Origin: Macrostomum lignano | Taxonomy: Eukaryota | Assembly: GCA_002269645.1 (NCBI GenBank) | Contig: NIVC01003895.1 | Location: 1 to 64,000 of the forward strand | Direction: 5' to 3' | Length of the DNA stretch: 64,000 nt | Shown here: positions 1 through 64,000 of the stretch, in pieces | How the letters are laid out: every line of letters begins with the position of its first letter | How positions within the stretch are numbered: position 1 is the first letter of the stretch | The notes under the pieces: model-generated | Database searches by the model: none | Seen by the model: the letters and a program-made list of their open reading frames with translations, nothing else | Told to the model about the DNA's origin: nothing | Made by a program: the position numbers and the translations under genes

Positions 1-632
1 CCAGCTCCAACTACTGGATGGGTGAGTTTGAGCAGAAGCGGAGATAAAGAGCATTAGTTTCCTGGTGAAAGTAGCATCCAGTCCTATTTTACAAAATTGC
101 AAACTTGCTTTTTACAGTTTCGAAGTAGTAGCTAATTGCAAAAATATTTAACAATAAAGTAGCTTATTCTCTATTTTTCACCCACAGCTGACCGGCTGTC
201 CGAGATGACGAAAACTGGTGAAAAGAACGGCTTCGCCCTGACTTCTCGGTGCCGGTTGAGAATCGAGGTCCAGAGCTTCAGAGGCGGGAGGTACAACGCC
301 GAGTTCAGAATGTTCCAAGTGCTCGTCCTGAGCAGCAGTACCGCCTGCGCGTCGGACTGCAGGTCGGCCGTTCAGAACTGGGCAACCGGTTTCTGTATCA
401 CAACAATATGAGGTTCAGCACATTCGACAGAGATCACGACACGTTCAAGCATTCGTGCTCTCGATGGTACGGCTACGGTGGTTGGTGGTTTAACAGTTGC
501 CATAGCGTGAACCTGAACGGAGCCTACGCCACAGACAGGAAGATCACTAACAATCCAACGTACATGAGCTTCTACGTGCACAAGAAACACGTTCCAATGA
601 GGCGCAGTCTGATGAAATTCAGGTGCTATTGA
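1..632 (+). pseudogene. 3' part of a fibrinogen-related domain (FReD) gene, paralog of 11140-12554; frameshifted as assembled
   Basis: Exon end ...AACTACTGGATGG|GTGAG (intron 22-187, ...CACAG), then an exon with FReD motifs FSTFDRDHD, C...GGWWFNSCHSVNLNG. Relative to the intact paralog, one G is missing at ~325 (CTCGTCCTGAG vs CTCGGTCCTGAG), splitting ORFs 205-411 and 249-632. The conserved WxGL is also shortened to W-M-A. Confidence 0.85.
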
Positions 633-949
633 TCTTTTGCTGCTGCTTTTTAGCAGACAGTTATGACTCATGACTACTTAACTTTATCCAAGACTGGTTG
701 GTGTGTGGGAACGTTTTTTCGCACATACAATTATTATCTATTACCTTTCTCGTGCATGCACTGATAAAGTATGCACAGTGTTTTTTGTGGCAAGTCAATT
801 AATCAACAATTAATGATTTATTAAAATCAAATTATGATTTCGAGATGCGGCCAAAAGGTTCACAGCTCTGAGACAGCTCTGAACTCTGAGTTTTATAATC
901 TCAGAAAGCGTCCTTTTGTTTCTTCTTTGCCAACTGTCTGTCAGTCAGT

Positions 950-2930
950 TCAAGAACGCAACACGGACATTGTGCTATCCGCGACGATTTTGTGCGTCAT
1001 CAGATTCGTAAGCCCGAGTTCAGACCTGTCTTTGGCAAAGTCGTCACGATTTTTGGCGACCAGGGAAACGAACTCTCTTGCCTCTGCGTCTGAGAGGCAA
1101 CAGGAACCAAACTCTTTGACTTCGCTGAGGGGATTCCACAGCTCTCAATCTTACTGAACAGCATTCAGCTGCAGCTCTGCTGGCTGCTGCCCAGAGACCG
1201 CCAAAACCAGCCGGCTCGCGCACCCTGCCGCATCGACAAACTGCACTCCGATGTGTTCAGCATTCTGACAGACAGCTGACCCTCTTGATAGGGCAGCTGC
1301 ACCGAGCTGACCAGGAAATGATTACCTGCTGCCCGAAACTCGGGCTCCACCATTCTAGGCAACTGAAATCTCCTCACCCGCGTCTCTGAAGGCGGACTGG
1401 GACCCCAGCTTCTCTGGACATCCATACGGACAGCCTGGCACAGCTCGATGCGGTACACAAGAGGTCTGTCAGCACACAAGCAATTCTGTGTAGAGGCAGT
1501 GTCTAGCAAAATCAATTATCATGCAATTTCTAATGTAAAAAGTCGGTTCCTAAAATGCATTGCTGTGAAATTTCCTCGACTACTAAAAATTCGTTCTTGA
1601 ATTTGATCTACCCAATAGAAAACTTTCCATCAATTAGACACAAAGTTTAAATTGGCGCGCTACTCGCTGTACAAATTTAAAATCCGTATACCACGATGCT
1701 GAATTCGATTCCTAATTTTGTGTAGGTTCTAGGAAACGACCACTTATACTAATGACAATGTGCACCCGCTGTTCAGCAAATAAGCAACCAAGGCACGGAC
1801 TCGAACTTCGCGTCAATATAAACCAGTTAATTTCCCTCCTTGCTTCAGCTGGGCGATCTCTGCCTTCAAGCTGGCGATCTCTGCCTTCAAGCTGGTGATC
1901 TCTGCCTTCAAGCTGGCGATCTCTGCATTCAAGCTGGCGATCTCTGCATTCAAGCTGGTGATCTCTGCCTTCAAGCTGGCGATCTCTGCATTCAAGCTGG
2001 CGATCTCTGCCTTCAAGCTGGCGATCTCTGCATTCAAGCTGGCGATCTCTGCCTTCAAGCTGGCGATCTCTGCATTCAAGCTGGCGATCTCTGCATTCAA
2101 GCTGGTGATCTCTGCCTTCAAACTGGCGATCTCTGCCTTCAAGCTGGCGATCTCTGCCTTCAAGCTGGTGATCTCTGCCTTCAAGCTGGCATCTCTGCAT
2201 TCAAGCTGGCGATCTCTGCATTCAAGCTGGTGATCTCTGCCTTCAAGCTGGCGATCTCTGCATTCAAGCTGGCGATCTCTGCCTTCAAACTGGTGATCTC
2301 TGCATTCAAGCTGGCGATCTCTGCCTTCAAGCTGGCGATCTCTGCATTCAAGCTGGCGATCTCTGCATTCAAGCTGGCGATCTCTGCCTTCAAGCTGGCG
2401 ATCTCTGCCTTCAAGCTGGCGATCTCTGCCTTCAAGGTGGTGATCTCTGCCTTCAAGCTGGGCGATCTCTGCCTTCAAGCTGGGCGATCTCTGCCTTCAA
2501 GCTGGGCGATTTCTGCATTCAAGCCGGCGATCTCTGCAGCTGTGCGAGCTGTCTGACTGTTCAACACGTGGACTGACCTCTTACTCTCCAGCAGCTTCAT
2601 CGATGCGAGAGTCTGGCGCACTCGCTGGATTGCGGCCTGCAGCGCTTAAGGGTCCTGCAGCAAGACAATCCTCAAGCACCCTGTCCAGTACTCGAAGCCT
2701 TTTAGTCATTCATCTCTCTGCTCCACTGGCAGAGCCGGATATGCTTTACGCATGAGCTCATTGAGAGCGTCAGCGTCGTCCTCTAGCGCTTCTCCATCTA
2801 GCTGCGACTCCTGTTTCGGGTCACGGCTTCACCAGATGTTGTGCACCCATCCACAGGAGCGCCTCTCCTGCAGCTTAACCTGTTGGGAAGCCGCGACTCC
2901 CAGATTTTCATTCACAGCTCCCTGTTCCAG
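950..2930 (-). mobile_element. Degenerate Ty3/Gypsy LTR-retrotransposon fragment (gag-like region to pre-RT linker)
   Basis: Minus-strand translations: gag-like 'ESQLDGEALEDDADALNELMRKAYPALPVEQRDE*' (~2700-2820, with stops); post-protease linker 'LVSSVQLPYQEGQLSVRMLNTSECSLSMRQGARAG' (ORF 1165-1515); pre-RT motif 'FVSLVAKNRDDFAKDRSELGLTNLMTHKIV' (~980-1070). Truncated before RT. Confidence 0.65.
1845..2540. repeat. 21-bp tandem repeat (GGCGATCTCTGCCTTCAAGCT), ~33 copies; encodes heptads LKAEIAS / LEGRDRQ on the minus strand
   Basis: Direct reading of the period-21 repeat; lies inside the Gypsy gag-like relic. Confidence 0.95.
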
Positions 2931-3231
2931 CTTCCGAGGGAGAAGCAGGGAAAAATCAAGAACTTACACAACTAGCAGATTAGTTAATCCTCATAGTTTG
3001 CAAGCAGCCAACTTCGAGGTCGACGGTAGGTAATAAAGGGGGTTGTTATGCTTCACTAATCAATTCATTAATTCAGCTGCATTTATAGGTCAAGTGCAAA
3101 TGTACGAAGCACTGCAGGGTGGAGGCAGCACAGTCACTTCGGCAATGTCGAACTAGCTAGACAGCTCGTCGAAATCCAGCATCTCTGGCGTCGGGTGGTG
3201 CACCGAGTGGCCTAAATGGGTGCGGGTCTTT

Positions 3232-4168
3232 TGGCATGCGGGACGAAGCACAGGTACAGCATGCAGGATGAAGCACAGGTACAGCATGCGGGATGAAGCA
3301 CAGGTACAGCATGCGGGATGAAGCACAGGTACAGCATGCGGGATGAAGCACAGGTACAGCATGCAGGATGAAGCACAGGTACAGCATGCGGGATGAAGCA
3401 CAGGTACAGCATGCAGGATGAAGCACAGGTACAGCATGCAGGATGAAGCACAGGTACAGCATGCAGGATGAAGCACATGTACAGCATGCAGGATGAAGCA
3501 CATGTACAGCATGCAGGATGAAGCACAGGTACAGCATGCGGGATGAAACACAGGTACAGCATGCGGCATGAAGCACAGGTACAGCATGCAGGATGAAGCA
3601 CAGGTACAGCATGCAGGATGAAGCACAGGTACAGCATGCAGGATGAAGCACAGGTACAGCATGCAGGATGAAGCACATGTACAGCATGCAGGATGAAGCA
3701 CAGGTACAGCATGTGGGATGAAGCACAGGTACAGCATGCGGGATGAAGCACAGGTACAGCATGCGGATGAAGCACAGGTACAGCATGTGGATGAAGCACA
3801 GGTACAGCATGTGGGATGAAGCAGGTACAGCATGTGGGATGAAGCACAGGTACAGCATGTGGGATGAAGCACAGGTACAGCATGTGGGATGAAGCACAGG
3901 TACAGCATGCAGGATGAAGCACAGGTACAGCATGTGGGATGAAGCACAGGTACAGCATGTGGGATGAAGCACAGGTACAGCATGCGGGATGAAGCACAGA
4001 TACAGCATGTGGGATGAAGCACAGGTACAGCATGCGGCATGAAGCACAGGTACAGCATGTGCATGAAGCACAGGTACAGCATGCGGCATGAAGCACAGAT
4101 ACAGCATGTGGGATGAAGCACAGGTACAGCATGCGGGATGAAGCACAAGTACAGCATGCAGGATGAAG
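3232..4168. repeat. 25-bp minisatellite (CAGGTACAGCATGCGGGATGAAGCA), ~37 copies
   Basis: CAGGTACAGC recurs at 3301, 3326, 3351 (period 25). Confidence 0.95.
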
Positions 4169-4937
4169 CTCTCTACACGGCCTCCATAGAGTGCCCGTCT
4201 CCATCCTGATTGAACTGCGCAGAGAAGCTAAATGAGTGAGGCTCATTTTGGGATAAAATTCGCAAAAATAAAAAAATCTCTTTCTTATGGTGTACCAAAT
4301 TAATGGATTTTCTTTTCTAACTCTTAAGTGTTGGACCCGGGGAAAAACCTGCTCATATTTTCGAGTTAGTTTTCTTTGCCTATTAATAACTGATGCACGA
4401 AGAAAAGGTCCGCTTGAAAGTAGTATCCTTGGGGTTTTTTACTTTTAGCTTTAGCCTTCTATAGATTTAATTATTTTCTAACAAGATCAAACAAACTTTT
4501 CTACTTCTACTGAGCCTGGGCAGAGGACTACGAGAATAAAAAAACAAGAAAAAACAGAAGAAATAAAAGTACATTGACCGGCAATTTTAAGACCCACTTT
4601 TAGATTCCATCTTTCGTTCTCTTTCTCAGTTTGGTCTGGCTGTCTAACCTTCCAGCCGTACTTCAAGAAGTCTTACAGTCATTTCAGTTAAAGCATTTCC
4701 GGTAAATTTCCAGTAATTTAAACTCGAGAGTTCCTTAGATTGAAGTTGTATCTATTCTATAGATATTAAATCCTTTCGTTCCCTGCCGAAATTCTGCAGG
4801 ATTCCTTCGTGCCTCGACGGCAGGGTTCAAAGAAAAATACATCCAACGATTTTACGTTAAATTAGTAGATTTCTTTGGGGCGACGAGGCCAGATAATACA
4901 ATGTCAGTTATTTCGGCTAGGTTAAGTCAGCCCTCGG

Positions 4938-5141
4938 CAGTGGCGGATCCAGAGTTTCATTTTTGGGGCGGGGTCCAAGTTTGGGGCGCAAACACGAGTA
5001 TAAGGGGCGCCAATGTTTAGGCTGGTGGCGCAAAAAAGCTAGCTTAGGGGCGCAAAAAAGGCATTTGGGGGCGAAAAATCTAGTTTAGGGGGCGCAATAT
5101 GTTCGGTCACGCTATTTTGGGGGGCCCTAAATCCGCCCCTG
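4938..5141. mobile_element. hAT-type MITE (~204 bp)
   Basis: TIRs CAGTGGCGGAT / ATCCGCCCCTG; 8-bp flanking near-duplication GCCCTCGG (4930-4937) / GCACTCGG (5142-5149). An 8-bp TSD is typical of hAT elements. Confidence 0.8.
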
Positions 5142-5339
5142 GCACTCGGTTGCTAATTTGGCTATCGGTGTTAAGGGTGGGCCGCTGCTTCTCTTTCCAT
5201 CCAGTCGGTTAAATTTTGAGCTCGCTAGACCTGACCTCACCGCCACTCCCCCAGATTAGCATTAATCCATCAGATTAGCACCACTCCCCCAGATTAGCAT
5301 GTTCTAATCAGAGATTAGCAGATCTCTAGAAGATTAATA

Positions 5340-6750
5340 GGGAGGGCTGATTAAGCGCGCCAGGAATAAGCGCGCACGGAAAAATGTTGGAATAAGCGCG
5401 CTGCGATGTATCAAAATACTGTAATAAGCGCGCATCGATATTCCTCGATACAGGAAAGAGCGCGCAACGTTTTTTAAAAGTCCTGGAATAAGCGCGCACA
5501 GATTTTCAACAGACCTAAGATTAAAGTCGAATTTTCGCAGGGCGATCCTCTTCTGGTATCATGCTCGGCGTCGGACGCAACAGACGTAAAGCGGGAGCAA
5601 TTTCGTCTGCGGGCAGCAGAGGCAGACCCAGTAGGCTCAGCATCCACCTCCTGACTGCGGAGTCGCAACCTCGCCCGATCTGCGATTGGAATCCGCTGAA
5701 CTTGAATTTCCCGACTACAGATTGACAGAAGTGGAACCGGCAACCAGATACTTCTGCTGGAGCGAATGCATTTTCGGCGGAACTCATCAATGCGAGTTCA
5801 AAATCAGTCACAATTGTCTTTACCGCCGGAGAGGGACAAAGCACTGTAGAAACGTTTTTCAGCGTGCAGTCGTAGAGCATCTTCGTCTTCCTATTCAGCA
5901 AAACATACAGCGTAGGCCAAAAGCTGTCGTTTTTGATAAAACCAATTGTGACAAGCTGATAAAAAATTCTCGGCACGGTTTTAAAAGTGCCATCAATGCA
6001 CCACGTGTCTGCTTGCTTGAGGCGTGGCAGTAGGTCAGGATGTCCAAAAAAATTGCAACTCCGCCATCTGCAGACGTAACTGAACCCTGCAAAACACACA
6101 CGTCGCTGCAGTGCCGGAATCTCTCTGGTGCATCCATAATGGCGTGACAGGCAGCACCGGCGTCAGCCGGCAGAGGAGGCAGAATTCGGTGGCGCTGTTT
6201 GTACAGGGTCGACTCTATCTCTGCAAAGCCGATGGATGCTGCACCTGACGATCTAGCAGTCTCGTCATCAAAAATGTCTCGAAGAGTGGCACTCGAATCT
6301 TCGGCTCTTCTTTTAAGTCTGCTCTTTAAGTGCAGAAGCTCCAGACGCTGTCCCTCTGCCTCGTGATTGTGGACTGATGTCACACTCAGGCTACCGTCTT
6401 GATGCTGCAGTAGGCGACCAGGACAGTGTTTGTCGCAGCAGCGGAAACCGACTTTGCTTCTATCTCTGCCACTGTCTTTTCGATAGACGAATTCGTCCTT
6501 TACAAAAATTTTTGAACCGCGACGGTTTCCTTCTATGCACTCCATAGCTAGAAGTAACACTGAATAATTTGATCGCAGTGTAATCGGCTTTTAAACGCCG
6601 CAATTGAAAGTGTAATTGAAAGTGTAAGTCGGATCAGGCCCACAACCTGATTTGCACGCTCCATGCGCTGGGCTCCACGCGCTGCGCCGAACCATGTAAA
6701 ATATGTGCGAAAATGCGCGCTTGTTCCTGGCGCGCTTAATCTAGCTACCC
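5340..6750 (-). mobile_element. Mutator-like (MULE) DNA transposon, internally deleted, 1.41 kb
   Basis: TIRs GGGAGGGCTGATTAAGCGCGCCAGGAATAAGCGCGCA vs reverse complement GGGTAGCTAGATTAAGCGCGCCAGGAACAAGCGCGCA; GATTAATA duplicated at 5332-5339 and 6751-6758; encloses transposase ORFs. Confidence 0.88.
5521..6545 (-). pseudogene. MULE transposase fragment: FLYWCH-like Zn finger plus N-terminal part of the DDE domain
   Basis: 'FVYRKD...FRCCDKHCPGRL...HNH' (FLYWCH-like) followed by 'WCIDGTFKTVPRIFYQL...IVTDFELAL...VSGCRFHFCQSV' (MULE domain). Joined by a -1 frameshift in the A7 run at 6046-6052; the C-terminal catalytic region is absent. Confidence 0.88.
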
Positions 6751-6881
6751 GATTAATATAGTCTCAGCAAAATCACAATATACTAAATCTCTAAGGTTTT
6801 CATTACCTAAATTGAATTGTTCAAAAATCAATGCGCGACAGTAAAACATTCAATCTGCATAGATAACAATTAATACAACAG

Positions 6882-7270
6882 GTTAAGAAGTCAGTAAAGA
6901 GAGTAAAGATTGGGCATTTAACCCCTCGCTTATTTACGAGTATAGTGAATTTTCCCGATGCAGTCACTGCAACACTGTCCGCGTTAGCAACTTCTCACGC
7001 CTTCCAGACATTGTCGCAATTCCGGCCGATTCCCATGGTCTCCGTCACTCTTGCGACGTCTGGAATGTCTCAGTGTTCAGAATGTAATTAACGACCCCCC
7101 ACATACAGGCATGCAACCCTTTGAAGTGGAAGCAGACTTTTAGGGCGGCCTGCACTCACCCTTTGCACTGCCGTCCTCCAGCGCTTGTGGCTTTTTGTAG
7201 AGTGCAGCTGTCCACAACTACTACACTCCACCACGCTCTGATAACAGTGCAATTTGCTAATTCCCTAACC
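6882..7270. repeat. ~390-bp dispersed repeat, left arm of an inverted pair with 9160-9546
   Basis: The reverse complement aligns at high identity with 9160-9546 (e.g. TTCCAGACATTGTCGCAATTCCGGCCGATTCCCATGGTCTCC). Confidence 0.9.
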
Positions 7271-7869
7271 TAAATTCTAAGTCCTATCCCTAATACGTAG
7301 TTCCTACGATAGTCCCTAGATGACAGTCGATTGCCGTTCTTATACCAACCTGCTCAGGTGCACGAGCTTTTCGCGGTCAGCCACTGCGAAAAAATTGCAA
7401 AAAAAATCGACACGCGCTTGGCGGGTCAGCGAGAGTCGCTTCGCACGAAATAATCGCCACCCAAGCCGGGGCACGTGACCAAAGCCCGGCCCACCACCCC
7501 CACCCCGCACCAACACACAAGAGCCACTCGCTCAACACCCAACCAAGCTACGCCCGGTTGAACCAATACAGCACTCACAGACATTCAATTGAAGTAAATT
7601 AGGTTTATGATGCTCAAATTCGATTGCGCAACGTACAGTCAAGTCAAGCAGGCACACCAATAAAGTCAGCTCAGCTTCTGTCGTAACGGATTGCTGTCGA
7701 GCTCGTCGCTCTCAGTCGTCCTGCAGACGGGCATCCCGCTATTCTGCCGACTCAGCCGATTGACCTTGAGCTGACCGATCTGCGTTTTTCTTAGAACAAC
7801 TAAGATTTAAAAACAGTGTGAATACCATCAATACTGTCTTCCGTGTCACCGTCTGTTTCTCTCTCGAAA

Positions 7870-8800
7870 TCCGCTAGCGGTAAGAATCCCAGAGCCTACT
7901 CTTCCCACAGCCGTAACGTCGGCAGCTTTACAACCAAAATGGCGGTTGGCTGTGTTTTATTATATAGTTTAATTTAATTTATTATTTACTTGTACTCTTT
8001 CAGCTTGGAGTCGCCGTCCATGTATACAAGAAAGTTTTGGAGTTCGATTGTGCAAGTGAGGCAATAAATCTTAACAGATCTCCAAAAAACGAGTTGCACC
8101 GCTCGGGAATGCGGCCTCATCTATTTCATAGGCATTTGGATTTTCCATTCCCTGCCGCCGGTTGAGTGGTCTGCAATGGCAGGGGATTATGAAAGGATTG
8201 AAAGCTATTATATGATGATTTTCTCTGGTTCATACATTAGACTTGCGTGTTTGGACGGGGCGAGGGTAGATTTATTTGCATGGTTTTGGGCGCTTTTGCT
8301 TTGCATGAGTTGGAGCAATTAGAGGAGGCCATTCTGTGAGCATTTTGTGACTCGGTTCGCAGGTCCACCCCTCGGTTGCTGCGCTTCTCGGGGTCCACCG
8401 CCGGTCTTGGGTGCGCTCGCTCCTCCTCACCCTCCGGCGGACTCCGGCCCGGCCACGTGCTGCGCTCATTAATCTTCTGCTGCTGGCTGGCCTCGCCTGT
8501 CAACCGCCTTGCCCAAACTCGCCGTCTCGCCTTTTCTTCTGTCTGGAATGGATGGCGGCTGCTGTAGTCTTGTCACACTTGTCACTCCAGTTGCCTTCCA
8601 CTGTGGGCCTCTATTGTCTCATTTATTCGCTCTATCTTTCTCATTGTGCCACTATTATACTTGAGCTGGCCTCGCCTCACTCTGCGTATTTCTTGGCTTG
8701 GCTCGTTTTCTGCGTGGCTCTTTCTTATGAATTTGTAAACACCATACAGCGAAATACGGAAAGACGGATATACGGATATATTGGCATATGGATAATACGT
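7870..8800 (+). repeat. ~0.9-kb direct repeat, copy 1 (copy 2 at 9997-10900)
   Basis: 8305-8614 is identical to 10425-10734 (offset 2120); the upstream parts align with many mismatches. Confidence 0.9.
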
Positions 8801-9040
8801 CTCTCACCGCATCGTCTATCGGTCTCTCACCGCATCGTCTATCGGTCTCTCACCGCATCGTCTATCGGTCTCTCACCGTATCGTCTATCGGTCTCTCACC
8901 GCATCGTCTATCGGTCTCTCACCGCATCGTCTATCAGACTCTCACCGCATCGTCTATCGGTCTCTCACCGCATCGTCTATCGGACTCTCACCGCATCGTC
9001 TATCGGACTGTCACCGCATCGTTTATCGGAATCTCACCGC
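8800..9040. repeat. 23-bp minisatellite (TCTCACCGCATCGTCTATCGGTC), ~10 copies
   Basis: GGTCTCT recurs at 8821, 8844, 8867. Confidence 0.95.
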
Positions 9041-9159
9041 TAGACTCTCTCATTTTATTTTGTGGGGCGGATGTGTAAGCCGCAGAAAATCTTCATATCT
9101 TCTATTCCGTGGCTGTCAGCCAACCCAAGACACTGAGTCAGCAGTCCACAGCGTCTTAG

Positions 9160-9546
9160 GGAAGGGAATTAAGGAATTGCACTGTTATTAGAGCGTGGTG
9201 GAGCGTAGCAGTTGAGGACAGCTGCACTCTTACAAAAAGCCACAAGCGCTCGAGGACGGCAGTGCAAAGGGCGAGTGCAGGCGGCCCTAAAAGTCTGCTT
9301 CCACTTTAAAGGGTTGCATGCCTTTATGTGGGGGTGGGGGGTTAATTACATTCTGAACACTGAGACATTCCAGACGTCGCAAGAGTGAGGGAGACCATGG
9401 GAATCGGCCGGAATTGCGACGATGTCTGGAAGGCGTGAGAAGTTGCTAACGCGGACAGTTTTGCAGTGACTGCATCGGGAAATTTCACTATAAATAAGCG
9501 AGGAATTAAATGCCTAATCTTTACTCGCTTTACTAACTTCTGACTT
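9160..9546. repeat. ~390-bp dispersed repeat, right arm of the inverted pair with 6882-7270
   Basis: Reverse-complement alignment to 6882-7270. Confidence 0.9.
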
Positions 9547-9996
9547 GCTTGAAAAACTCGTTTGCACATCGTTGTTGTGATCTAAGCGTACCTATTGCTT
9601 CTGCAGACACCTGTGAATGGTGGGTAAGACTGAGCACTGCCATGGCTATTGATATATGAATATTAGCGTATTGGTCTCAGACCAAGTAGATAGGCGTAAG
9701 CTATATACAATACGAGATAGATTACTATAAGAGCATTGGAGTAGCTTAGTTATACCGTAGTGTCTCGGACTTATTCTCTCTGCCTGTAGCTCGCTTATCT
9801 GTTTACTTACTTACTTATTCAAACCGTAAAACGAAGTTATCAAATTTACTATATGGTTAATCGGAAAATACCGTCTACCTCGTTTGTTTTAGCGGAGTTA
9901 TTATTACTCATATGTAGGCTCGTAAGTTTCTAGTTAGCGGCCGGCTAGAGCCTTATACTCTGTCTCCGACATCATCATCTTTTTCGCTATATTTTC

Positions 9997-10900
9997 CGCT
10001 AGCAGTATGAATCCCAGAGCCTATACTCTTCCCCCCAGCCGTAATGTCGGCAGCTTTACAACCAAGATCGCGATTCGCTGTGTTTTTTTATATAGTTAAA
10101 TTGATTTTAATGTTTACTTATAACCTTCTAGCTTAGAGTCACCGTCCATTTATACAAAAAATATTGGGGTTTGATTATGCAACTGTAGCAAGAAATTTCA
10201 GGAAGCTCCGGATAACGGCGAATTGTACCGCTCAGAACTGAGGCCTCATCTATTTCATAGGCATTTGGATTTTCCATCCACTTCCGACAATGTCGTGATC
10301 AGAAATGGCAGGGGCTTAAAAAAACAATTATATCAAGATTTTCTCTGGTTCAAAACATTAAACTTGTGTGTTTCGACGGGGCGGGGTGGATTTAACTGAA
10401 TGGTGTTCTGCGTTTTTTCTTTGCTTGAGTTGGAGCAATTAGAGGAGGCCATTCTGTGAGCATTTTGTGACTCGGTTCGCAGGTCCACCCCTCGGTTGCT
10501 GCGCTTCTCGGGGTCCACCGCCGGTCTTGGGTGCGCTCGCTCCTCCTCACCCTCCGGCGGACTCCGGCCCGGCCACGTGCTGCGCTCATTAATCTTCTGC
10601 TGCTGGCTGGCCTCGCCTGTCAACCGCCTTGCCCAAACTCGCCGTCTCGCCTTTTCTTCTGTCTGGAATGGATGGCGGCTGCTGTAGTCTTGTCACACTT
10701 GTCACTCCAGTTGCCTTCCACTGTGGGCCTCTATCTTTCTCATTGTGCCACTATTATACTTGAGCTGGCCTCGCCTCACTCTGCGAAATTCTTGGCTTGG
10801 CTCGTTTTCTGCGTGGCTCTTTCATATGAATTTGTAAACAACATACAGCGATATACGGAAAGACGGATATACTGATATATTGGCATATGGATAATACGGA
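9997..10900 (+). repeat. ~0.9-kb direct repeat, copy 2, immediately upstream of the FReD promoter
   Basis: Alignment to 7870-8800. Confidence 0.9.
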
Positions 10901-11040
10901 TATGCAGATACATGGACATCTGGATAATACGGATATGCAGATACATGGACATCTAGATAATACGGATATGCAGATGCATGGACATCTAGATAATACGGAT
11001 ATGCAGATACATGGACATCTGGATAATACGGATATGCGAA
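10887..11040. repeat. 30-bp minisatellite (ATGGACATCTGGATAATACGGATATGCAGAT-like), ~5 copies
   Basis: Period-30 repeat read directly (HLDNTDMQIHG in ORF 10887). Confidence 0.9.
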
Positions 11041-11065
11041 TCCTCTTAGCGCAGTGTCATTCGGG

Positions 11066-11074
11066 TATATATAT
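11066..11074 (+). promoter_or_regulatory. Candidate TATA box of the FReD gene
   Basis: TATATATAT ~70 bp upstream of the ATG at 11140; position-based inference only. Confidence 0.45.
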
Positions 11075-11139
11075 TCCTAGTTTTGCCGCGGCCCTCATCA
11101 CTCAGTCAAGCACTCTAACAAGCTCAACTTGCACCCAAA

Positions 11140-12554
11140 ATGCAGTCCTGGACTCTGCTCACCGGCCTTCTGCTGGGTCTCGCCTGCTGCACGCTTTCTG
11201 CAGATTCCAACGGACAGTCGGGTTACATGGACGTGAGCAGCTTCGCTCGAGTCGGCACCACCACGTTCAAAGGATCGAAGTTGGGCGTCTTTGAAATCGA
11301 TGGCGTTCGCGTTGCCGAGCCGAGAGTTGCTTTCCAGTCCTCATGCAGTGCCGTGAACTTCAACTGGGGGTACAAGAAGTACCAGCTGACTCTGTCGATT
11401 CGCATCGATCCCAACGCGCTCCGATCGCGCAAGGGCTCGTCGAAGAAAGTCGGCCGCGTGTCGATCATCGGGCTGAATGTGAAGGCGGACCAAGGCTTGT
11501 CCAGCCGACAGTCCGGGCTTTCCGTGATGGCGAAGGTAAAAAACTCGGGCAGGAGTGTCGACCTCGTCTTTCTGTGCAGCTCGTTCCGCAGGTGCCAGCA
11601 ACTTACAAACGAGCTCGTGAGCAACCCGTCGAACATCGGCCGGGCGCTGCAGTTTGAAGCTCTCGGCAGAGTCGGCAGCATTCCGGTGAGGTTCGGCTTC
11701 AGGAGCAGCGCCAACCTGCCGAGGCTGAGGTGCAACCGGCACCGCTGGATCGTGTTCCAGAGGCGGGTCGACGGCAGCCTCTCGTTCGCTCAGAACTGGG
11801 ACTCCTATGTGAAGGGATTCGGAAATCCCAGCTCCAACTACTGGATGGGTTAGTTGAGCTGATCAGTGGATATAAAATGCAATTAGAAAGCCCTCGTTCC
11901 AGGGCTCCTTGGTCGTCGATTTCTACGCTCGTTCTGTATCTAAGCTCCTTCCATGCTTGCATAATTAGTTGATAAAGAACGTCAGGTATCTTGTCAACTA
12001 CCTTCCGGTTCTTTTCATGAAATTTCAAACCTTTATTTTAAAGTTTTACAAAGTTTTACAAAAATACTTGGAATTGATAGTGGTTTATTCTCTATTTTCA
12101 AACCACAGGCTTGGACCGTCTGTCCGAGATGACGAAAACAGGTGAAAAGAACGGCTACGCCCTGACTTCCCGGTGCCGGTTGAGAATCGAGGTCCAGAGC
12201 TTCAGCGGCAGGAAGTACAGAGCCGAGTTCCGAATGTTCCAAGTGCTCGGTCCTGAGCAGCAGTACCGCCTGCGCGTCGGACTGCAGGTCGGCAGGTCGG
12301 TGTTGGGCAACGGGTTTCAGGGGCACAACGAGATGAGGTTCAGCACATTCGACCGAGATCACGACACTTGGAAGCATTCGTGCTCTCGAAAGTTTGGCTA
12401 CGGTGGTTGGTGGTTTAACAGTTGCCATAGCGTGAACCTGAACGGAGCCTACGCCACAGACAGGAAGATCACTAACAATCCAACGTACATGAGCTTCGTC
12501 GTGCACGGGAAATACGTTCCAATGCGGCGCACTCTGATGAAATTCAAGTGCTAA
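11140..12554 (+). CDS. Secreted fibrinogen-related domain (FReD) protein, ~384 aa; exons 11140-11848 and 12109-12554
   Basis: Signal-peptide-like MQSWTLLTGLLLGLACCTLSA; FReD motifs WIVFQRRVDGSLSF..W.SY.KGFG...YWMGL, FSTFDRDHD, GGWWFNSCHSVNLNG; a phase-1 GT-AG intron (11849-12108) joins the two ORFs in frame. Confidence 0.92.
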
Positions 12555-13897
12555 TGATCTTATCGCGCTCACACGAGCTGCTGTTCAGCAGACAGTTCTG
12601 ACTCATGACTGCTTATCTTTATTCAAGGCTTCTTGGTGCATGGTGCTTTTCTGAATTCGGGTTAAAAAATTGATTCAATTATTTTGTTTTAGCTTCCTCG
12701 TGTGAGATCATGCTCAAAATTTCAACTAATATGACAAGAGGAAAACGCAAAATAAATAAAATTTATTCTCGTTGATTTTAGATGCACGGTGTTTCGTGAA
12801 GTTTTAATTAATAATTGTGAGATGCGATCAATGTTTTGAATATACAGTGAAAAGTGTATCTTTAAAATCTCGGAAAGCCGCCTTGTTTGTTCTTGCTTTG
12901 CTCTCCAAACAGCGGCATTGGTCTGTCCCATCACAACTTTTATACATATTGGGCGAGGGGCTTCGGAGCACATTCTCGCACCCTTCAGGAACACAGAAAC
13001 AGTCTGTACAAGTATCTGTGAGTTCTGGTACAAGCCAAGCTTCGAACGCTCAAGAGAATATTCGCTTCAGATTATTTCATTGCTACTCGTCAGTAGGCAG
13101 AAACTTCCAGAGAGTTAAAGAGACAAAAGCTCGGCTTGTTTTAGCAAGTGTAGCTTGGTGATCGCTGATTGCGAACCGGCATTATAAGAGCTGGCAGATA
13201 CCTGCAGACAAACATTGATAAGTTCATTAGCTGAGGTTTTTTGAGTTTTGTTTTAACTGCGCGATAGTTGTTAGGTGCAAGACTGTAGTTGCTTTCAATG
13301 AATCTTCGATCCCATTTTGCATCCTCCAAGGTTTTGTTAAACATATAGTTTTCGCTATAACTACTGAGTGCAATTCCCTCACTCAGAAAATTGGACACAG
13401 AGGTGGGTGAATGGCCAATGCTGCACTCTAAAGACGATAATAAAAAAATACATCTTCGCATATCTTGCACGATCATTTGGATATTAAGTCACCAGTTGCA
13501 CAAATTGATGGCATTTGAAGCTCAGTTAGGATTTTTATTGAACAGTTCCGCGTCCATGTACGCTTGACTTGCTGTGTTCAAGGACTTCACTTGCCTGAAC
13601 ACAGCAGCTCGAGCTGGTGAAATTCGCTCAGATTTAAAGCTACAAGGCTGACCCCGTAGCAGAGCATGGCTCTATCAGACACTTCGAGTCAGCCGATGAC
13701 AGTCCCACATTCAGTTGCTCGAATGGACCAAAGACACATTGATGCAGAATTGCAGCACGCCCGCTCCGATGAATGAGAACCCCGGAGACATTTGAAGAAA
13801 TTTAAAAAAAATTCTGTTGGGACTTTTACTGACTGTGCCTTTAGACACTTCGTGATTTCTCGGACTAGCTCAAACCTGCCTTCTGGCTAGTTTACAT

Positions 13898-15452
13898 TGG
13901 TGGTAGCGGTCTCTAAATCAAGCCGGTTCACTCATGGTGCATGAAAATGCACTTTTGCCACCAAAGTTTTCGTGTGCAGACGACACCGACATTAACATAT
14001 GGCTGCAAATTTTTGAAGATTTTTCAGCAGATTCAGGGTGGAACGATGCTAAAATGGCCTCAAAAAGCAAGCTTCTTCTGTGCGGCGAAGCGCTGGTGTT
14101 CGTCTGGGACCTGCCAGAGGACGAGAAGAAAAGCTTCAAGAGTGTAAAAAGCAAATTCATCCAGTTCTACAGCAGCAAGGAAAACTACTACCTCTCCATT
14201 TCAGAGTTTGAGAGATTGCGAAGTGCGACACCGAATGCTGGTACTGCTGCCTTCGAAAGAGGCCGATTGCGACGAAGTCAGCCCTGAACGCTTGGCGGAC
14301 CGCGCCACGACCCTGGAAAGCATCGGCAGCAAAGGAGTCTCTGCAAGCGTTGCAGTGACATCGATTAGCAATCAAGTGTCTGATCGGCTGGAGCAGATTT
14401 AGGAGCAGCTGGCAGACTTGGCCGCGACAGTCGCCACGATCAGCAGCCGTGGCAGTCTACGTGGAAGAAGAAGAGGAGCCGGACGCAAAGGCAGCAGCCG
14501 GGGAAGATGCTTCAACTGCGCTCAGCCAGGCAAATTTCGCGGCTCAGTGCCCCAGCAGGAAGGCCGCACTGAAAGTCAATAGCTTTAGCTCTGAAGTTGT
14601 GACAAAAGTTTATTGAAGTCAACCTTAGATCGGAAACACATTTAATAAGCATCGCAGCATAGCATTTGGGGGTGGGTGACAGAGATAAGGCATGCACGAT
14701 GGAATAGAGAATGAACAACGATGTACACAGAGTACGCGAACCCTCACCAGACAAATAACCCACCCCAAACACTGATCCCAGAGCCCACAGTCCATAAAAG
14801 ATCAGAGTCAGTGGACTCATCAGAGTGAGTCCAACACCGCACCAACCATGCCGTCCGTGCGCGGCCGCTGCTCAGGCAAAGGACACCAAGCCGAGGTCTG
14901 CCCGACACCAGCTTCGGGAAACTTCTGAGGACTGGTGACCGCGGGCCATCACCAGCCCTGCCTAGCACGGCCTAAACCGCTTCCATCTTCCTTCCCTTCA
15001 GCATTGCTGGCCGGCCCTGCAGGTGGCTGTTTGACACCGGTGCGCAGGTGACGCATGGTATCAGCAGGAATCGCTGCTCAGCTGCATTCCACTCTCAGCT
15101 CTCCGGTCGATATCGACGGCTGACGCTCGGAGTCCCCAGGAATTGCAACGCTAGCCATACAGCTGGACGGTCTGCCGCCAACAGAGCATCAGGTGATAGT
15201 GGTCACCGACATTCAGCCAGAATGCGTACTCGGCTTGGATGCCATCGGCAAGATGCTCTCAAGTTTCAGCGTGAACCTGGACGTCTTCTATCCAGCTTGG
15301 TTCAAACAGGATTCCCATTGTCCCTGACAGGAGCCCCACGCCAGCCTGCCGAGTGGTGTTTGGTGGTGCTGCCACTCGAGTCGGCCGTGAAAGTCGTCCA
15401 GGTCGTAGTCGGTCTCAAAGTGCAGAACACTATACTCGTAGTAATGGCGTAG
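13898..15452 (+). mobile_element. Degenerate Ty3/Gypsy element: PBS, gag with Zn-knuckle remnant, aspartic protease
   Basis: ...TACA|TTGGTGGTAGCGGT resembles an LTR end plus tRNA-Leu-type PBS; gag-like ORF 13934 'PPKFS....DINIWLQIFE...W.D..K..KL..LL.GEA'; 'RCFNCAQPG' at ~14505; protease 'IAGRPCRWLFDTGAQVT' at ~15003-15050. Several stops and frameshifts. Confidence 0.8.
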
Positions 15453-16384
15453 AAACCAAAAGGCTCTGATCGTGGCGTAGCAATCCAGATTTTTCATAAT
15501 TATCAGCACGAATTCAAGCAGTACGAGCTATTTTAAATGTCATAAGGTGCTCCGAATTCCGGCACATGCAGCTTGTCGATTCGTAGCCCTTTAGAGCGCC
15601 CAGTCTACCTGTTGATGCTGAGTCATTTACTAGCTAGCATTGTCCGACACTTGCTCGCCTTACGTCAGTGCTCTGATGGCAATTATCCTTCTGTTGCGTT
15701 TCATAGACGCGTATGCCTCTATTTTAAGAAGCGAAAGAGTGACTGACAGGTGCTTCAGATATCAGTTTGTTGATTTGCAGGCCTTTAAAGTATGAGGATA
15801 TGTTTTGCCATCGAAATTTTACCTTTGGAACTCTCAAGCCATCGACATATTGAAATCAATGTCGTGTGTCGTAGCAATTGTCACAGCAGTGACAAGGTTA
15901 TGAGTTTGAGTAGAAAACCGCCTTATTTTCTCACCATAGTCATCATTAGTACGCCGCCAGCTGCTGTGGTTGAAATCCGTATTGAAACAATGTTGTGACA
16001 ATATTATTAAGTTAGACAGAAAATCATAAATTAAGTGATAACCAGATACTTCTGATTCACAAATTACGTTCTGAACGTTAAGCCCCGGCCTATATGGCCA
16101 AGGCCAATCCTTTTCTGGAAACTTAATGACCGGCGAAAGCTTTAATTTGGGTCAGTGCTGAATAATTACAGTTGAACAAGTCTGGAATTGATTTTGTGGT
16201 CATGTCATTTTTTCCTTTTTCTGCCGTTATGCTTTGTTTTAATTTTTGTTGTCTTAATCGATGTCATATAAATTCTCCGTAGACTGACTGTCGTTTGGCG
16301 AATGCCTCGTTGCTTATACCGGTATAGTTTGTTTTGTGAGTGCACTGTGGATATCTGTAGATTATCTGATTTGTTTTGTAAATT

Positions 16385-16612
16385 TACATTGGCTTAAATG
16401 CTTTTTAATGAAGGTCTTGTTGCTTACATGCTTTTTGATGTAGGTCCTGTTGCTTACATGCTTTGTGATGTAGGTCCTGTTGCTTACATGCTTTGTGATG
16501 TAGGTCCTGTTGCTTACATGCTTTGTGATGTAGGTCCTGTTGCTTAAATGCTTTGTGATGTAGGTCCTGTTGCTTACATGCTTTGTGATGTAGGTCCTGT
16601 TGTTTACATGCT
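16385..16612. repeat. 30-bp minisatellite (TAGGTCCTGTTGCTTACATGCTTTGTGATG)
   Basis: Period 30, visible at 16441, 16471, 16501 and onward. Confidence 0.95.
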
Positions 16613-16649
16613 GTCGTTTTGGATACTCCATAGCCTACCTAGCCCCGTA

Positions 16650-17005
16650 GCTTAGGTAATTCGTTTTGTGATAGACCACTAGCTTAGATAATTTGTTTTG
16701 TGATAGACCAGTAGCTTAGGTAATTTGTTTTGTGATAGACCAGTAGCTTAGATAATTTGTTTTGTGATAGACCAGTAGCTTAGGTAATTTGTTTTGTGAT
16801 AGACCAGTAGCTTAGGTAATTTGTTTTGTGATAGACCAGTAGCTTAGGTAATTTGTTTTGTGATAGACCAGTAGCTTAGGTAATTTGTTTTGTGATAGAC
16901 CAGTAGCTTAGGTAATTCGTTTTTTGATAGACCAAGCTTAGGTATTTGTTTTGTATTAGACCAGTAGCTTAGGTAATTTGTTTTTTGTTAGACCAGTAGC
17001 TTAGA
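16650..17005. repeat. 32-bp minisatellite (AGCTTAGGTAATTTGTTTTGTGATAGACCAGT)
   Basis: AGCTT recurs at 16681, 16713 and onward. Confidence 0.93.
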
Positions 17006-17429
17006 TAGTTTGTCTTTTCTTTTCCTTGCTTTCGTTAATTTTTGCTTAAAATTATAATTTATCCCAGATTTTCAGACTTGACTGGATCAAGCAGTGATTA
17101 GTTAGAAGTTTAGAAATTCCTATTTGTGTTTTACTTTGATATTTTACGCAACTAAATTGGTTTGAACTGCTTTTAGATAGTTTTTTTATGAGTCTAAAGC
17201 AATTACACAAGAAGAAAACACGATAGCTGGTATTTTGTGACGAAAAAGGATATAACTTTTCTATTAATCAAGACGAGTTCTATCATTATTCTATAATTTT
17301 CGGCAACTCACGAGCTGACGAGCGCGCTATTCTTGTGCCGACATGTACTGCCTCGCTCACTTGGACCATTCACCTCAGCTGATGTTTGGCAGCTTGTGCT
17401 GTGACGGAGTGACCAAGGTCTCGCATGCT

Positions 17430-18340
17430 GAACCAGCTGCCCCAGGGTGGTTAAAGATGCGCACCAAAAGTAAATGAGACTGGACTCTCAACCATCTACG
17501 GGCAAAGATTCAAGGGCACCTGTAGTCTAGTCATGGCCGATCTAAGGGTCTCTGCGATGGTATCGACTGAACAGCCCAACAGAGAAATGCTGGTTCGACC
17601 CCCTACTACCAGGACCTCTCGACCAATAGAATAATTTCTCAACAGTACCGCTCTAACTAAAAATTCCAAAAATATTAACGGATCCTACCCCAGAAACTCG
17701 CCATGTTTTCTCAACCTATCGAATCGCAAAGGGCTGAAGCCCCATCTGCAATAATCACACGTCACCACACGCGATCCTCTCCAACTATGGACACTAGCTC
17801 TGGACACTCATTCTTGTGTGTCGAATGGACACACTTCCACAAGTCATGAACACCCATTTCTCAGTGTCATCGGGTACTCATCCCCAAGTCATGGACACCC
17901 ATTTATGAGTGTCATTGGGTACTCATCCCCAAGTCATGGACACCCATTTCTGAGTGTCATTGGGTACTCATCCCAGAGTCATGGACACCAATTTATGAGT
18001 GTCATTGGGTACTCATCCTCAAGTCACGGACACCCATTTCTGAGTGTCATTGGGTACTCCTCCTCAAGTCATGGACACCCATTTCTGAGTGTCATTGGGT
18101 ACTCATCCCCATGTCATGGACACCAATTTATTAGTGTCATTGGGTACTCATCCTCAAGTCACGGACACCCATTTCTGAGTTTCATTGGGTACTCATCCTC
18201 AAGTCATGGACACCCATTTCTGAGTGTCATTGGGTACTCATCCCCAAGTCATGGACACTCACCAAAAGGACTTCCTAACCCCCTGACCCGTCTCCGACAT
18301 GCCAATCAGCGACGTGCGCCAGACCGACTCTTTCTACCTT
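17430..18340 (+). mobile_element. Possible remnant of a Gypsy integrase C-terminal tail carrying a minisatellite
   Basis: 'LRAKIQG' (~17500) resembles the LxPKFxGPY motif and 'LRHANQRRAPDRL' (~18290-18330) resembles the LRRS.R.R..P.RL end of Gypsy pol; highly decayed. Confidence 0.35.
17846..18258. repeat. 45-bp minisatellite (AAGTCATGGACACCCATTTCTGAGTGTCATTGGGTACTCATCCCC), ~9 copies
   Basis: 15-aa periodicity in ORF 17818-18396. Confidence 0.95.
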
Positions 18341-18759
18341 CCTACCGCTCCTTGGGTAGGGATGCCTTAGAGTCATCGGCTGTATTATCTCACTGAAGCC
18401 ATGCTCTCGTATCCTTACAAGAACCGAAGGTGTGTAAGCATGTGCACATGATGCTCTCAAATGGCATGACTTTAAAGCTGCCTCAACGTTTTTTGAGCAA
18501 ATGCTCCGCTGTTTTGTCTATGACCATGTTTTTATTCTTACTGACTGGAGCAATTGCTCTGCAGCCGAGAACTTTCTCATGAATCTGAGTTGGAGCATTT
18601 GCTCAGTTTATTCATACGGCCTAATTTTTTTATTTCCACTCCCAGATGTCAGCTTTTCCACGGTGTTTTTCACGGTAGACAATGGCTCTTTAAGCCTACA
18701 AAATATCGTCAATGCAGAAGGGACTGTCAACTTAGAATTTTAATGGAAAAGGCTAATTA

Positions 18760-19037
18760 ACACAGCGGATATCCGCGTGCCGGTGTCGAATACCAGTGCG
18801 TTGGACTGAAGGCAGAGCAGCTCAGCGGTAGAGTGTACATGACTGACGATTAGAGTGCTGTGCCTGCGTACAGCACTGGTGCGCTTGTATGTGCTCAGGA
18901 GCCAGCGGAATGGAAAGAATTGCCTCGGACGAATGTCTCTGAAAGCGTTGTTCCAGGATGCCCACAGCGCATCATTAATATTTTTATTTTCATTACTACT
19001 ACTATTGCTACTATTATTATTAATATTATTATTATAT
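18760..19037 (+). mobile_element. Diverged SINE related to the SINE at 51393-51803, with a (TAC/TAT)n tail
   Basis: Shares blocks with 51555-51740 (AGTGTACATG; TGTGCCTGCGTA; GCGCTTGTATG..GCTCAGG..GCGGAATGG; CCAGG.TGC.CACA); B-box-like GGTGTCGAATACC at ~18781; simple-repeat tail. Confidence 0.6.
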
Positions 19038-19111
19038 TCTGAAAATTTAACTTGGGCCGGCAATAAGTGAAGGTAAAATATCATTTGAAAACCATTTCTC
19101 TCTACGTCAGA

Positions 19112-19247
19112 CAGGGTTTTTACAGTCGGAATTTCAAGTCGAATCCAGTCTATAGACAATGCTGGACTAGATTAGAACTAGCCTAGACTAGATTTCAAAT
19201 CCGATTTGATTTGACTTGAAATTCCGACTGGAAAACCCCCCCCCCTG
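19112..19247. mobile_element. Small MITE-like foldback (~135 bp) with ~30-bp TIRs
   Basis: GGGTTTTTACAGTCGGAATTTCAAGTCGAATC vs reverse complement GGGTTTTCCAGTCGGAATTTCAAGTCAAATC; CAGGG...CCCTG ends; no TSD found. Confidence 0.65.
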
Positions 19248-21359
19248 CGGGAACTTCTCATAGACCCCTGCAGACCACGTCTAAGAAGTGGCAAAAATTT
19301 GAGCTCCTGTCAATCCATTGTTGGATTGGGGCGTCGCTAAATTGCCGCGAGGAGATCTCTTAAAACAGCGGATGCTGGAAACAAAGTCGCGTCCGACTGT
19401 CCGAACACTTTTCCAACTATCTGACTCCCTGAAATAAGCTGTCTAAATCTCCGGATCAAAGTTCTTTGCTGCTTGTTAATTGCGCGTCGAATGTGCTGAA
19501 CTGCTTTTTCTTAAAAAATGCAGAAAAACCCACTGGCAAATTTGTTGTTTAAACAGAACAGTACTGTTTTTGTCGAAGGCATCGCTTAATTACAGCAAAA
19601 GCCAACATACTCATCTACAAGATGCTTTTTTCAGCGCATTGGTTGCTGCATGATGTGTTCCGATTGAATGTTGAAAGATGCATTTAACTACTTTTTGAAG
19701 AGACCGCTGTTTTCGATATTCTTTTTGAATTAGTACACGTGCATGATGTCAGGTAAACAAGCAAATACGAGCAACACAATCAATTTTCTCAGTGGCTAAA
19801 TTATTAAAGCACTATTGTTTTAAATTGCTTTCAGTTCGTGTAAAAAACAAAAATGTGTTTTTCAAAAAGTTCTTTTCAGAAAATATTCAGGTAAGGTATG
19901 ACAGCTATTATTTACTTCAGAAATGTAATGAGCACTACATTTGAGAGCCAGCAAGTGTTTAAAAAGCATCTGACATTTTGTTGATTAACCATTATCTCAT
20001 GTAAAGGAATAGTAATATTGATAGTATGATGGGTTCGGCCTTTTTAAGCCTACAGCTTCAGGCCTCAGAACTCAGAAATGAATCACTTAGAACTCTGGCC
20101 TCTTACTCCTGTCAGATGGTCAGCCCCATGGTAGCTAGATTGTGGGCGAGCAGCAAGGTCCTATAGCTAAGAGAAGACAGCGAGAGACAAGCAGGGAGAA
20201 TTTGAAAGGTAGAGATTAGCTAATCCGCAGATCAACTAACCCGCTGCCACCAGCCCGTGCGCCCCGGCTCACCAAACCGGAGCTATCGAAATCGGACTTC
20301 CGACTAGAGGGGCACTGCACTTACCTGCCATCTAGTGTCTTTTAGCTGTCTAAATCTCGAAAAGTGATAGCTGAATAGAAGGGACGCTGCTGGGACTAAG
20401 ATCGCATTGGCCATGCAGGGACAGAGAGGACTTTTGCAGGGGGTTCTTGCGCTGGCGAGCCTTCATACACTACTAAAAGTACTATTTAATTACCAAATTT
20501 CCAGAAGTACATGTACAAGTACACGTAACTGCACGCTTTTGGCACTAAATGTGTTAACACGTCGACAGATAGCGATGATGTAGATGCATTGTTACTTTTG
20601 GAGACCGTTAGACTAATATTTAACTTTGTTTAGCCGCTTAGCTGCCTGAGACTGCACGAAAGTGCCAGTCTGGCACTGAATTCGCATGCTTATCATGATT
20701 TCTGAGATCAACTGATTGACTGGGAACTGCGCCGCTTCCGGTCCACTGTGACCCCTGCCTCTAGATCTAGTCGCTCATCTCAGCTGGCATTGCGAAGAAA
20801 GAAAGAACACGCTAAGTCTTTAATTTCCAGATTTAACTTTCTCACTTAATCCGCAATCCTTGACACTTTAGATTGAGTTGGAGCGAATGGCTACTTTTAA
20901 TATTAACTGACACTTCTGCCTCGAGATTGGCACACAAAAGCAAGTAAGCAAAAGTGCAAATCCTATCGGACTACCTAGGAAGGGGTCAGACAAAGGGCGC
21001 ACCCAGTTAAGCAGGTCAAGAGAGCCTCTCACCAAACCAATCAGAGGACCTATCTGCCGGTAGCCAAGGAATCCACAGAGACCGAAGCGCTCAGACGGGA
21101 TGCTGCTGCCGATCTTAACTGATGCGTGACGCCGTTGCTCTTCACTTGCCGGTGGTTGACGCTGCTCTTAGCTCACGGCCAGGAAGTACTGACGATGCCT
21201 TTCAGGGGGGTCTTGGCTGTAGTAGCCGAAGTTGCCGGGGGAAAAAGGACCAGACGTCGAAGACGCTGCAGAAGCCGACGGGGATCAGGTTGGCAGGTCT
21301 GGCCAAGGCCAAGGCAAGGAAAACGACCGGGTTTACTAGAGCGCGGGTCGAGTTGCCGC

Positions 21360-21490
21360 CTTTTATAGCTCTCACGAGGCCGATTTGTTATAACGCACGC
21401 CGAATTTTCCGATTGGCTGAGAGCTTAAAATAGGCGCCGAATCTTCTGATTGGTCGAGCCGGGGGCAGTCAGGTCGTCTCTGATTAGCTG
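21360..21490 (-). promoter_or_regulatory. Candidate Pol II promoter (three CCAAT-like boxes plus TATA box)
   Basis: Minus strand: CTAATCA (~21482), CCAATCAG (~21448), CCAATCGG (~21411), then CTATAAAAGG (~21359-21368). Confidence 0.5.
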
Positions 21491-22129
21491 AGCTCAAGAC
21501 CCCAAAACCCACCCCACCAGGTGGCCTTCAGACCACAGGAAAGATGACAGGTGCGGTCATAAATCATGCGCAAAACATAATAAAAGCCACTTGTCTAGAC
21601 ATCCTGGCGCCAAAAGTGACAGCAAAACACCCATAAATTAAAGGAGAAAGTAACAGAGCGAGTGGGGAGAAAGCTAGAAAGACCTCTTTGACCCAGAAAG
21701 GCTGGAGCCAAAAGTGACAGCTAGACGGCCATAAATCACTGAAATCAGTGAAAAAGCCGCAAATCTGGGGTCAGAATGGGGTTGAAACCATTCCTCCCAG
21801 ACTTGTGTCGCCCGTCTAGACTGCTAGAGGTCAATCCGTCTCAAACCCAGACAGTCTGACCTTCAAAGATGCGTAAACAATCCAAAATTAGAATCCTAAG
21901 AGAAGTACATTGAGTATTTATCATAATTAATAGTGATAGCATAAATTAGTGTAGAACTTAGCCTGGGTGAGAGAATGGAGAGAGATTCCTAAGCTAGCCT
22001 ACTGACAGTAGGGGAAAAGCGCATCGAAACGAAATGTGCGGTTTTAAGATTGAAAAAAGATGCGTCCTCATCAAATAATAATGATACTGATTACACCTGC
22101 CCCAGTGGGCAGATGTGCAATCGACAGCT

Positions 22130-22384
22130 CGATCAGCCGCAGCTATTGCGCGGCGCATCTGAAGGCTGCGTACGGCTGTTTAGTCTAAGGACTGGGGTGT
22201 CGGGTCGCCACACACCCTCAATTACCCCAGCTAATGCTGGCACCTATTTTACGGCTGGGAGGACTGAACCAATGCAGAGTTAAGTGTCTTGCTCAAGGAC
22301 ACAAATTGTTTCGAGTTGGTCGAGAATCGAACCCCCGACCTTTTAGTCGTGAGTCCGACGCTCTAACCACTATAGGCTACAACC
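22130..22384 (-). mobile_element. tRNA-derived SINE with CORE-like domain
   Basis: Minus strand: A-box GTAGCCTATAGTGGTTAGAGC, B-box GGTTCGATTC, then GTGTCCTTGAGCAAGACACTTAAC...GTAAAATAGG, which resembles the MIR/CORE-SINE core GTGACCTTGGGCAAGTCACTTAAC...GTAAAATGGG. Confidence 0.75.
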
Positions 22385-22512
22385 CCAAAGGAAAGTGCTC
22401 GTGATAGAATGGATTATCGCATGTGATCATTTAGGCATGCAATAACGATAAAAAGTTTCGATGTTGGACTCGTGTATTGTTCAGCGCTTAAAGAATTGCA
22501 GACTAAGGTGCC

Positions 22513-23702
22513 TTACACACCTGACTTTGGAATCAGATTCTTGCACCAGCTGCTGAGTCCATCGAGCTGCTGCAGATCGAACAGACCCTCCGCAATGGCA
22601 AAGCATTCAATCCAGCCTTGAATCGAGTTCTGAAACCGTGGAAATTTTCCCGAACTATTAATGAACCGTCGCTTCTTCTGCTCATACGGATCGTCGAAGC
22701 GAAAGATGAGCTTGTCTTTTTCAGGATCAAACAACACCAGGCTTGCGAAACCTCCAAAACTGCAATTGTGCAGGCTGAAAACCACCGAGCGTGCAGCACT
22801 GCAAGCGATGGGTTCGGAAAGCAAATGTGCGGTTGGTGGCAAACACTTTAAAATTCTTATTTGCAACCAATGCAACTACACTTTTATGTTACAGATGTAC
22901 TTTCTAAAGTACTCACCTCGAGTTGAATTCGTACTTGGCTCGCATGAACACGGTTACGTTGGGCTCGGGCACAAACAGGTCCTCGATTCCGTTGGCCGTG
23001 CTCACACCGATGAAGGAGTCAGACTCTCCCGTCACGAACGCGCCCGCAGACCTGTTGAGCACAGCCGACACGAGCACCGGAGTGTGCGGATTCCGGTGCA
23101 CAGGCGCCAGGTTGAACGAGCCCACACGGAAGTGGTACAGAATCCGCAGCGAGCTCACCGCGATGCTGCTGGGCAGGTCGGTCGTGTGAGCTGCAATTCG
23201 ATAACGATGTGAGTACAGCTGCAGTCACGCACTGCATGGGCACAGCTGCAGTCACACACTGCATGGGCACAGCTGCAGTCACACACTGCATGGGCACAGC
23301 TGCAGTCACGCACTGCATTGGCACAGCTGCAGTCACTCATGACTTCTCACCCTGCTGGAACTTTGCCAGCCTTCGCCTGTTCACAAACGAGTCGCACTGG
23401 CCGTGTCCGTACAGCCATGCAGTGAGGAAGGCCTCGGCAGTCGCCAGCAGACACCAGTGATGCTCAGCGACCATGCTGGCAGCTGCACAGCTCTCTGTCG
23501 TGTGGCAGCTCAGCACGCAGCCAGCGATGCTGCGTTCAGGCAGTTGATGAGGATCCAGCTTCCGCACTCCATCAGCGGGCAGGTCGTCAGACGGACAGGC
23601 GTGCAGTTTGTCGTAGTCGGCGAGTCGGGACGCCGAGGAGACGGCGATGAGGCAGCAGAGCAGCGGCAGAAGATGGCGGAGAGAGCACGTCTTTTGGTTC
23701 AT
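22513..23702 (-). CDS. Secreted PAN/apple-like + LamG/ConA-like protein; exons 23702-23351, 23190-22917, 22798-22513
   Basis: Signal-like N-terminus; Cys pattern C-x3-C-x5-C...C typical of PAN/apple; GT-AG introns give one frame (exon 2 is 274 bp, as in the paralog); the C-terminus 'GWIECFAIAEGL...QL..L..WC' resembles a LamG end. Domain calls are motif-level inference. Confidence 0.75.
23213..23338. repeat. 27-bp minisatellite in intron 1 of the PAN gene (same family as 40775-41308)
   Basis: CAGCTGCAGTCACGCACTGCATGGGCA, ~4.5 copies; reverse complement of the unit at 40775. Confidence 0.95.
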
Positions 23703-24178
23703 TTTATTAGAAAACAGACGAATAAATTCGTCCGCTTTGGTTGGGTTTTCAGGCGACTTTGGAATGTCAGATACTGCTCTGCGGAAGCAAAAAACTTTTT
23801 TAGTAAGCAGCTTCGAGCAGCAGCTACTGGGTAGCCGTCAGAAAGACGTTTTGCTAGTGGGCATCATCAATTTTGCATCAATTTTTGTGAAAAAAATCGT
23901 TTCCTTACACACTATTCCTTCTTTCAGACCACAGCTGCATTCTTTCTAGGAAAAGTTTTCGGCTTAGCTTTCTAATATCGATTTTGGAGTTGCTTTCCAG
24001 AAAGTTGGCATGCGGACGGAATTTCCGGCCACAGGCATTGTACGTACAACGACTTAACTCAGGAAACGGTTTAGTGTACTCATTGCCAAGATGAGGTAAA
24101 GACGGATGCTGGAAACAAAGTCGCTTCTCATTCTACTAATGTCGTTTCCTGAATGACTTGTTGCTTCTTTGCTGATCC

Positions 24179-30659
<6,481 letters not shown>

Positions 30660-31229
30660 TTTTTAGCGAGTGTCGGATCAATAATTCAAACTTCAATACC
30701 TTGGCAGCTAGTAATGTACTCATGCTTCTTAATACTAGAACAGTTAATAGGATTTCATTTTGTTCAGAAAGTGTAAACTTTGTTTCATAAGGACAAAAAC
30801 TTACAACTAGCATGCAGAAAAGATGACGGTAGCTTTTATAAACTCCAGTGGCAAGAAACTGCTCTATCGAATATGTTCTGACTGCATGCAAACATTGGAA
30901 TATTCCGCTGTTTGCATTTATCAAACACGCGAGACTTCCTGCCTTGCTTCAGAGTTTAATAACAGCTGACAGCTGACCTGAATTGGTTTTTTTCTGATAG
31001 GGTAGTTGGTATAGCTGGCGGATATGAAAACATCCAACTGCTGCAATGTTTCACGGCTTTTGGTTGTCAAGGAGTAGAATTTCAGGAAGCAATGTTGTGT
31101 TTGATGAGGCACCTGATTCTTCCCCGCGAACCAGCATCCCCCAGTCTTTCACTTCATCCTACACGGAAATTTCGGCGCGCATTTTTGTCTTATTTGTCTT
31201 TACGTTCCCTGACGTATCCTTAGGCCCTC

Positions 31230-31550
31230 GGGCAGTCACGCACTGCATGGGCTCAGCTGTGCTCAAACACTGACTTATGCAGAAATGCAGGAATGACGGA
31301 GCATGACTTCTCACCCTGCTGGAACTTTGCCAGCCTCCGCCTGTTCACAAACGAGTCACACTGGCCGTGTCCGCGCAGCCATGCAGTGAGGAAAGCCTCG
31401 GCAGTCGCCAGCAGACACCAGCGATGCTCAGCGACCATGCTGGCAGCTGCACAGCTCTGTCGTGTGGCAGCTCAGCACGCAGCCAGCGATGCTTTGGTCA
31501 GGCAGTTGATGAGGCTCCAGCTTCCGCACTCCATCAGCGGGCAGATCGTT
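31230..31550 (-). pseudogene. Truncated exon-1 fragment of the PAN/LamG gene family
   Basis: Near-identical to 23340-23580 (…WCLLATAEAFLTAWLRGHGQCDSFVNRRRLAKFQQ|GTGAGAAG); 2-bp deletion (AGCTCTGTCG vs AGCTCTCTGTCG); no start or signal peptide; followed by one 27-bp repeat unit. Confidence 0.85.
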
Positions 31551-31619
31551 TGACACATAGACAAGCAGTAGCTGTTGGTGTGGTGTAAAAGTGTTTTGTA
31601 ACTACTGGCAGTCTTCTTG

Positions 31620-32074
31620 TTGGTATGCATGCCTATCTCTTATTTTCCCAGTTGTATACATCACTTCCATACATATGTCTATGTAGGTATCTATCAATGT
31701 GTGCGATCGATTTCAGAAAAAAAACGGCTCAACCGATTTTTCTCAAACTTACACGATTCAATCACAAATTTTCCCGTGACGGCAGCTACATGTTTCGTAG
31801 ATAAGAAATTGCATGAATTATTGCACTGGCTGAGAAAAGGATTATTGCACTTTATGAGTAAAATATTATTGCACTAGCTGAGGAAATTTTGCACTAGCTA
31901 CTTGCTATTTGGGGGATGCTTGCTGTCTGGGAGATGCTTTCTATTTACGGGGAATGTCTGCTATCTTTGTGAAGGCTTTATTTTATTTTCTCCTTTTGTT
32001 ACTTTTAGAAATAAAAGAGATTCATACATAGCAAACATCTTCGTCCGTGACAAGTTTAATTAAAAAAGGTCATT
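31620..32074 (+). mobile_element. Short degenerate relative of the satellite-bearing Helitron
   Basis: Contains diverged versions of the 5' block (GATTTCAGAAAAAAAACGGCTCAACCGATTTT), 2-3 copies of the 18-bp repeat and the subterminal GTGAAGGCTTT...TTGTTACTT block; no 3' hairpin/CTAG. Confidence 0.55.
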
Positions 32075-32689
32075 TCCTATATACTAAAAATGAAATGTGT
32101 GTCTCTGTGAGATAGATTTCAGAAAAAACGGCTTAACCGATTTTCTTCAAACTTGCACCATTCGATCAGAAATTTTCCTGGGACGGTACATGCATCTTGG
32201 CTAAGAAATTGCTCAATTTTAAAGGGATTAAATATTCGAAAAACATGCTTGTTTGCAAAGGTCAAGCAGCTCTTTCGACCTGAAATGCATTGTAAGAATG
32301 CTAGAGAAAAAACTGACTGACTGAATTCTGATTCTGACAAAGATTGCATCACAACAAGTTGAAAACAGTGCCGAAGAAATGCACACACGACTTGAATGAA
32401 ATTGCGTAACCATATTGGCAACTTAAATTGAGACTGATTCTGGCTGACTGAGAAATTGATTATGTCATAACTTTTTACTCCAATTGACTTGCTGTAAGAA
32501 TTGAATTATAAGGGCCACAATTTATGTTCTCCAATTGAAAAAGATAGCCCAGATGCGAACAGACTGGAATGCTAATGTAGCGACTTGGGTTCGAATCTTA
32601 GTAGGGCAAAAAAGATTTTTTTTTATTAAAACACCTTAAAAACACAAAACTTCTAAACATAAAAGAAGCGCAATGTCAAACATAGAAGA

Positions 32690-35260
32690 GCCACCATGTC
32701 GAACATAAAAGAGCTAACATATCGAATATTAAAGAGCCACCATGTCAAACCTAAACGAGCCACCATGTCTAATATTTAAGAGGCACCATATAAAACATAT
32801 AAGTGACTTTATGTCAAACATAAAAGAGCCACCATTTCTAACATTAAACAGCCACCATTTCGAACATTAAAGAGCCACCATGTCGAAAATAAAAGAGTCA
32901 CTATTTCGAACATCAAAGAGCCACTATGTCAAACATTTAGGAGCCACTTTTTCGAACATTAAAGAGCCACCATGTCAAACATAAAAGAGCCAACATGTCA
33001 AACATAAAAGAGCCAACATGTCAAACATAAAGAGCCACCATGTCAAACATTTAAGAGCCACCATGTCAAACATATATGTGACTTTGTGTTAAACATTAAA
33101 GAGCCACCATTTCGAACATTAAAGAGCCACCATGTCAAACATGAAAGAGCTATAACATGAAGAATATTAAAGAGCCACCATGTCGAACATAAAAGAGCTG
33201 CCATGTAAAATAACAAAGAGCTACCAAGTTAAACATAAAAGAGCCACCATGTAAAACATTAAAGAGCCACCATGTGAAACATTAAAGAGCCACATTGTCA
33301 AACCTAGAAGAGCCACCATGTCGAACATAACAGAGCTACCAAGTCAAACATTAAAGAGCCACCATGTCAAACATTCAAAAGTTACATTGTCAAACATTGA
33401 AGAGCCACTATGTCAAACATTTAGGAGCCACTTTGTCGAACATTAAAGAGCCAACATGTCAGACATTAAAAAAGCCACCGTATCAAATAAAAAGAGTTAA
33501 CATGTAGAACAAAAAAGAGCCACCATTTCGAACATAAAAGAGCCAACATGTCAAACATAAAGAGCCACCATGTCAAACATTTAAGAGCCACCATGTCAAA
33601 CATATATGTGACTTTATGTCAAACATTAAAGAGCCACCATTTCGGACATAACAGAGCTACCATGTAAAACATTAAAGAGCCACCATGTCAAACATTAAAG
33701 AGCCACCATGTCGAACATAAAAGAGCCACCATGTCAAACCTAAAAGAGCCACCATGTCGATAATAAAAGAGCCACTATTTCGAACATTAAAGAGCCACCA
33801 TTTCGAACATTAAAGAGCCACCATGTCGACCATAAAAGAGCCACTATTTCGAACATTAAATATCCACCATGTCAAACATAAAAGAGCCAACATGTCAAAC
33901 ATAAAAGAGCCAACATGTCAAACATAAAGAGCCACCATGTCGAAAATGAAAGAGCCACTATTTCGAACATTAAAGAGCCACCATTTCGAACATTAAAGAG
34001 CCACCATGTCGACCATAAAAGAGCCACCATGTCAAACATGAAAGAGCTATAACATGAAGAATATTAAAGAGCCACCATGTCGAACATTAAAGAGCCACCA
34101 TGTCGAACATTTAAGAGCCACCATGTTAAACCTAAAAGAGCCACCATGTTAAACCTAAAAGAGCCACCATGTTAAACCTAAAAGAGCCACCATGTTAAAC
34201 CTAAAAGAGCCACCATGTCAAACCTAAAAGAGCCACTATTTCGAACATATAAGTGACTTTATGTCAAACATTAAAGAGCCACCATGTCAAACATTAAAGA
34301 GCCACCATGTAAAACAAAAGAGCCACCATTTCGAACATTAAAGAGCCACCATGTCAAACATTTAAGAGCCACCATGTTAAACATAAAAGAGCCACTATGT
34401 TGAACATTAAACAGCCATCATGTCAAACCTAAAAGATCCACAATTTCGAACACTTAAGAGCCACAATGTAGAATATTAAAGAGCTACCATGTCAAACATT
34501 TAAGAGCCACCATGTCAAACATTTAAGAGCCACCACGTAAAACATTAAAGAGCCACCATTTGAAACATTAAAGAGTCACCATGTCAAACATTTAAGAGCC
34601 ACCATGTCAAACATTTAAGAGCCACCATGTCAAACCTAAAAGAGCCACCATGTCAAACCTAAAAGAGCCACCATGTCGAACATAAAAGAGCCACCATGTC
34701 AAACCTAAAAGAGCCACCATGTCGAACATAAAAGAGCTATACCATGAAAAAAATTAAAGAGCCACTATCTCGAACATTAAAGAGCCACCATGTCAAACAT
34801 TTAAGAGCCACCATGTCAAACATTTAAGAGCCACCATGTCAAACCTAAAAGAGCCACCATGTCAAACCTAAAAGAGCCACCATGTCAAACCTAAAAGAGC
34901 CACCATGTCGAACATAAAAGAGCTATACCATGAAAAACATTAAAGAGCCACTTTCTCGAACATTAAGGAGCCACCATGTCAAACATTTAAAAGCCACCTT
35001 GTCAAACATTAAATAGCCACTTTGTCGAACATTAAAGAGTCACTGTGTCAAACATAAAAGAGCCACTGTTTCAAACATAAAAGAGCCACCAGGTTAAACA
35101 TTAAAGAGCCACCATGTCAAACAATAAAGAGGCACCATGTCAAACATAAAAGAGCCACCATGTCTGACATTAAAAAGCCATCGTTTCAAACATAAAACAG
35201 TTGCCATGTAGAACTTAAAACAGCCACCATGTCAAACATAAAATTTATACAATTTCAAAC
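32690..35260. repeat. 23-bp satellite (AAAGAGCCACCATGTCAAACATT) inside Helitron A; equivalent arrays at ~42470-44460, ~45900-48890 and ~50110-53130
   Basis: AAGAGCC recurs at 33721, 33744 and onward; ~110 diverged copies. Confidence 0.95.
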
Positions 35261-35329
35261 ATAAAAGTAAGCGAATTTTAAAGGAGCCACTATAATGCTA
35301 AGGAAATTATCGCACTAGCTACTTATTGT

Positions 35330-35762
35330 CTGGTGGATGCTTGCTATTTGGGGATGCTATCTATGTAGGGGATGCTTGCTATCTGGCGGATGCTTGCTAT
35401 CTGGGGGATGCTTGCTATCTGGGGGATGCTTGCTATCTGGGGGTTGCTTGTAATCTGGAAGATGCCTGCTATCTGGCGGATGCTTGCTATCTGGGGGATG
35501 CTTGCTATCTGGGGGATGCTTGCTATCTGGGGGATGCTTGCTATCTGGGGGATGCTTGCTATCTGGGGGTTGCTTGTAATCTGGAAGATGCTTGCTATCT
35601 GGCGGATGCTTGCTATCTGGAAGATGCTTGCTATCTGGCGGATGCTTGCTATCTGGGGATGCTTGCTATCTGGGGGATGCTTGCTATCTGGGGGATGCTT
35701 GCTATCTGGGGGTTGCTTGTAATCTGGAAGATGCTTGCTATCTGGGGGATGCTTGCTGTCTT
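35330..35762. repeat. 18-bp satellite (GGGGGATGCTTGCTATCT) inside Helitron A; equivalent arrays at ~44560-45190, ~48970-49365 and ~53206-53640
   Basis: Direct reading; produces spurious (GDACYL)n ORFs. Confidence 0.95.
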
Positions 35763-36567
35763 GGGATGATTTCTTTTTGCTTCCTTTGAGTATTTTGTCT
35801 GTTTTTTTTTGTGAAGGCCTTTTTTGGCTATCTTTTTGTTACTTGTAGAGAACAGAGGTTCTATACAGATGTCCCCCAACGGGGGGCGAAGATTGCTAGT
35901 ATAAAACTGAAGAAGGAACTGGTTCTTTAAAAAAAGTAGCATAAAAGCATAAATAATTATTGTTTCATGCTTATTGGCCGCCCCAAAGGTTGTTAGTATC
36001 ATCTAAACCTGTTGCATAACAGGACATCGTCTTTGGGTTTAGGCTAATGAGACATACATTTAAAAATCATGAATTTGATATTTCAGTACTTCATGACATA
36101 TTCACTTAGTTATATAGACTTTCGGTTCCTGGCATGAAGAAATGTTTTCTGGGAATAAAACTCGAGTTTTATAATATCAATTTGTTTATGCTTAGTCAAG
36201 CTAGGAGAAATTAAATGCAATGGTAGATCTCCTTCCAGTATTCTTCACTCGATTGTACGCGCACTCATTAACCCCAGATCAGAGTTTGCAGACCGCGGCA
36301 TCTCTTAGGCGGGTCAGCTAGGTAGCACAATGGCATGGCTCTTTTTAGGGGTTTACAGCCCCAGGCCCTGACCGATGCTTTTGTGTGCTGCGAGACGAAC
36401 TGTACGCGCGGCTATTGTACCCGAGCAGTTTTAGTGTGCAGCCAGCTCTTACTCACTGTTCTTTTCTAACTTGTATTTAAGCGTCGAGCCAGTGCACAGT
36501 TAGCAAGATAACTACTTTTGAGAAATTTTTGTGCGTTTCTTCGTTAACAATAAGATAGAGAGACTCA

Positions 36568-38106
36568 ATGGCTGAATCAGTTGATGGTGGAGTCGAGGTC
36601 CGGTCCATGCAAACGGTGCTTGGCTTCGAAGATGAAGGTAATTCAACCAACGACGCCTACAACGTTGTTGTGAAAGACCATGGAACAAAGTCTGGCATGA
36701 AATACGACAGTGTCTGCATCACTCCGGCTGCTGAACTCACTTACGATGAGTTGCCTGAGAAGACACTGCAGGTGCTATTCACCAAGGAAGAGCAGCACGA
36801 CGGACTCAGCTATGCAACCATTGCTGTCCATGAAACCCCGGTAGAGTACAATGAATCTACCACCATGTCGAGGATCGTCCACCTAAGAGGTAGCAAAAGA
36901 TCGACTCTCGATGCGGATGGTCAAAAACAGGAAGGTGTGATCGCCTCCGACTCTGATACCCAAAACAGCATTCGATATGGACGCGTGCCTGATTCAGGTG
37001 GATCAAGTCAACAGTTCGGAGTCATGGAATCCAATCCCGAGGCTCACATGGGAATAAGGACAGGAGCTTCAAGCAACGACGAACAAGAGGGCGTCTTCGC
37101 ATCCGACCCTGAAGCTTTAAAGTACATCAAGTTCGGTCCGAAGCCTGGAGCGAAAGCCAGTGGAGCGTCGAGCAATGACGAGCAGGAGGGCATCTTTGCC
37201 TCAGACCCTGAAGCTCTAAAATACATCAAGTTCGGTCCGAAAGACGGTGCCTCGAGCAACGACGAGCAGGAAGGCATCTTTGCGTCGGACCCGGAGGCCA
37301 TGAAGTACATCAAGTTAGGTCCGAAGTCTGGAGCGAAAGCTAGTGGAGTGTTGAGCATTGGCGAGCAAGAAGGCATCTTCGCGTCAGACCCCGAAGCTCT
37401 AAAGTTAATCAAGTTCGGTCCGAAAGACGGTGCCTCGAACAACGACGAACAAGAGGGCGTCTTCGCATCCGACCCTGAAGCTCTGAAGTACATCAAGTTC
37501 GGTCCGAAGCCTGGAGCTAAAGTCAGTGGAGCGTCGAGCAATGACGAGCAAGAGGGCATCTTCGCATCCGACCCTGAAGCTCTGAAGTACATCAAGTTTG
37601 GCCCGAAGCCCGGAACGTCAAGCAACGACGAGCCGGAGGGTATCTTTGCGTCAGATCCAGAAGCCCTGAAGTACATCAAGTTCGGTCCAAAACCTGAAGC
37701 TAAAGCCACTGGAGCGTCAAGCAATGACAAGCAGGAAGGCATCTTTGCGTCCGACCCGGAGGATTTAAAGTACTTTAAGCTCAGTCCTGAGCCTGCAAAG
37801 CAAGAGGAGAATCCACCAAAGGATCAAAAAGTTGTAGAATTCGGTACGGAAGCCCAGTCGGCTACGCTTGAAGAAGGCGAATTTGTAGCCGAGGCGACTG
37901 GTGTGCAACTCAAAGACGAAAAGACCTACACGGTGAGGGTCACTGGTCACGATCTGCCCAATGGCCAACAGAAGAAATTCATCTCCGTGCGCAGCGCCGA
38001 CGGAAGCGGAGGCCTGACGCCCCAGGAGGTCGACAACTTGGATGTCAAAGTGGAAACTTGCGTTGGAGAAGACGGAATGGTGGAGAAGTTCGTTGTGGTT
38101 GAGTAG
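36568..38106 (+). CDS. Intronless 512-aa acidic repeat protein of unknown family
   Basis: 1.54-kb open frame; eight repeats EQEGIFASDPEALKYIKFGP that differ mainly at third codon positions; no signal peptide; no recognisable domain. Confidence 0.85.
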   Translation: MAESVDGGVEVRSMQTVLGFEDEGNSTNDAYNVVVKDHGTKSGMKYDSVCITPAAELTYDELPEKTLQVLFTKEEQHDGLSYATIAVHETPVEYNESTTMSRIVHLRGSKRSTLDADGQKQEGVIASDSDTQNSIRYGRVPDSGGSSQQFGVMESNPEAHMGIRTGASSNDEQEGVFASDPEALKYIKFGPKPGAKASGASSNDEQEGIFASDPEALKYIKFGPKDGASSNDEQEGIFASDPEAMKYIKLGPKSGAKASGVLSIGEQEGIFASDPEALKLIKFGPKDGASNNDEQEGVFASDPEALKYIKFGPKPGAKVSGASSNDEQEGIFASDPEALKYIKFGPKPGTSSNDEPEGIFASDPEALKYIKFGPKPEAKATGASSNDKQEGIFASDPEDLKYFKLSPEPAKQEENPPKDQKVVEFGTEAQSATLEEGEFVAEATGVQLKDEKTYTVRVTGHDLPNGQQKKFISVRSADGSGGLTPQEVDNLDVKVETCVGEDGMVEKFVVVE

Positions 38107-38630
38107 GCCTTGTCTGGTTTGCTTCTGTGTGAGGGAGATTGTGTTGAAATCAAAACAAGCTTTTTTATTGTTTAACAACTGCATCTCGGAAAAATTACTG
38201 TACTCATTTTATTGTGTATGAATTAACAAAGATCTGACAGTCATCTAGTTTCAATCAATGTTTGGGGATCGAAAAAGTCCTTGAAAAATATACCAATCCA
38301 ACAAAACAAAATCTAAAATGCTAAAATTTAAATATTTACCAATTAAGTGTTTTGTTTTAATCAGCAGATTGTTTCTAAGAGAAATCTTTGCGGCAATCCG
38401 TCCAGCTTTATCTGTATGCATCGGATCTGTGAATGCAGTGCTGGTTGCACGATAGCACATGCGCAGCTAGACCAATCGGAAGCCAAACGAGGATGACAAA
38501 TTGTCAAATTATTGGCTCCAAAAATGAGTAATAATTACTTGTAATTCTTCCATTCCGACGTGTCTCTTTATACAGTAAGTATGAGCACGATAGAAATTCT
38601 AGATTGCTGAAGCTTTAGATTGACAAAAAT

Positions 38631-39856
38631 ATGAATATGCTTGCTTTGGCAATATTGATCGTTGGCTCGAGTTGCACTTCGGCATCCATCGTGGGTCTCG
38701 CCGACTACGACAGACTGGACGCCTGTCCACTTGACGACCTGCCCGTTGATGGAGTACGGAAGCTGGATCCTCATCAACTGCCTGACCGAAGCATTGCTGG
38801 CTGCGTGCTGAGCTGCCACACAACAGAGAGCTGTGCAGCTGCCAGCATGGTCGCTGAGCATCGCTGGTGTCTGCTGGCGACTGCCGAGGCCTTCCTCACT
38901 GCATGGCTGCACGGACACGGCCAGTGCGACTCGTTTGTGAACAGGCGGAGGCTGGCAAAGTTCCAGCAGGGTGAGAAGTCATGAGTGACTGCAGTTGTGC
39001 CCAGTTCATTCACTGGCGAGTCCATGCAGGCATCGATGTGCTCATATCGCTATATCGTTATCGAATTGCAGCTCACACGACCGACCTGCCCAGCAGCATC
39101 GCGGTGAGCTCGCTGCGGATTCTGTACCACTTCCGTGTGGGCTCGTTCAACCTGGCGCCTGTGCACCGGAATCCGCACACTCCGGTGCTCGTGTCGGCTG
39201 TGCTCAACCGGTCTGCGGGCGCGTTCGTGACGGGAGAGTCTGGCTCCTTCATCGGTGTGAGCACGGCCGACGGAATCGAGGACCTGTTTGTGCCCAAGCC
39301 CAACGTGACCGTGTTCATGCGAGCCAAGTTCGACTTCAATGGAGAGTGAGTAAGTATTTACGAATAGCGCTTTTTAATCTTTTTACAACTAACGTATTTC
39401 ATTCTTTCTTATTTTCAGCGAGAATTCTAGTGTAGTTTTTCGCTTTTCAAGATGTCGGAACTTCAGAAAAGGGATGGTAGCCAGACTAAAGAACGATGGC
39501 AGCATTGTGTATCGGTATGTGGAGCACAGGAATATGCAACTTTTAAGATTTGCCCATTGTAAGGCGACTTCAAACGGACGATTGTCGGACTTGGCTTCAC
39601 ATTTAGAAAACGCGATTTGCTGCACTACTTCAACAGAAGCCTGGAGCACAAAACTGCTAAAGTATTGAACTCGACACATGAGGGCAGGCGTGGTAATTTC
39701 AGGTGCCTCAGTCTTGGCAACGAACGTCGTAATTCACTTCGCAACTTTAAAGGCTTCATCGAGTGCTTCGCTATTGCCCAAGGTCTGATGAACTTGAAGC
39801 AGCTGGATGCTCTTGATGACTGGTGCACCGGAAAAAATAGACAGCTGCAGATCTGA
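38631..39856 (+). CDS. Secreted PAN/apple-like + LamG/ConA-like protein, paralog 2; exons 38631-38970, 39072-39345, 39419-39856; one -1 frameshift at ~39563 as assembled
   Basis: Exons 1-2 are near-identical to 22513-23702. Adding one G at 39563-39564 gives 'CKGDFKRTIVGLGFTF...LHYFN...LSLGNE...NFKGFIECFAI...QLDALDDWC', a LamG/TSPN-like C-terminal pattern. Confidence 0.72.
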
Positions 39857-40774
39857 ATACGAGCGTATTAACAAATTTTATCACTTGATGACTTACTATC
39901 AATTCTTGATAAACAAGTTTAATATACTTTAGAGAACTAAAATTAACACTGATTTAACCAATTATAATGTTTTTTATTAATTGTTATTTAAAAATGTTTT
40001 TTAAAGTAACGGCTAGGATCAGTTATGATCACTTCCTGTAAAGAAGCAAGGTACTGATTGCAACAATTGTGGCCTACAGGCAATCTGCTGTCAATGTCTG
40101 TCACCACTCGAAGCAATATGCTCTGTTTGCCATTTGTCAATAGTAAATCTACATTTACCTGCATAGGAATTACAAGAAATGCAAATTTATGCAATTTTCA
40201 ATGCTTCAATCTTATGCTGAAATTGATCAGCACGTGGCAGTCTCGAACCATTTATGCAAAGGAAATTCAAGACAAAGCATTTATGCAAAATTAAAAAATA
40301 TGCTTTTGGCAAAAGCTGTGCGGTCTAGAGATAAAAAATAACTTGAAGATTTTAATTGGATCCTTGCTAGACATGCGCAGGCAGACAAGCGCTATCTATA
40401 TGCTTTCTATTTGAGGAACAATCAAAATGAGTAAGGTCGACCTGGAGAATGAGGAGGAGGATCAGCCAAACTATTCTCTAATCTTCAAGAAAAATACCAC
40501 CTGCTGCAAATCGCTCCTAGGAACAAACGGCTGATAGAATTGGCTTCGATAATTAGTGAATGTGTCAAGAAGGCCGGGTCGCTGGTTATTTTAGACATTA
40601 TAGCTAGAGTAGTATTGCAGCTTTTATTGCGTGGTTACATGTACTCATATACATGTACGAGGCTCGTAGAACTAAAATAAACAAATGATACAATGTGCAT
40701 GCAATGTACACGATTAAGAGCTTACTATGAATATAGCTATTAGCTGAGCAAGAATGGGTGTGTGTGACTGCAGC

Positions 40775-41308
40775 TGTGCCCATGCAGTGTGTGACTGCAG
40801 CTGTGCCTATGCAGTGCGTGACTGCAGCTGTGCCCATGTAGTGCGTGACTGCAGCTGTGCCCATGCAGTGAGTGACTGCAGCTGTGCCCTTGTAGTGCGT
40901 GACTGCAGCTGTGCCCATGCAGTGCGTGACTGCAGCTGTGCCCATGCAGTGCGTGACTGCAGCTGTGCCCTTGCAGTGCGTGACTGCAGCTGTGCCCATG
41001 CAGTGTGTGACTGCAGCTGTGCCTATGCAGTGTGTGACTGCAGCTGTGCCCTTGCAGTGCGTGACTGCAGCTGTGCCCATGCAGTGTGTGACTGCAGCTG
41101 TGCCTATGCAGTGTGTGACTGCAGCTGTGCCCATGCAGTGCGTGACTGCAGCTGTGCCCTTGCAGTGCGTGACTGCAGCTGTGCCCATGCAGTGTGTGAC
41201 TGCAGCTGTGCCTATGCAGTGTGTGACTGCAGCTGTGCCCATGCAGTGTGTGACTGCAGCTGTGCCCATGCAGTGTGTGACTGCAGCTGTGCCCATGCAG
41301 TGCGTGAC
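40775..41308. repeat. 27-bp minisatellite (GTGACTGCAGCTGTGCCCATGCAGTGC), ~20 copies
   Basis: CTGTGCC recurs at 40801, 40828 and onward. Confidence 0.97.
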
Positions 41309-41364
41309 TATTAAGTTAATAGACAGTAGAATGCATGAGGGGGCTTCTGGGACAAAATTTTTCA

Positions 41365-41665
41365 CGTCCTCCATAATCCACCTAAATCCATCCATATTAT
41401 CCCTGACAGAATCAGAAAAAAAGGGGGGTCGCACTTGCTCCGAAAACGTCCTCCATAATCCCATTAAATCCATCCATATTATCCCCGACAGAATCATAAA
41501 AAAGGGGGGTCGCACTCGCTCACAAAACGTCCTCCATAATTCACCTAAATCCATCCATATTATCCCTGACAGAATCATGAAAAAGGGGAGGGGCCGCACT
41601 TGCTCCGAAAACTTCGAACATAATCCCATTAAATCCATCCATATTATCCCTGACAGAATCAGAGC
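41365..41665. repeat. ~82-bp tandem repeat, 4 copies (CATAATCC...ATCCATCCATATTATCCCTGACAGAATC...GGGGGTCGCAC)
   Basis: CCATAAT at 41371, 41453, 41534 and ~41618. Confidence 0.9.
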
Positions 41666-41853
41666 AGGTGTCCACTGATACCTGTTATGCTCACTGACAC
41701 TGACATAATCCACTGACATCCACCCATAGCATTTTCGAAACAATAAGAAAATAATCTGCATTCTTCTTCCCACATTCAATTTGCAACGCGAAACCAGATC
41801 CCTAAAACTTTAAATCATCAGCGCAGGGTCCTTACCCATTGAAAAAAATCTAA

Positions 41854-44800
41854 TCCTATATACTAAAAATGAGTTGTCTGTGGGTAGGTAGGTAGGTAGG
41901 TATGCGATAGATTTCAGAAAAAATGGCTCAACCGATTTTCTTCAAACTTGCATTATTCGATCAGAAATTTTCCTGGGACGGTACATGCATCTTGGCTAAG
42001 AAATTGCTCAATTTTAAAGGGATTAAATATTCGAAAAACATGCTTTTTTGCAAAGGTCAAGCAGCTCTTTCGACCTGAAATGCATTGTAAGAATGCTAGA
42101 GAAAAAACTGACTGACTGAATTCCGATTGTGATAAAGATTGCATCACAACAAGTTGAAAACAGTACCGAAGAAATGCACACACGACTTGATTTAAATTGC
42201 GTAACCATATTGCTAACTTAAATTGAGACTGATACTGGCTGACTGAGAAATTGATTATGTCATAACTTTTTACTCCAATTGACTTGCTGTAAGAATTGAA
42301 TTATAAGGGCCACAATTCATGTTCTCCAATTGAAAAGAGATAGCCCTGATGCGAACAGACTGGAATGCTAATGTAGCGACCTGGGTTCGAATCATAGTAG
42401 TGCAAAAAGATTTTTTTATTAAAACACCTTAAAAACACAACAAAACTGCTAAACATCAAAGAAGCGCAATGTCAAACATAGAAGAGCCAACATATCGAAC
42501 ATAAAAGAGTTACCATGTCAAACATAAAAGAGCTACCATGTCGAACATTAAAGAGCTACCATGTCGAACATTAAAGAGCCACCATGTCAAACATAAAAGA
42601 GCCACCATGTCAAACATAAAACAGCCACCATTTCGAACATTAAAGAGCCACCATTTCGAACATTAAAGAGCCACCATTTTGAACATTAAAGAGCCACTAT
42701 GTCAAACAATTAAGAGCCACCATGTCAAACATAAAAGAGCCAACATGTCAGACATTCAAAAGCCACCGTATCAAACATAAAAGAGTTACCATGTAGAACA
42801 AAAAAGATCCACCATGTCGAACATAAAAGAGCCACCATGTCAAACATAAAGAGCCACCATGTCAAACATTTAGAAGCCACCATGTCAAACATATATGTGA
42901 CTTTATGTCAAATATTAAAGAGCCACCATGTGAAACATTAAAGAGCCACCATGTCAAACATTTAAGAGTCACCATGTCAAACCTAAAAGAGCCACCATGT
43001 CGAACATAAAAGAGCCACAATGTCAAACATTAAAGAGCCACCATTTCAAACCTAAAGGAGCCACCATGTCGAACATTAAAGAGCCACCATGTCGAACATA
43101 AAAGAGCCACCATATCAAACATAAAAGAGTTACCATGTCAAACATTAAAGAGCCACCATGTCAAACATAAAGCAGCCACCATTTCGAAAATTAAGGAGCC
43201 ACCATTTCGAAAATTAAGGAGCCACCATGTCGAACATTAAAGAGCCACCATGTCAAACATTTAGGAGCCACCATGTCAAACATATATGTGACTTTATGTC
43301 AAATATTAAAGAGCCACCATGTGAAACATTAAAGAGCCACCATGTCAAACATTTAAGAGTCACCATGTTAAACCTAAAAGAGCCACCATGTCGAACATAA
43401 AAGAACCACAATGTCAAACATTAAAGAGCCACCATTTCAAACCTAAAGGAGCCACCATGTCGAACATTAAAGAGCCACCATGTCGAACATAAAAGAGCCA
43501 CCATATCAAACATAAAAGAGTTACCATGTCAAACATTAAAGAGCCACCATGTCAAACATAAAGCAGCCACCATTTCGAAAATTAAGGAGCCACCATTTCG
43601 AAAATTAAGAAGCCACCATGTCGAACATTAAAGAGCCACCTTGTCAAATATTAAAGAGCCACAATGTCAAACATTAAAGAGCCACCATTTCAAACCTAAA
43701 TGAGCCACCATGTCGAACATTAAAGAGCCACCATGTCGAACATAAAAGAGCCACCATGTCGAACATAAAACAGACACCATTAAGAACATTAAAGAGCCAC
43801 CATGTCGAACATTAAAGAGCCACCATGTCAAACATTAAAGAGCCACCATGTCAAACATAAAAGAGCCACCATTTCGAAAATTAAGGAGCCACCATTTCGA
43901 AAATTAAAGAGCCACCATGTTAAACATTAAAGGGCCACCTTGTCAAATATTAAAGAGCCACCATGTCAAACATAAAACAGCCACCATTTCGAAAATTAAA
44001 GAGCCACCATGTCGAACAATAAAGAGCCACCATGTCAAACATAAAACAGACACCATTAAGAACATTAAAGAGCCACCATGTCGAACATTAAAGAGCCACC
44101 ATGTCAAACATAAAACAGCCACCATTTCGAAAATTAAGGAGCCACCATTTCGAAATTTAAAGAGCCACCATGTTAAACATTAAAGGGCCACCTTGTCAAA
44201 TATTAAAGAGCCACCATTTCAAACCCAAAAGAGCGACCATGTCGAACATACAAGAGCCACCATGTCGAACATAAAAGAGCAGCCATGTAGAACATAAAAG
44301 AGCCACCATGTCGAACATAAAAGAGCCACCATGTCAAACATAAAAAAGCCAGCATGTCAAACATAAAAGAGCCAACATGAAGAACATTAAAGAGCCACCA
44401 TGTCGACCATTAAAAGAGCCACCATGTCGAACATACAAGAGCCACCATGTCAAACATTCAAGATATACAATTTCAAATGTAAAGGTATAAAGCGCCATGC
44501 TAATTTAAAGGAGCCACTATAAAGCTAAGGAAATTGTCGCTCTAGCTACTTTTTGTCTGGTGGATGGTTGCTATTTGGGGGATGCTTGCTTTCTGGGGGA
44601 TGCTTGCTATCTGGGCGATGCTTGCAATTTGGGGGATGCTTGCTATCTGAGGGATGCTTGCTATCTGGTGGATGCTTGCTATCTGAGGGATGCTTGCTAT
44701 CTGAGTGATGCTTGCTATCTGGGGGATGCTTGCTATTTGGAGGATGCTTGCTTTCTGGGGGATGCTTGCTATCTGGGCGATGCTTGCAATTTGGGGGATG

Positions 44801-45330
44801 CTTGCTATCTGAGGGATGCTTGCTATCTGGTGGATGCTTGCTATCTGAGGGATGCTTGCTATCTGAGTGATGCTTGCTATCTGGGGGATGCTTGCTATCT
44901 GAGGGATGCTTGCTATCTGAGGGATGCTTGCTATTTGGGGTATGCTTGCTATCTGAGGGATGCTTGCTATCTGGGGAATGCTTGCTATCTGGGGAATGTT
45001 TGCTATCTGGGGAATGCTTGCTATCTGGGGGATGCTTGCTATCTGGGGGATGTTTGCTATCTGGGGGATGCTTGCTATCTGGGGGATGCTTGCTATCTGG
45101 GGGATGCTTGCTATCTGGGGGATGCTTGCTATTTGAGGGATGCTTGCTATCTGGGGAATGCTTGCTATCTGGGGGATGCTTGTGGTCTTGGGAAGATTTC
45201 TTATTGCAATTCACTTCATTTGAGCAGTTTGTCTGGCTCTTTGTGAAGGCTTTTCTGGCTGTCTTTTTGTTACTTGTAGAGAACAGAGATTCTATCCAGA
45301 TGTCCCCCATCGGGGGGCGAAGATTGCTAG
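41854..45330 (+). mobile_element. Non-autonomous Helitron, copy B (3.48 kb)
   Basis: A|TCCTATATACTAAAAATG start; CCCCCATCGGGGGG hairpin plus CTAG end. Confidence 0.9.
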
Positions 45331-48300
45331 TCCTATATACTAAAAATGAGTTGTCTGTATGTGGGTATGCGATAGATTTCAGAAAAATTGGCTCAACCGC
45401 TTTTCTTCAAACTTGCACCATTCGATCAGAAATTTTCCTGGGACGGTACATGCATCTTGGCTAAGAAATTGCTCAATATTAAAGGGATTAAATATTCGAA
45501 AAACATGCTTTTTTGCAAAGGTCAAGAAAAATTTTCGACTTGAAATGCATTGTAAGAATACTAGAGAAAAACCTGACTGACTGAATTTCAATTCTGATAA
45601 AGATTACATCATAACAAGTTGAAAACAGTGCCGAAGAAATGCACACACAACTTGATTTCAATTGCGTAACCATATTGCTAACTTGAATTGAGACTGATAC
45701 TAGCTGACTGAGAAATTGAAACTTTTTACTCTAACCGACTTGCTGTAAGAATTAAATTATAAGGGCAACAGTTCATGTTCTCCAATTGAAAAGAGATAGC
45801 CATGATGCGAACAGACTGGACTGCTAATGTAGCGACCTAGGTTCGAATCTTAGTAATGCAAAATAATTTTTTTATCAAAATACACTCAAACACAAAATGC
45901 CAAACATAAAGGAAGCGCGATGTAAAACATTAAAGAGCCAACCATCTAAAACATTAAAAGAGCCACCATGTCGAACATTAAAGAGCCACCATGTCAAAGA
46001 TAAAAGAACCACCATGTCAAACATATACGTGACTCCATGTCAAACATATACGTGACTCCATGTCAAATATTAAAGAGCCACCATGTCAAACATAAAAAAA
46101 CCACTATGTCAAAAATTAAAGAGCCACCATGTCAAACATTAAAGAGCCACCATGTCGAACATTAAATAGCTACCATGTCAAACATTAAAGAGCTACCATG
46201 TCAAACATTAAAGAGCCACCATGTCGAACATTAAAGAGCTACTATGTCAAACATTAAAAAGCTACCATGTCAAACATTAAAGAGCCACCATGTCGAACAT
46301 TAAAGAGCCACCATGTCAAACATAAAAAAACCACTATGTCAAAAATTAAAGAGCCACCATTTCAAACATTAAAGAGCTACCATGTCAAACATTAAAGAGC
46401 CACCATGTCGAACATTAAAGAGCTACTATGTCAAACATTAAAAAGCTACCATGTCAAACATTAAAGAGCCACCATGTCGAACATTAAAGAGCCACCATGT
46501 CAAACATTAAAAGAGCCACCATGTCGAACATTAAAGAGCCACCATGTCAAACATATACGTGACTCCATGTCAAACATATACGTGACTCCATGTCAAACAT
46601 ATACGTGACTCCATGTCAAATATTAAAGAGCCACCATGTCAAACAAAAAGAACCACTATGTCAAGCATTAAAGAGCCACAATTTCGAACATTAAAGAGCT
46701 ACCATGTCAAACATTAAAGAGCCACCAGGTCGAACATTAAAGAGCCACCATGTCAAACATTAAAGAGCCACCATGTCAAACATTAAAGAGCAACCATCTC
46801 AAAGATAAAAGAACCACCATGTCACACATATACGTGACTCCATGTCAAACATTAAAGTGCCACAATGTAAAACATTAAAGGGCTACCATGTCCAACATTT
46901 AAGAACCACCATGTTAAACATATACGTGACTCCATGTCAAACATATACGTGACTCCATGTCAAACATTAAAGAGCTACCATGTCAAACATAAAAGAACCA
47001 CTATGTCAAGCATAAAAGAGCCACCATTTCGAACATTAAATAGCTACCATGTCAAACATTAAAGAGCCACCATGTCGAACATTAAAGAGCCACCATGTCA
47101 AAGATAAAAGAACCACCATGTCAAACATATACGTGACTCCATGTCAAACATATACGTGACTCCATGTCAAATATTAAAGAGCCACCATGTCAAACATAAA
47201 AAAACCACTATGTCAAAAATTAAAGAGCCACCATTTCAAACATTAAAGAGCTACCATGTCAAACATTAAAGAGCCACCATGTCGAACATTAAAGGGCCGC
47301 CATGTCAAACATTAAATAGCCACCATGGCGAACATTAAAGAGCCACCATGTCGAACATTAATGAGCCACCATGTCAAACATTAAAAGAGCCACCATGTCG
47401 AACATTAAAGAGCCACCATGTCAAACATATACGTGACTCCATGTCAAACATATATGTGACTCCATGTCAAACATATACGTGACTCCATGTCAAATGTTAA
47501 AGAGCCACCATGTCAAACATAAAAGAACCACTATGTCAAGCATTAAAGAGCCACCATGTCAAACATTAAAGAGCCACCATGTCGAACATTAAATAGCTAC
47601 CATGTCAAACATTAAAGAGCCACCATGTCAAACATTAAAGAGCAACCATCTCAAAGATAAAAGAACCACCATGTCACACATATACGTGACTCCATGTCAA
47701 ACATTAAAGAGCCACCATCTCAAACATTAAAGGGCTACCATGTCAAACATTTAAGAACCACCATGTTAAACATATACGTGACTCCATGTCAAACATATAC
47801 GTGACTCCATGTCAAACATTAAAGAGCTACCATGTCAAACATAAAAGAACCACTATGTCAAGCATAAAAGAGCCACCATTTCGAACATTAAATAGCTACC
47901 ATGTCAAACATTAAAGAGCCACCATGTCAAACATTAAAGAGCAACCATGTCAAAGATAAAAGAACCACCATGTCAAACATATACGTGACTCCATGTCAAA
48001 CATATACGTGACTCCATGTCACACATATACGTGACTCCATGTCAAACATTAAAGAGCCACCATGTCAATCATTAAAGGGCTACCATGTCACACATTAAAC
48101 AGCCACCATGTCGAACATTAAAGAGCTACCATGTCAAACATTAAATAGCCACCATTTCGAACATTAAAGAGCTACCATGTCAAACATTAAAGAGCCACAA
48201 TTTCGATTATTAAAGAGCTACCATCTCAAACATTAAAGAGCCACCATGTCGAACATTAAAGAGCTACCATGTCAAACATTAAAGAGCTACCATGTCAAGC

Positions 48301-49508
48301 ATTAAAGAGTCACCATGTCAAACATTAAAGAGCCACCATGTCAAGCATTAAAGAGCCACCATGTCAAACATTAAAGAGCTACCATGTCAAGCATTAAAGA
48401 GCCACCATCTCAAAGATAAAAGAACCACCATGTTAAAAATATACGTGACTCCATGTCAAACATATCCGTGACTCCATGTCAAACATATCCGTGACTCCAT
48501 GTCAAACATTAAAGAGCCACAATTTCGAACATTAAAGAGCTACCATGTCAAACATTAAAGAGCCACCAGGTCGAACATTAAAGAGCCACCATGTCAAACA
48601 TTAAAGAGCCACCATTTTGAACATTAAAGAGTCACTATGTCAAACATTAAAGAGCCACTTTGTTGAATATTAAAGAGCCACTATGTCAAACATTAAAGAG
48701 CCACCATGTCAAACATTAAAGAGCCACCATGTCGAACATAAAGGAGCCACCATGTCGAACATAAAGGAGCCACCATGTTGAAATTTAAAGAGCCAACCTG
48801 TAAAACATTTAAAAGATTCACCATGTCAAACATATAAGACACTTCATTTCAAACATAAAAGAGCCACCATGTCAAACATAAAAGATACACAATTTCAAAC
48901 GTAAAAGTGAGCGAATTTTAAAGGAGCCACTATAATACTAAGGAAATTGTCGCACTAGCTACTTATTGTCTGGTGGATGCTTGCTATTTGGGGATGCTAT
49001 CTATCTGGGGGATGCTTGCTATTTGGGGATGCTATCTATCTGGGGGATGCTTGCTATCCGGGGGATGCTTGCTATCCGGGGGATGCTTGCTATCTGGGGG
49101 ATGCTTGCTATCTGGGGGATGCTTGCTATCTGGGGGATGCTTGCTATCTGGGGATGCTTGCTATCTGGGGGATGCTTGCTATTTGGGTGATGCTTGCTAT
49201 CTGGGGGATGCTTGCTATCTGGGGGATGCTTGCAATCTGGGGGATGCTTGCTATCTGGGGGATGCTTGCTATTTGGGTGATGCTTGCTATCTGGGGGATG
49301 CTTGCTATCCGGGGGATGCTTGCAATCTGGGGGATGCTTGCTATCTGGGGGATGCTTGCTGTCTTGGGATGATTTCTTTTTGCATTGCACTTCATTTGAG
49401 TAGTTTGTCTGTTTTCTTTGTGAAAGCTTTATTTGGCTATCTTCTTATTACTTGTAGAGAACAGAGATTCTATACAGATGTCCCCCAACGGGGGGCGAAG
49501 ATTGCTAG
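45331..49508 (+). mobile_element. Non-autonomous Helitron, copy C (4.18 kb)
   Basis: CTAG|TCCTATATAC junction at 45330/45331; same 3' hairpin plus CTAG; distinct satellite variant CATATACGTGACTCCATGTCAAA. Confidence 0.9.
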
Positions 49509-52500
49509 TCCTATATACTAAAAATGAAATGTGTGTCTCTGTGAGATAGATTTCAGAAAAAACGGCTTAACCGATTTTCTTCAAACTTGCACCATTCGAT
49601 CAGAAATTTTCCTGGGACGGTACATGCATCTTGGCTAAGAAATTGCTCAATGTTAAAGGGATTAAATATTCGAAAAACATGCTTTTTTGCAAAGGTCAAG
49701 CAGCTCTTTCGACCTGAAATGCATTGTAAGAATGCTAGAGAAAAAACTGACTGACTGAATTCTGATTCTGACAAAGATTGCATCACAACAAGTTGAAAAC
49801 AGTGCCGAAGAAATGCACACACGACTTGAATGAAATTGCGTAACCATATTGGCAACTTAAATTGAGACTGATTCTGGCTGACTGAGAAATTGATTATGTC
49901 ATAACTTTTTACTCCAATTGACTTGCTGTAAGAATTGAATTATAAGGGCCACAATTTATGTTCTCCAATTGAAAAAGATAGCCCAGATGCGAACAGACTG
50001 GAATGCTAATGTAGCGACTTGGGTTCGAATCTTAGTAGGGCAAAAAAGATTTTTTTTTATTAAAACACCTTAAAAACACAAAACTTCTAAACATAAAAGA
50101 AGCGCAATGTCAAACATAGAAGAGCCACCATGTCGAACATAAAAGAGCTAACATATCGAATATTAAAGAGCCACCATGTCAAACCTAAACGAGCCACCAT
50201 GTCTAATATTTAAGAGGCACCATATAAAACATATAAGTGACTTTATGTCAAACATAAAAGAGCCACCATTTCTAACATTAAACAGCCACCATTTCGAACA
50301 TTAAAGAGCCACCATGTCGAAAATAAAAGAGTCACTATTTCGAACATCAAAGAGCCACTATGTCAAACATTTAGGAGCCACTTTTTCGAACATTAAAGAG
50401 CCACCATGTCAAACATAAAAGAGCCAACATGTCAAACATAAAAGAGCCAACATGTCAAACATAAAGAGCCACCATGTCAAACATTTAAGAGCCACCATGT
50501 CAAACATATATGTGACTTTGTGTTAAACATTAAAGAGCCACCATTTCGAACATTAAAGAGCCACCATGTCAAACATGAAAGAGCTATAACATGAAGAATA
50601 TTAAAGAGCCACCATGTCGAACATAAAAGAGCTGCCATGTAAAATAACAAAGAGCTACCAAGTTAAACATAAAAGAGCCACCATGTAAAACATTAAAGAG
50701 CCACCATGTGAAACATTAAAGAGCCACATTGTCAAACCTAGAAGAGCCACCATGTCGAACATAACAGAGCTACCATGTCAAACATTAAAGAGCCACCATG
50801 TCAAACATTCAAAAGTTACATTGTCAAACATTGAAGAGCCACTATGTCAAACATTTAGGAGCCACTTTGTCGAACATTAAAGAGCCAACATGTCAGACAT
50901 TAAAAAAGCCACCGTATCAAATAAAAAGAGTTAACATGTAGAACAAAAAAGAGCCACCATTTCGAACATAAAAGAGCCAACATGTCAAACATAAAGAGCC
51001 ACCATGTCAAACATTTAAGAGCCACCATGTCAAACATATATGTGACTTTATGTCAAACATTAAAGAGCCACCATTTCGGACATAACAGAGCTACCATGTA
51101 AAACATTAAAGAGCCACCATGTCAAACATTAAAGAGCCACCATGTCGAACATAAAAGAGCCACCATGTCAAACCTAAAAGAGCCACCATGTCGAAAATAA
51201 AAGAGCCACTATTTCGAACATTAAAGAGCCACCATTTCGAACATTAAAGAGCCACCATGTCGACCATAAAAGAGCCACTATTTCGAACATTAAATATCCA
51301 CCATGTCGAACATAAAAGAGCCAACATGTCAAACATAAAAGAGCCAACATGTCAAACATAAAGAGCCACCATGTCGAAAATGAAAGAGCCACACCATGGG
51401 GGGCCGTAGCCCAGCGGTAGCGCAGCTGCTCTGGTGTGCCGCGACCCAGGCTCGATTCCAAGTGCAGCCACATTAATTTGGGGCTGGATTGGAATCTTGG
51501 CTTGGCTCGCTTGTGCAATTAACGGCCTTGAGAGCCAACCCCCCCAAGGCGCAGTGAAGTGTACATGCCTAACAATTGATAAAAGTTAGGGCCGCTGTAC
51601 ACTCCTGTGTGAGTGTGTGCCTGCGTAACGTATCCGCGCGCTTGTATGCCTGCTCAGGGGAGTCGGCGGAATGGGCAGTAATGCCTCTCGCCGGTTGTGT
51701 GCCTATGACGCTTAAATTGCGCCAGGGTGCACACAACCCCCCTGCCTCTAAAAAAAAAAAAAATAAAAAAAATAAATAAAAAAAATAAAAAAAAAATAAA
51801 AAAAGAGCCACCATGTCGAAAATGAAAGAGCCACAATTTCGAACATTAAAGAGCCACCATTTCGAACATTAAAGAGCCACCATGTCGACCATAAAAGAGC
51901 CACCATGTCAAACATGAAAGAGCTATAACATGAAGAATATTAAAGAGCCACCATGTCGAACATTAAAGAGCCACCATGTCGAACATTTAAGAGCCACCAT
52001 GTTAAACCTAAAAGAGCCACCATGTTAAACCTAAAAGAGCCACCATGTTAAACCTAAAAGAGCCACCATGTTAAACCTAAAAGAGCCACCATGTCAAACC
52101 TAAAAGAGCCACCATTTCGAACATATAAGTGACTTTATGTCAAACATTAAAGAGCCACCATGTCAAACATTAAAGAGCCACCATGTAAAACAAAAGAGCC
52201 ACCATTTCGAACATTAAAGAGCCACCATGTCAAACATTTAAGAGCCACCATGTTAAACATAAAAGAGCCACTATGTTGAACATTAAACAGCCATCATGTC
52301 AAACCTAAAAGATCCACAATTTCGAACACTTAAGAGCCACAATGTAGAATATTAAAGAGCTACCATGTCAAACATTTAAGAGCCACCATGTCAAACATTT
52401 AAGAGCCACCACGTAAAACATTAAAGAGCCACCATTTGAAACATTAAAGAGTCACCATGTCAAACATTTAAGAGCCACCATGTCAAACATTTAAGAGCCA

Positions 52501-53776
52501 CCATGTCAAACCTAAAAGAGCCACCATGTCAAACCTAAAAGAGCCACCATGTCGAACATAAAAGAGCCACCATGTCAAACCTAAAAGAGCCACCATGTCG
52601 AACATAAAAGAGCTATACCATGAAAAAAATTAAAGAGCCACTATCTCGAACATTAAAGAGCCACCATGTCAAACATTTAAGAGCCACCATGTCAAACATT
52701 TAAGAGCCACCATGTCAAACCTAAAAGAGCCACCATGTCAAACCTAAAAGAGCCACCATGTCAAACCTAAAAGAGCCACCATGTCGAACATAAAAGAGCT
52801 ATACCATGAAAAACATTAAAGAGCCACTTTCTCGAACATTAAGGAGCCACCATGTCAAACATTTAAAAGCCACCTTGTCAAACATTAAATAGCCACTTTG
52901 TCGAACATTAAAGAGTCACTGTGTCAAACATAAAAGAGCCACTGTTTCAAACATAAAAGAGCCACCAGGTTAAACATTAAAGAGCCACCATGTCAAACAA
53001 TAAAGAGGCACCATGTCAAACATAAAAGAGCCACCATGTCTGACATTAAAAAGCCATCGTTTCAAACATAAAACAGTTGCCATGTAGAACTTAAAACAGC
53101 CACCATGTCAAACATAAAATTTACACAATTTCAAACATAAAAGTAAGCGAATTTTAAAGGAGCCACTATAATGCTAAGGAAATTATCGCACTAGCTACTT
53201 ATTGTCTGGTGGATGCTTGCTATTTGGGGATGCTATCTATGTAGGGGATGCTTGCTATCTGGCGGATGCTTGCTATCTGGGGGATGCTTGCTATCTGGGG
53301 GATGCTTGCTATCTGGGGGTTGCTTGTAATCTGGAAGATGCCTGCTATCTGGCGGATGCTTGCTATCTGGGGGATGCTTGCTATCTGGGGGATGCTTGCT
53401 ATCTGGGGGATGCTTGCTATCTGGGGGATGCTTGCTATCTGGGGGTTGCTTGTAATCTGGAAGATGCTTGCTATCTGGCGGATGCTTGCTATCTGGAAGA
53501 TGCTTGCTATCTGGCGGATGCTTGCTATCTGGGGGATGCTTGCTATCTGGGGGATGCTTGCTATCTGGGGGATGCTTGCTATCTGGGGGTTGCTTGTAAT
53601 CTGGAAGATGCTTGCTATCTGGGGGATGCTTGCTGTCTTGGGATGATTTCTTTTTGCTTCCTTTGAGTATTTTGTCTGTTTTTTTTTGTGAAGGCCTTTT
53701 TTGGCTATCTTTTTGTTACTTGTAGAGAACAGAGGTTCTATACAGATGTCCCCCAACGGGGGGCGAAGATTGCTAG
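49509..53776 (+). mobile_element. Non-autonomous Helitron, copy D (4.27 kb): near-identical to copy A plus a SINE insertion
   Basis: CTAG|TC junction at 49508/49509; ends CTAG|T at 53776/53777; its length exceeds copy A by ~443 bp, equal to the SINE plus its duplication. Confidence 0.9.
51393..51803 (+). mobile_element. Young tRNA-derived SINE with poly(A) tail, inserted in Helitron D
   Basis: GGGGGCCGTAGCCCAGCGGTAG (A-box), GGCTCGATTCC (B-box), A-rich tail; AAAGAGCCACCATGTCGAAAATGAAAGAGCCAC occurs on both sides but only once at the matching site of copy A (~33927-33958). Confidence 0.88.
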
Positions 53777-53789
53777 TTTTTCTCTAAAA

Positions 53790-54029
53790 ATGTTTCCAGT
53801 TGTCTCTCCAGGTTCTTATTACAAAGCGCACGAGCCTAATTACAAGAGTAAGTACCAATGCAAGAAGGAATGCAGCGAGTACATGAGAAAATATTGGCCC
53901 GATGTTGATATCAATGCCCCTAATATTAATCTAGCTCTTCAAAGACACTGGTTTCATAAGTACGGAGTAACCTACGTAAAAGATTACGACAGCTATTATA
54001 ACTTTGCAGAAGTTATAAGGCAGTTGTAG
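53790..54029 (+). CDS. Small viral hypothetical protein (79 aa, MFPVVSPGSYYKAHEP...)
   Basis: ATG in the element's AAAAATG context; the ORF-track start at 53688 runs through the Helitron end and is not credible. Confidence 0.55.
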   Translation: MFPVVSPGSYYKAHEPNYKSKYQCKKECSEYMRKYWPDVDINAPNINLALQRHWFHKYGVTYVKDYDSYYNFAEVIRQL

Positions 54030-54088
54030 TAGCCAACTACAAGGTTGTACCTGGCGGCTTATATCAATGTTACAAGTCTGAAGACGAC

Positions 54089-54946
54089 TCACATTCTCTC
54101 AATAATAATTGTTAGCACAAACTCTTCCCCGTTAAAATCGACACCAACTCCATCCGCTGTTTCAAACTGCAGAACGATTTCATGTATCTCTCTATTACTC
54201 AGAATCACTCTTTTCACGGGGTTTGGCTTTTGCACAAGCATTTTGCCACCAGCAACAGAGTTTGAAATGTTAAAAAGTATGTTGGTTCGTTTGCCCTTGA
54301 ATATCCAATCATGGCTCAGATTGCTGCGAATTAATATATTCAAGCCTTTGACAATGTCAGCGATATTTGGCGCCAAGTACATACCGGATATTAGCCGGGA
54401 CACAGCAACAGTGCCAGGCGCCTGCGGCGGGCTTTGGTCTGTGGCGCCACCATAAACTCTCTTTTCAAATCCCAACTCGCGATACCAAGTGCCATCTTTA
54501 AACTCTACCTCTGCGTCCTTATGAACTTGCAAGACAACTCTCATGACAGTTAGATCATAAGTTAATCTAACAGGGAACAGTTTATTTTCTGGTTTGCTTT
54601 CATCCGGTATCTCAAAATGCTTTCGTTTAGTGAAGACGTTCTCCAAGAAGTAATTATAAGTATCCACGCTCTGTGTGCTGACAGGAAATATCACAACCTC
54701 TGTTGTAGTACGCTTCCATTTGTAATAAAACTTGTTATTTTCCGCTGTCACATTGGGAACATTTGACCACCCAGTGAAATCATTGAGATAGACGTGGTAA
54801 TTCGCCTCGGGATCCAAACGAAGTGGTTGCTCCAATTTTTGAATGAAGATTCCGTTTGACTCAGTAATGCGACCCGCTACAGTGATTGGAATGCTCTCCT
54901 TAGAGTGTGAAACAATGTTGTTCAGTCTTTCGGCTATGGCTTCCAT
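54089..54946 (-). CDS. Minor capsid (penton-like) protein, 285 aa
   Basis: 'LEQPLRLD...YHVYL......NVPNVTAENNKFYY' and C-terminal 'NILFN...VAGG..LVQKP.....IHEIVLQF....G..VDFNGEE' match the Polinton/adintovirus penton pattern; adjacent to the MCP gene. Confidence 0.8.
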   Translation of the reverse strand: MEAIAERLNNIVSHSKESIPITVAGRITESNGIFIQKLEQPLRLDPEANYHVYLNDFTGWSNVPNVTAENNKFYYKWKRTTTEVVIFPVSTQSVDTYNYFLENVFTKRKHFEIPDESKPENKLFPVRLTYDLTVMRVVLQVHKDAEVEFKDGTWYRELGFEKRVYGGATDQSPPQAPGTVAVSRLISGMYLAPNIADIVKGLNILIRSNLSHDWIFKGKRTNILFNISNSVAGGKMLVQKPNPVKRVILSNREIHEIVLQFETADGVGVDFNGEEFVLTIIIERM

Positions 54947-54967
54947 TTTTTTATTGAAAAAAATTAT

Positions 54968-56263
54968 TCAAACTTTACTAGACAAGTTATTGATCATATT
55001 GACCTTGATCTTCCTCTCAAATGCATAGATAATAAACAGATCAACAGCCGTTGCGGCACCAAATTCTTTCCGCTCGATATTAGTCACAATGTTAACAGGG
55101 CTATTGTCTGTAGGCATTTGTCTAGCAGTCACATCAACACCAAATATTGGATATAGTTTTTTATACTGCAAGGTTGTCAAAACAATACCGTTATTCTCTT
55201 TGACAGCCAGGTCCGACAGTTCATTGTAAAACTTACTAATCTTGTTCTCCGAGAAATTCCCATTTTGTGGCAATGCAGGGTATAAATTGTCACTGATCTC
55301 ATGTTGAATCGATCGAACGTTTCCATGTAGATATCTACCTACATTAGTCGTACTCCTCATAGTGACGATAATGTACCTTGGATTGCTATAGGAGCCTTCT
55401 TTAATGCAAATATTGTGTCTTGCGTCATTGCGCTCATCTCTGCACATATAAGCTGTATAAGCAACATCAATGTCTTTCTCAATCGCCTTCAAGTATTCAG
55501 CTTTGAGTGCAGTCTTGGGCTCAATAATTTCTAAGTACAGCTCCACGCTAGTTAGCTTAATCTCCATCGATGTATGATTGGCCCCCGACCAAATTCCTCT
55601 GTTCCGATCATCTCTAGTCAGTCTAAATGTGTAGCTAAAGTTGCTTGTCAACCGATTGAAACTATTACAGAAACCACTCATAAACCTCAAAGGTACAAAA
55701 ATATCTACAGACCTAAACAACGGATTCTTAGCAGCATCGTTCTCACCAGCAAGAGCATAGTTGTATCTCTCCTTTCTCTTTTTGTAACCAGGGTCATTCT
55801 CATCTCCTGTCTGTTCATTGGGGATGAATCCAGCACCGCTCCCCATCTGAATAAAATCCGGGTTCTCAATCAAGCATTGGGTATCATAGACCACACCAAA
55901 GTTTGCTATTCTTTCCAATTCTGTACTTCCATTGGACACAATAAACTCTTTGAGCATATAAGCCCAGAAATTACTGGTTAGTGCGACATCCGCATTGTGT
56001 AGATCATCATTAGCATGAGCGGCGTCTGCGCCTCCTTTAGTTTTGAATTGATACGTCATATAGAAGCCGCTCCTTAGACTGTGGACACTGACCAAAGACG
56101 AACATCCGTTGTATGTGAATGTCAGCGTTTGACCTGGACCCAAATTAGTTTCATTCTGATTTTCCTGACTGGGAACTCTTACCTGAGTCGCTTTGATTGT
56201 GCTATCATCACTCAAAATAGGCTTGTTAATTTTGTAGAAAACTAGAGTCAGTGGGTCGTTCAT
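54968..56263 (-). CDS. Major capsid protein (double jelly-roll, Polinton/adintovirus type), 431 aa
   Basis: Size, beta-rich composition, motifs such as 'FVPLRFMSGF' and 'PRYIIV...LYPIFGVDVT', and position next to the penton; the ORF is uninterrupted. Confidence 0.78.
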   Translation of the reverse strand: MNDPLTLVFYKINKPILSDDSTIKATQVRVPSQENQNETNLGPGQTLTFTYNGCSSLVSVHSLRSGFYMTYQFKTKGGADAAHANDDLHNADVALTSNFWAYMLKEFIVSNGSTELERIANFGVVYDTQCLIENPDFIQMGSGAGFIPNEQTGDENDPGYKKRKERYNYALAGENDAAKNPLFRSVDIFVPLRFMSGFCNSFNRLTSNFSYTFRLTRDDRNRGIWSGANHTSMEIKLTSVELYLEIIEPKTALKAEYLKAIEKDIDVAYTAYMCRDERNDARHNICIKEGSYSNPRYIIVTMRSTTNVGRYLHGNVRSIQHEISDNLYPALPQNGNFSENKISKFYNELSDLAVKENNGIVLTTLQYKKLYPIFGVDVTARQMPTDNSPVNIVTNIERKEFGAATAVDLFIIYAFERKIKVNMINNLSSKV

Positions 56264-56295
56264 TTTTTTTAACTAAAAATAAAATAAAATAAGAA

Positions 56296-57039
56296 ATGAA
56301 GCGAAAAAGTACACAGCAGATATCTGAATTGGAGAAGCTAGCACAAGCAGAGAAACGAGTTACCGGACTAATAAATAAGGAGCAACAATCCTACAATGAG
56401 TTTGTCCAAGCAGCCACAGAGTTTCATAAGCCTGGGTATGGAGAAGCTAAGAAAAATATTGATCAAGTCAAAGAAACTATCGACGACATACAGGAAACCC
56501 AAGTGCAAAAGGTTTTGGGCAAAATTCCAGAAGCACCACAGATACAACCGCAGCGACAGATACAGCCACAACCACAACAATCACAACAACAACAATCACA
56601 ACCACAACAACAGCAACTAAAAGTGACAGATAACATTTTTGGACCAGTAGAGCGTGTAGAACATGATGGGAAATATGTATTTGGAATAAGTATGTGGAGA
56701 AAAAATATTTATAATGAACCAGTGAATAATATATCAACATTAAGGAAAATATTTCTGTTGTCAAAGGCTCAGAAACTAAGAGCATTCCTTTCACAGAAAC
56801 CTTACTGAATTTTATGACTAAGAACCAAGAGAGAATCTCGGACAAGCTGCTAAAGAACTACAAAGATCTAGTGACTTTTTCTCTTGCTAGAGATATAGAA
56901 ATACTAAAGGTCCCAGAAGTTCTGAAACACATGTACGATAGCGGTGTCAACCTGACTAGATTCAAAAAGTACAAGCACATCAAAGTATGGTTCGGTTTGC
57001 CAGATCAGGAAGAAGTCATTGATCAGATGAAATATCTAG

Positions 57040-57074
<35 letters not shown>

Positions 57075-57535
57075 CCACAACCACAGCAACAACATTTTAC
57101 AGAAGTACTCAGGCAACTGGAAAATGCAGATCCGACTCAAGTAGCTAAATATAAAAATGATCACCCAGATGCCTGGCAACGCTTAGAACAACACTCTCCA
57201 GATCGAATGAATAGAATCAATCAAAGAGTTTTCACACCTCAACAAAGACAGGCACCACATGACAGTTCCATCTCTGAAAGCGAGCAGTCTTTTGCGTCAC
57301 CTCCCCAGCAGCTACAAGCCCAACCGACTCCACAACCCCAAGACCAACCGCCCTCAACTGGAAAAGGAATTTCTGAAATCTACAAACGAGTAGCGGTTCT
57401 TCTAGGAGCGGCAAAGACCGGAATGAAAGATGAAAATAGAAAAGAATTTGTCAACATCCTGGACAAAATGCTTGAGAGAAAATACATCGATAAGAGGGCG
57501 AGAGAGCTTCTGCTTTCGCGTTCAACAAAAAATAA
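56296..57535 (+). CDS. Q-rich viral hypothetical protein, reconstructed from ORFs 56296-56808 and 56814 onward across a -1 shift at ~56731
   Basis: The frame of ORF 56814 is open back to 56730 ('NIKENISVVKGSETKSIPFTETLLNFMTKN'). The C-terminal 'RVAVLLGAAKTG......EFVNILDKML...I' resembles a recurring Polinton motif. One extra A in the A6 run at 57527-57532 would give a TAA stop. Confidence 0.55.
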
Positions 57536-57550
57536 TTTATTTCAAGTAAA

Positions 57551-57941
57551 AATGCCGATTATTTTTGAGAAAGACGTGGACAAATACTATGACAAAGAGG
57601 AACTTAATCTTATTAAACGCGGATCTGGACTTTTCCCTGCAGGCCACTATCCAAGAAAAGAACGCTCTGGGAATGGCCTTGCCGATTTGATCGCTCAGGG
57701 GGCCAAGATTTTTAAGGTCATTGGAGAGAACAAAGAGAACATCAAGAATGTTGCCGAAGCGGCTGGCAGTGTAGCCACAGCAGCCAAAAAGATAAAGGAT
57801 ACTGTAACACCTAAACAAGAGATTCAGCCTCCACTAGCCCCGCTGGCTCCACTGACCCCAAATCCAGACAGTGTGGACCCTGCAGTCTATTAGAAGATGA
57901 GAGCTAGCATTAAAAAAGGAAGTGGTTTCAAATTTGACTAA
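57551..57941 (+). CDS. Small basic virion-core/amphipathic-helix protein with GSG motifs (in-frame TAG at 57891)
   Basis: Starts at AAAAATG (MPIIFEKD...IKRGSGLF...SGNGLADLIAQGAKIFKVI...); after the TAG the frame continues KMRASIKKGSGFKFD*. Confidence 0.5.
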
Positions 57942-57984
57942 AGGGTACTTTCCGAGGGTACAAGAAATGTAAAGGTACAAGACT

Positions 57985-58088
57985 AGTCCCAAAATGACAT
58001 ACCTAAGTCCCGAAATGACACATCTAAGTCCCAAAATGACACATCTAAGTCCCGAAATGACACATCTAAGTCCCAAAATGACACATCT
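57985..58088. repeat. 21-bp intergenic repeat (CATCTAAGTCCCAAAATGACA), ~5 copies
   Basis: CATCT at 58021, 58042, 58063. Confidence 0.9.
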
Positions 58089-58131
58089 TCTAAATTATTT
58101 ATTATTAAAAAAATTTTCATCATAGAAAAAA

Positions 58132-58932
58132 ATGGACTTTTCAAACGACTTCAATCCTCACTGGACACGTAATCAGATTAAGTTTTCTCATCACGAGTCG
58201 ATCCCAAGTCACTTCAGATGCATTGTTGTTGGTTCATCAGGTTCAGGTAAAACATTCAGAGTCTTTAACATGCTTCTTAGACCTGGCTTTATCGACTATG
58301 ACACTCTGCACATCTACTCTCCCACACTGTATCAAGATGAGTATAAAATGCTGATTTCTGGATTGCAAAACAAACTGAACAAAGAGGACATTATTCAATG
58401 TTTTAATAACCAACAAAACCTTCCCAGCAACCCAGAAATTGTAGCTGCTGAATATGCAAAGCACCTCAAAGACAATGAAAAATGGCAGAACATTAAAGTG
58501 TTCACCTATGGAGATCCACAGGCTGATCCAAAGACCAAACTTCTACCCCAACCAGATGAGCTAGAAAAAGGGAGAAAGCATTTGATCGTCTTTGATGATT
58601 GTATGACAGGCCCACAGAAGCAGATAGAAAACTATTTTACAAGAGGACGACATAACAATTGTAATGTAATTTAGATTGCACAGAACTGGTTCGAGCTCCC
58701 GAACAAAACAATTCGTGGGAACTGTAATCTGATTCTCCTGTTTCCAACCATTCCACAGGATAGGCTAAAAAGATTTTACAATGAGGTCATTGCGCCAGCC
58801 TATTTTATAAATCCAACAAAAAACTCAAACAGAAAGATTTCACAGGAGGAATTCGTTAACCTCTGCTTCGAAAAGTGGAACCAACCCTATCAGTTTGTCG
58901 TGATCAACAAGGAAAAAAGAACTGTAATCTAA
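58132..58932 (+). pseudogene. A32/FtsK-like genome-packaging ATPase with an in-frame TAG at 58672-58674
   Basis: Walker A VVGSSGSGKT, Walker B LIVFDDCM, 'FTRGRHNNCNVI*IAQNWFELP.KTIRGNCN'; the frame stays open for 85 further codons to TAA at 58930-58932. Confidence 0.92.
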
Positions 58933-58947
58933 AATTTGCTATTAAAA

Positions 58948-59202
58948 GATGTCTATTAATTTTGCAGGTGAATCCATTTCTGGCAACAGCGCTCTTACAT
59001 CAGCTCAGATATCCATCCTTGAAGGCGATATATCAACAGCGACGAAAAGATCCCAGAGATCAAACTGAATAAAAACAGACTGAAAGCCCTAGAGCGCTCC
59101 ATGCACCAGTTGCAAATAAACATGGAAGATCTCAGGCTTAAAGTAGCTAGGCAGAAGTTTGAAAGTGATAAGCTTTTTGTTGCTCATATTGAGGTGCACT
59201 AG
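58948..59202 (+). CDS. Small viral coiled-coil hypothetical (MSINFAGESIS...), frameshifted at the A4 run ~59045
   Basis: Adding one A links 'STATK' to 'KIPEIKLNKNRLKALERSMHQLQ...'; stop at 59200, or at ~59263 if that TAG is a mutation. Confidence 0.4.
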
Positions 59203-59361
59203 GTGCTGTGGGAGCATTTGGATCATAAAGAGAATTTTGAGCATCCATTTTTAGAGAATTTTTAAAAAAAATTGACAACTAGTTGGTGGTGGTTAGATTT
59301 GTTTTACGTTTGATTGTTTCGTCTGCAGTTGGCGCCAGCAGGTCTCTTCGAATCTACCTTT

Positions 59362-59934
59362 TTATTTGTCTATGCGCTCCATTCTACACTTGATCTCAAA
59401 CAAACCGGTTAGCTCACGAAATTTTGGGTTAGTGGTCAAATTGGTTGGCTCACGAAATTTGTGGTCAGTGGTCAAGTCGGTTGGATCACTTATTTCCCTT
59501 GTGGTCTGTGGTGCCTCTTCAACAGTATCAATATCAGGAAGATTGTGTACTCCCTCAAGACGACTGATTCTTCTCAACGATTTCTGCCATTCGGTAAAAA
59601 TTAAATCTAAATAGACTTTAATTGCATCAAGTCTTTTTTTAATTCTATCATGCAACGCTGTTGACTGGTTCATGAACTCTTCTAAATTCCTCACTTTACC
59701 TGTGTTGGTTGCGACGTTTTCTTTAATTCTATCATGCAGCGCTGTTGACTGAGTCATGAACTCTTCTAAATTATTTACTTTAGCTTTGTTTGTGAAAGCT
59801 CCTCCTTCAAGAATACGCATCCGTCTATCAGTGGAATTTCCCAGAAGATTAACTGATGATCTCAAGCCGTTGATTAGCGAGACTATCGAAGTTATTTCTG
59901 ACCTCAGTTCATTAGTTGCGTTTAACAACGGCAC
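59362..59934 (-). CDS. Viral coiled-coil protein with an internal 29-aa duplication (TNKAKVNNLEEFMTQSTALHDRIK / TNTGKVRNLEEFMNQSTALHDRIK)
   Basis: 190-aa ORF within the viral gene block; true start uncertain (non-ATG). Confidence 0.6.
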   Translation of the reverse strand: MPLLNATNELRSEITSIVSLINGLRSSVNLLGNSTDRRMRILEGGAFTNKAKVNNLEEFMTQSTALHDRIKENVATNTGKVRNLEEFMNQSTALHDRIKKRLDAIKVYLDLIFTEWQKSLRRISRLEGVHNLPDIDTVEEAPQTTREISDPTDLTTDHKFREPTNLTTNPKFRELTGLFEIKCRMERIDK

Positions 59935-60500
59935 AAAAACTCTACCCCGTCATTACTTGTAACTCTCAGCAGTTTCGAATGGTGGAGATTCAAAAAATGC
60001 GCGATGATCTTGAAAAAAATATTTTCCACAACACAAAGAAAATTAAGCGCTATGACAGCCACTGTAAATTTTTCGACTACAGCAATATGATTCTAGGATC
60101 TGCGTCTGTTCTATCTGGATCTGCTGCAGCTGTCTCAGTGTTGCCAGTCATCACAGCCCCAATCGCAATCCCGCTCGGCTCTGTGGGTGCTGCATGTGGA
60201 CTTATTTCAGCAATTACTGGAGCATTAGCGCGAAACAGGCGAAAAAAACTAAAACAGCTACAGGAGAAGCAAGTAAAAGAGAAAGGGGTGCACACTTCAA
60301 TCACAGGGTACGTTTCAAGGGCAATCGAGGATAAGTTCATTTCAGAGGATGAGTTCAAAACCATTCAGGATCTTTATGAACAATCAATTCGAATGAACTT
60401 GAACATGGTCGGTACTGATGACATGAGTCAGCTGAAAAATGAACTCGAGAAAGTTTTTCAACATTATGCGGCAAGAAGGACAACGAGAAATGCACAATGA
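59916..60500 (+). CDS. Conserved Polinton/adintovirus-type membrane protein (two hydrophobic helices)
   Basis: 'KLYP......FRM.EI....LE', central Gly/Ala-rich hydrophobic hairpin and 'VSRAIEDKFISEDEF..I' motif; start uncertain (TTG). Confidence 0.65.
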   Translation: MRLTTAQKLYPVITCNSQQFRMVEIQKMRDDLEKNIFHNTKKIKRYDSHCKFFDYSNMILGSASVLSGSAAAVSVLPVITAPIAIPLGSVGAACGLISAITGALARNRRKKLKQLQEKQVKEKGVHTSITGYVSRAIEDKFISEDEFKTIQDLYEQSIRMNLNMVGTDDMSQLKNELEKVFQHYAARRTTRNAQ

Positions 60501-60504
60501 ACCC

Positions 60505-60906
60505 CTATGAAACACAGGTACGAATAATTTCCTTGTAGGTCTTTCGTGTTTTGGTCATTGCATACAAAACAGTCATGCACAGCTCACCGCAAATATCACT
60601 GCTAAGACCTTGGAGAATAAAGTCTGAGTGGTAAATTTTTTTATTATTTTTCCCCTTCATATAATTTCTTAGCTCTTCTGGTACTGCCGTCCCATAGCTA
60701 TCAAAGTAATAACACTTGTGCTTGCGATCGGGATCAATCACCCAGCAAACCCAATGAGATCCTGGCTTGTCGGTGGTGTCAAAGTTCATGATGCCGCATT
60801 CTTTTCTTAGAGGAAAATCAGGCAGAGTGTCCCTCATAAATATTCCTCTAAAGTTTGGGATTTCCAGTTCGTTAGCCAAATCTTCAAGAAAGTTATTTGT
60901 CGTCAT
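60505..60906 (-). CDS. Adenain-like cysteine protease (virion maturation), 133 aa
   Basis: FRGIFMRD.LP; GIMNFD...PGSHW (His); YYFDSYG (Asp); ILQ....ICG.LC (oxyanion Gln, catalytic Cys); intact ORF. Confidence 0.9.
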   Translation of the reverse strand: MTTNNFLEDLANELEIPNFRGIFMRDTLPDFPLRKECGIMNFDTTDKPGSHWVCWVIDPDRKHKCYYFDSYGTAVPEELRNYMKGKNNKKIYHSDFILQGLSSDICGELCMTVLYAMTKTRKTYKEIIRTCVS

Positions 60907-60949
60907 TTTTTATGTCATTTTTTATGAGGTTTATTAAACTTTCTCTTAA

Positions 60950-61050
60950 ACCTAAACCCAATCTCCAGTGCCCGAACCCAATCTCCAGTGCCCGAACCTA
61001 ATCTCCACCTCCTAAACCCAATCTCCTAAACCTAATCTCCAGTGCCCGAA
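60950..61050. repeat. Short repeats (AACCCAATCTCCAGTGCCCG-like) copied from the last codons of pPolB
   Basis: AGTGCCCGAAC is the reverse complement of the F-G-H codons at the pPolB C-terminus and is repeated three times. Confidence 0.8.
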
Positions 61051-64000
61051 CGGTAGACTGTTAATATTGTCATCAAAAATGAATCTCTTGTTATCTGCAC
61101 CTGACAGTCCAATCTTCTTTTGCTGAATTGTGTGAATAATATGGTTTTTTGATTGTAGCTTTGAGAACTCATGTGATGTCTTTTTGTTGCAATTCAAGGC
61201 GTCTCTGTATTCAGCTTCATTAATTTCCTTCCTTACGACGCGTTTCGGAATTCCCTTTGATTTTTTATTGGGTCTGACGACTCACATTTTACAAAATAGG
61301 ACTTTGCTCTCAACCCAATGAATTCAGTGATTATGTCACCAGCAATCTCGTCCTTCATTTTCCCAATCACTTTTTTGTTAGTGGCGTCAAACACTTGATC
61401 GCCATTCTGTGTCCTGAAAGATTCATCATACTCAGACAAGTCAAACATATCTTTTTGCTGCAGCATATCCTGATAAATGTCTTCTGTTTGAATGTCCATA
61501 ATAAAACTGTCTGTGTCAGTGTACAAGAGTTTCATTTTATCCTTGTACTGCTGCTTCATGCCATAGAAGAACTGGTACATCAGACGTTTTGATTCGTCGA
61601 GAACAGTGACACCTGTATAGATCGGCTTGCGCAGCGTCACCTTGGTTTTGTAAAATATGATCACACCTAAGTAGCTATTAAAGATATGGAGTTCTTTGAA
61701 CGTTGGCTTTGACATATTTGCCTGAATAACAGCAGGCTCTGATGAGGTAACAAGTTTCAGGTTTGTTCTTTTCCGCTCATTCTCAAGAGTCTTGCCATAG
61801 ACAGAGTTGTTGGCCAACTTAAAGAGGTTCTTGTCAAAGTCGTTGGTTGCTTTGGTCCTAAACTGGGTGTTCTTATCAATGTAGGGTTTCATCCACGCTT
61901 CCTCTGTAAATGTAACAGCCCTGTGAACTTTGGTGACCCTGCAACCAAGTGAGATAAAATACTGAAGCAGTTTGTAATGGATTTTGTAACGTGTCTTGTT
62001 GTTTAGATTCTGTGTTAGTTTTTCTGTATGTTCTTTTTCTGTTCCTGACAGGTGCCAAGTTCCATTGGGAGTTTCGATTATTTTCGGGCACTTGATGTTC
62101 TCTGGGAAGGGTGGAAAGTCAGAGAAATAGTCGTGAAGCTCTGGTGGAATGTAAACATCAACCTGATAAATGGCAGCCAATGAAAAGTCCCATTTGAATT
62201 CTGATGAGGGTAGCCATCGAAAATCTCTAACTGGAAGATCTTGACTCATCGCCCACCCGTAGAGATTATTAGCGTCCAAGTAAGTAATGTAGTTTGAGGG
62301 CTGCTCCTTATTGTAAGATTCAATGTAGGGATTGTTTGCTTTTGCATACCTGTTAACGCAAATTGAGATTCCCCCTCGCTTTGACGATTCGACAAAATTG
62401 TACATGTCAATGTCTGTAAGAAGTTCAATGTACCAATCTGGATCTTGATCCCATTTCATTTTAAGCAAAGATTCCCAGCTAGTGGCAGGCAGAGACACAT
62501 AATGTGCTGGATCTGCTGTGTACCAGGTGTATCTGAAGGTTTCAAACACATCGGCCAGCAGAAACACATCTGTGTAGAGGTAAAGCATGTGATACTGGAA
62601 GAAGTTTTGACAATTAAAGTAATTATAGACATGCTTCGCGTGCTCATAGTCTTTGTCAGAGATTCCAGAGTCTGTTAGCTTTGAAAAGAACTTCTCCTGT
62701 GGTGGTAAACCTTCTTCAAATACGTGATACCCAGTAATATTTTCATAGGGTAGAAGCCTTTGGTTCTCAGGAGTTTAAATGATTCATCACTGTTGTAAAC
62801 TTTACTTGCAAACGTCTTTGTATATGTACATTGTTCATCTTTTAGATTCTTGCTTAGTTCGTCTAGACTGGCAGCTAGAAATTGATATGAATCCTTCAGT
62901 CTTATTTTACCTTTACCCGAATTATCCTGTTTAATATCAACACACTTAAACTTCTCCTTGTTCTCTGCGATGCAATCAAGGTGTATGTCTGGAATCATGC
63001 CGATTTTTTCAACTATTAAATGCATGTCATAGTTCTTTGCGTTGTGGCAAAATATCGTTAGATCATGAATGTTCGATTTTAGCTTTAGATTACAGGTGTT
63101 ATGCGCTGCACCTCTAAATTTCCCAGTATAGTGGTAGTGGTCTCTAACGGTCGGGTTTTTAATATCAGTGCAAGTTAACTGTTTCCTGCAGATGTGAGAA
63201 TGAATTGCTGATAGGAAATTGCTTTCATCCTCCTCAGTCATCATTATTGGAACAGGTTGAAGCTAGGGTGCTAATCAATTTTTGCAACTCTAACATTCTG
63301 GCAATAAACTGCTCCACACACTGCTCTCCAAAGAAATAATTATACTCAACAAGTCCTTTTGTATTAATAAAGGCATATGCTACTGAATTGGGGACATGTT
63401 TTTGAGTTTGAGTTTGTTTTTGAGTTTCTGGCATGATTGAGCATTCGAAATCAGCATATACAACAAATGGGAGCTTCTCCATCTTGTGATAGTTCTTAAA
63501 CCGGAATACTTCTCTTCAGCTGAAGGAAGAGAGCAGTTTGTTGGGTGATCCTCGCATGATAATTCATGCTCTGCTAGTTTTTCAAGCGTTCAGGTCCACT
63601 GTAATGCTTAAGGCACAAGCGGCAGATGGCAACAGCCTCGTGATGATTATTCAACTGCTTGTGAATGAGTCTTGAAAGATCTTTAATCCAAACATAGTGA
63701 GCCTCCTCTAGTAAATTACCAATCACTAGAAGATCCACTTCAGTCCGCCTTTTCCCCTCAGGATCTAAAACGTCTTTGCTACATCTGACCGGTTGAACTT
63801 TCTCAGTTTTTTCACTCCATTCAAAGACTGTGATTCTAATTTTGTTATTAAACACTTCTTCTAGCTTTGGGATCTGAGAGATCGCCAAGCCTCCTTTGTC
63901 AAACCTGATTCCCTTCTTTTCGCATTCGATGAGATAGTAGTTGAAATAATTTTGATAATTTGAGGTTCTTTCGGGGTGGTGAGGTACACTAAAAAGTGCA
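61012..64000 (-). pseudogene. Protein-primed family B DNA polymerase (pPolB) split by four frameshifts; N-terminus beyond the window
   Basis: ExoI 'LPFVVYADFEC', endonuclease-VII-like 'HICRK...VRDHYHYTGKFRGAAHNTCNL', 'HNAKNYDMH', 'YLDANNLYGWAMS', 'KLANNSVYGK', 'YTDTDS', 'KSKGIPK', 'DNKR...SLPFGHW'. Breaks at ~63577, ~63260, ~62749 and ~61263. Confidence 0.95.

Follow-up and report, generated by a model that had tools for sequence, protein, structure and literature searches.

A probable decaying Polinton-type provirus beside stacked Helitron-like elements in Macrostomum lignano

The right-hand end of a 64,000-nucleotide stretch of Macrostomum lignano DNA (contig NIVC01003895.1, positions 1 to 64,000, hereafter the window) carries a block of virus-like genes, raising the question of whether it represents a new kind of virus or the remains of a known one. 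A preliminary description read positions 53777..64000 as an endogenous Polinton/adintovirus-like virus, and the gene order that it gave, running from ORF79 (+) to pPolB (-), was borne out with all 11 ORFs found at the expected place, on the expected strand and in the same order. The named ORFs occupy 93% of 53790-64000, and the longest frame free of stops spans 513 aa, whereas 100 shuffles yielded none above 165. The viral DNA is set apart from the host DNA by its GC content (39.8% vs 45.3%), CpG observed/expected ratio (0.62 vs 0.87) and GC3 (0.39-0.47 vs 0.57-0.77 in three host ORFs), while an Rfam scan gave no matches. The fold of the major capsid protein (MCP), the relatives of pPolB and a junction with Helitron-like DNA support both the Polinton/adintovirus identity and the endogenous state. 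As such the element is interpreted as a Polinton/Maverick (eupolintovirus-like) provirus, a germline-integrated and decaying animal Polinton of the eupolintovirus/adintovirus type, with a probability of roughly 80%. It is probably a defective copy of a known kind of virus, of ordinary design and with an uncatalogued capsid lineage.

The MCP gene (54968..56263, - strand) encodes 431 aa without interruption and its product matches PF21738 with 32.7 bits, exceeding the cut-off of 27. The AF2 model (pLDDT 94.1, pTM 0.92) retrieved the Sputnik MCP in Foldseek with an E of 2.4e-19 and aligned with the PBCV-1 capsid chain 8h2i_bz in VIA over 344 residues (Z 25.1, rmsd 3.5), so that the protein is confidently modelled as a double jelly roll. 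An earlier model built from 13 sequences reached a pLDDT of only 49.7 and its Foldseek result was set aside as poor. Neither the MCP sequence nor a deep MCP profile had a significant match in the PDB, and a BFVD search with the good model returned matches of which all 50 listed were 5-13% identical, with no close named adintovirus hexon among them, such that BFVD does not place the MCP in the Alpha or the Beta class. A scan of GTDB genomes with the MCP clade alignment gave 64 pattern matches, none of which was confirmed.

The 13 sequence relatives of the MCP are all unnamed, and the MCP falls within an 11-member clade whose other members are unnamed proteins (P0001-P0007, P0009, P0010 and P0134; support 100/100), being no more than 27% identical to proteins outside it. 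Within this clade P0001-P0006 are 69-75% identical to the window MCP and P0007, P0009, P0010 and P0134 are 40-43% identical, these being unannotated records without genomic context. The gene adjoining that of the MCP (54089..54946, - strand) encodes an uninterrupted 285-aa protein which, from its position, its size and a likeness we presume, we take to be the penton or a minor capsid protein. Its 12 homologues, 53-63% identical, are likewise all unnamed, and in Atlas it scored 0.98 by features to viral clusters with recognition below the threshold of the tool. Searches by sequence and profile found no match for it in Pfam or the PDB, phage records gave none, comparison with the MCP profile gave a probability of 0.7%, and among 294 stored proteins its profile found only its own 12 relatives; eight other viral frames had no match in the same set. 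The putative penton is a conserved neighbour of the MCP. The closest relatives of both proteins lie on short contigs (0.7-8.5 kb), and for one MCP relative and one penton relative the longest contig is 3702 in both cases, which suggests linkage.

Further to the right, on the other strand, lies a gene for an A32/FtsK-like packaging ATPase (58132..58932, + strand), which matched PF04665 with 27.2 bits, above the cut-off of 22.8, when its in-frame stop at 58672-58674 was read as X. It contains patterns that we take to be the Walker A, Walker B and RGRH motifs, and a sequence search of the PDB gave no significant match. The maturation protease (60505..60906, - strand; 133 aa, uninterrupted) is adenain-like (C5), matching PF00770 at an E of 3.6e-4, slightly under the cut-off, and the adenovirus proteinase 1avp at an E of 0.0056, with H/D/Q-C catalytic patterns present. 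The view that MCP, penton and protease are uninterrupted was thus upheld, and the morphogenesis module described as complete is complete in inventory but not intact, given the stop in the ATPase.

The accessory ORFs look damaged too. ORF79 (53790..54029, + strand), which begins 13 nt past the Helitron junction, has no Pfam match and one weak PHROG match (E 0.046). The Q-rich ORF (56296..56808, + strand; 170 aa), an ORF call with no significant Pfam match, probably represents the 5' portion of a core-protein gene split by a frameshift. From start contexts and motifs the 'core-like' ORF (56814..57941, + strand; 359 aa up to 57893, then a short tail in the same frame), for which no Pfam match was found, is probably the 3' part of the same gene fused into a second small gene, the latter having its own A-rich leader at 57552, G-x-G motifs and a premature stop at 57891-57893. 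A small ORF in two overlapping frames (58949..59202, + strand) has no significant Pfam match, and a coiled-coil-like frame (59362..59949, - strand; 195 aa between stops, with the first ATG at 59820) contains internal 84-bp and 36-bp repeats. By hydropathy an uninterrupted 173-aa protein (59979..60500, + strand) is hydrophobic over about residues 44-80; its Atlas score was 0.94 to unnamed clusters drawn from both viruses and molluscs, with recognition below threshold. Presumably the small G-x-G protein and this hydrophobic protein could fit the cupiennin-like and gasderminX slots of related elements.

The gene of the protein-primed polymerase pPolB was delineated by profile and relatives as five pieces (61012..63999, - strand) whose N-terminus lies past the end of the window, the first ~230 (about 233) of 1208 profile positions falling beyond 64000. 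The reading frame shifts at least four times, near 63583-63509, 63260, 62750 and 61265, while the polymerase motifs are intact in the longest piece and an EndoVII insert is present. The PF03175 match is weak, with a Pfam score below the cut-off, from PHROGs the element drew no more than weak polymerase, EndoVII and terminase matches, and a search of the PDB with a pPolB piece found no significant match. Relatives are abundant, with at least 3611 at E<=1e-10 among 8000 scored, and the 13 organism-naming matches among the 120 listed are all animal or animal-adintovirus proteins. Identity to common animal Polinton polymerases is 42-49%, with pPolB on a long branch, and identity to the PolB of Corynactis coral adintovirus is 43% over the core; the latter is listed with Alpha PolB in Starrett Fig. 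S2. Sequence comparison supports assignment of pPolB to the Alpha class (PF03175 type), present as a broken gene. The ATPase and pPolB had been called recognisable and nearly repairable, and both identifications hold, with a stop in the one and five pieces in the other. The suggestion of a divergent, possibly undescribed lineage fits the capsid genes and is weaker for pPolB; judged by sequence, divergence is mainly in the former.

The element is best compared with the Alpha-PolB members of the Eupolintoviridae (formerly Adintoviridae; Amphintovirales, Polintoviricetes), which include Corynactis coral adintovirus. Shared features are an Alpha/PF03175 pPolB, an EndoVII domain (also in the Corynactis PolB), a double jelly-roll capsid, an FtsK/A32 ATPase, adenain and an animal host, whereas in the window the MCP and penton lack named relatives and the copy is broken. 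PLA2X had no match in the window and PF08398 none in the viral ORFs. A Beta-class virion module would be marked by a hexon and penton that cluster with Terrapene-type proteins, by GasderminX and cupiennin, and by the lack of PLA2X. The order penton, hexon, conserved unknown, FtsK, protease/membrane gene and PolB is similar to that of Alpha-PolB adintoviruses with a Beta-class virion module such as that from Parasteatoda (Starrett 2021). As far as the machine-read Beta map of Fig. S2 goes, the window differs in having no integrase by the penton, genes on both strands and an order that departs in detail. Vertebrate Mavericks have the same core gene inventory and are likewise mostly decayed through stops and frameshifts, but their two-module layout (pPolB-ATPase-PM-PZ facing INT-minor capsid-PW-MCP-protease) is not kept here (Barreat and Katzourakis 2021).

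Endogenous Polintons are very common in animals, with 20,702 integrase-linked pPolB1 homologues in 960 genomes, and are mostly degraded, which makes a further defective copy unremarkable. This one is useful as a marker, tying a capsid clade that is otherwise represented here by unnamed proteins to a gene order and to host DNA, and it is another case in which polymerase and capsid modules have diverged at unequal rates. Since Maverick virions had not been observed according to a 2021 abstract, the element would matter more if its clade relatives lacked an integrase or formed particles. A bolder but unlikely proposal is that it represents an undescribed genus-level lineage of animal Polinton-type viruses, combining an Alpha polymerase with a deep-branching capsid module and still circulating, with relatives at 69-75% identity on short contigs, as an integrase-less true virus that enters the germline only by accident; in its boldest form, the host would also have kept the capsid and protease genes intact.

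From the literature on the family, an active ancestor would have had a linear genome with terminal repeats copied by protein priming, which the ATPase would package into an icosahedral shell of MCP and penton, the particle being matured by the protease and integration being carried out by an rve integrase. With pPolB and the ATPase both broken, the provirus copy would now neither replicate nor package itself. The reverse case, a Polinton that is wholly or almost wholly intact and whose breaks were introduced by sequencing or assembly, is distinctly unlikely, even though the MCP, penton, protease and membrane-protein genes are clean and the terminal branch of the MCP (0.19) is not much longer than those of its relatives (0.09-0.16). 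Some of the pPolB frame changes may be assembly errors, with two of the four near a homopolymer run of at least 5 (0.72 expected) and three of the four near a run of at least 4 (1.76 expected), but this excess is small with n=4, the breaks in the ATPase and accessory genes are in-frame stops rather than homopolymer indels, and Helitrons stacked 13 nt ahead of ORF79 would be typical of an inactive locus.

The integrase was reported as missing from the window and searches confirmed this: left of 53777 the rve profile matched none of the 96 ORFs (stop to stop, 75 aa or longer) that lie outside tandem arrays, nor did it match any of the viral ORFs, and tblastn with the integrase region of P0014, the top match of pPolB, gave no match in the window. 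This absence means little because the window edge cuts the element inside pPolB, and most likely the gene sits past the right edge or has been lost. The possibility that the element was instead an animal MELD virus without an integrase, taken up passively through DNA repair and sharing Polinton-like replication and assembly without being an adintovirus, would account for the missing gene. In vertebrate Mavericks and on the machine-read Beta adintovirus map the integrase lies next to the penton, where only ORF79 is found here, and integrase-less MELD viruses are on record from Hydra and a spider. It is nevertheless very unlikely, as pPolB is of the Alpha Polinton class, P0014 has an rve domain in the same predicted protein, the published integrase-less cases carry an adenovirus-like PolB and the element runs past the window.

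Selection by the host for the capsid, penton and protease genes as a domesticated particle module, with replication and packaging left to decay, is highly improbable. All five to six clear lesions fall outside the 3078 bp of the MCP, penton, protease and membrane genes, giving a p of ~0.03-0.05 under a uniform rate, but this test is post hoc and borderline, the gene sets having been picked after the breaks were seen, and with so few lesions short genes could be spared by chance.

The start at 53777 given in the preliminary description did not hold, as it overlooked a stack of three Helitron-like elements. Position 53777 was rejected as a viral terminus, being preceded by the hairpin-CTAG 3' end of the non-autonomous Helitron He4 (49509..53776, + strand), whose CTAG abuts the viral DNA, followed by T. 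He4 lies behind He3 (45331..49508, + strand), itself head-to-tail with the non-autonomous He2 (41854..45330, + strand), which has a 5' TC preceded by A, 23-bp and 18-bp arrays and a 3' hairpin with CTAG. A solo copy in host DNA, He1 (32075..35899, + strand), shows that the junction repeat is a host-genome element, and the ends of He4 are 99.6-100% identical to it. The stacked copies are only 84-89% alike, which argues against simple tandem amplification. Three non-autonomous Helitrons would later have inserted at a single A|T site shortly before ORF79, parting the gene block from the sequence formerly to its left. A free virus or contaminant chimerically joined to host DNA can be given almost no weight, for despite the differing composition and the short contigs of the closest relatives, the viral DNA directly meets an exact CTAG|T end of a Helitron family that has four copies in host DNA, and it carries several disabling breaks not expected in a free virus. 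A mis-join may lie further left of the He4-virus junction, given that the repeat at the junction has a near-identical counterpart at a distance of 17 kb.

The left end of the provirus may thus lie near 41.3-41.9 kb, where a candidate (41325..41853, no strand assigned) is single copy in the window, starts near an AGTAG at 41325 and includes an 81-84 bp unit repeated 3.6 times (41364-41661). Two AGTAG sites are present in 39400-41853, roughly as many as expected by chance, and the 4-mer score of 41310-41853 (0.003) falls where the ranges of viral (-0.004 to 0.047, 18 scoring windows) and host DNA (-0.11 to 0.031, 49) overlap. An AGTAGT at 40608 is an unlikely left end because an element starting there would take in a 27-bp minisatellite that host DNA also carries at 23215-23336. 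A long near-perfect inverted repeat was found neither within 53777-64000 nor in 41310-41860. Polintons are bounded by terminal inverted repeats with AG/AGT ends and a 5-8 bp TSD; the right end being past the window, these features and the TP and vOTU domains of the pPolB N-terminus would lie outside the analysed stretch, in which no (AGT)2 or (AG)3 end with a TSD, the form compared from vertebrate Mavericks, was seen.

All four Helitron copies have a 5' TC, a 3' hairpin 10-15 nt before CTAG and no coding capacity, in agreement with the published TC and hairpin-CTAG rules. They resemble the non-autonomous Helitron arrays of maize and bat in these features and in their CTAG-TC junctions, but the window has no RepHel partner, and the 5-bp hairpin stem is shorter than the maize palindrome of 16-20 nt. 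The stack is a reminder that what looks like the edge of a provirus may be something else, and it provides a modest test of Helitron target preference, the He2-He4 triplet lying at A|T, the published target, and He1 at T|T, a minor target class in the Helraiser data.

The block from about 53777 to 64000, which continues beyond the right edge of the window, is best read, at a probability of roughly 80%, as a decayed, integrated Polinton of the eupolintovirus type incapable of its own replication or packaging. All ORFs claimed in the preliminary description were found, in the order and on the strands reported there: ORF79(+), putative penton(-), major capsid protein (MCP)(-), Q-rich(+), core-like(+), ATPase(+), small ORF(+), coiled-coil(-), membrane protein(+), protease(-) and protein-primed polymerase (pPolB)(-). 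Named ORFs occupy 93% of 53790-64000, with the longest stop-free frame reaching 513 aa vs a maximum of 165 in 100 mononucleotide shuffles. GC content is 39.8% and CpG observed/expected 0.62 in the block, vs 45.3% and 0.87 in array-masked DNA to its left, and GC3 ranges from 0.39 to 0.47 across six viral frames compared with 0.57-0.77 in three host frames.

The 431-aa MCP ORF matched PF21738 above cut-off, and its predicted fold, based on a 126-sequence alignment (pLDDT 94.1, pTM 0.92), matched the Sputnik, PBCV-1 and mavirus capsids in the PDB (best E 2.4e-19, TM 0.66; best structural Z 25.1, rmsd 3.5 over 344 residues). A word-based search returned 13 relatives among 3754 candidates (7 at 65-75%, 3 at 40-43% and 3 at 22-25%), none of the 13 informatively named, while a profile search returned 2487 at E<=0.001 among 1.84 billion representatives. 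When 125 of 162 stored relatives (those of 340-520 aa) were analyzed with the window protein in FastTree, the MCP fell within an 11-row clade on a long stem with support of 100, and IQ-TREE recovered the same clade at 100/100 from 36 hand-picked rows, 9 of them from the clade. Outside this clade the highest identity among the top 30 BLASTP rows was 27%. The MCP probably belongs to an uncatalogued capsid lineage, its isolation in trees free of any named reference hexon holding among the fetched proteins and not as absence from catalogues such as Repbase.

The 285-aa neighbor of the MCP has 12 relatives at 53-63% identity among 632 candidates, none named, and gave no match to Pfam or the PDB; Atlas offered a lead to viral clusters at 0.98 with a recognition of 2214, under the tool's 2300 mark. 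It is a putative penton, judged by likeness, size and position. The protease scored slightly below the PF00770 threshold and matched adenovirus proteinase (E 0.0056), and it carries catalytic-type patterns. The ATPase passed the PF04665 cut-off with its in-frame stop (58672-58674) read as X; 21-bp tandem repeats lie upstream of it at 57985-58088. An A-rich leader is absent at 2 of the 10 listed starts, those of the core-like (56814) and membrane (59979) ORFs, and is present at an internal ATG at 57552. From the sequence we infer that the stretch read as Q-rich and core-like ORFs would comprise a single gene broken by a frameshift, followed by another small gene that has G-x-G motifs and is cut short by a stop. 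Searches gave no assignment for ORF79, the small ORF, the coiled-coil frame or the membrane protein.

On a pPolB profile built from 25 matches, 5 of 38 scanned frames map colinearly, implying four frame changes; the alignment starts at position 234 (of 1208), with a short gap at profile 352-378 in which a fifth change may be hidden. The complete-module provirus initially proposed is a real Polinton provirus but a defective one, given these changes and the ATPase stop. That the element is intact and the breaks are assembly errors is improbable, even though two of the four frame changes lie close to homopolymer runs of at least 5, against an expectation of 0.72. Short 20-bp tandem repeats occur at 60948-61040, at the 3′ end of pPolB.

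The longest pPolB piece matched at least 3611 of 8000 scored proteins at E<=1e-10, in a search limited to lengths of 899 aa or more that fragmentary close relatives would escape. Identity to the 120 listed matches was 42-49%, so the suggestion of an undescribed lineage, which holds for the capsid, is weaker for the polymerase. By hand count, some 40 of these 120 share the EndoVII domain, so the insert in the window pPolB is not special. A FastTree of 119 of the 120 with the unbroken piece left the window row on a long end branch (0.98) with no supported sister. All 13 organism-naming matches among the 120 were animal or animal-adintovirus sequences. An integrase-less animal virus of the MELD type is a shade less probable still than assembly error. 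Retention of the capsid genes by the host is very unlikely, the lesion distribution that favors it giving p 0.03-0.05 post hoc. Contamination is scarcely credible.

Polymerase, capsid, ATPase and protease place the provirus probably, if not completely, among the Polintons; no integrase was found inside the window, the penton is putative, and termini and vOTU lie beyond the window. It is an element that would work like a Polinton, with gene functions assigned by homology and a life cycle carried over from the family; we infer the inactivity of this copy and the order of insertions. In the literature consulted (PMC8502044, PMC8097293, 10.1101/2023.08.22.554363, PMC11071308, PMC2267711, PMC4778049, PMC11131425, PMC6431247, PMC12451622, 10.1101/2025.02.07.637071), Eupolintoviridae is the new name of Adintoviridae and the combination of an Alpha polymerase with a Beta-class virion module is already described. 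The Corynactis coral adintovirus PolB, 43% identical to the window pPolB over the core, stands under Alpha PolB in Fig. S2 of Starrett, and the Beta-class gene order resembles that of the block, as judged from machine-read figure text. Literature listings, subscription papers and Repbase aside, gave no pointer to the element or its capsid clade. What is new is a defective provirus of known Polinton kind with a capsid of a probably uncatalogued lineage.

The left boundary of the virus had been set at 53777, a misreading of the end of a Helitron-like copy with hairpin and CTAG; the 137 nt ending there are identical to 35764-35900. One repeat is present in four copies, solo at 32075-35899 and head to tail at 41854-45330, 45331-49508 and 49509-53776, each with a 5′ TC and a 3′ hairpin (5-bp stem) followed by CTAG, and no coding domains were found in the four. 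TC starts, hairpin-CTAG ends and CTAG-TC junctions are published Helitron marks. The ends of the solo and rightmost copies are 99.6-100% alike but other pairs 84-89%, which favors reading the stack as independent insertions into a single site. An A and a T flank the triplet, whereas the solo copy sits between two T's. Both outer 3′ flanks resemble the Helitron's own 5′ end (6 and 24 of 1602 control AT sites score as high), which fits target preference. Alternatively, a deletion may have brought viral DNA up against the remains of a Helitron start, and the ORF79 start could then be an artefact. If the Helitron insertion was clean, DNA left of 41854 would be the original neighbor of ORF79. The single-copy segment 41325-41853 (529 bp), with 81-84 bp repeats and AGTAG at 41325, is a tentative candidate for the viral left end, with the odds somewhat against it: its length lies within the 46-1447 bp reported for vertebrate Maverick TIRs, but AGTAG frequency there is at chance level and composition favored neither viral nor host origin. 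Members of the Helitron-like family carry satellite arrays with units of 23 bp (87-132 copies) and 18 bp (22-35 copies), and a diverged fragment (78%) akin to the family's 5′ region lies at 31683-31812, 260 nt upstream of the solo copy.

Elsewhere in the window, two genes or exons for fibrinogen C-terminal domains (43-703 and 11119-12638; 83% alike over ~670 nt) and, in two overlapping frames at 5521-6590(-), what is left of a MULE transposase (PF10551, E 7e-12) point to animal host DNA. Short frames at 13907-15452, without a Pfam match at E<=0.001, resemble the gag and aspartic-protease parts of a decayed LTR retroelement. A ~21-copy array of a 273-bp satellite spans 24179-30659 with long TCTA/CTAT microsatellites on both flanks, and a 515-aa open frame of degenerate 28-33 aa repeats at 36559-38106(+) has no convincing Pfam family. 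At 22910-23624, 31302-31549 and 38697-39352 lie copies, 95-97% identical, of a short ORF that begins like a signal peptide and has several cysteines, one copy with a 27-bp minisatellite expanded at its start that also forms a 20-copy array at 40760-41309.
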